A stretch of DNA of 36,733 nucleotides from Candidatus Undinarchaeota archaeon (GTDB lineage: Archaea; SpSt-1190; JASMDC01). Below, in pieces: positions 1 through 36,733 of the stretch (the first letter of the stretch is position 1; every line of letters begins with the position of its first letter). Below the pieces are notes generated by a model. It did not search any database and had not been told where the DNA came from. It saw only the letters and a list, made by a program, of their open reading frames with translations. The stretch is from assembly GCA_964519305.1 (NCBI GenBank), contig CAZFHY010000020.1:21833-58565 (forward strand), written 5' to 3'. Both the position numbers and the translations under genes were made by a program.

Positions 1-2513
1 GGTGTGGGGGCTCCCGAGCCCGGAGGCGTGTCCCCTTGAGAAATTGGCCAGGCTGCGCTCTGGATATCAGAGTACGGATAGAACGCGTCAACCTGCCATA
101 GTGTCTCGAGGGTTATCGGATCGTACCCGTAGAGGACAGGGTTATGGAATATGCAGAGCATGAGGCTACCGTCGCCCAGCATCTCGAGCCCGACGGTATT
201 GGCCGGCAGCTCGGTGGTGACCACGGTAATCGTACCGGTATCGGGATCATAGGCGGAAAGTGTGGTATCAAGGCTGAGGTATAGAAGGCTCCCATCGTTG
301 TTCCACGCGAGCCCGTCCACGACCTCGCTGGAGGCATGGACGAGGGTGCCGGAACCTGTGTCAGGATCTATCCGGATTAGGCCGTTCCCGTCGGACCAAC
401 CGTACAGGAATCCGTCGGATGGGTGGAACGAGATGCCCTCTATGTCCTGGAATCCGATATCCCCCACGGAGGTTAGATCGCCGGTCTGTCCGTCCACCAG
501 ATAGAGATGCGCGTTCTGCCCGTTGGGGCTGGAGGCCGCGTAGAGCTGGTCGGTATCCGCACGGATGTCGATACCTTCGATGTCCTTGTCCGAATGTGTG
601 AAGCCTAGCGGTGAGATTGAACCGGTCTCAAGGTCCACGGTAAGGAACTCCGAGTCGGACTGCCCCTGATCGTGCACGGCGTAGACATAGCCACCCACGG
701 GATCGACACCGGGGACGGGCGTCGCGGTCGGGGTGGGTGTAGGCGTCGGTGTGGGCGTGGGTGTTGCCGATGGGTCCGGCGTAGGTGTGGGTGTAGGCTC
801 GGGCGTAGGTGTGGGTGTCGGGGTAGGTGTGGGTGTCGGTGTGGGCGTTGGGAGGGGTGTATCGTCAGGATCGTCGCTCATGACCCACCATGAAATCTTG
901 TTGACGATCTCGCCTGCGGCGGCGATGTCTTGGTCGCCGTCGCCATCGATGTCGGCGGCGTGGACGGAGAGAGCGCCGTCGAAAGAGTGGACGATATAGT
1001 GCTGGACCCAGACCGACCCCCTGTTCTCGTACCAGCTGATGGAGCCGTCGTTGTACTGCGCGATGACGAGGTCGAGATCGCCGTCGCCATTGATATCCGC
1101 AGCATAGATGCTGGTAACATGCTCGAAGTTGCCGTCGACGACGTGCTCGAGCCATCCTGCACCGTTCTCCCACCAGAGGAGCTCAGCGTCGTCGTAGGCG
1201 GCGCCGATGATATCCAGGTCGCTGTCGCCGTCAAGGTCGGCTGCATGGACCGCCGACGCGCCACCGAAGTTGTCCTTGATGACATGCTTGGTCCAACCAC
1301 TGCCTGTGTTCTCCCACATTGCTATCTCGTTCTCGGTGTAGCCGGCGCCGAGCACGTCTATGTCACCGTCGCCATCGATATCGGCCCCATACACGTCACG
1401 GGCACCGCCGAACGATGCGGCCACAGGATGCTTCGTCCAGCCGTTCCCGGTGTTCTCGTACCATGCGATCTCCGAGGCCATGGCGCCGGCTGCGAGCAAG
1501 TCTATGTCGTTGTCGCCGTCCATGTCCTCAGCATGAACTGCCCGTGCACCATCAAGGGTGGCCACTGTATGCTTGGTCCAGCCTGGTGGGTCCGCACCAT
1601 CGTTCTCCCACCAAGCGACCTCGTCACCCGTGAAGGCAGCCCCTGCAACGTCGAGGTCACCGTCATCGTCCAGGTCGGCCGCGATGGCGTCCCGCACGCC
1701 CATGAACGCGGCATCGATGACGTGCTCTGTGAACCCTGATGCCCCGCCGAGATTTTCCCACCAGCCTATAGTGTCGACATCGAACCCTGCTCCGAGCACG
1801 TCCACGTCACCGTCTTCATCGATGTCGGCCGCATACACCGCTGTGGCCCCACCGAAGGATGACTCAAGGTTGTACTCTTGGACAGGGAACGGGTAGCCCA
1901 ACGGGGAGCGGTCCATCCCACCGAGCTCTATCTTCCCCGCGCAGATGGCCGTTTCTGTCTGGCCTTCTAGCTCACCGAACGTATCGTAGGTGACCGACAC
2001 CTTCGCCCTGTAGACGTTCCCGCCGAGCAGGTCGAGAGTACCTGCACCGACGTCCTCGATCCGGATGGTCGTGACCTCTGCCTCGGTGACGTTCACTTTC
2101 GCACAACCCGAAGAGGTGCTGTTGCCCTGGTTGAAGGTCTGGCAGGCATATCCCTTCTCGGTCCAGCGCTGGAACACACCTTCGGGAAACTCCACGAGCA
2201 CCTCATTGATCGTCACTTGTCTCCCCATCCCGTTCCGGAGGCGGAGGTGGAAGAGGCTCTCGCGGTCGTCACCATCGAGGTCGTCGTCGGGGATGTTGAA
2301 GAGACCCGGCTCGCGCCGCGCCCCCAGAAGGTGGTCGTGATAATGGAGCTTCTGGAAACCGAGACATGAACTCTTCACATAGGTCCCCGGATTGAGGAAT
2401 CCCATGGAGTACATGGCCCCGCCGGCGATGACAATAACGAGGAAGAGCCAGCCGTAGGTCATGAGGAATTCCATCGATCCCTGACCTCGCCGGCTTCTGG
2501 AAATCATCCACAT
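1..2513 (-). CDS. Class III signal peptide (pilin-like) surface protein with FG-GAP/VCBS propeller, Pro-Thr linker and a second beta-propeller; runs off the left edge (>=837 aa)
   Basis: Not in the ORF track because there is no stop in the window. Hand translation from ATG 2513 (preceded by GAGGGGT) gives [10 protein letters not shown]|[28 protein letters not shown]. About seven repeats of type 'ADxDGDGDxD..W[WY]EN' follow (~890-1890), then a (PT)n linker (~715-860), then propeller-like blades ([29 protein letters not shown]). Confidence 0.9.
715..860 (-). repeat. Pro-Thr low-complexity linker (degenerate 6-nt codon-pair repeat)
   Basis: GGTGTGGGTGTAGGCGTC-type repeats encode [27 protein letters not shown] on the minus strand. 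Confidence 0.9.
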
Positions 2514-2544
2514 ACCCCTCTCAAGACATCCATCCATATGAACC

Positions 2545-2620
2545 CAATTATGGCTCTTTCCAATAATTAGTCCTGTTATCCTTTAATGCTTTGTACATAG
2601 GTTGTATATACAATAATTAC
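2545..2620. promoter_or_regulatory. AT-rich promoter region with a 12-bp palindrome and a direct repeat
   Basis: TTGTATATACAA is a perfect palindrome at 2602-2613. CAATAATTA occurs at 2561 and 2611. The spacer lies upstream of the 2513 start. Confidence 0.5.
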
Positions 2621-2706
2621 ATCTATACGAGAGTGATAGTATTTACTGTTCTGAAGGACCACTGAAGAACCCGAGGACACCCTATTCAGGAGAATGCTAT
2701 CCCTTG

Positions 2707-5700
2707 TTAGATCACTTTGAGCGTCAGGATGAACCGAGAGGTAGTCCATACGTTCGTGGTCGACCAGGCGCCCCCGCCGTTCCTGATGAGGGTGATCTTC
2801 TTGTCCTTGCCGCCCGAGACGACGTCCAGATCATCGTCGCCGTCCACGTCGGCCACGTCAAGGGCATAGACACGGTTCCCGGCAGTGTAGATGATGGACG
2901 ATGACCAGCCCCCACCACCAGCCGTGTGGAGCGTGACCTTGTTGCCCTCGTCACCGGACACAATGTCCATGTCGGTGTCCCCATCCATGTCAACCGCCTG
3001 GAGGGCTCTGACCAGTCCGGTGAGGGTTCGCTCGACCGACCCGCCCCACCCGGTGCCTTGACCATCATTGTTGGTGAACAGGTGGACCTGGTTATCCAGA
3101 CCCGCGATGACGTCGACGTCGCCGTCACCGTCCATGTCCGCCATGTCCAGCCCGTAGACATTCTCAGTTCCGGAACCGAGCGTAAGTTCGGTTCTGGCCC
3201 ATACACCGGAGGTACCAGGATTATGGAGCACGAACACCTCCTCGGTGTTGTCACCCACCGCGATGTCCAGGTCGCCGTCACCGTTCAAGTCCCCGACGGC
3301 CACCGAGTAGAACCGCCGGGACGTCTCCCACAGCGTGTCACGCGGCCAGTCACCGCTATCACCGCCCTGGTTGGAGTAGAGGTACACCTCGCCGCCGTAG
3401 TCGACAGTCACTATATCCTTGTCCCCGTCGCCGTCCATGTCCGCGATAGCAACGGCCTGCACATCGGATGGCCGTGGCGACCAGGAGATGATTGACCAGG
3501 ATGAGCCCTCGCCGCCCGAAGTGTCGGTGTAATGGTGGAACCGCTTCTGGTCGGCCGCTGCCGCGATGTCGATGTTCCCGTCGCCGTTGATATCGCCGGT
3601 GGTTACGATCTTCACACCGTTGCCCGTGTTCTGGACCTCGGTCGCTTCCCACACGGTACCGTCATCGTTGGCGTTCCGGTGCACCATCACCTTGCCAGCT
3701 TCGTCGCCGGACACGATGCCCAGGGCGCCCTCTTGCGGTGGCGCGGGGGTCGCCGTAGGTTCCGGCGACGGTGTGGGTGTCGGCTCCGGCGTGGGCTCGA
3801 CGGTCGGCTCGGGCGTGGGCTCCGGCGTCGGGGTAGGCGTTGGCGACGGTACGTACTGGTAGGTGATGGTGTTCTGCGCCGGAGTGGAGGTGAGCACGAT
3901 GTAGTCGGACCAGTAGTGGACCGCACCGACACGGACGCGGGCCATCACCGCCTGGCCCACAATGCCCACGAACGATATCTCGCCATCGGTGCCACACCAG
4001 TCGCCCTGGTCCATCTCCACCTGGGCCTCGGTGTACAGCTCGACGTAGGCGTTCATGGGATCGCCCGCCTCGTCGAGCACGGTGACGGTGAGAGTGACGG
4101 TGCTCACGGCCGGTAGGACGATGGAGACCGAGTTCTGCGAGGGGTCCGATGAGAGTGTGACATAGTCGCTCCAGTACTCCGTTCCGTAGTAGCGGACCTT
4201 GGCGCCCACAGATGTGTTCACTGGGCCGATGAAGGTGACCTCGCCATCTGCATAGGTCCACTCCTCCTGGTCCATGGTGGTGCCCTCCTCGGTGTAGGCC
4301 CAGGTAAGGACGTTCACAGGATCGCCGTTGGCGTCGGTCACGGTGACGTTCCACCCCACCTCTGTCGGGTCAGGGAGATTGAGCGTGAGCACGTTCTGGG
4401 ACGGATCCGTACCGAGGATGAGGGCGTCGGTGAAGTAGTAGACTCCATAGTAGCGCGCCCGGGCCATCACGGAGGTCCCGATGCTCGCTTCGTAGGTGAC
4501 GTTGCCGTCCGCGCCCGTCCATCCGGCGAACCCGAGGTAGGTCCCGTCCTCGAGGTAGGCCCATACCGGGACGTTGACCGGATCGGCGTTGTGGTCGCTA
4601 AAGACCGCTGTGAGCTGTGAGGTAGTCACTGTGTCCACGGTGTCGGTGATGACGTTGGCGCTGGCGTTGGCGGTGACGGTGAGCAGGTCGGTCCACTGGT
4701 ACTGACCGTAGACACCGATCCGTGCCTTCACGACCGCGCCCACCTCCGCGCTGAAGCTGACCTCGCCGGTGACGTCGGTCCAACCTGTCTGCTCCAGGTA
4801 CACGTCGTCCTCGGAGTACGCCCAGACCTGGTACTCGACGGGGTCCCCGTTCTCATCGGTGAGCTGGACGGTGAACTGGGCCTCGGTGATGTCCGGAAGG
4901 GTGTACGTGAGCACGTTCTGTGACGGGTCCGTCCCGAGGGTGATGACAGAGCTCCAGTAGGTGGCTCCCTGATACTGGACACGTGCCTTGACAGTGCTGC
5001 TCGAGCTCCCGTCGAACGTGATATTACCGTCCGCGCCCGTCCAACCCGACTGGTCCAGATACACTCCATCGGACGAGTAGGCCCAGACCTGGATGTTCGT
5101 GGGATTGCTGTTAGCATCGGTGATGGAGACAGTGAACTGGGTGGGGATGATCTCTGGTGCGTAGAACACGATCTGGTTATCGTTCGGTGTGTCGGTTAGG
5201 TTGATCCAGTCCGTCCAGTAGTAGTCGCCATGGTAGCGTAGCTTGGCCTTCACCCGCGAGCCCACCGTGGACTCGAAGGTGACGGCACCGTCGGACCCGG
5301 TGCGGCCCGACTGGTCGAGCCCGTTGTACTCCCATTCGCCCTCATAGCCCTCCGGACGCTCCGACTCCTTGTAACCCCATACCGGTACGTTCACCTTACG
5401 GCCCTCGAAGCTGTAGACGGTGATCGTGAACGCCACCAGGTCGAGCACCGGGAGCTGGTAGGAGACGGTGTTCTGGGCAGGCGTCGCGGTGAGGTTGATG
5501 CACGGCGTCCACAGGTACTCGCCGTCGTACAGGATGCGACCGCAAACGAGGCCGCCGATGGGCGCCGTGAAGGTTATGTTCCCGTCGGCACCGGTGTCGC
5601 CCGACTGGTCCAGATAGCCCCGGGCCTCGTTGTAGGCCCAGGCCGGCACGTCCACCGGATCGCCGTAGATATCGTGAACGGAAACCGTCCACTCGACCTC

Positions 5701-8061
5701 CGGCATCTCGGGCAGCTGGTACGATATCGTGTTGGACTGGCCGTCCGCTACCAGTTCGAGAGGATCGGTCCAGAACTCGTACCCGTTATCCCGTATCTTG
5801 ACCTTGACTCCCTGGTCCACGAAGCCCGAGAAGGTGCGGTCGCCGTCACCCCCGGTCCGCCCTGTCTGGTCCATGTACTCCCCGTCCTCGGTGTATGCCC
5901 AGACACGGTCGTTCACCGGCAGACCGTTCGAGTCACGGACGGACACGGTGAACGTCGTCCCCTGCAACTGTGGCAGGTCGACGGTGATGACGTTGAGCGA
6001 AGGGTCAGAGCGGACAGTGGCCACGTCGCTCCAGAAGTACATACCGTAGTACCTCACGCGCACCTTGATCGCGAGATCGACCCAGGAGAAGAAGGTGGTG
6101 TTCCCATCGGCGCCGGTCCACGAGCTCATGTCCAGATAGGTCCCGTCCTCGGTGTACAACCACACGGGGAGGTCCATTGGGATTCCGTTGTGGTCGAGAA
6201 CGGTCACCGTGACCGCAACCTCGGTGATCCCTGGTAGTGTGTACTCGAGGACGTTCCCCGAGGGATCGGAAGTTAGGTTGACGGTGTCGGTCCAGTACTC
6301 GTAACCCCCGGCGCGTACCATGGCCTTCACTTCGTCACCGACGTTCCCGATGAAGGCGAACTGGCCGTCGCTGCCCGTCCACGCGGACTGTTCGAGGTAC
6401 TCCCCCGTCCCGGAATACATCCACACGCGGACGTTGGCGGGATCGCCGCTGCCATCGCGCACGGTGAGGGTCGCCATGGTGACGTTTTCCATGGTGTAGG
6501 AGATGAGGTTCTGGGACGTGTCCGCGTCGAGGGTGATGATCGGTGTCCAGTAGTACTTGCCGAAGAGGACGAGCCGCACCTTGACATCCTGGCCGACCGC
6601 CCCCTGGAAGGTGGCGTTCCCGTCGAATCCTGTATACGCGGACTGCCCCATGTACACGGGAGTACCGTACTCATCGACAGTGTAGGCCCAAGCCTCCACG
6701 TCCAGCGGATCGCCGGTCGAGCCAGCGATGGACACTGAGAAGTCGACAACTGTGCTGTTGGGGAGGGTGTACGTGACGACGTTCTGGGACGCGTTGGCGG
6801 AAATGGTGAGCGGATCGGTCCACAGGTATTCACCGAGGTAGCGGACCTTGACCTTCACCTCCTGACCGACCATTGCTTGGAGGCTCAGGTTACCGTCGCT
6901 CCCCGTGGAGCCGGACTGATCTAGGTAGACCGTGCCGTTGTCGGTGCTGTAGGCCCAGACGGGTACATCGGTGGGATCACCGTCGGCGTCGACGACCGAG
7001 ACGGTGAACGACGTCACGTTCATCGTGTTGAGGGGCACGATGGCAATGATAACGTTGAGGGCGAGGTCTACCGTGACATCCACCTGGTCCGTGTAGAAGT
7101 ACTGCCCGTAGACACGGTACTTGGCCAGCGCGAGGTGACCCAGGTCGGTGTAGAACGTGATGTTCCCATCGGCACCGGTCCAGCCCGACTGCCCTAGGTA
7201 GATGAGCGATCCGATCCGGTAGCCCCAGACCGGGAGATTGAGAGGCGTGCCCGTGTCGTCCATGATGTGGACCGTGAAGGCGCCCCGGTCGATATAGACG
7301 ACCAGAGAGTCCTCGTCGCAAGCACCGTTGGGATCGCACACGGTGAGCGTCGCGTGATAGTTACCTGAGACCGTGTAAGCATGGGTCGGTGTGGCCCCAG
7401 TGCCGCTGCTACCGTCACCGAAGTTCCATGAATAGGTCAGTACGCCACCCTCGGGATCGTAGGAGCCCGATGCGTCGAACTGGACGCTCTCGAAGCGTCG
7501 TGCGAATAGGTCTGGCCCGGCATCGGCCACAGGGAGGTTGTCCAGGTCAGCAAAGCGCCCTGTGCACACCATGACCTCGCTATGGTCTGCTACACCATGA
7601 ATATGGTCGTAGTTGATACGCACACGGGCCGAATATGGCCGGCCTACTCGGAGGAGGTTGCCATAGTCACCGACCATGCTGACGATGCCCCGCTTCGCCT
7701 CGGCGATCTGGAAGTAGTCATCGCCCAGGCGCCAGCTGTCCTGCTCGGGCCACGAAACGTCGATACTGGTCACGTTGATGGGACGTCCGGCCCCGTTGAA
7801 GAGATGGAGCTGGAACCGTCCGTTGTCGCCGAACACGTGGTCCCGGTAATGGATCTGTTGACCACCGGTGCACGATCCCTTCTGGTAGTTACCCCAGTCG
7901 AAGAAGCCGAACGAGTGTAGGGCTGCCCCGGCGATGACGATCACCAAGAGCATGAGCCCGTAGGTGAACAGGAACTCCATAGCGTCCTGAGCGCGTTCGC
8001 TCCGGACCAGCCTGTGGCCACGTCCATGACCAAGCCTGCGGACTCTATAGCTCAGGCTCAC
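2707..8061 (-). CDS. Giant class III signal peptide surface protein/adhesin (1784 aa): pilin-like N-domain, PKD domain, 13 beta-sandwich repeats, PT/PE linker, FG-GAP propeller
   Basis: RA|QDAMEFLFTYGLMLLVIVIAGAAL signal. PKD motif PVADAGPD..FDASGSYDPEG..YSWNFGDG..HAY. 13 repeats follow, then PTPTPEPTP, then DxxGDGDxD repeats. The exact start is uncertain (GTG 8061). Confidence 0.92.
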   Translation of the reverse strand: MSLSYRVRRLGHGRGHRLVRSERAQDAMEFLFTYGLMLLVIVIAGAALHSFGFFDWGNYQKGSCTGGQQIHYRDHVFGDNGRFQLHLFNGAGRPINVTSIDVSWPEQDSWRLGDDYFQIAEAKRGIVSMVGDYGNLLRVGRPYSARVRINYDHIHGVADHSEVMVCTGRFADLDNLPVADAGPDLFARRFESVQFDASGSYDPEGGVLTYSWNFGDGSSGTGATPTHAYTVSGNYHATLTVCDPNGACDEDSLVVYIDRGAFTVHIMDDTGTPLNLPVWGYRIGSLIYLGQSGWTGADGNITFYTDLGHLALAKYRVYGQYFYTDQVDVTVDLALNVIIAIVPLNTMNVTSFTVSVVDADGDPTDVPVWAYSTDNGTVYLDQSGSTGSDGNLSLQAMVGQEVKVKVRYLGEYLWTDPLTISANASQNVVTYTLPNSTVVDFSVSIAGSTGDPLDVEAWAYTVDEYGTPVYMGQSAYTGFDGNATFQGAVGQDVKVRLVLFGKYYWTPIITLDADTSQNLISYTMENVTMATLTVRDGSGDPANVRVWMYSGTGEYLEQSAWTGSDGQFAFIGNVGDEVKAMVRAGGYEYWTDTVNLTSDPSGNVLEYTLPGITEVAVTVTVLDHNGIPMDLPVWLYTEDGTYLDMSSWTGADGNTTFFSWVDLAIKVRVRYYGMYFWSDVATVRSDPSLNVITVDLPQLQGTTFTVSVRDSNGLPVNDRVWAYTEDGEYMDQTGRTGGDGDRTFSGFVDQGVKVKIRDNGYEFWTDPLELVADGQSNTISYQLPEMPEVEWTVSVHDIYGDPVDVPAWAYNEARGYLDQSGDTGADGNITFTAPIGGLVCGRILYDGEYLWTPCINLTATPAQNTVSYQLPVLDLVAFTITVYSFEGRKVNVPVWGYKESERPEGYEGEWEYNGLDQSGRTGSDGAVTFESTVGSRVKAKLRYHGDYYWTDWINLTDTPNDNQIVFYAPEIIPTQFTVSITDANSNPTNIQVWAYSSDGVYLDQSGWTGADGNITFDGSSSSTVKARVQYQGATYWSSVITLGTDPSQNVLTYTLPDITEAQFTVQLTDENGDPVEYQVWAYSEDDVYLEQTGWTDVTGEVSFSAEVGAVVKARIGVYGQYQWTDLLTVTANASANVITDTVDTVTTSQLTAVFSDHNADPVNVPVWAYLEDGTYLGFAGWTGADGNVTYEASIGTSVMARARYYGVYYFTDALILGTDPSQNVLTLNLPDPTEVGWNVTVTDANGDPVNVLTWAYTEEGTTMDQEEWTYADGEVTFIGPVNTSVGAKVRYYGTEYWSDYVTLSSDPSQNSVSIVLPAVSTVTLTVTVLDEAGDPMNAYVELYTEAQVEMDQGDWCGTDGEISFVGIVGQAVMARVRVGAVHYWSDYIVLTSTPAQNTITYQYVPSPTPTPTPEPTPEPTVEPTPEPTPTPSPEPTATPAPPQEGALGIVSGDEAGKVMVHRNANDDGTVWEATEVQNTGNGVKIVTTGDINGDGNIDIAAAADQKRFHHYTDTSGGEGSSWSIISWSPRPSDVQAVAIADMDGDGDKDIVTVDYGGEVYLYSNQGGDSGDWPRDTLWETSRRFYSVAVGDLNGDGDLDIAVGDNTEEVFVLHNPGTSGVWARTELTLGSGTENVYGLDMADMDGDGDVDVIAGLDNQVHLFTNNDGQGTGWGGSVERTLTGLVRALQAVDMDGDTDMDIVSGDEGNKVTLHTAGGGGWSSSIIYTAGNRVYALDVADVDGDDDLDVVSGGKDKKITLIRNGGGAWSTTNVWTTSRFILTLKVI
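3850..7278 (-). repeat. 13 tandem ~87-aa protein repeats (prealbumin/carboxypeptidase-regulatory-like beta-sandwich)
   Basis: Consensus FTVxVxDxxGxPxNVxVWAY..G.YLDQSGWTGADGNxTF..VG..VKARVRYxG.YYWTD.ITL..DPSQN.ITYxLP was counted 13 times. The fold assignment is inference. Confidence 0.88.
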
Positions 8062-8184
8062 GGTAGTATATAGTCATTCATACTATTAATGGGGAGGTTA
8101 TAGGCAGTATATATCATATATGCGCTGATTGCCGTGGACCGCGATCGCGGTATCCTTTTATTGCTAGCCCTGCTCGACCACCCC
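8062..8184. promoter_or_regulatory. Divergent AT-rich promoter region
   Basis: TATATA, TATTAAT and CTTTTATT elements lie between divergent genes. CTTTTATT is ~25 nt before ATG 8185. Confidence 0.5.
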
Positions 8185-9549
8185 ATGGCGACGAGCGGAC
8201 CAGCGCTCCAGTATGGTGAGATGACTATCGAGGGGTTCTTGCCACAGGATGCAGAGGTCAGACTTCTGCGTCCCATGTCATGCGAAACACCCGTCGAGGA
8301 CCCATCGTTGGCGCTGTCTCGAGCGCTCGACGAACCGCTAGGGACACCGCCGCTGCGGGAGATGGTCGCGCGACACTATCGGCCGGGGCGGTCCGTGGTG
8401 GTGCTCGTCGATGACAACACACGCCCGAACCAGCATACCCGCCTCCTCCTCCCACCTATCCGCGACGCGCTCATCGGGTACGGTGTTACCGAGGACGACC
8501 TCCAGGTCCTGGTCGCCTCCGGCACCCATCGACCACCCACTGAGGAAGAGGTGGCCCGCAAGATCCTCACACCCGAACTTGCCCGCGAATTCCACGGGAG
8601 GGTGTTCGTCCATGACTGCGACCGGGACAACGAGCGCGTCGGTACAACCCGGTCCGGGACACCCGTCTGGCTCGACCGTCGTCTGCTCGCGGCCTCCCTG
8701 ATCATCCCACTCACCGATAGCGAGTTCCATTATTTCGCCGGCCAGGCGGGGACCGTGAAGTCCATCTGCCCCGGGACCGCTGGACGGGAGACCATCCAAG
8801 TGAACCACGCCCGGATGTTCCATCCTGAGCACGGATTCGTACCAGAGTGTCGGCTCGCCAATATCAAGGACAATCCCGTCTTCCAGGATATCATGGACAT
8901 CGCCCGCATGGCAGCTGAGCGAGTGCCCGTCTTCGGCGTGGATGCGGTAATGGACTGCGGTCACATCGTGCACCTCGCGGCCGGGGAGCTGAGCGCTCTA
9001 CACTCCGCTGCTACGCCCGTGCTCGAGGGATTGCGGGTGGTCGATGTGGAACGACCTGGAGACATCGTTGTTGTGTCCGCGGCAGCCCAAGGCATCAACC
9101 TCTATCAGGCCGTAAAGGCGGTCCACTGTGGCTGGAACGCGGTGCGCAAGGACGGTCGCGGGCGTATAGTGGTGATAGCTCCTTGCTCGGACGGTGTCGG
9201 GAACGAGGCGTTCCGTGACACCATGTCGGCCGTCACGGATCTCCCGCCCCGCGAAGCGATGCGCAAGGTGATCATCGAACGGTGCGGGCCTGATGTGTTC
9301 CGCATCGGGAACCAGAAGCCGGTGGACCTGTTGCGCACGATCGACACCGTAGGGGAGGAGAGCGTCAACATGCTCACCGAGATGGATCCTCAAAAGCTCA
9401 AGAGCGTGTTCCGGCTGGTAGCCATCCCGGCGGGAGGCGATCCTGCAGCGGCCCTGCGAAAAGCGCTCGAAAAGTTCGCTATCGAGCACGAACGACCGCT
9501 CATTTATCTGCTGGAGGATCCGTCGGTACTGGTTCGGGTAACTCCATGA
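8185..9549 (+). CDS. larA: LarA-family (DUF2088) nickel-pincer-dependent racemase/epimerase
   Basis: Motifs DDNTRP, ASGTHR, HD, HYFAGQAGTVKSICPG (cofactor-binding Lys position), NH, NLYQAVKA and APCSDGVG. ATG 8185 is preferred over GTG 8134. Substrate unknown. Confidence 0.85.
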   Translation: MATSGPALQYGEMTIEGFLPQDAEVRLLRPMSCETPVEDPSLALSRALDEPLGTPPLREMVARHYRPGRSVVVLVDDNTRPNQHTRLLLPPIRDALIGYGVTEDDLQVLVASGTHRPPTEEEVARKILTPELAREFHGRVFVHDCDRDNERVGTTRSGTPVWLDRRLLAASLIIPLTDSEFHYFAGQAGTVKSICPGTAGRETIQVNHARMFHPEHGFVPECRLANIKDNPVFQDIMDIARMAAERVPVFGVDAVMDCGHIVHLAAGELSALHSAATPVLEGLRVVDVERPGDIVVVSAAAQGINLYQAVKAVHCGWNAVRKDGRGRIVVIAPCSDGVGNEAFRDTMSAVTDLPPREAMRKVIIERCGPDVFRIGNQKPVDLLRTIDTVGEESVNMLTEMDPQKLKSVFRLVAIPAGGDPAAALRKALEKFAIEHERPLIYLLEDPSVLVRVTP

Positions 9550-10399
9550 ACTTGTCCTTCCACAGCTCCTGACGCCGGGCCTCCAGGAGGTTGTTCTCCT
9601 TGCCCAGGAACTCTGCGGCGGTCATCACCCGCTCGTCCTCCCATACAGAGGTGAGCTTCGAGCGGAACTCCAACTGGCGGACCGCGTGGTGGTCGAGCAC
9701 AAGCTTCTTCACACGCGTCTCGTCCAGGATCCGACGCAATCCCTTCTCCGCATCCTCAAGGAGGTGCGTCTTGAGCTTCCCGGCCACGTAGAACCGGGGG
9801 CCACCCACGACAAGCATGGTGGGATCCCGGTCGAGGATCCATTGGAGGGATGCCTCCTCAGTGGGACCTTGTACGTCCGATGTATGGACGAACGAGCCCT
9901 CCTTGGACCTTACGTTGGTCATGAGCACGTACCCTCGCCGGGTGCGCTTCGTACCGTGGGGTACAGCGGGGCTCATCTCGACAGTGCAGCCGGTCAACTT
10001 GTACTTCTGGCCGTCACCGAACTCCATCTGCCTGGTCATGCTCCTCAACCGGTTGATGAAGAAGGGCGCATGCACCATCTTCTGGCTGCGGTTGATGTTC
10101 TCTTTGGGGTGCTTGACGATGACCCGTTTCTGACTATAGTAGTTGGAGTTAGGACCATAATGGTCGTGATGGAAGTGGGAGACTATGATGGTGTCCGCTT
10201 CAGTGGCGACCTCGTCGATGCGCTCGGCGAATGCTGTGAGGGCGTCCATCTCGGGGCTCGTGGGCGGCAGCCCGAACCGGGTCCTGGCCAGGCAGGCACC
10301 AGGGTCCACGACGATCCGGTGCTCACCAGCGCGCACGAGGGTGCACATGGAACGCACGCCCATCGAGTCGAAGGCGATAGGAACGACCTCGAAAACCAC
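9500..10399 (-). CDS. Metallo-beta-lactamase-fold hydrolase, archaeal UPF0282 type
   Basis: DSMGVRSM, DPG, RFGLPP, SHFHHDH, PAVPHG, HTSDVQGP, LDHH and LLEARRQELW. Overlaps the larA 3' end by 50 bp. Confidence 0.9.
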   Translation of the reverse strand: MVFEVVPIAFDSMGVRSMCTLVRAGEHRIVVDPGACLARTRFGLPPTSPEMDALTAFAERIDEVATEADTIIVSHFHHDHYGPNSNYYSQKRVIVKHPKENINRSQKMVHAPFFINRLRSMTRQMEFGDGQKYKLTGCTVEMSPAVPHGTKRTRRGYVLMTNVRSKEGSFVHTSDVQGPTEEASLQWILDRDPTMLVVGGPRFYVAGKLKTHLLEDAEKGLRRILDETRVKKLVLDHHAVRQLEFRSKLTSVWEDERVMTAAEFLGKENNLLEARRQELWKDKFMELPEPVPTDPPADK

Positions 10400-10496
10400 G
10401 GTCTACTCTCGAACGTCAATCCACTTAAAGATTATCAAAAGGGTTCGGCGCCCGGAGTGCTAGTTACTTAAGGTTTGGAGGGGTGGCCACGGCCAG

Positions 10497-12329
10497 GTGT
10501 TCCCTGTGCCCGGCTACGTTATCGACACATCGGCGCTCATCGCCAAGGGCGCGGACCGCGTGCTCGACACGACGGACGGAGGGGCGATCGAGCTGATCAT
10601 CCCGGCCGCCGTCGTGCATGAGCTCGAGGAGGAGGCAAAGGCCGACCACCCGTCCGGATGGGTCGGCCTGGAAGAGGTCAAGCGGCTCGTGGCATTGCAC
10701 GGTGAGGGACGGCTAGCGCTCAAGCTCTCATCGGGCGAAGAGCTCCATGGCCGCATTGGCCGGACCCAGTCCGACCGCGCAGCCCGCCAGCTCGCAAAGG
10801 ATGAGAAGGCGGCCCTGGTCACGGCCAGTCGGGTCCAGGAGGCGCTCGCCCAAGCGCAGGGGATCACCGTGGTCAAGGTGGGTGGCGCGAGCGACGAACA
10901 CCTGAAGGTGGAGGGGCTCTTCAGCGAGGATACCATGTCGGTCCACCTGCGCGAGGGTGTGCGTCCGCTCGCCAAGCGTGGTCGTCCAGGGGCAGTGCAG
11001 CTCGAATCGTTGGGGGAAGAACCTCTCACGCGAGCACAGGTCATGGAGTACATCGTCGACACCCTCGAGCGGTCCCGCCGTTCACCGGAGGGGTTCGTGG
11101 AGATCGAGGCCACGGGAGCGACCGTGGTCCAGTACGGGAACCTGCGAATCGGTATCGCCATCCCACCCTTCGCTGACGGTGTGGAGATGACGGTCGTACG
11201 CCCTATAGCGCGGCCGGCCCTGGAGGCCTACGAGCTCGCGCCCGAACTGCTCGAGCGACTGGAAGCACGTGCCGAGGGGGTCATCATCGCCGGTTCACCG
11301 GGTGCAGGGAAGTCCACCTTCGCCTGTGCACTGGCCGAACTGTACGCTGCCAACGACAAGGTAGTCAAGACCATGGAGTCCCCCCGCGACCTGCAGGTAG
11401 GGCCCGATGTGTCCCAGTACGGTCCGCTGAACGGTTCCTTCGAGCGCACTGCTGACATCCTCCTGCTCCTTCGGCCCGACTATACAATCTTCGACGAGCT
11501 GCGTCGCACCGACGACTTCCGCATCTTCGCGGACCTGCGTATGGCAGGTGTCGGGATGATCGGAGTGACCCACTCCTCCTCGGCAATCGATGCCATCCAG
11601 CGGTTCATAGGTCGAGTGGAGCTGGGCATGCTCCCCCAGATCATCGACACGGTCGTCTTCGTCCGCGACGGGTTCGTTGACGAGGTGTACGACGTCAAGA
11701 TGGCGATCAAGGTCCCCCACGGAATGACCGAGTCGGACCTCGCCCGGCCCGTTATAGTCGTCAGCGACTTCTTTTCCAAGGAGCCGAGGTTCGAGATCTA
11801 TACGTTCGGCGACGAGACGGCAGTGGTCCCCGTCCGGTCCATGGCACCCAAGGACATCGCCCGGCTCAGGGACCGGATCGTTCGGCTGGTGGGTCGACAG
11901 GCAGGCTCGACACGGAGCGTGCGTGTGGAAGTGCTCTCCGAGCGGCGTGCGGCCGTGTACGTACCCGACGACCAGGTATCAAGGATCATCGGCCAACGAG
12001 GCAAGACGATCGCAGCGCTGGAGCGGGCTGTCGGCATCCGTCTCGACGTGCGCGCCCTTGGTGAGGCGCCCCGTGCGTCCAGACCACCCATCTCGAAAGG
12101 TGCCCTTCGCTTCCGGCTCATGGAGGGGAAGCGTAACTATGTGTTCGATCTCGGCGGACGGATGTCAGGGGTGACCGTGGACCTGCGTGCCGGCGGCGAG
12201 ACGGTGACGACCATGGTCGCCGACCGTAAGGGCAAGGTCAAGATACCTGTGCGGAGTCCCGAGGGCAAGCGCCTCAAGCAGGCCGTCGAGGCAGGGGAGC
12301 CGGTCGAGGTCGTGGGCTCGCTCGCGTAA
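10497..12329 (+). CDS. PINA-type ATPase (PIN domain + PilT/VirB11-like ATPase + KH domain), archaeal Holliday-junction branch-migration ATPase family
   Basis: YVIDTSALI PIN strand, TMSVHLREG, GSPGAGKST Walker A, ESPRDLQ, YTIFDE Walker B, DLRMAGVGMIGVTH, and IIGQRGKTI KH motif. Confidence 0.93.
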   Translation: MFPVPGYVIDTSALIAKGADRVLDTTDGGAIELIIPAAVVHELEEEAKADHPSGWVGLEEVKRLVALHGEGRLALKLSSGEELHGRIGRTQSDRAARQLAKDEKAALVTASRVQEALAQAQGITVVKVGGASDEHLKVEGLFSEDTMSVHLREGVRPLAKRGRPGAVQLESLGEEPLTRAQVMEYIVDTLERSRRSPEGFVEIEATGATVVQYGNLRIGIAIPPFADGVEMTVVRPIARPALEAYELAPELLERLEARAEGVIIAGSPGAGKSTFACALAELYAANDKVVKTMESPRDLQVGPDVSQYGPLNGSFERTADILLLLRPDYTIFDELRRTDDFRIFADLRMAGVGMIGVTHSSSAIDAIQRFIGRVELGMLPQIIDTVVFVRDGFVDEVYDVKMAIKVPHGMTESDLARPVIVVSDFFSKEPRFEIYTFGDETAVVPVRSMAPKDIARLRDRIVRLVGRQAGSTRSVRVEVLSERRAAVYVPDDQVSRIIGQRGKTIAALERAVGIRLDVRALGEAPRASRPPISKGALRFRLMEGKRNYVFDLGGRMSGVTVDLRAGGETVTTMVADRKGKVKIPVRSPEGKRLKQAVEAGEPVEVVGSLA

Positions 12330-12366
12330 GGGTCATTTATATACCTTGAACGTGGGTAGTCACCCA

Positions 12367-13263
12367 GTGAAAAAGATACAGGAGTCCATCGGGAGGGCCG
12401 CGGTGAACGTGGCCAAGGAGGTCTCGGCCGACGCGATCGTGTCCTTAGAGCGTCCCGATGCTCCCGTCCCAACGGACACCTTCGAGGAGTTCAAGAAACG
12501 CCTGATGAGCATCCTTGCCCCACCAAAGACCCCGGTGCGTGTAGTGATGTTCAAGAAGTCCCGGCGTGGGGCGGTCAACTACCGGCGACGTGGTGAGTTC
12601 GTCATCGAGGTGAAGGCCTCGCCCATCGAAGGCGCCATCTTCATCAAGGAAGCTGTGATGGGCATCATCCGCGAGGGCTGGCTCAAGGAGGGTGACCGCA
12701 TCGTGAGCGTGGGCGACAGCTCGCTCGGTGTTGGCTATTCAGGCCTCCTGTTCCTCTTCGATATCGACCGTACCTTCTTCGAGATGTCAGTGCTCGAACT
12801 GGACAAGAACGTGGGTAGCGACGTTCTGGAAACGGTTATCGCGCTGGCCAAGGAGGTCGGGAAGGAGGGCCGCGAGGGTCGCCAGATCGGAACAGCCTTC
12901 ATCGTCGGTGACTCGGACTCCGTCCTCAAGCGCTCCCGACAACTTATCATCAATCCATTCTCCGGGTATGCAGAAGAGCATCGGAACATCACCGACCCGG
13001 AACTTAAAGAGACAATCAAGGAGTTCGCCCAGCTCGACGGCGTCTTCATCATCGGTTCGGACGGGACAATCCACGCCGCCGGTGCTTATTTAAACATTGA
13101 CCCGGAAGGGGTCGGCGTCCCCTCGGGGCTCGGCTCACGCCATCTGGCTTGCGCCGCAATCACCAAGAACACCAAGGCCATCGCCGTAGCGGTGTCCCAG
13201 AGCGGAGGAATAATCAGGGTGTTCAAGCAGGGCGAGATGGTGATGGAAGAGAAGCCCGATTGA
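12367..13263 (+). CDS. dacZ: Archaeal diadenylate cyclase (pyruvate-kinase-C-like N-domain + DAC/DisA_N domain)
   Basis: EGREGRQIGTAFIVGD, INPF, KEFAQLDGVFII (DGA-like motif), GLGSRHLA and VSQSGG. GTG 12367 follows a TTTATATA box. Confidence 0.9.
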   Translation: MKKIQESIGRAAVNVAKEVSADAIVSLERPDAPVPTDTFEEFKKRLMSILAPPKTPVRVVMFKKSRRGAVNYRRRGEFVIEVKASPIEGAIFIKEAVMGIIREGWLKEGDRIVSVGDSSLGVGYSGLLFLFDIDRTFFEMSVLELDKNVGSDVLETVIALAKEVGKEGREGRQIGTAFIVGDSDSVLKRSRQLIINPFSGYAEEHRNITDPELKETIKEFAQLDGVFIIGSDGTIHAAGAYLNIDPEGVGVPSGLGSRHLACAAITKNTKAIAVAVSQSGGIIRVFKQGEMVMEEKPD

Positions 13264-13274
13264 GGGAACAACGT

Positions 13275-13349
13275 GGGCTCGTGGCCTAGTCTGGATAGGG
13301 CGGCGGCCTCCTAAGCCGTAGACCGCGGGTTCAAATCCTGCCGGGCCCA
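13275..13349 (+). tRNA. tRNA-Arg (anticodon CCT), intronless, CCA not encoded
   Basis: Acceptor stem GGGCTCG/CGGGCCC, D arm GCCT..AGGGC, anticodon arm GCGGC-CTCCTAA-GCCGT, T arm GCGGG-TTCAAAT-CCTGC. Confidence 0.96.
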
Positions 13350-13350
13350 T

Positions 13351-13371
13351 GGGAGGGGTTCTTCCCCTCCC
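13351..13371 (+). terminator. Hairpin directly after the tRNA (terminator or processing signal)
   Basis: GGGAGGGG-TTCTT-CCCCTCCC forms a perfect 8-bp stem. Confidence 0.5.
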
Positions 13372-13439
13372 GAATCTCGCTCCTTAGAGATAAGGTTCTT
13401 CAAGGTTACCCGTCACATCAGTTATCACTGGTAGGTCAT

Positions 13440-14183
13440 ATGACCATGAACACCGTTCTGGGCCTCTTCTGGGGATCTGATGAAAAAGAGGAGAAGGAGG
13501 AATCCTTCGGCCCCGAGCTCATCGAGCTTGAGCGGACGGTGCTGATGAAGGGTATGGACACCAAGGTCACAGTCTCCATCACGAACCTATCCAAGATGTG
13601 GCTCGAGGACCTCCGGGTGAAGCTCGAAGTACCGGCCGGTTTCCAGGACAAGTACAAGAACTGCGATATCGAGCTCGGCGACGTCAGGCCCAAGGACACT
13701 GTAACGAACAAGGTCACCCTTCATCCGACCGGCTGCATAACAGGCAGACTGAGCGGTACCGTGACCTTCACCGTCGTCGGCGGAAGGCTGGGCACGGTCG
13801 ACATCCCCCCCAAGGTGATCGGCTCGTGCACACCATATCTCACGAGCATCCTCGTCAACGAGCAAGAGTTCGCCGAGATGACGAGCAGACTTGAGCACGT
13901 TGGCGAAGAGGTCGATGTCAAGAGCATCGACGATGCTGTCGGCTCACTTAAGAAGGGGCTCGTCAAGCTCAATATGGTGTCATCCAGAAGGGAGGAAGAG
14001 CCCTCTCAAGCGACGCTCTCGTTCTCGGGCAGGGAGGAGATTACCAACTACAAGATCTTCATCACAATCCTGTTGACCGAGAGCGACAAGGGAGGCACGG
14101 CCACCATCACCGCGTGGTGCAAGGACCTTGACATGGCGTGCGTTCTCTGTGGCGAGGTCAGATATATGATCGAACAGGTCTGA
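13440..14183 (+). CDS. Hypothetical protein; Ig-like beta-sandwich plus alpha/beta platform, adaptin-appendage-like by inspection
   Basis: 247-aa ORF with normal codon style. The pattern VxITN..LxDLxVxL..LGDVxPxxT..VxLxP is followed by a helix/strand platform. The fold is inferred. Confidence 0.7.
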   Translation: MTMNTVLGLFWGSDEKEEKEESFGPELIELERTVLMKGMDTKVTVSITNLSKMWLEDLRVKLEVPAGFQDKYKNCDIELGDVRPKDTVTNKVTLHPTGCITGRLSGTVTFTVVGGRLGTVDIPPKVIGSCTPYLTSILVNEQEFAEMTSRLEHVGEEVDVKSIDDAVGSLKKGLVKLNMVSSRREEEPSQATLSFSGREEITNYKIFITILLTESDKGGTATITAWCKDLDMACVLCGEVRYMIEQV

Positions 14184-14207
14184 GCCGGCCTTCGCTATAA
14201 GACGGGT

Positions 14208-14516
14208 TCACGCGCGCTTTCCGTTGGGCTCTGAGACGAATCCCTTCTCCTCGCACATTCGCACCACGTGGATGACGGCCCAGTGCTCCTCCTCGGAGAG
14301 GTCGCGCTCCTCCTCGATAACGAACCGGTGGAGCCCGGCTATACCATCATACGCGGTCCCAAGCCCCCGGCGATGGAAGAGCTCGAGCACATGGCTCGAG
14401 AGCGCGTACCCGACGGCATGGTCATGGCCTTCGACAACCGACAGCTTGCGCCCAGCCACGCTCCGGAGCACGTCCTCGATCAAAGCGGTCGATTCTTTTA
14501 CGTCATCCATGACCAT
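14208..14516 (-). CDS. Hypothetical protein (102 aa)
   Basis: Fills the gap between neighbours, has globular composition, and has a TTAAAAA box ~29 nt upstream. Confidence 0.6.
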   Translation of the reverse strand: MVMDDVKESTALIEDVLRSVAGRKLSVVEGHDHAVGYALSSHVLELFHRRGLGTAYDGIAGLHRFVIEEERDLSEEEHWAVIHVVRMCEEKGFVSEPNGKRA

Positions 14517-14584
14517 GTCCCTTTGGATGAACAGGTGCGCAGGCTTTTTAACCTTGGTGCCTTCCGACCAGCGAGGGCCCGAGA

Positions 14585-14785
14585 ATGGTACTGTCTAAGA
14601 AGGACCAGGAGATGATCGAGCGCCAGAACCGTCGCGTGTTCGACCGACGGCTCAACATGCGAAAGAAGAACGCTCTTGTATGCTCTCGATGCGGCAAGAC
14701 ATTCCCTCTAGGCCGTAAGGCGGCGTTCAACAACCACATCAAGAGCTGCCGGGGGAACAAGGGGATACCCGAGCTGGAGATATAG
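14585..14785 (+). CDS. Small basic C2HC zinc-finger protein
   Basis: CSRC-x14-H-x3-C (CSRCGKTFPLGRKAAFNNHIKSC) after an Arg/Lys-rich helix. Confidence 0.7.
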   Translation: MVLSKKDQEMIERQNRRVFDRRLNMRKKNALVCSRCGKTFPLGRKAAFNNHIKSCRGNKGIPELEI

Positions 14786-14859
14786 AACAAGCCCATTCCC
14801 GGTGACAGAGAGCCCAAAGGAACCTTTTTATACCGCCTTCTGTCGCGGCCACAATCACC

Positions 14860-15894
14860 ATGGTGAAAGAGGCGCATAAGGAAGGATCCACTCACCCTCT
14901 TCCTATGCTTGAGTTCACGGACAATACCTACGCCGAGCTCGTGGAAGAGCTCGTGGATGACGACACCCTCATCGTCACCGGCTCCCACGGCTATCCCCTC
15001 CTGAAGGAGCTGGGCCAGGCCGTGGAGGTGCGGGACAACTCATATCACAATGTGGAGCGTGCCCAGGACGAGTACGAGTACTCCAAGGTGGTCGCGTTCG
15101 GCGGGTGCACGTCCCTTGACATGGGAAGGGCGATAGCGGCCGGTAAAGAGCTGATAGTGATCCCCGCATCCCTCTCCACGTGCGGAATCGCTGCAGCCAA
15201 GAGCATCATCAACTACGACGGTGTCGACAAGGCTGAGCGGACGACCACACCAACGAAAGTGATCGTGAGCATCCCGTCGATGCTCGACACCGATCCAGAG
15301 CGCCTGGAGCGCCTCTCACGGTCCGGGTTCGGCGACTATCTTGCCAACATAAGCGCCTCCATCGACGTCCAGTACAGGGCTGGTGACCTCTCCATGGACG
15401 CCATCCGCAACAACGTCCCCGGCAACTTCGAGGCGATGGAGTGGGTGGTCGATAACTTCGACGGGTACAACGAGGAGTGCCTGCAGCATCTGGCCAACTA
15501 TACCCACAACGGTGCCGTGGCGGTCATCGTGCGGGGCAACAACTCCCTCAGCGCCGGTGGCGAGCACAAGCTCTACTACCACATGATGGAGCAGCACGAC
15601 CGCTACCACGGAGCTCCCCTCAAGCCCACCCACGGCGAGATGGTGGCCGCAGGAACCCTTGTGGCCGCCAAGGTCCTTGCGGAGGAGACGAACCAGCAAG
15701 CACTCTACGACAACCTGTGTAATGCCTACACCAAGCTAGGCCTCCCCACCGACTATGACGGACTCTCGGCCATCGGGATCGAGCGGGACCACCTCGTCCA
15801 GGGGCTTGGAGCCATCACGGACACCGACACCTACATGGGTGCTCATTTCGCCCAGGGCGACTATGCGGTCCTGGACCGGGTGTTTGGTGGGTAG
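14860..15894 (+). CDS. Divergent glycerol-1-phosphate dehydrogenase-like enzyme (DHQ synthase/Fe-ADH superfamily)
   Basis: FGGCTSLDMGR, IPASLSTCGIA, SGFGDYLAN, GGEHKLYY, THGEMVAAG and LGLPT. An AACCTTTTTATAC box lies ~27 nt upstream. Confidence 0.75.
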   Translation: MVKEAHKEGSTHPLPMLEFTDNTYAELVEELVDDDTLIVTGSHGYPLLKELGQAVEVRDNSYHNVERAQDEYEYSKVVAFGGCTSLDMGRAIAAGKELIVIPASLSTCGIAAAKSIINYDGVDKAERTTTPTKVIVSIPSMLDTDPERLERLSRSGFGDYLANISASIDVQYRAGDLSMDAIRNNVPGNFEAMEWVVDNFDGYNEECLQHLANYTHNGAVAVIVRGNNSLSAGGEHKLYYHMMEQHDRYHGAPLKPTHGEMVAAGTLVAAKVLAEETNQQALYDNLCNAYTKLGLPTDYDGLSAIGIERDHLVQGLGAITDTDTYMGAHFAQGDYAVLDRVFGG

Positions 15895-15938
15895 GGGATC
15901 CAGATAATATCCCCGGTAAGCAAAGGTCACGCTTTACC
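15894..15938. terminator. Two short hairpins between convergent genes
   Basis: GGGGAT-N9-ATCCCC and GGTAAGC-N9-GCTTTACC. Confidence 0.35.
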
Positions 15939-15942
15939 CGTT

Positions 15943-17259
15943 CTACGACGAGGGCTGATCCAGATAAAGCCGCTTGTACGGGATGACCACCTGGAGCTCC
16001 TCGCCCACGAGATCGCTCACAAGCAGGTTCACCGTTGGGCCATGGTTGACACCGGGAGCATTGACGACCTGGCGGGGCGTAACGCCTTCCGCTGGCTGTG
16101 AGAGGTCCACCTCCGCACGGAAGAAACCGAGCCAGTTGCCACCCAGCTCCGCCTCCTCGGCGAGCAAGCCATCGCTCCTGACGGTCTGCACCAGTTCCAC
16201 GAACTCGTGACGTTTCTCACCGTCGTTCTTGAGCTCGTCGCGGGTGTAATCGTGACGCTCGCCATCGTATGTAAGCGATATGGTCTCAGCTGCATCGCCA
16301 TCGAGCACCGTGAGCCAGTCGGTGACAGCGGTCGTGCTCGCGGCCTGACCGTTTCTCACGTCCTTGGCGGCCCGGCCCATGACAAGGTAGGGCGACACCC
16401 GGAACCCGATGTTCCGGTCGGGGAGCGTGACGGCCAGGTTCCCGGTGCCGTTCACGTCATCATCCTCCAGCCGGCCGAGCAGGTAGCCCTTCTCGTCGCT
16501 GGAGAGACTGTCGGTAGATATGTTGTCGAGCACGTTCTTGAACAGGGATACCGTATCCTTCGTGCGCGGATTGCTGTTCTGGCCGATAGGCCCCGTCGCC
16601 GGATTATCCTGGTCGGCGAAGTACATCATGTCCATGTAGATCTCTGTTTCCGGCGATGCGCCGGCGATGGCCGCGTCCACGACCTTTGCGAGGAGTGTTG
16701 CGTCCTTTTCCGGCCCGAGTTTGCGGTACTGCATCGTCTGGATGGACATGGAAACTGCGAACTTCCCGGAATAACCTGCGGCCATTTCGAGCTGGTTCAG
16801 ACCATGCTCGTCAGCGACGACCTCGTCGCCATCAAGCTGGTAGTGAACACCTGATGTTATTATCTTAGAGCTCTTCCCGGTGGCATCGTACACCGACATC
16901 GTGAAGTCACCGATGCCCTCACCGGTCTCGTACCGGAGGTGACCGGGCTCGCTGTCCCTGAAGGTCTCCACCAGCACTCCCTCGTAGGTGTTCCCCTGCA
17001 CGGGGACCCCGGTGTACGCCGATGCCTGACCTAGAGCTGTCATGAACTTCTCGGTCTGGTCCCAGCGTGCCGTGGCGATCTTTGGGAGCGAGGATGCGTG
17101 ACATCCCGGGCACTTCTGCTGGCAGCCACGTTGCGGGTACACGCCATGGAGATTTCCTACGAGCGAGGAAAGTTCATCGTCAGAGAAATCCTTGAACACC
17201 TCATGGGCCACTGCATAGTCTTCACCGGTACCCTCTGCAAGGTCATACACGGTCAGCAT
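15943..17259 (-). CDS. Radical SAM-like protein (CX3CX2C), function unknown
   Basis: QRGCQQKCPGCH; FRDSEP sits at the GGE-motif position; IITSG. ATG 17259 is preferred over 17301 because it gives a smaller overlap. Confidence 0.7.
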   Translation of the reverse strand: MLTVYDLAEGTGEDYAVAHEVFKDFSDDELSSLVGNLHGVYPQRGCQQKCPGCHASSLPKIATARWDQTEKFMTALGQASAYTGVPVQGNTYEGVLVETFRDSEPGHLRYETGEGIGDFTMSVYDATGKSSKIITSGVHYQLDGDEVVADEHGLNQLEMAAGYSGKFAVSMSIQTMQYRKLGPEKDATLLAKVVDAAIAGASPETEIYMDMMYFADQDNPATGPIGQNSNPRTKDTVSLFKNVLDNISTDSLSSDEKGYLLGRLEDDDVNGTGNLAVTLPDRNIGFRVSPYLVMGRAAKDVRNGQAASTTAVTDWLTVLDGDAAETISLTYDGERHDYTRDELKNDGEKRHEFVELVQTVRSDGLLAEEAELGGNWLGFFRAEVDLSQPAEGVTPRQVVNAPGVNHGPTVNLLVSDLVGEELQVVIPYKRLYLDQPSS

Positions 17260-18256
17260 CACCCTGTGGACCAATCCTGTGGTGAACGGATTCGACGGCA
17301 AGTCGCATGAGCTTGGTGGCCGTGCGCACGCCCGAGGTGTACTTCGATACGTTCCCCGAGCTCATCCGTTCTCCCTTGAGCTCAGGCTGTGCGAGATGGT
17401 CGTCCACGACCCACATGAGGCCAGTTGCGCCGCCCCCGTAACTGTTCGCGACAGCGCTGACAGCGGCGAGCTCCATCTCGACGGCGTCGTAGCCCTCGTT
17501 GACGAGCTGTGTTAGCCGGTCGGGTGTCTCCTCCCGTACCCACGAGCAGGTGTCGTAGATCGTGGCGCTCTTGAGCGTGATGTCCTGTGCGGTCGCGGAC
17601 GCGAGGAGAGCATCGTTGAGCTCGTCGCTCACCGACGTTGTAGAACCATAAATGTCGGGGATGGGTGAGCGGGTACCCACATCGCCCGTAGCGTGGATGA
17701 TGTCACCGGAGTCGAGCCCATCGGTAAGGCCACCGACGTTGCCTATGTATGTGAAGTTACGGGCACCTCCGCGACAGAGCGCGTCGGTAAGCATGGCCGC
17801 ATGCTCCTGGCCCATGGGTGCCGATACGATGCCCATGGTCGTGCCCTTGTACGATATGATCTTGTGTGAATCCGAGAAGGACCGCTCCACATTCGCTCCG
17901 TAGGGGACGGTGAAGGCGTCACCGTAGACCATTATGTAGTCAGTGGGGAGGTCGATGTCGTCGAGGGAGGGTGTCTCCCGGGCCCGTCCCTTGGGGAGGA
18001 TAGAGGTCAGTGTGTCCACGGCATCGAAGCAGGCGTCCTGGTAGCGTGGCGGGACGTGCCGGGCGATTCCGTTGAGCGCACGTGTGAGCAGTGAGGTCGG
18101 CGGCGTTGAACTGCCGTACAGACCCTGGGAAGTGACGTACCGGGCGACGGCCGCGTCCCGTGCCTCGGGATCGGAGATGGTCTCGAAGTAGCCCGCATGA
18201 GCTGGATCGATCGCTCCGGCCTCATCGGTCCCTTCAGGTAGCTCGTACATCATCAT
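17243..18256 (-). CDS. Purine/uridine nucleoside phosphorylase family protein (PNP_UDP_1) with N-terminal extension
   Basis: APMG, IGNVGGL..L..GD, REET, AVEMELAAV and VVDD. Confidence 0.8.
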   Translation of the reverse strand: MMMYELPEGTDEAGAIDPAHAGYFETISDPEARDAAVARYVTSQGLYGSSTPPTSLLTRALNGIARHVPPRYQDACFDAVDTLTSILPKGRARETPSLDDIDLPTDYIMVYGDAFTVPYGANVERSFSDSHKIISYKGTTMGIVSAPMGQEHAAMLTDALCRGGARNFTYIGNVGGLTDGLDSGDIIHATGDVGTRSPIPDIYGSTTSVSDELNDALLASATAQDITLKSATIYDTCSWVREETPDRLTQLVNEGYDAVEMELAAVSAVANSYGGGATGLMWVVDDHLAQPELKGERMSSGNVSKYTSGVRTATKLMRLAVESVHHRIGPQGDADRV

Positions 18257-19092
18257 ACCCTCACTACAGCGCCTTCCTCGGCAGCATCGTTGGTGTGTGC
18301 TAGTAGATGCGGGAGCTCGACCTGTAGGTCGTACTCTCCGCCCAGGGTGAACATGATCCGGTCATTACCGGACTTGTGCATGAACTTCTCGACGAGGTAG
18401 GGCTTCGCCCGGTAGCGGCTTTCCTGCTCGATCTCGTCCATGCGCGAGCCGAACCACACCTTCCGGAACTTCCCTCCCTTGAGACGCGCGTCCACGAAGT
18501 TAAGGATGAACTCGTCGTCGAACGCGAACTCGTCCCTGAGGTAGGTGGCGATCCGTGTCTCGGACCAGCCTTCATCCTTCCGAAGCTTCATGGCGAGAGC
18601 GTCTGTGGTCTGGTTGATACGCTGGTTTTGGACCATCCTGGCGATACCGGGTCGCTCGCCCGCGTCCATGAGCTGGTAGGCCACATCCATCGCCACGAGC
18701 TCCTCAAGCCATTCAGAGCGATCGTACAACGCCGCGTGGGTGCCCTCGTGGGCTAGGACATAGTCAACGGTGGCGGCGTCAGCAGCATGCTCGGTCTTCA
18801 CGTATACCTCGGTCTCACACCTCCCCTTCCGCTGATTGGCGTACCTAGTGTAGCCGTCACGGTCGATGTCGGCGAAGTCTAGGTTGTCGGTGGAATAGGT
18901 ATAGTGATGGCCGAAGTGGGCATTGACCAGGGAGAACACGCGCTCACCCTCGCATCTGAGCTCGTGGGTAGACATGATTGCATCGGTGCATCCGGCTGCC
19001 GTCCGGTACTGCTGAACACCATACCGGAGGTCACGAGCGATCTCATCGGTCGTGATGAAGTCCGTCCCGATGGAGTCGGCGAGGTCCTGCAT
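18253..19092 (-). CDS. Zincin-like HExxH putative metallopeptidase
   Basis: YVLAHEGTHAALYDRSEWLEE contains HExxH plus a downstream Glu. It has a 4-bp ATGA overlap with the next gene. Confidence 0.65.
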   Translation of the reverse strand: MQDLADSIGTDFITTDEIARDLRYGVQQYRTAAGCTDAIMSTHELRCEGERVFSLVNAHFGHHYTYSTDNLDFADIDRDGYTRYANQRKGRCETEVYVKTEHAADAATVDYVLAHEGTHAALYDRSEWLEELVAMDVAYQLMDAGERPGIARMVQNQRINQTTDALAMKLRKDEGWSETRIATYLRDEFAFDDEFILNFVDARLKGGKFRKVWFGSRMDEIEQESRYRAKPYLVEKFMHKSGNDRIMFTLGGEYDLQVELPHLLAHTNDAAEEGAVVRV

Positions 19093-19155
19093 TGTTAATC
19101 ACTCGCAAGTGGTGACTTGCCGGACCCAACATCCCTTTTTATACTCTCCGTTGGG
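19093..19155 (-). promoter_or_regulatory. Promoter/leader of the peptidase-phosphorylase-radical SAM operon
   Basis: The minus strand reads GGAGAGTATAAAAAGGGAT ... GCAAGTCACCACTTGCGAGTGATTAACA-ATG. A CCCAAC/GTTGGG inverted repeat flanks the TATA box. Confidence 0.6.
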
Positions 19156-19181
19156 GACCTAGAAACGAGGAATCCGGGTGC

Positions 19182-19316
19182 CTAGAACGCACCCAAGAGG
19201 TATACGATCCCTGCAGAGAGTAGAACTGCAAGGACGAACATCTCTAGAATGGAACGATAGGTCGAAAGAGGGAAACCCAGGAACAACTTTTCCTGATCGT
19301 CCTCGTTCTCCCCCAT
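19182..19316 (-). CDS. Small single-pass membrane protein (44 aa)
   Basis: MGENEDDQEKLFLGFPLSTYRSILEMFVLAVLLSAGIVYLLGAF. A TTAAA box lies ~29 nt before ATG 19316; the track's 19385 start is probably too long. Confidence 0.55.
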   Translation of the reverse strand: MGENEDDQEKLFLGFPLSTYRSILEMFVLAVLLSAGIVYLLGAF

Positions 19317-19397
19317 TCTAGACGGCGTGGAGTGCTTAACAGCTTTAAGGTTTTCCTTGGTCGGGCACGCGCCAAGCTCCATCAAATGATGCTGCCA

Positions 19398-19868
19398 TCA
19401 TCCGCCCCCCATCTCCCATTCGTGAAAGCATCGTTCCTCGCAGCTCGACAGGCCGTCCCCACACGGTCGGGTGCATGCACTACGCCCGGAATCGCACTGT
19501 CCATTGCATGAAGCATACTGGGTATCGCACTGTGCCCCGCAGGATGACCGTGTGGCGTCGCACGGAGCGATGCATCCGGCCTCCTCTTCGCGGCATGTAT
19601 CGAGGCACGCCTCGTTACCAGGAAAGAGTGATCCCAAATCATCGTCAACAATATCATCCGGGATACCATCACCAACATCCGGTATTTCATCACCAATATC
19701 CGCATAATCATCGAATGGGTCGCCCCAGGGAGCCCAATTGCCCGGCGCCGGTCCCCCGGTCGCCGCCCGGGATCCCTGGTGCTGGACCGCGCGCAGAGTG
19801 TACCCGTTGAGCACCATGGAGAGCACCGCCAGCGTCATCGCGGTGTAGAGGAGCGTGCGCTCGTCCAT
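19398..19868 (-). CDS. Secreted/anchored cysteine-rich protein with six CX3C units in 11-residue register
   Basis: N-terminal hydrophobic helix, an acidic D/G/I/P linker, then (CX3CX6)5CX3C. Confidence 0.75.
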   Translation of the reverse strand: MDERTLLYTAMTLAVLSMVLNGYTLRAVQHQGSRAATGGPAPGNWAPWGDPFDDYADIGDEIPDVGDGIPDDIVDDDLGSLFPGNEACLDTCREEEAGCIAPCDATRSSCGAQCDTQYASCNGQCDSGRSACTRPCGDGLSSCEERCFHEWEMGGG

Positions 19869-19875
19869 CGCAGGT

Positions 19876-22011
19876 CTACTCTCCGTGCTTCTCGATGAGC
19901 TCGATCACGTCGGGGAAGTCGATGCCCAGCTTCTTCACCGTTTCGAGGGTGGGCACGCCGTTGTTGTCCCATCCACGGCGCAGGTAAACCGCGTCCTTGA
20001 GCTTCTCGTACCGCTCCTCGCGGAACTTGCGCAGGATGGCGATCTTCTCCTCGGTGGACTTGCCTTCGATGTCGACCTCGTGAGTCTCTGTGAGCTGCTT
20101 GTCGTACCGTTCCTGGCGGGACTCGTACTCGATGGGGAGCACCGGGCCCACGGACCGGTATGGGATGTCGTCGTGCTTACGTTTACCGAACCCGAGCTTG
20201 AGGTTGAACAGCCGCTGGAAGTTGTACACCGGCTCGCTCATGGCGATGAGGTCCTCGGACTTGGACTTCCGGCCGGTCACGGCGGAGAAGTACTTGGCAT
20301 ACCACTCCACGTGCTTCATGACCTTGGCGGGCTCGTCGGTATCCTTGTTGTCCTCGGGCACGATGTCGTTCCAAGGCAGCTTGCACAGCCCGTTGAGACC
20401 GAACCACGTGCGCCACATGGGGAACCAGTGGAGCGCCTCGGCCTTCTGCTCGAAGGTGGGCATGAAGTTGTGCACCATGTCCAGGAAGATTAGCCAGGCC
20501 TCGTCGTGCTGGGGTCCCTTGAGCGCAAGACCGTACCCGCCCTGCTGGGCCAAAGACTCCTTGGTCATGTACTCGCTGAACTCCAGACCCTTGGCCTCCA
20601 TCCCGATGTCCTGCATGAGGACGGGATCGGCCCCGAACTTCTTTGCGAATATCTCCTTCATCTTGCGGATGCCCTGGCCAACGATGACACCGAAGCCCTC
20701 GTCGCGGGCCATCTGATGTAAAAGCTCCAGTGCAGCAAGGCGGTTGCCGAACTTCAGCTCCAGTCCGCCGGTGTGCTCGGTGGTGATGAGACCCAGCTCA
20801 TAGCACTCGAAGGCGAACGCCGCCCCAGTGCCGTAGGAGATCGTGTCGATGCCGTAGGTGTCGCAGTAGAAGTTGATCTCGACAACGGTATGGGGATCGA
20901 AGATGCCCAGGTTGGAGCCGCAGCCCGCGATGGTCTCGTACTCTGGACCGTCCACGAAAACCTTCTTCCCGGCGTAGGGGCCGGTGAGAGGAACGAAGTC
21001 CTTGACACCGTGGGCGCAGGCGACCGTGCACCCCTTCCAGCACCCGTCATACCCTTTATCGAAGAGTCGGCGGTACACCTCGGCCCCGAGGTTGGCGGCC
21101 TCGGGATGCTTGCCGTAGCGGTAGTTATGGGTGGGCAGGAGGTCGAAGTCGTCCATGATGGTGACCAGGTGTGTGGTACCCAGGATGGCCATCTCGTTCT
21201 GCTTGGGATCAAGCTCCTTGATCTCCTTGGAGTGGAGCTTGGCGACCTCCTTGAGCGCGTCGATGTCGGCCGGGGCGTTCGTGTCGACCTTGACCGGGTC
21301 CCAGCGGGCGACGATGGCCTTCAGACCCTTGTTCGCGAACACGGTACCGATACCGCCACGACCTGCCTGCTTGTAGCGGGCGATCTTGCGCGCCATGTCG
21401 TACCAGGAGAAGTTGAGGCACCCGATGAGCGTGTTCTTGGCCCCCGTGCCCGCGGTGACGACAGAGATGGTCTGGGGCTTGTCCCCGCCGAAGTGCTCGG
21501 TGAGGATCGCAGAGATCTCGTGTGCCTCCTCGGGAAGGTCGGGGATGCTCAGGACCTTGATCACGCCCTCGATGCCATCGATAAGGACCACGGTGTCCTC
21601 CATGCCCTTGCCGGCGACCTCGAGTGCGTCGAATCCGCTGAACTTGAGGAACGGGCCGAAGTAGCCACCTACGTTCGAGTCGATGATAGAGCCAGTGGTC
21701 GGCGAGATGGTTGTGACGATGCTCTTGCCCGAGCCAGGGTAGACGGGCGTGCCGCCCAGAGGACCGGCCGCGATGCAGATCTCGTTCTCCGGCGAATCCC
21801 ACTTGGTGTCGCCAGTGACCGCGTTCCACAGCAGCCATAGATCGAATCCCTTGCCGCCGATGAACGTCTTCTTCATGTTCTTGTCGACGGGCTTGACCTT
21901 GATCTCGTAGTCCGATATGTTCACGTACAGCGTTTGATCGGCATAACCGCGCTCGATTGCGGGCCGCTCGTAGGTGATGGATGCAAGCTCCTGGATGCTG
22001 AGTTTCGTCAT
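19876..22011 (-). CDS. aor: Aldehyde:ferredoxin oxidoreductase family (tungstopterin, 4Fe-4S)
   Basis: FIGGKG, SPTTG..DSNVGG, QAGRGG.G.V..KGLKAI, GCWKGCTVAC, GPEYET, CDTYGIDTIS, GLCKLPW and RGWD..GVPT. Confidence 0.93.
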   Translation of the reverse strand: MTKLSIQELASITYERPAIERGYADQTLYVNISDYEIKVKPVDKNMKKTFIGGKGFDLWLLWNAVTGDTKWDSPENEICIAAGPLGGTPVYPGSGKSIVTTISPTTGSIIDSNVGGYFGPFLKFSGFDALEVAGKGMEDTVVLIDGIEGVIKVLSIPDLPEEAHEISAILTEHFGGDKPQTISVVTAGTGAKNTLIGCLNFSWYDMARKIARYKQAGRGGIGTVFANKGLKAIVARWDPVKVDTNAPADIDALKEVAKLHSKEIKELDPKQNEMAILGTTHLVTIMDDFDLLPTHNYRYGKHPEAANLGAEVYRRLFDKGYDGCWKGCTVACAHGVKDFVPLTGPYAGKKVFVDGPEYETIAGCGSNLGIFDPHTVVEINFYCDTYGIDTISYGTGAAFAFECYELGLITTEHTGGLELKFGNRLAALELLHQMARDEGFGVIVGQGIRKMKEIFAKKFGADPVLMQDIGMEAKGLEFSEYMTKESLAQQGGYGLALKGPQHDEAWLIFLDMVHNFMPTFEQKAEALHWFPMWRTWFGLNGLCKLPWNDIVPEDNKDTDEPAKVMKHVEWYAKYFSAVTGRKSKSEDLIAMSEPVYNFQRLFNLKLGFGKRKHDDIPYRSVGPVLPIEYESRQERYDKQLTETHEVDIEGKSTEEKIAILRKFREERYEKLKDAVYLRRGWDNNGVPTLETVKKLGIDFPDVIELIEKHGE

Positions 22012-22134
22012 GGTACCACGTTCCTTTCGCGCGTCGATGGTCCGAGCGCAGGGATGTAGGAGGCTCCATGAGGAGAATGTTTTAAACGTAACTTTCGGGC
22101 CGTGGGAGCGGAGTGCACGGGCGAAGACGCGTGC

Positions 22135-22662
22135 TCACTTGTCCTTGATGAGCCCAAGCTCCTTCTTCATCGTGTAATGGCGCACCCAGTCGCCGCCAGG
22201 GACCTGAGGGAGGTCGTCCACCTTCTTCCCGGGCATGACGTACATACCGACGTTCTCCAGTTCACCCTCTTCCGTGTCCACGACGAACCGCTGCCGCTTG
22301 TAGCCGTAGTCACGTTCCATCCGGTCGAGGGTGCAGGCCGCCTCCTTGTTATGGACCTCGTACAGCTCTACCACGATGCTGTCCTCGGGTTCTCCGGTCT
22401 TGTAGGCGATGGGGAACTTGCCGACATCGCGCATGGCATAGCCGGAGAGGCGCCCCCCGCCCAGGAACGTAGCGTTCTGGTCCAGTTCGAAGGCCTCGTG
22501 GTTGTACTCACCCGCCCTGAGGGTACCGTAGATCAGCATGAGGTCGCCGGACGGCTCGAATCCCTCGATCAACGGCTGCTCGTCCCATTCTATCGATGCC
22601 ATCTCCGGACGGCGGTACGAGTCGACGATGGAAAGTGCGCGGTCGATGGGCCCGTCATACAT
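22135..22662 (-). CDS. Gamma-glutamylcyclotransferase (GGCT/AIG2-like) with acidic N-terminal extension
   Basis: IYGTLRAGEYNH, FP, VELYEV, LDRME..GYKR and GGDW. Confidence 0.88.
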   Translation of the reverse strand: MYDGPIDRALSIVDSYRRPEMASIEWDEQPLIEGFEPSGDLMLIYGTLRAGEYNHEAFELDQNATFLGGGRLSGYAMRDVGKFPIAYKTGEPEDSIVVELYEVHNKEAACTLDRMERDYGYKRQRFVVDTEEGELENVGMYVMPGKKVDDLPQVPGGDWVRHYTMKKELGLIKDK

Positions 22663-22710
22663 GGATCGTCACTTAATCGTGGTGACGACTGGACTGTGTA
22701 TAAAAAGGTT
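22663..22710 (-). promoter_or_regulatory. Promoter with TCGTCAC-N9-GTGACGA inverted repeat
   Basis: The minus strand reads AACCTTTTTATAC..GTCGTCACCACGATTAAGTGACGATCC-ATG. Confidence 0.6.
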
Positions 22711-22731
22711 GCCTTGAGGCACATGTCGGGC

Positions 22732-23163
22732 TCACTCCCGGGACGAGAAGCATCTCTTCCTGGAAAAACGCACCCAGTCGCCGAATGGCACGGACGGGCG
22801 GCCATCCAGTCTTTCTTCGCTCATTATGTAGATAGTACCTTCGATTATCCTGCCGTCCACCTCGACGGTCACCTCGACACGATCGTACCCCGCCCCACGC
22901 TCCAAGGCATCGACGCGTTCGCTCACTGCAGGGTCATGGACACGATAGGCCTCGACAACTATGCCGTCCGAGGACCCGTCCGAAGAATGGATGGCAGGGA
23001 AGGGCCCCAGCGAGCGCATGGTCCATCCCGCAAGCCGTGAAGTGCCCAGATAGGTGGCGCCCCGGTCAAGACCGCACCTGTCGTGGTTCGGCTCGCCACG
23101 GCGCAGGGTGCCGTAAACGATCAATACCGGACCGTCACCCGCTCCCTCATCCGCCGTCCCCAT
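22732..23163 (-). CDS. Gamma-glutamylcyclotransferase (GGCT/AIG2-like), second paralog
   Basis: VYGTLRRGEPNH, LGPFPA, VDALE..GYDR and FGDW. The start is ATG 23163 (TATA-like CCTAAAAG upstream) or ATG 23229, which abuts the ligase stop. Confidence 0.88.
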   Translation of the reverse strand: MGTADEGAGDGPVLIVYGTLRRGEPNHDRCGLDRGATYLGTSRLAGWTMRSLGPFPAIHSSDGSSDGIVVEAYRVHDPAVSERVDALERGAGYDRVEVTVEVDGRIIEGTIYIMSEERLDGRPSVPFGDWVRFSRKRCFSSRE

Positions 23164-23229
23164 GGCGTCAGGAGAGGGATCCCGTCCTTTTAGGTCTTTG
23201 GGATGTTCCGTACCCGTAATTGTTCCCAT

Positions 23230-24471
23230 TCATGTCGTGCGGCCGAGCACCTCGCGGACCTGTTCGTCCGCTGACAGCCCGGCCAGGTGATCTGCGACCG
23301 TGCCATGCTCGAGGACATGCTCTACCGGCGCCAGTACCGTGCCCCGCTCGCCCAATATTGTGAGCCCCTCCCGCGCGTAGGGAAGCAGCCGGCGCACCCA
23401 GTCATCGACCCGGGCCTCGTTCAGCACAGTACCGTCCGGTGACCAGTTCGCGTTCATGCCGTCCAGATAGGCAGCTTCTGTATACCTGTCGCAGCTACCG
23501 CGCTCCAGCGGAGCGTCGAGCATTTGGGCCATCGGATCATCAGGATGCTCGAATGTATAGTAGAGCAATCCCAGCTGAAATCCCGAAAGCGCGGAGGCAA
23601 CGTCGGTCATGGAGTGGACCACGTCCCCGTCCTCGTTCGTCAAGGCAAGAGGTGTGTCCATCCCACGCACCTCCACCATGTACGCCCCGTCACGGTGGCG
23701 CAAGCGGACGTTCGTCAGGACGCGATGCGGATCACCGTTCTCCAGCAGCTCGAGCTCCGGTTCCCTTCCGTCGAGCTCCCGGGCCCACGCGAAGTAGTCG
23801 TCGACCTCCTCGATGTCGGGACCGCTGCCGATGACATCTCGGCCGGTAACCATGTCGCGGGTAATCGCCCTGTAGAATAGCTGACGTGCGTTGTGGTAGT
23901 CCTCAGGACGCTCCCACCCGGCATCTCCGAGGAGCTGGGCCATCTCTCCAGAGAGCAGAGAGCCCGGGCTCGTCGAGCCGAGCGCGTTGGTAAGCGGGTG
24001 GAGCTTGCGCAGCACCCGGTATGCCGTGGCTGTCCTATCCTCGTCGTTGGCGAAAGAGCACGTGAACTGGAACCCCTTGATCGTTGAGAATCCCACATAC
24101 CAGGGATTGTCCACACCGTCCCCGCCGCGTTCGCTGAGCACGTCCCCGGTCTCGTAGCGGTGCACATCACCGGAGTACGTGGCCTGGGGGAAGAGGGCGC
24201 CCCCTGTATAGGACGTCAGTCCCCCCAGACCGTCCACGGCCTGGCTGGAATAGGCCGCGAGCTCTGTGATTGCACCGGTCACCGGAACGGGAACCGTCCC
24301 GATCTCCACCATCGCGTGACCGACCTCGGTGGAGTAGTCGTAAGGCAGTCCGTCCCGGTTGAGCCTGAGAGCATACGTGTTGAGCGGTTCGCCCGCAAGG
24401 GTCGTTCGCGGTGAGAAGGTAGTGGTGTCGACGGCTTCGAGCTCGAGCTCATAGCCGACAAGGTCATCCGT
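23230..24471 (-). CDS. Glutamate-cysteine ligase family 2 (GCS2/YbdK-like) carboxylate-amine ligase; non-canonical start or 5' frameshift
   Basis: The frame stays open upstream of the track start (24312) and encodes LVGYELELEAVD (the GxExE strand). Other motifs: E...MVEIGTVP, GFQF, ALGSTSP, YHNAR and NVRLR..VEVRGMD. There is no in-frame ATG/GTG/TTG between the TAG at 24517-24519 and 24312. Confidence 0.75.
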   Translation of the reverse strand, partial: TDDLVGYELELEAVDTTTFSPRTTLAGEPLNTYALRLNRDGLPYDYSTEVGHAMVEIGTVPVPVTGAITELAAYSSQAVDGLGGLTSYTGGALFPQATYSGDVHRYETGDVLSERGGDGVDNPWYVGFSTIKGFQFTCSFANDEDRTATAYRVLRKLHPLTNALGSTSPGSLLSGEMAQLLGDAGWERPEDYHNARQLFYRAITRDMVTGRDVIGSGPDIEEVDDYFAWARELDGREPELELLENGDPHRVLTNVRLRHRDGAYMVEVRGMDTPLALTNEDGDVVHSMTDVASALSGFQLGLLYYTFEHPDDPMAQMLDAPLERGSCDRYTEAAYLDGMNANWSPDGTVLNEARVDDWVRRLLPYAREGLTILGERGTVLAPVEHVLEHGTVADHLAGLSADEQVREVLGRTT

Positions 24472-24640
24472 ATATCTACCTAGGGAGTCGCTTTTCGCAC
24501 TCCCCCCTTTCTGCGTCTATCGTTAACATGACGCTGTATCTTGGCGGATATGTTTAAATAGGTTTCGTTTATCGCTAATATCTAGTACTAAACCTACGAT
24601 AATCGTAGCTCCACAGATACTGCATGAGGTTATTTAAATC
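24472..24640. promoter_or_regulatory. Divergent promoter region with structured leader and palindromes
   Basis: Mirror TATA boxes TTTAAATA (24553) and TATTTAAA (24631). CTACGAT-A-ATCGTAG palindrome at 24594-24608. Hairpins at 24483-24504 and 24513-24534. Confidence 0.55.
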
Positions 24641-24661
24641 CGCCCGCCCCCTTCCGTCCAC

Positions 24662-25534
24662 GTGTCCATTCCGGTCTATCTGGCGCCCATGTGCAATGTG
24701 ACCGACATCGCCTACCGTCAGCTGTGTCGTGAGCACGCCAAGGTCACGACCTGCCTGGACATGGTCAGCGCACGGGGACTGCTCACACGCGATGAGACGC
24801 CTCCCCTCCTGCCGGGCGACGGAGTGCAACTTCTGGGGGATGATCCGCAATATCTCGTTCCAGCGGCTCTCCGGTTCCCGGACGCGGCCTTCATCGACCT
24901 CAACGTGGGATGCTCGGTGCGCAAGGTCGTGCGCAAGGGACAGGGCTCGGCCATGCTCAAGGACCTTGTGAACCTCCGCCGGTGCATCGAAGCACTGGTG
25001 GACGCATGCCCGCAGCCTGTGACGGTCAAGATACGTACCGGTTGGGACAGGGATATGCTGAAGGACACGGCCGATGCCCTCAACGGCCTGGACATCGCTC
25101 GGGTGACGGTCCATGGCCGCACGGCGGTCCAGAACTACAGCTTGCCCTCCAATGGGCAGGCAATCGCTAAGGCCGTCGACCTCTTCGATGTCCCCGTGGT
25201 CGGCAATGGCGATGTCGTCTCGTTCGAGAGCGCAAAACGCATGGTCGAGGGAACCGGGTGCCAGGGCGTGATGGTCGGACGCGCGGCCATCAATGATCCG
25301 CTCGTCCTCCGCGATATCGAGCGCGGCGAGGACACGCGGAGGTCACCAGAGGAACGAATCGCTCTCTTCGAAGAGTACACTGGACTGGTTGAGCGTTACG
25401 GTAACGTACGGTTCCCCCAGGTGCGCCAGCATGCGGTATCGTTGTGCCGGAGCATGCCCGGGGCGGCGAAGAAACGGATGGCGATCATTCACAGCAGGGA
25501 CGTAGAGCAGGTTCTCGCCGTGCTTAAAGAATAA
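24662..25534 (+). CDS. dus: tRNA-dihydrouridine synthase family protein
   Basis: LAPM..VTD..YR, VQLLG, IDLNVGC, GSAML, PVTVKIR.GWD, VHGRT, VGNGDV and MVGRAA. Confidence 0.92.
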   Translation: MSIPVYLAPMCNVTDIAYRQLCREHAKVTTCLDMVSARGLLTRDETPPLLPGDGVQLLGDDPQYLVPAALRFPDAAFIDLNVGCSVRKVVRKGQGSAMLKDLVNLRRCIEALVDACPQPVTVKIRTGWDRDMLKDTADALNGLDIARVTVHGRTAVQNYSLPSNGQAIAKAVDLFDVPVVGNGDVVSFESAKRMVEGTGCQGVMVGRAAINDPLVLRDIERGEDTRRSPEERIALFEEYTGLVERYGNVRFPQVRQHAVSLCRSMPGAAKKRMAIIHSRDVEQVLAVLKE

Positions 25535-25644
25535 CTAAGTCCCATTCAGGACAATTATGAGTGATTCCGGTACATCCGGGCCAGCACCCTTTTAACCGTT
25601 CCTCACCTCCGCGGACCCACACGATAACCGAACTGGTGAACATC

Positions 25645-26913
25645 ATGGTACAGAAGAAAGAGAAAGTGATCCTGGCCTACAGTGGCGGTCTGGACACTTC
25701 AGTGATACTCAAGTGGCTCGTGAACAAGGGTTTCGACGTCATCGCCTACTGCGCTGACGTGGGGCAGGATGACGACTTCGAGGCCGTCAAGCAGAAGGCG
25801 CTCGCCACCGGGGCCTCCAAGGTCTACATCGAGGACCTCAAGGAGGAGTTCGTGGTGGACTACATATTGCCCGCTGTCCAGGGGAACGCCATATACGAGG
25901 GACGCTACCTTCTGGGAACGTCCCTGGCCCGCCCACCCACGGCCAAGCGTCAGATCGAGATCGCCTGGAAGGAGGGCGCAAAATACGTCTCCCACGGCGC
26001 CACGGGAAAGGGCAACGACCAGGTGCGCTTCGAGCTCACGTTCCTGGCCCTGGACCCGGACATCACCATCCTCTCCCCGTGGAAGGATCCCGAGTTCCTC
26101 GCCCAGTTCAAGGGGCGCAGCGACCTCCTCGACTATGCCAAGGAGCACGGTATCGACGTGACCGTTTCCAAGAAGAAGCCCTACAGCGAGGACGATAACC
26201 TGCTGCACATCTCTCACGAGGCAGGTGTGCTGGAGGACCCGGACTACCGCCCGCCCGAGCACGTGTTCTCCAAGAGCGTGTCCCCCAAGGACGCCCCCGA
26301 TAAGGAGACCACAATCCAGATCCACTTCAAGGATGGCAAGCCGGTCAAGGTCGTGAATCTGGACGACGGGACCCAGAAGGAGGGTGCACTGGCGCTGTTC
26401 ACGTATCTAAATGAGCTGGGCTCCGCCAACGGAATCGGACGCCTCGACATGGTGGAGAACCGCTTCATCGGTATCAAATCCCGCGGTGTGTACGAGACGC
26501 CTGGCGGTACCATCCTCTGGGAGGCCCACAGGGACCTTGAGGGCCTTGCCATGGACAAGGAGGTCATGCACCTCAGGGACACGCTGGCCCCTAAGTTCGC
26601 GGACCTCATCTACAACGGGTTCTGGTACTCGCCGGAGATGGACTTCCTCCTCTGTGCCATCGAGAAGAGCCAGGAGGCCATCGACGGGATCGTCACCCTC
26701 ACCCTCTACAAGGGGAACGTGATGGTCGTCGGCCGCTCGTCACCGACCTCGCTCTACGACGAGGACCTCTCCAGCATGGAGGTGGAGGGCGGGTACGACG
26801 CCACCGATGCCAAAGGGTTTATCAATATCAACGCCATCCGCCTAAAAGCACACCATCTGGTGCTGCACAAGAAGAAGCCTTACGGGTGGCGCAACCCGAA
26901 ACACTTCGGTTGA
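25645..26913 (+). CDS. argG: Argininosuccinate synthase
   Basis: [33 protein letters not shown] and [21 protein letters not shown] 25645 has a GGTGA SD. Confidence 0.97.
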
Positions 26914-26917
26914 GGAC

Positions 26918-28096
26918 ATGGCCAAGTTGTGGGACAAGGGCGGAGCGCTGGATGCGCGTGTGGAAGCGTTCACTGTCGGTGACGACCCCCAGCTCGACCA
27001 GCGCCTCGTCCCCCACGACTGTCAGGCCTCCATCGCGCATGTTCGCACACTTGGCAAAGCCGGAGTGCTCAAGGACGATGATGTCGGAAAGCTCACAGCA
27101 GAGCTCGAGCATATCATAGAGCTCCACGCCGCCGGCGACTTCCCCATACCTCCCGAGCTCGAGGACTGCCACACCGCCATCGAGCACCACCTCACCCAGA
27201 CGCTCGGCGACCTGGGGAAGAAGGTGCACACTGGCCGCTCGCGCAACGACCAGGTGCTGGCTGCGCTCCACATCTACTACGACGAAGAGCTCGGTGCGGT
27301 CAACGGACTAATTTGCGAGCTCGTGGCAGCCCTGACCGAATTGGCGGGACAGCACGGCGACGTACCCATCCCGGGCCATACCCACACCCGCAAGGCCATG
27401 CCCTCGTCAGTGGACTACTGGGCCAAGGGGTTCATCGGTGCCCTCGCCGACGATATGACGGTCCTGTGCCCGGTGAGGGCGCTCGCCCAACGTTCCCCGC
27501 TGGGGACCGGCGCCGGTTACGGTGTACCGCTGGAGCTCGACAAGGAGTTCACGGCCAAGGAGATGGGATTCATGCATGTAATGGAGAACGGCGTCCACGC
27601 CCAGCTCTCCCGCGGGAAGCTGGCGGCAGGCATCCTCCACGCCCTATCCCAAGTGACGGCCACGCTCAACGCCATGGCCAGCGACCTCATCCTCTTCAGC
27701 ATGCCGGCGTTCGGGTTCTTCCAACTCCCTGAGGAGATGACCACCGGTAGTTCCATCATGCCCCAGAAGAAGAACCCGGACGTACTGGAGCTGGTACGCG
27801 CCAGCCATCACAAGGTGGTCGCAAGGGAGCACGAGGTCCAGGGTATCTGCTCGAACCTCATCTCCGGCTACCACCGCGACTACCAGCTCACTAAAGGGCC
27901 GGTTCTCACGGGTATCGACACTACAAAGGACTGCCTGGCCATCATGGCCGCGGTCATCCAGGGGCTGGTAGTGGACGAGGAGAACTGTCAGAAGGCCATG
28001 ACCGACGAGCTGTTCGCCACAGAAGAGGTCTACAAGCTCGTCAAGGAAGGTGTCCCGTTCAGGGACGCGTATAAGCAGGTCAGTCGCCGTTATTGA
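26918..28096 (+). CDS. argH: Argininosuccinate lyase (short form)
   Basis: KLW, EDCH, HTGRSRNDQV, PGHTH, TGSSIMPQKKNPDVLEL and GVPFRDAY. Lies directly after argG. Confidence 0.95.
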   Translation: MAKLWDKGGALDARVEAFTVGDDPQLDQRLVPHDCQASIAHVRTLGKAGVLKDDDVGKLTAELEHIIELHAAGDFPIPPELEDCHTAIEHHLTQTLGDLGKKVHTGRSRNDQVLAALHIYYDEELGAVNGLICELVAALTELAGQHGDVPIPGHTHTRKAMPSSVDYWAKGFIGALADDMTVLCPVRALAQRSPLGTGAGYGVPLELDKEFTAKEMGFMHVMENGVHAQLSRGKLAAGILHALSQVTATLNAMASDLILFSMPAFGFFQLPEEMTTGSSIMPQKKNPDVLELVRASHHKVVAREHEVQGICSNLISGYHRDYQLTKGPVLTGIDTTKDCLAIMAAVIQGLVVDEENCQKAMTDELFATEEVYKLVKEGVPFRDAYKQVSRRY

Positions 28097-29078
28097 TGGA
28101 CTCCCGCGCGAGGATGGGATTCTCCTGGGCTTCGGTCTCGGCTCGTCGCTGCTGCATTTCCGTATAGAAGTGCTCGAAATCCCCACGAAGGGAGTTCTTA
28201 CGCTCGATGACCGCGTCGATGAAGTCCTGGGCCTTTACGTAGGTCGAGTCGGTGCTGTTGAACGCATGCAGGCTCTTCTCCCGCTCGATGGCGTATGGGC
28301 GGAGGATCTCCTCTATCTCCCGGTCGGGGATGGCCTCGATGGCATCGATTACCTCCTCGGCAGCATCGAAGTCCACATCGCACTCGCCCTCGAGGTAGGT
28401 GGTCCACATATCGTTGTAGATGGGTGTCCACCCCTTGGGGGTGTCGTACAGGTGAGAGAGCCTGTCTTTGCCGTAGAACCGGAACGCCTGCCCCTTGTCT
28501 ATGGCATGGTATTGACCGTCCCGGCCGACTAGGAAGTTCTTGTGATGTGTGTCGAAGTTGCCGATGAACCAGTCGAACACCTGGTTCTTCACCAGGAAGT
28601 CCGTCTTGTCCTTCCCGAAGTAGCCCTCTTCCGACCACTTGGGGTTGGGGAAGGTGCTATTGTTCTCCACGAACTCCTGGGATGAGCCAGTGGTACAGAA
28701 AGGACCACCCTCACCGTTCAGGATCAGGAAGTTACCGTACTTGGTATGGGGGACAGTGATATCCTCCATACCGGGCCGATGCGCGAGGTCGTACACGGCG
28801 GCCTCCCCCATGGCAAGGAACCGGTCATCATCGCTCAACGCACCCTTGACGACCCACTCGGTATCGTCCTTCAGGTCCCTGGCAAGGTAGAGATCGCAGG
28901 CGCTCTCGCCGACCTTCATGCGCTCCGGCGTCGGGAGGAGCGTATAGCATCCCTGGACACCTCGTCCGGTCCCGGTGAGGTAGTCGCCGATTGTCTGGGA
29001 CAGTGGTTCGGTGTCAATCTCATCGGCATAGGGGCGAAGAAGTTCGTCCACCGGTGCCGGAGCGTAGGCCGAGACCAT
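28080..29078 (-). CDS. HipA/PI3K-PI4K-like atypical kinase
   Basis: WVVK (ATP-binding Lys), GEAAVYDLA (helix C Glu), FDWFIGNFDTHHKNFL (catalytic loop DxHxxN) and AIDKGQAF. Confidence 0.8.
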   Translation of the reverse strand: MVSAYAPAPVDELLRPYADEIDTEPLSQTIGDYLTGTGRGVQGCYTLLPTPERMKVGESACDLYLARDLKDDTEWVVKGALSDDDRFLAMGEAAVYDLAHRPGMEDITVPHTKYGNFLILNGEGGPFCTTGSSQEFVENNSTFPNPKWSEEGYFGKDKTDFLVKNQVFDWFIGNFDTHHKNFLVGRDGQYHAIDKGQAFRFYGKDRLSHLYDTPKGWTPIYNDMWTTYLEGECDVDFDAAEEVIDAIEAIPDREIEEILRPYAIEREKSLHAFNSTDSTYVKAQDFIDAVIERKNSLRGDFEHFYTEMQQRRAETEAQENPILARESINNGD

Positions 29079-29146
29079 AGGGATTGATGATAGTCAGTCA
29101 GGTGATTAATATAGTTTACCACGGGGCAGTGACACCCTTGCGACCC

Positions 29147-30298
29147 TCACTTCTTGATATGGACCTCGATCGTATCCCCGTCACCCACCGGATGGTCCAG
29201 ACCGACCTTCTGACCGGGGAACCTGGAGGTGCCCCACATGCGGGCGAAGGTGAAGCGTTTGACCATGTCCTTGTGGATGCGGATGGCGACGTCCCGGACC
29301 GTTGAATCAGCAGGCAGCGTGATGGGCTTCTCCACTCGCTTCTTACCGGGCGACTTCGTGTACACCCTGATGAGCCCGAGGTGGGCCCACACACCATCCC
29401 GTACCCGCTCCATCCCCTCACCTTTCACGGGGGATGCAGGGATGATCGTCAGATGTGGGAAGGCCTTCTTCAGTTCTTCGAACCCATCGCTGGAGCCTGA
29501 AAGGTCCCCCTTCGTGACCACCACCACCAGTTTCTGGTACTGGATGCGTTTATCCATCACCCTCTCTACGTCCAGGACCGTGGCCTTGCCCACGATGCGC
29601 ACGGTCGCGCAGTGGATGTTACGTGCCTGGAAGGCCTGTCGTATCTCGGCGGGATCCCCGTCGAGGTACTTCTCCCCCAGGATCTCGATGCCGCCCCTTG
29701 AGCCCACTTCGACCTTCACAGGGGGCGCAGGTCGGTCGGTGATGATGCCACCTGACGTCAGCTCCTCGACGATGAGCTCCAGGGTGCCCACGGGATCGTC
29801 GATCGCATCGATCACGGCGACTATCATGTCGGAGTTGCGCACCAGACCAAGGAAGGAACGCCCGTTCTCCGTATCGCGCCAGTCCTCCATGACCGCCGGG
29901 ATCTCGACCAGCTGCACCTGGGCCTGGCCGCAGGGCATCATGGCTACAACTGGGAGGGCTGTGGTGAAGGGGTAGTCGGCCACCTCGGCGTTGGCGTTGG
30001 TGAGAAGGTTGAGCAGGGCAGACTTGCCCGCATTGGGGAGACCGATCACTGCCACTTGTGCCGCACCTTCTTTGCGCACCGAGATAGAGAACCGCTTACC
30101 GGCAGAAGCGGCCTTTTCCTCCATGTCACGCATGCGGGCCAGCTTACGCTTCCAGGTCATCCTCAGTTTCTCGGTCCCCTTGTGCTTGGGGATGATCGAG
30201 AGTATGTTCATGATGGCCTTCATCTTCTCCTTGGTGCTCGTGGCCTCATCGTAGGCGTTCGAGGCCGAGATGAACCCTGGTGGGAGATTGGTCGGCAT
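29147..30298 (-). CDS. DRG/RBG-type OBG-family GTPase with C-terminal TGS domain
   Basis: MPTNLPP, IPKHKGTEKL, GLPNAGKS, YPFTT, TKGD, IRVYTK and GQKVGLDH..DGD.IE.H. Confidence 0.93.
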   Translation of the reverse strand: MPTNLPPGFISASNAYDEATSTKEKMKAIMNILSIIPKHKGTEKLRMTWKRKLARMRDMEEKAASAGKRFSISVRKEGAAQVAVIGLPNAGKSALLNLLTNANAEVADYPFTTALPVVAMMPCGQAQVQLVEIPAVMEDWRDTENGRSFLGLVRNSDMIVAVIDAIDDPVGTLELIVEELTSGGIITDRPAPPVKVEVGSRGGIEILGEKYLDGDPAEIRQAFQARNIHCATVRIVGKATVLDVERVMDKRIQYQKLVVVVTKGDLSGSSDGFEELKKAFPHLTIIPASPVKGEGMERVRDGVWAHLGLIRVYTKSPGKKRVEKPITLPADSTVRDVAIRIHKDMVKRFTFARMWGTSRFPGQKVGLDHPVGDGDTIEVHIKK

Positions 30299-30363
30299 GG
30301 TCCGGATGATGAGAAAGGTGAAAGCAGATTAAAGCCTTTCGCCGGGGCGATGGCAAGATCGCC

Positions 30364-30454
30364 TATTATACCCTAATCCAAAGGGAGGGTATAAATACGG
30401 ATTGTCTCAGCAGAGTGGTAACAGAATGGGGCCTGTACGCTCTAGGTGATGATC
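30364..30454 (+). promoter_or_regulatory. Promoter and leader of the dikinase operon
   Basis: TTATACCCT-N11-AGGGTATAA is a perfect 9-bp inverted repeat overlapping the TATA box. An imperfect hairpin precedes the AGGTGA SD (30444-30449). Confidence 0.6.
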
Positions 30455-31798
30455 ATGTCATACGTCATCGATCTTGCTGATATCACGGAGAACGACCGTG
30501 AGCTCGTGGGAGGTAAGGCCTACAACCTGGCCAAGCTCATCCATCTGGGTATCAACGTGCCCGAGGGTTTCACTGTCACTACCGAGGCTTACGAGGACAC
30601 GGTAGGACAGAATCCCGCCATCCACGATAGCATCGATAAGCTCCGATCCGACCGATACACCCTCCGTTCTCTCGTCGATTTCTCCGAGAACCTCTATGAA
30701 CAGTTCCAGCAGGCAGACATGCGCTCTGACGTGCGGGACGCGATCACTACTGCCTACAACAACCTCGGCGGCAAGGTCGCCATCCGCTCCTCCGGCTCGG
30801 CCGAGGACCTTGAGAAGTTCGCCTTCGCGGGCCAGCACGATTCCTACCTCAACATCGAAGGGGCGGACGCGGTCATCGCCAAGACCGCGGCCTGTCAGGG
30901 CTCGCTCTACACGCCTCGGGCCATCCGCTACCGCAGCGAGAACGGGTTCGGCCAGCACGTCTCCATGGGGGTAGTTGTCCAGCATCAGATCAACGCGACC
31001 GCTGCCGGCACGCTCTTCACCAAGGACGTGGACAGCGGCGACGACGTCGTCATCATCGATGCGAATTACGGACTCGGCGAGTCGGTCGTTTCCGGCAAGG
31101 TCACACCTGATGAGTTCATAGTCGATCCGATCACCGGTGATATCACCGAACGTTACATCGACGCTAAAGCGAAGATGTGCGTGTTCGCTGACGACGGGAC
31201 CGAGTACGTGCCCGTGCCCGCCGATAAGCAGGACAAGCAGTGTATTACCGATGAACAGGTCAAGGAGCTCACCCGGATCGCCAAGCTCATCAAGGAGGAT
31301 TACGGCCAGGACATGGACATCGAGTGGGCCATCGAGGGCGACACCATCTACATAACACAGGCCCGCGCTCTCACTGTCAAGGACGAGGACCGGGACTTCG
31401 TGGTCCACGAGGTACCAACCGATGCCAACGTGCTCTACGACCTGGACCGCAGTCACCGGGTTTGGGGCGGGCTCGCTCATGGCGAGGTACGCATCGTGGA
31501 GAAACCCTCAGATGTCCCGGACGACCTCGAGAACTACGTCCTCGTGGCCCGGGAGACCACCCCTGACATGACCTCGCTAATCTACAACGAGGACTCCAGC
31601 GGCGAACGTATGCTCCGCGCCGTTGCCATGATCACCGAGGAGGGCGGCAAGACCTGTCACGCCGCCATCACCGCCCGCGAGAACGGTATCCCCACTCTCG
31701 TGGGTGTCAAGGACGTCACCCGTGATCTCAAGGACGGGATGGACGTCTACGTTGACGCCAGTGCAGGTGCGATCTATACTCTGGAGGAGGATGCTTAA
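30455..31798 (+). CDS. PEP synthase-like dikinase: ATP-grasp (PPDK_N) + phospho-His swivel domain, lacking the PEP/pyruvate TIM barrel
   Basis: VGGKA, VPEGF, AIRSS..ED..FAGQ, GLGESVVSG..TPD, DIEWA..QAR and GGKTCHAAITARE. It ends in TAA right after VDASAGAIY. Confidence 0.88.
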   Translation: MSYVIDLADITENDRELVGGKAYNLAKLIHLGINVPEGFTVTTEAYEDTVGQNPAIHDSIDKLRSDRYTLRSLVDFSENLYEQFQQADMRSDVRDAITTAYNNLGGKVAIRSSGSAEDLEKFAFAGQHDSYLNIEGADAVIAKTAACQGSLYTPRAIRYRSENGFGQHVSMGVVVQHQINATAAGTLFTKDVDSGDDVVIIDANYGLGESVVSGKVTPDEFIVDPITGDITERYIDAKAKMCVFADDGTEYVPVPADKQDKQCITDEQVKELTRIAKLIKEDYGQDMDIEWAIEGDTIYITQARALTVKDEDRDFVVHEVPTDANVLYDLDRSHRVWGGLAHGEVRIVEKPSDVPDDLENYVLVARETTPDMTSLIYNEDSSGERMLRAVAMITEEGGKTCHAAITARENGIPTLVGVKDVTRDLKDGMDVYVDASAGAIYTLEEDA

Positions 31799-31799
31799 A

Positions 31800-33431
31800 A
31801 TGGGATGGAGAGGACCGGCGGGGGACTGGGTTCCCGATACGCTCACACCGATCAACGGCGACGAGGCCGCACAGGTCATCATGTCGCTGCACCCTACCAA
31901 GGAGGGCCGGCTGAACGCCCAGAAGGTGGGCGGGCGCCGGGGTCGGCGCGGACAGCACGCTGCTCCCGGGGGCGCCAACGAGGCAGCCACCATGGAGAAG
32001 GTCATGGAGGAGATGACACGGGCCCGTCCTTTGGGCGCTCACGCTTACATCATCCGCACTCTCGGCATCTACCCCATCGATTCTAGTTCAACCAACATCA
32101 GCGTGCGCGACAACGGTTATCTTACTACCTGGTTCAACGACATGCGCAACGCCGACGTGTACGAGCGCGTGGTCGGAAAGGGCTCCGAGTTCATCGATCC
32201 CGAGGGCAAGCTCGCCGAGGAGCTTGACATCCTCCACGACGCCGGCATCGCCAAGAAGGAGGTCCGCTACCGGACCCTGGACAAGTCATACAAGGGCCTG
32301 CTCGGCGATATCAAAGATCAGCAATCCAAGCTCAGCGGCCTTGAGGGCGACAAGGAGGAGATCGAGCAGACCGCCGCGTACCTGGAGGCTCAGCAGGAGT
32401 GGGAGAAGCTCTCAGCCGATCGGAAGGCGAACCAGGAGGAGCTGGACAGCCGCCTGGACAAGATCAATGAGATGCGCACCGAGCTCCAGTCGGTGGTGTA
32501 CGACCGCAACCACGCCGAGAAGGTGCTGGCCGCCCGCGACCAGATGCTCGACGCTGGCGGCTCGGTCTCCCTCCTGGGCCGCGGAAAGGAGTACGTCAAG
32601 ATCCTCGAGACGGAAGGGGTTCTGGAGAATACCTCGTTCGGCGGGCGGAAGCTCGACGAGCAGGGTGTCCACCGGTACCAGCGCATGCTCGACAACGCCA
32701 AGGGACGGCAGGACATGCTCAAGGGCGAGATCTCCAGCAAGGAGGAGAAGGCCCTGCCCTACCAACTTACGATCCGGGACGAGAGCGCCCGGATGGAGGA
32801 GCTGAACCGCACCATCAAGGCATACGAGGAGAAGCTCAAGGGCGTCGAGGGGAAGCTGAGCGACGAGATGCTCCAGCTCCGCGGATTCCAGAACGCTGCG
32901 AGCGTGTACCGCGACATACTCCAGGAGGTCGGCAACGACGGCATCAGCCCGCGGGCCGATGGCTTCAAGGTGCTCGACCAGTACGGGCTCGTGGAGCCCT
33001 CGCGCACCGCGTACAACCTCGATCCCCAGCAGTCGCCGGGTGCCAAGCGCATCGAGGCTCTCAAGCAGATCGAGGCCTGGAACGGCGGCTCCACCGACGG
33101 CCTCTGCCTCATCGGCGAGGAGTATTTCAACCTCAACAAGGGTACCTGGAAGAATCCTGGCGGCATCGAGCACGTCTACGTCTGGGCGCTGTGCAAGGGC
33201 GGTAACTGGTACTATCACGAGACCGATTACGGTCACAATATGTGGAGCAATCCCGGCCAGGTCCTGGCCTATAAGGTGGTGGTGGACGGCAAGGATGTCG
33301 ATCCCGCCGACCTCAACGATATCGCCGAGCAGATCTACGACATCGCTCACCGCATCGGCCGACACGAGAACGATGTGGACCGGTACGCATCCCAGCACTC
33401 GGGACACAGGGGGGACATGAAGTTCCTTTGA
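31800..33431 (+). CDS. Hypothetical long coiled-coil protein (~543 aa)
   Basis: ATG 31800 follows GGAGGAGG, 1 nt after the dikinase stop. The centre is heptad-rich in E/K/L/Q and the C-terminal domain is aromatic-rich. Confidence 0.8.
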   Translation: MGWRGPAGDWVPDTLTPINGDEAAQVIMSLHPTKEGRLNAQKVGGRRGRRGQHAAPGGANEAATMEKVMEEMTRARPLGAHAYIIRTLGIYPIDSSSTNISVRDNGYLTTWFNDMRNADVYERVVGKGSEFIDPEGKLAEELDILHDAGIAKKEVRYRTLDKSYKGLLGDIKDQQSKLSGLEGDKEEIEQTAAYLEAQQEWEKLSADRKANQEELDSRLDKINEMRTELQSVVYDRNHAEKVLAARDQMLDAGGSVSLLGRGKEYVKILETEGVLENTSFGGRKLDEQGVHRYQRMLDNAKGRQDMLKGEISSKEEKALPYQLTIRDESARMEELNRTIKAYEEKLKGVEGKLSDEMLQLRGFQNAASVYRDILQEVGNDGISPRADGFKVLDQYGLVEPSRTAYNLDPQQSPGAKRIEALKQIEAWNGGSTDGLCLIGEEYFNLNKGTWKNPGGIEHVYVWALCKGGNWYYHETDYGHNMWSNPGQVLAYKVVVDGKDVDPADLNDIAEQIYDIAHRIGRHENDVDRYASQHSGHRGDMKFL

Positions 33432-33441
33432 GGTGATCATC

Positions 33442-34023
33442 ATGGACGCAGAATACCTTGACGCATTCCAAACGGTCCTGGAGGCCGACTACTCAGGCCC
33501 CGGTCTGGCCGACTCCTACCGGACCATCGATGAGAAGCTCGACCTCCTTGTGAAGGACGCGCCCAACCGCGCTCTCAAGGACTACTTCACTGAGCTCCAC
33601 TCCGAGGTCGGTGCCTATCACGATGGTTTCCGCGACATCACCCGCAAGTACACGGACCTCCGCGAGGACCTGGACGAGCGGTGCGAGCCCGGGAACGTCC
33701 ACAAGGGCGTGCAGGTGGCCACCCCTCTGGGTATGGCTACCTACGGCTTCATCACTGGTCTGGCAGGCGGCCCTCTCGTCGCCTTCCTGACCGGAGGATT
33801 GGGTCTCGTGGCCGGCTATCTCACGGACATGTACGTGGTGGACGGCGTCGGAAACGTCGCCCTCAATGCCACTGAGAAGGGTAAGCTGAGCTCGCTAGAG
33901 AGCGAGCACCGCCCTGCTATAGATACGAAGCTCGCCGAGGGGCAGCGGCTGTACGAGGCTTTCGAGGAGGCTTACTTCTTCGACAAGATCGAGCCGACAT
34001 CCCTGAGCGAGGACGGTAACTGA
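33442..34023 (+). CDS. Hypothetical helical protein with central glycine-zipper hydrophobic hairpin
   Basis: AGGTGA SD. LGMATYGFITGLAGGPLVAFLTGGLGLVAGYL lies between amphipathic helices. Confidence 0.8.
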   Translation: MDAEYLDAFQTVLEADYSGPGLADSYRTIDEKLDLLVKDAPNRALKDYFTELHSEVGAYHDGFRDITRKYTDLREDLDERCEPGNVHKGVQVATPLGMATYGFITGLAGGPLVAFLTGGLGLVAGYLTDMYVVDGVGNVALNATEKGKLSSLESEHRPAIDTKLAEGQRLYEAFEEAYFFDKIEPTSLSEDGN

Positions 34024-34025
34024 GA

Positions 34026-35582
34026 ATGTACGCCGCCGACCTCGACCTGGCAACGGACGCCTACGGGCACGCCCAGGACGCGGACGGCTACGCTCAGTCC
34101 GAGGACCTATCCGCCAAGAACACCGCCGGTATAGTCCTGGCCGCCGCTGGCTTCGGCCTCATGGGGCTCATCAAGATCGCCCAGCACGGCCACGACATGG
34201 ACGAGCAGGCAGAGCAGGTGGCGACGCGGTACGATTCCGTATCCCCTGACCAGGCCGAGTACGTCATGCGCAAGGTCGCCGGTTCCTTCGCCATCGACAA
34301 CGATCCCGCCGAGCTGGCCCAGCAGACCCACAAGATCATCGGCCAGGCCACTGGCCATGGCTACAGCGGGAACCAGCTCACATTCCTCCTCGACTACTGC
34401 GCCGACAAGGGCATGGAGGTGGACGACGCTATCACCTACATGACCGGTGACCAGGCCACGGACATCCTCCACACGGTCTACACCGAGACGGCCCCCCAGA
34501 CGATCCTCGACGCTGTAAAGAGTGCGTCCAAGGTCGGTTCCGCTGAAGAGGCCCAGGCCTTCGCCGACCAGATGACCGAGAAGCTCATCGCCGACGGATA
34601 CACACGAACGCCCGAGGAGATGGCCCGGTTCATCAAAGGTATCGGTGACGCTGCCGATACCAAAGCGACCGCAACCGAGCTCATCGCGGCCTACAGCACC
34701 CTCTCCGGGGCCGCGGAACAGGCCGATGTCGGGTTCGACGAAGTACTGACGGTCCTGGACCAGATCGACTACAGCGAGGACTGCTCGGGCGACACAGTCC
34801 CCAACCTGGCCGAGGGCACCGCCCGCCTCCTGACCACTGCCAAGCAGTACGGGATCGCAACGGACGACATCACGGCCACCATCAAGAGCCTTGATTACCA
34901 CGCCGACACCAGCGAGACCGCCGAGGAACTGATGAGCGGTACCCAGCGTATCCTGGAGGCCCGCGGGGAGCACGGTGCGTCCCACGACCAGGCCATCACC
35001 TTCGTGAAGAAGCTCGACTATTACGCCGACAAGAGCACCAAGGCCGACGAACTGGGCGAGGGCGCTGCCAAGCTCATCGAGGCATGCGACACGTACGACG
35101 TCACCCACGACCAGGCCATCACTCTCTTCCAGAAGCTCGACTACTACGCCGATAAGAGCACCAGAGCATACGAGCTGGCGGACGGCGCCATCAAGCTCAT
35201 CGAGACCTGTGACAAGTACGACGTGTCCCACGACCAGGCCATCAAGCTCTTCCAGAAGCTCGACTACTGGGCTGACTCCAGCACAAAGGCCCACGAACTG
35301 GCGGACGGTACCGTGAAGGTCATAGAGGCGTGCGACAAGTACGACGTCTCCCAGGACGATGCCCTTACGCTGTTCAAGAAGCTCGATTACTACTCTGATG
35401 ACAGCTCCAAGGCAAGCGAGCTAGGCGAAGGGACCGCACGGCTTATTGCTGGTATGTCCCAGCACAAGACCTCCCTCGACACGGTACTCGGGCTCATCAA
35501 GGACGCCGACAGGGCCGCCAGTGGTCAGGACGCTATAGAGGTCGCTGACGAGACCATCAGACGGATGACGGGGGCGCAGTGA
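34026..35582 (+). CDS. Acidic helical-repeat protein with N-proximal hydrophobic segment (paralog A)
   Basis: 518 aa. AGIVLAAAGFGLMGLI segment and six 41-42-aa repeats. Confidence 0.85.
   Translation: MYAADLDLATDAYGHAQDADGYAQSEDLSAKNTAGIVLAAAGFGLMGLIKIAQHGHDMDEQAEQVATRYDSVSPDQAEYVMRKVAGSFAIDNDPAELAQQTHKIIGQATGHGYSGNQLTFLLDYCADKGMEVDDAITYMTGDQATDILHTVYTETAPQTILDAVKSASKVGSAEEAQAFADQMTEKLIADGYTRTPEEMARFIKGIGDAADTKATATELIAAYSTLSGAAEQADVGFDEVLTVLDQIDYSEDCSGDTVPNLAEGTARLLTTAKQYGIATDDITATIKSLDYHADTSETAEELMSGTQRILEARGEHGASHDQAITFVKKLDYYADKSTKADELGEGAAKLIEACDTYDVTHDQAITLFQKLDYYADKSTRAYELADGAIKLIETCDKYDVSHDQAIKLFQKLDYWADSSTKAHELADGTVKVIEACDKYDVSQDDALTLFKKLDYYSDDSSKASELGEGTARLIAGMSQHKTSLDTVLGLIKDADRAASGQDAIEVADETIRRMTGAQ
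34725..35465 (+). repeat. 123-bp / 41-aa tandem repeats
   Basis: CACGACCAGGCCATCA occurs at 34983, 35106 and 35229. Unit: DVxHDQAIxLFQKLDYYADKSTKAxELADGAxKLIEACDKY. Confidence 0.9.
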
Positions 35583-36733
35583 ACGTGGTGTACGATCTCG
35601 ACCTTGACACGGAGGCCTACGGGCGCGCGGACGCGGCCGACGGTTACTCCCAGGCCGAGGACCTCTCCTCCAAGAACACCGCTGGTGTCGTGCTGACCGC
35701 CGTGGGTTTCGGTCTCTTCGGTCTCATCAGGCTCACCCAGCACAGCAATGAGATGGACACCGAAGCCGAGCAGGTTGCGGCCAAGTACACCAAGGTCTCA
35801 CCGGACCAGGCCGAGTACGTCATGGACCGCATCTCAGGATCGTTCTCCATCGACGATGATCCTGCCGAGCTGGCCCAGCGCACCGATGAGCTCTTCTCGA
35901 CGTTCACCTCGCATGGCTACTCCGGTAACCATGTCACCTTCCTCCTCGACTACTCGATGGACAAGGGCATGTCGGTCGACGAGGCCGTCACCTACATGAC
36001 TGCAAAGGCGCCCACTGAGGTGCTCCATACCGTCTATATGGAGGCCGGTGAGAAGATCATCACCGACGCCATCACCCGCAGCGCATCCAATGTGGACTCG
36101 CTGGAGGACGCCACTGCATTCTCGCACACGCTCATCGACAAGATGGTCCAGCAGGACTACCTCCAGACACCGCAGAACATGGCGAACCTCATCTCCAACG
36201 TTGCCCGGTACGCCGATGTCAAGCCATCCAGCGGCGAGCTCATAGAAGCGGTGACCACCCTGGGCGCTGCCGGTGCACGGGACGGGTTCACCCTCAGTGA
36301 GGCCGTGAACGTGCTCACCACCCTGGACGGTAAGAAGGACACCGGTACCGACGGTGCAGCCTCGCTCGTGGAGAACTCCGTCAAGGTCATGGATGCGGCT
36401 CACGAGAACGGCGTGTCCCCCAACGACGCAGTCGCGCTTATCTACGACGTGGATCGGTTCGAGGACATGGGGAGCGACACGGCCACCCGCCTGGCCGAGA
36501 ACTCCGTCAAGCTCATGGAAGGCATGAAGGAGTACGGCCTCTCCAAGGGCGATGTCACACAGGTGCTGGATGCCGTGAAGTGGGACGACACCAGCTGCTC
36601 GTCCGACGTCACGACCACCGAGGCGCTGCGGATCATGCAGGGCATGAAGGAGTACGGCATCTCCCGCACTGACGCCGTGGAGGTCATCCGTGGTGTGGAC
36701 GGGTTCGAGGACCACGGGAACCAGTCCGCCACC
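35579..36733 (+). CDS. Acidic helical-repeat protein (paralog B), runs off the right edge (>=385 aa)
   Basis: Not in the ORF track. GTGA overlaps the previous stop. MNVVYDLDLDTEAYG..EDLSSKNTAGVVLTAVGFGLFGLI..VSPDQAEYVM..HGYSGN..FLLDY aligns with paralog A. The frame is open to the window end. Confidence 0.88.
   Translation, partial: MNVVYDLDLDTEAYGRADAADGYSQAEDLSSKNTAGVVLTAVGFGLFGLIRLTQHSNEMDTEAEQVAAKYTKVSPDQAEYVMDRISGSFSIDDDPAELAQRTDELFSTFTSHGYSGNHVTFLLDYSMDKGMSVDEAVTYMTAKAPTEVLHTVYMEAGEKIITDAITRSASNVDSLEDATAFSHTLIDKMVQQDYLQTPQNMANLISNVARYADVKPSSGELIEAVTTLGAAGARDGFTLSEAVNVLTTLDGKKDTGTDGAASLVENSVKVMDAAHENGVSPNDAVALIYDVDRFEDMGSDTATRLAENSVKLMEGMKEYGLSKGDVTQVLDAVKWDDTSCSSDVTTTEALRIMQGMKEYGISRTDAVEVIRGVDGFEDHGNQSAT

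What the first reader, a model, noticed from the sequence alone, without database searches (positions are those of the whole stretch)
30455..36733. Candidate new system: acceptor-less dikinase heading an operon of coiled-coil, glycine-zipper and repeat proteins
Seen: at least five tightly packed genes (gaps of 1, 10 and 2 nt and a 4-nt overlap) lie behind one palindromic promoter. Gene 1 has the ATP-grasp domain and intact phospho-His (TCHAAI) of PEP synthase but stops cleanly before the pyruvate-binding barrel. No barrel gene follows within the window. Known: this chemistry is reused with other acceptor domains in rifampin phosphotransferase and glucan-water dikinase. Inference: the phosphoryl acceptor is supplied in trans, perhaps by the co-encoded proteins. 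Their architecture (long coiled coil, membrane hairpin, anchored helical-repeat paralogs) suggests a membrane-associated conflict or host-interaction apparatus.
Basis: partly seen in the sequence, partly recalled or inferred. Interest (0 to 1): 0.75.

Follow-up and report, generated by a model that had tools for sequence, protein, structure and literature searches.

The report
Barrel-less PEP-synthase kinase heading membrane-protein operon
An uncultured marine archaeon keeps a shortened copy of the enzyme PEP synthase that can probably still load phosphate onto its own histidine but has nowhere to put it, and this gene heads an operon of membrane and repeat proteins found only in this genus; what it does there is unknown.

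Summary
Gene 1 (30455-31798) has the ATP-grasp and phospho-histidine (TCHAAI) domains of PEP synthase and stops right after the swivel domain. No barrel coding lies in the operon.

The operon runs beyond the window and has six genes:
- the dikinase;
- a coiled-coil protein;
- a glycine-zipper membrane protein;
- three single-pass membrane proteins with 41-42-residue helical-hairpin repeats (four in a sister species).

All six genes are under purifying selection (dN/dS 0.12-0.29). Outside this genus I found only full-length PEP synthases as relatives of gene 1 and repeat-only matches for the paralogs.

An "acceptor-less dikinase" is no longer unprecedented. Mycobacterial VadK (EMBO Rep 2026) is a barrel-less PPDK that autophosphorylates on histidine and binds partner enzymes. 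Gene 1 is an independent, PEP-synthase-derived archaeal case. An earlier scan note saw a similar module in another genome.

Whether gene 1 acts on the co-encoded proteins is inferred from operon structure only. I found no support for a defence role.

New here: the paralogs start with an acidic leader plus membrane helix. About 30 other proteins of this genus share it, some carrying typically extracellular domains, so the repeat domains are probably displayed outside the cell.

The genome also holds a normal PEP synthase and a histidine-less paralog.

The parts
30366..30394 (.). Perfect 9-nt inverted repeat (TTATACCCT, 11-nt spacer, AGGGTATAA) in the divergent intergenic region between the DRG-type GTPase gene and g1. 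Each arm carries a TATA-like element. Putative bidirectional archaeal promoter.
   Evidence: repeat; TATAAATA at 30390 is the only TATA-like octamer in 9.2 kb; sequence. Promoter function is inferred.
30455..31798 (+). g1: barrel-less PEP-synthase-like dikinase, 447 aa. It has the ATP-grasp domain and the swivel domain with His402 in KTCHAAI, and stops right after the swivel domain.
   Evidence: domains and conserved residues; dN/dS 0.153; closest non-kin relatives are full-length PpsA at no more than 41% identity.
31800..33431 (+). g2: 543-aa soluble protein. It has an Arg-rich N-terminal stretch, long predicted helices (about 182-379) and a C-terminal part predicted as strands at low confidence. 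No family was assigned.
   Evidence: weak SMC-type coiled-coil matches only; AF2 mean pLDDT 42, not usable; 3 homologs, all at least 87% identical; dN/dS 0.141; codons 1-70 differ from the sister species at 16 synonymous and 8 non-synonymous codons.
33442..34023 (+). g3: 193-aa acidic protein with a central Gly-rich hydrophobic segment (glycine-zipper-like, about residues 97-137).
   Evidence: best hydropathy 1.63; no family; 4 homologs, 66-96% identical; dN/dS 0.119.
34026..35582 (+). g4: 518-aa paralog 1. It has an acidic leader (1-33), one membrane helix (about 34-53), a conserved helical N-domain (about 55-250) and 41-residue helix-hairpin repeats.
   Evidence: AF2 pLDDT 81, pTM 0.73, 24 helices; generic alpha solenoid; 123-nt repeats; weak tape-measure likeness; dN/dS 0.178.
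35579..36733 (+). g5: paralog 2, cut by the window end and a 100-N scaffold gap inside its repeats. It continues to L002 8387. A third paralog, g6 (563 aa), follows at L002 8384-10075, outside the window.
   Evidence: (dN/dS 0.289 for g5, 0.190 for g6).

Best explanation
Gene 1 is a PEP-synthase (PpsA) descendant that has lost the pyruvate/PEP barrel. It most likely still binds ATP in its ATP-grasp domain and phosphorylates its own His402. It cannot make PEP.

Like mycobacterial VadK it would then work as a histidine autokinase. Its phospho-state would either be passed on to partner proteins or control their binding, rather than phosphorylating a metabolite.

It is transcribed from one promoter, and translated in a coupled way, with five genus-specific proteins:
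- a soluble coiled-coil protein (g2);
- a small glycine-zipper membrane protein (g3);
- three single-pass membrane proteins (g4-g6). Their alpha-solenoid repeat domains are probably displayed outside the cell, and their conserved acidic N-terminal tails probably stay inside.

I propose that g1 and g2 act at the cytoplasmic face of this membrane assembly, on g2, on g3 or on the acidic tails.

Shown: domain loss, intact catalytic motifs, purifying selection, operon layout, solenoid fold, shared leader, restriction to one genus.
Inferred: autophosphorylation, co-transcription, topology and any link between g1 and its neighbours.
For: Architecture and truncation point.

Catalytic core: 57 of 67 columns invariant in 19 full-length PpsA are kept, including GGK, RSS..ED and TCHAAI. 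The 10 changes cluster in the swivel domain and its approach (residues 333-376) and in the ASF motif. The 85%-identical relative P0009 likewise keeps 57 of the 67.

Selection: dN/dS between two species is 0.153 for g1 and 0.119-0.289 for g2-g6. Five neighbouring genes give 0.044-0.160.

The stop is real. The g1 end, followed by g2 one base later, is the same in the sister genome and in one metagenome contig. P0009 also lacks the barrel. A contig from another study bridges the junction without indels (record 7).

Operon structure: gaps of 1, 10 and 2 nt and two 4-nt overlaps. GGAGG or GGTGA motifs lie before g1-g4. The 9.2-kb span has no T5 run and one TATA-like box.

No barrel on the contig.

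Precedent: barrel-less VadK autophosphorylates on His422 and pulls down two methylcitrate-cycle enzymes. Its authors model phospho-dependent binding (PMC13400623; I read the abstract, found passages and sections 16 and 17).

Surface-display reading: the leader of g4-g6 also heads proteins with TSP3_bac repeats and transglutaminase/BTLCP domains.
Against: No experiment and no RNA data are available.

The link between g1 and g2-g6 is gene order in one genus, which amounts to one lineage.

The genome has other possible receivers: a complete PpsA and a histidine-less PPDK_N protein with a degenerate barrel-like end.

If the solenoid domains are outside the cell, they cannot be substrates of a cytoplasmic kinase. 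That leaves only short tails, g2 or g3.

The topology is uncertain. The leader tail is acidic, which goes against the positive-inside rule for a cytoplasmic tail.

The g2 model is unusable (pLDDT 42).

Ten PpsA-invariant positions are changed, so activity is not certain.
Confidence: 0.42

Rival explanations
1. Gene 1 works with a barrel encoded elsewhere. Its phospho-histidine domain would dock on the histidine-less PpsA-like paralog on contig C11, or on the full-length PpsA, giving a split metabolic dikinase. The operon neighbours would be functionally unrelated.
For: The C11 protein (606 aa) has PPDK_N on residues 18-309 (E 1.3e-35), no swivel domain, and a C-terminal stretch of about 160 residues matching the second half of my barrel HMM (E 1e-5). 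This is a domain loss complementary to that of g1. It is also present in the sister genome. Two-component dikinases exist (HpeHI, PMC12167813; abstract seen).
Against: In the alignment the barrel's catalytic CGQ reads LLWD and GSNDL reads DGESL. ORFs of about 540-775 aa with similar low-identity (23-27%) matches to g1's N-terminal part occur in four other archaea that lack a g1-type gene, so the C11 type does not depend on g1. The two genes lie on different contigs. A complete PpsA already covers PEP synthesis. Known two-component dikinases split between the ATP-grasp and swivel domains, not after the swivel domain.
Confidence: 0.15
2. Gene 1 is a VadK-like regulatory kinase for cytoplasmic enzymes. 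It sits in front of an unrelated surface-protein operon only by chance of insertion.
For: The VadK precedent. The flanking genes are metabolic or housekeeping: argG, argH, Dus, a DRG-type GTPase, pdxS/T and an endonuclease-IV-like gene.
Against: The 1-nt g1-g2 spacing, with a GGAGGAGG motif inside the end of g1, argues for coupled expression. g1, g2 and g3 were all found only in the same genus. The same order is kept in the sister species at about 0.4-0.6 synonymous changes per site.
Confidence: 0.15
3. The cluster is a virus-derived or conflict (defence or attack) module. The paralogs would be domesticated tape-measure-like proteins.
For: PhageMin_Tail scores lie near the cut-off: g4 31.3 and g6 33.7 against 33.2 bits, with no single stretch passing for g6. 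ESM Atlas feature hits point to minor-tail clusters (0.90-0.92, with a low shared-feature count). Thirty of the 50 listed BFVD Foldseek rows are tape-measure or minor-tail proteins, at E 1.2e-3 to 3.2e-2 and TM no higher than 0.29. Paralog number varies: three visible in this genome, four in the sister species.
Against: No capsid, portal, terminase or integrase gene lies nearby, and the flanks are housekeeping genes. GC content matches the contig. PADLOC gave no family for g1 or g3-g6. PHROGs gave only weak unknown-function matches. The likeness is that of any helical-hairpin array.
Confidence: 0.08
4. Gene 1 is a decaying remnant of ppsA with no function.
For: It is truncated. Ten PpsA-invariant positions are changed. 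A full-length PpsA exists elsewhere in the genome.
Against: dN/dS is 0.153 over 340 codons at dS 0.58. The frame is intact and the stop is the same in three independent sequences. The catalytic motifs are kept. No barrel remnant lies downstream.
Confidence: 0.03

Closest known systems
VadK (Rv1127c), the barrel-less pyruvate phosphate dikinase derivative of mycobacteria (PMC13400623)
   Same: It has an ATP-binding domain plus a catalytic-histidine domain and no pyruvate/PEP domain. It is about 450-490 residues long and encoded in an operon with a partner gene. The paper shows ATP- and Mg-dependent autophosphorylation on the histidine and interaction with partner enzymes.
   Different: VadK derives from PPDK, whereas g1 derives from PpsA. 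g1 scores 365 bits on the PEP-synthase model but only 75.7 bits (cut-off 456) on NF004531 (PRK05878), a PPDK-named 534-position model that I take, from recall, to be the VadK type. So this is an independent, convergent loss in an archaeon. The paper states that the VadK host has no barrel gene at all, while this genome keeps a full PpsA. VadK's partners are metabolic enzymes; here the neighbours are membrane and repeat proteins.
PEP synthase (pyruvate, water dikinase; TIGR01418 / NF005057)
   Same: It is the best-matching family over the first two domains (E 6.4e-109 and 3.6e-104). g1 is 33-43% identical to archaeal and bacterial PpsA over residues 2-442 and keeps the TCHAAI histidine.
   Different: The whole C-terminal barrel is missing. 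Model positions beyond about 462 of 798 are unmatched, and scores are below the equivalog cut-offs. There is a 10-residue insertion, and conserved residues are changed in the swivel domain.
Rifampin phosphotransferase and other PRK06241-type enzymes (RPH, PigC, RedH)
   Same: They use the same ATP-grasp and swivel-histidine chemistry aimed at a non-pyruvate acceptor. For RPH I saw only the search listing and the start of the abstract of PMC4844700. NCBIfam matches to these models cover g1's ATP-grasp and swivel parts.
   Different: Those enzymes are about 830-930 residues long (model lengths), with an acceptor-binding domain that lies, as I recall, between the ATP-grasp and swivel domains. g1 has only about 46 residues there.
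Two-component small-molecule dikinases (HpeHI; phenylphosphate synthase is recalled, not read)
   Same: They show that the dikinase cycle can be divided between polypeptides (PMC12167813, abstract).
   Different: In those enzymes the ATP-grasp domain is one protein, and the swivel plus acceptor-binding domains are the other. In g1 the ATP-grasp and swivel domains are fused. No RPH-like acceptor domain was detected in g2, g3, g4 or g6.
Helical-hairpin core of phage tape measure proteins (PF10145 PhageMin_Tail)
   Same: g4-g6 form long arrays of two-helix repeats next to a hydrophobic segment. Sequence, feature and fold matches are all near threshold.
   Different: g4-g6 are three or four separate proteins of about 520-560 aa, each with its own leader and membrane helix. 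They lie in a chromosomal housekeeping context without tail genes.

Membership tests
PEP synthase (PpsA) | N-terminal ATP-grasp nucleotide-binding domain (PPDK_N) | tested here: met
   PF01326 E 8.8e-86, residues 16-313.
PEP synthase (PpsA) | Swivel domain with the catalytic histidine (TCHAAI) | tested here: met
   PF00391 E 1.7e-20, residues 360-438. His402 aligns with the invariant histidine.
PEP synthase (PpsA) | C-terminal PEP/pyruvate-binding TIM barrel (PEP-utilizers_C) | tested here: not met
   No PF02896 in g1. The alignment ends at the swivel domain. No barrel signal on the contig at E <= 10.
PEP synthase (PpsA) | Score above the NCBIfam equivalog cut-off | tested here: not met
   365.2 bits against 598 for NF005057; 349.7 bits against 739.75 for TIGR01418.
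VadK-type barrel-less dikinase | ATP-binding plus histidine domains only, with no pyruvate/PEP domain | tested here: met
   The definition is taken from PMC13400623.
VadK-type barrel-less dikinase | Descent from PPDK, i.e. sequence membership in the PRK05878 / NF004531 group (that this model represents the VadK type is recalled, not tested) | tested here: not met
   75.7 bits against a cut-off of 456, matched on the histidine domain only. PpsA models score far higher.
VadK-type barrel-less dikinase | ATP- and Mg-dependent autophosphorylation on the histidine | not testable with these tools
   Only residue conservation could be checked (57 of 67 invariant columns kept).
Rifampin phosphotransferase / PRK06241-type | Acceptor-binding domain between the ATP-grasp and swivel domains; length about 830-930 aa (the placement of the domain is recalled) | tested here: not met
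   g1 is 447 aa with 46 residues between the two domains. Scores are 130-286 bits against cut-offs of 850-1700.
Two-component dikinase (HpeHI type) | ATP-grasp and swivel domains on separate polypeptides, with the swivel fused to an acceptor-binding domain | tested here: not met
   Both domains lie in one 447-aa protein. No such domain was detected in g2, g3, g4 or g6 by Pfam or NCBIfam.
Phage tape measure protein (PF10145) | Pfam score over the gathering cut-off | tested here: inconclusive
   g4 31.3 and g6 33.7 against 33.2 bits, with no single stretch passing for g6.
Phage tape measure protein (PF10145) | Placement within a tail-gene module | tested here: not met
   The neighbours are argG/argH, Dus, a DRG-type GTPase, an endonuclease-IV-like gene and pdxS/T. 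No virion genes were seen.
Known anti-phage defence systems (PADLOC 2.0) | A match of any operon protein to a defence-system model | tested here: inconclusive
   No family for g1, g3, g4 or g6. g2 gave only weak coiled-coil matches to LmuB and JetC (E 1.7e-4 to 7e-3).

The most novel reading that the evidence does not exclude
g1-g3 would be the cytoplasmic and membrane machinery that recognises the genus-specific acidic N-terminal leader (M-Y-D-x-D-L-E-T-x-G-Y...A-D-G-Y..T-D-D-L followed by a membrane helix). About 30 membrane or surface proteins carry this leader, among them the three paralogs encoded right behind g1-g3. On this reading a barrel-less PEP-synthase histidine autokinase powers or gates a previously unknown route for inserting, sorting or anchoring surface proteins in an archaeon.
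Probability: 0.08. Interest if true: 0.85.

Novelty: new variant of a known kind. Interest (0 to 1): 0.5.

Why it matters
If gene 1 is active, the dikinase scaffold has been turned into a stand-alone histidine autokinase at least twice: from PPDK in actinobacteria (VadK) and from PpsA in an archaeon. That would make barrel loss a recurring route to new phospho-signalling.

Here the truncated enzyme is wired to membrane and probably surface proteins rather than to metabolic enzymes, which would be a new kind of output.

The work also exposed a conserved acidic leader on about 30 proteins of this genus. This points to an undescribed sorting or anchoring signal in a poorly known marine archaeal lineage.

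Against this, everything is confined to one uncultured genus, and no function has been shown.

Tried and rejected
- Complex prediction of g1 with the N-domain of g4 (residues 55-260) gave no answer: score 0.00 in two runs, controls not run. This counts neither for nor against binding.
- RNA evidence: 13 runs were listed and no RNA holder was among them, so co-transcription could not be tested.
- The structure of g2 came out at AF2 mean pLDDT 42 with a 4-row alignment, so I did not use it for fold search.
- ESM Atlas on g2 residues 395-543 gave no usable hit.
- PDB sequence searches found nothing for g2, one chance-level hit for g3 (E 0.29), and for the paralog profile eight weak hits, the best a designed helical-repeat fusion.
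- I asked whether the C-terminal end of g2 is transglutaminase-like, from its Cys...His...Asp spacing. BLASTP against a leader-bearing transglutaminase-like protein gave E 0.054, but the profile-profile comparison gave probability 0.06% and Pfam finds nothing. Rejected.
- WD40 and STAND proteins among the distant hits of the paralog profile are taken as repeat-period artefacts, because the model is all-helical.
- TAL-effector and designed-toroid fold matches have TM 0.14-0.30, and the best VIA-align Z is 10.6. These are generic solenoid matches.
- A tree of the first two dikinase domains (31 rows, quick method) was unresolved. Two rows (L007, L012) were wrong ORFs on very long branches. Nothing can be said about the origin of g1 beyond its not grouping with the genome's own PpsA.
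- The metagenome scan for more distant operons returned only one locus, equal to the sister species' arrangement.
- 'GWRG' at the start of g2 echoes the barrel motif of PpsA, but the barrel HMM finds nothing there. I treat it as coincidence.
- Literature: one full-text search listed six papers, none on an archaeal barrel-less PpsA. This is a narrow search and not proof of absence. I did not open the supplements of the papers I read.

Full report
WHERE THE WINDOW LIES. The window is G000:C20:21833-58565, in a 3.63-Mb archaeal assembly of 42 contigs that is 99.8% complete. Two public homologs of operon proteins carry the source names 'Candidatus Undinarchaeales archaeon' and 'Methanopyri archaeon'. 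The other genomes of the same class held here are 0.6-1.2 Mb. The contig continues 23 kb to the right, and I read it as L002 and L003. The window ends exactly at a 100-N scaffold gap.

THE OBSERVATION.
- Gene 1 (447 aa) has PPDK_N (16-313, E 8.8e-86) and the mobile PEP-utilizers domain (360-438, E 1.7e-20) but no PEP-utilizers_C.
- NCBIfam PEP-synthase equivalogs match it only over model positions 5-462 of 798, and the scores are below cut-off.
- In an alignment with 19 full-length enzymes it ends right after the last strand of the swivel domain. His402 sits in KTCHAAI.
- Beyond the window the operon holds the rest of paralog g5 and a third paralog, g6. A convergent endonuclease-IV-like gene follows.
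- There is no barrel gene. A barrel HMM built from the 19 full-length enzymes, run without filters on all six frames of the genome, hit only the complete PpsA on C5 (E 2.4e-134) and, weakly, a gene on C11 (E 1e-5). It hit nothing on C20 at E <= 10. Pfam PF02896 likewise found one place, C5.
- The 'palindromic promoter' is a perfect 9-nt inverted repeat at 30366-30394. Its right arm overlaps TATAAATA, the only TATA-like octamer in the 9.2 kb scanned. That span also has no run of five or more T on the coding strand.
- GGAGG- or GGTGA-type motifs precede g1-g4.
- Co-transcription is therefore likely, but it is inferred.

IS GENE 1 ALIVE? The same operon, with four paralogs, is in a same-genus genome G001 and on one metagenome contig.
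- Between the two species dN/dS is 0.153 for g1 (340 codons, dS 0.58) and 0.119-0.289 for g2-g6. Five neighbouring genes give 0.044-0.160.
- g1 keeps 57 of the 67 columns invariant among the 19 full-length enzymes in the first two domains, and 79 of 116 columns conserved in at least 17 of 19. The changes cluster at residues 122-123 and 333-376, that is, in the swivel domain and its approach. The 85%-identical relative P0009 also keeps 57 of the 67.
- A contig from a different study bridges the g1/g2 junction without indels at about 89% identity (record 7).
- Gene 1 is therefore a selected, probably active protein and not a relic.

HOW FAR DOES IT REACH?
- Of the 120 best relatives of g1 among 415 hits, 117 carry the barrel. 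The three without it are g1 itself, an 85%-identical 431-aa protein, and one sequence named 'partial'.
- In 41 related genomes the only matches above 43% identity are in G000 and G001; the other top matches lie in ORFs of 759-863 aa.
- g2 has three homologs, all at least 87% identical, and was found in 2 of 17 genomes of the phylum.
- g3 has four homologs, 66-96% identical.
- A profile of seven paralogs searched against 1.84 billion representatives gave 21 hits. Five are strong (E <= 1e-30), and I take them to be the same lineage. The other 16 match only the repeat part; none has its best stretch in the first 160 profile positions. Of those 16, three are WD40 proteins and one a NACHT protein, which I take as repeat-period artefacts.
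- Co-conservation beyond one genus therefore cannot be tested.

WHAT THE PARTNERS LOOK LIKE.
- g4 folds confidently (pLDDT 81, pTM 0.73) into 24 helices: a helical N-domain and 41-residue helix-hairpin repeats. The DNA shows 123-126-nt tandem units.
- Fold searches return designed toroids, TAL effectors and ARM/HEAT proteins at low TM, with best Z 10.6, so this is a generic alpha solenoid.
- Three weak lines point to the helical core of phage tape-measure proteins: Pfam scores near the cut-off, ESM Atlas features, and 30 of the 50 listed BFVD rows. The context has no virion genes.
- g2 is soluble with long helices, and its model is unusable. g3 has a Gly-rich hydrophobic core.
- PADLOC, PHROGs and NCBIfam name none of g2-g6.

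AN UNEXPECTED LEAD.
- The first 55 or so residues of g4-g6 are an acidic tail followed by a Gly/Ala-rich membrane helix. The same segment recurs at the very start of other proteins of this genome. My own HMM finds 25 ORFs at E <= 1e-3.
- A 23-row profile gives 34 matches in G000, 28 in G001 and none in 59 other archaeal genomes, 15 of them from the same class.
- I scanned ten payloads. Four have transglutaminase/BTLCP-like domains (one of them below the cut-off), two have TSP3_bac calcium-binding repeats, one is LOR/scramblase-like, one has only a weak sub-cut-off DUF4347 match, and two have none.
- Such payloads are usually extracellular. I therefore lean, at roughly 55-60%, to the tail being cytoplasmic and the solenoids displayed outside, although an acidic tail goes against the positive-inside rule.
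- This weakens the idea that the solenoid domains are phospho-acceptors. It leaves g2, g3 or the tails as candidates.

COMPARISON WITH WHAT IS KNOWN.
- A full-text search turned up VadK. It is truncated to the ATP-binding and histidine domains. The paper states that its genome has no barrel gene. It autophosphorylates on His422 with ATP and Mg, pulls down two methylcitrate-cycle enzymes, and is modelled as binding them in a phospho-dependent way (PMC13400623: abstract, found passages, sections 16 and 17).
- The 'acceptor-less dikinase' is therefore a known kind since 2025-26. g1 shares the architecture but not the descent: it scores 365 bits on PpsA models and 75.7 on NF004531 (PRK05878), the PPDK-named model that I take, from recall, to be the VadK type.
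- Two-component dikinases (HpeHI; abstract only) split the cycle at a different point. RPH-type enzymes carry an acceptor domain that, as I recall, lies between the ATP-grasp and swivel domains, and g1 lacks it.
I did not check it.

RIVALS.
- The genome's C11 gene has PPDK_N on residues 18-309, no swivel domain and a degenerate barrel-like end. It is the mirror image of g1 and could in principle receive its phosphate.
- Against this, its catalytic motifs are changed. ORFs with similar low-identity matches to g1's N-terminal part occur in archaea without g1. The two genes are unlinked.
- The other rivals are a VadK-like regulator of unrelated enzymes, a virus-derived or conflict module, and a relic. 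They are weighed in their own sections.

VERDICT.
- The defence reading has no support.
- I file the finding as a new, independently evolved variant of the barrel-less dikinase kind, joined to orphan membrane and surface proteins. Interest is moderate.

Noticed in passing
window 34026-34190, 35579-35750; L002 8384-8560; G000 contigs C1, C3, C5, C7-C12, C14, C16, C37 (loci L023-L042, L049-L058): A genus-specific N-terminal leader: an acidic tail (M-Y-D-x-D-L-E-T-x-G-Y...A-D-G-Y..T-D-D-L) followed by a Gly/Ala-rich membrane helix. It starts about 30 proteins with unrelated payloads (transglutaminase/BTLCP-like, TSP3_bac repeats, small two-helix Gly-zipper proteins). A profile gives 34 matches in G000, 28 in G001 and 0 in 59 other archaeal genomes. 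What recognises it is unknown.
   Followed up: partly
G000:C11:48108-49952 (-), = L017:4106-5926 (-): A 606-aa PpsA-like paralog with PPDK_N (18-309), an Ala/Pro-rich middle without a swivel histidine domain, and a C-terminal stretch of about 160 aa weakly matching the second half of the PEP-utilizers_C barrel, with the catalytic motifs changed. Its domain loss is complementary to that of g1. Its neighbours are a UbiA prenyltransferase, iPGM and two kinase-like genes.
   Followed up: partly
whole genome G000 and G001: The two genomes of this genus are 3.6-3.8 Mb, while the 15 other genomes of the same class held here are 0.6-1.2 Mb. Public names for homologs disagree ('Undinarchaeales' against 'Methanopyri'). 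The placement of the lineage may deserve a look.
   Followed up: no
L016 (G001:C29) and L020, compared with window 34026 onward: The sister species has four repeat paralogs. The extra one, 474 aa, lies between g3 and the g4 ortholog and is 48% identical to g4. G000 shows three paralogs plus a scaffold gap, so copy number varies within the genus.
   Followed up: partly
window 36733 / L002 7567-7666: A 100-N scaffold gap lies inside the 126-nt tandem repeats of g5. The frames on its two sides differ, so the true length and repeat number of g5 are unknown.
   Followed up: no
window 28080-29078 (-): A 332-aa protein with only a sub-threshold HipA_C-like match (E 5.9e-4) around a D-x-H-x-x-N-type motif. 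It may be an unassigned kinase-fold protein, and it lies beyond the DRG-type GTPase gene.
   Followed up: no
window 3-8061 (-): Two giant surface-type proteins: one of at least 845 aa running off the window, and one of 1784 aa. They carry FG-GAP, PKD, Big_1 and related repeats.
   Followed up: no
window 12346-13350 (+): A 305-aa protein with a diadenylate-cyclase (DAC) domain (E 1.9e-21), directly followed by tRNA-Arg(CCT) at 13274-13350.
   Followed up: no
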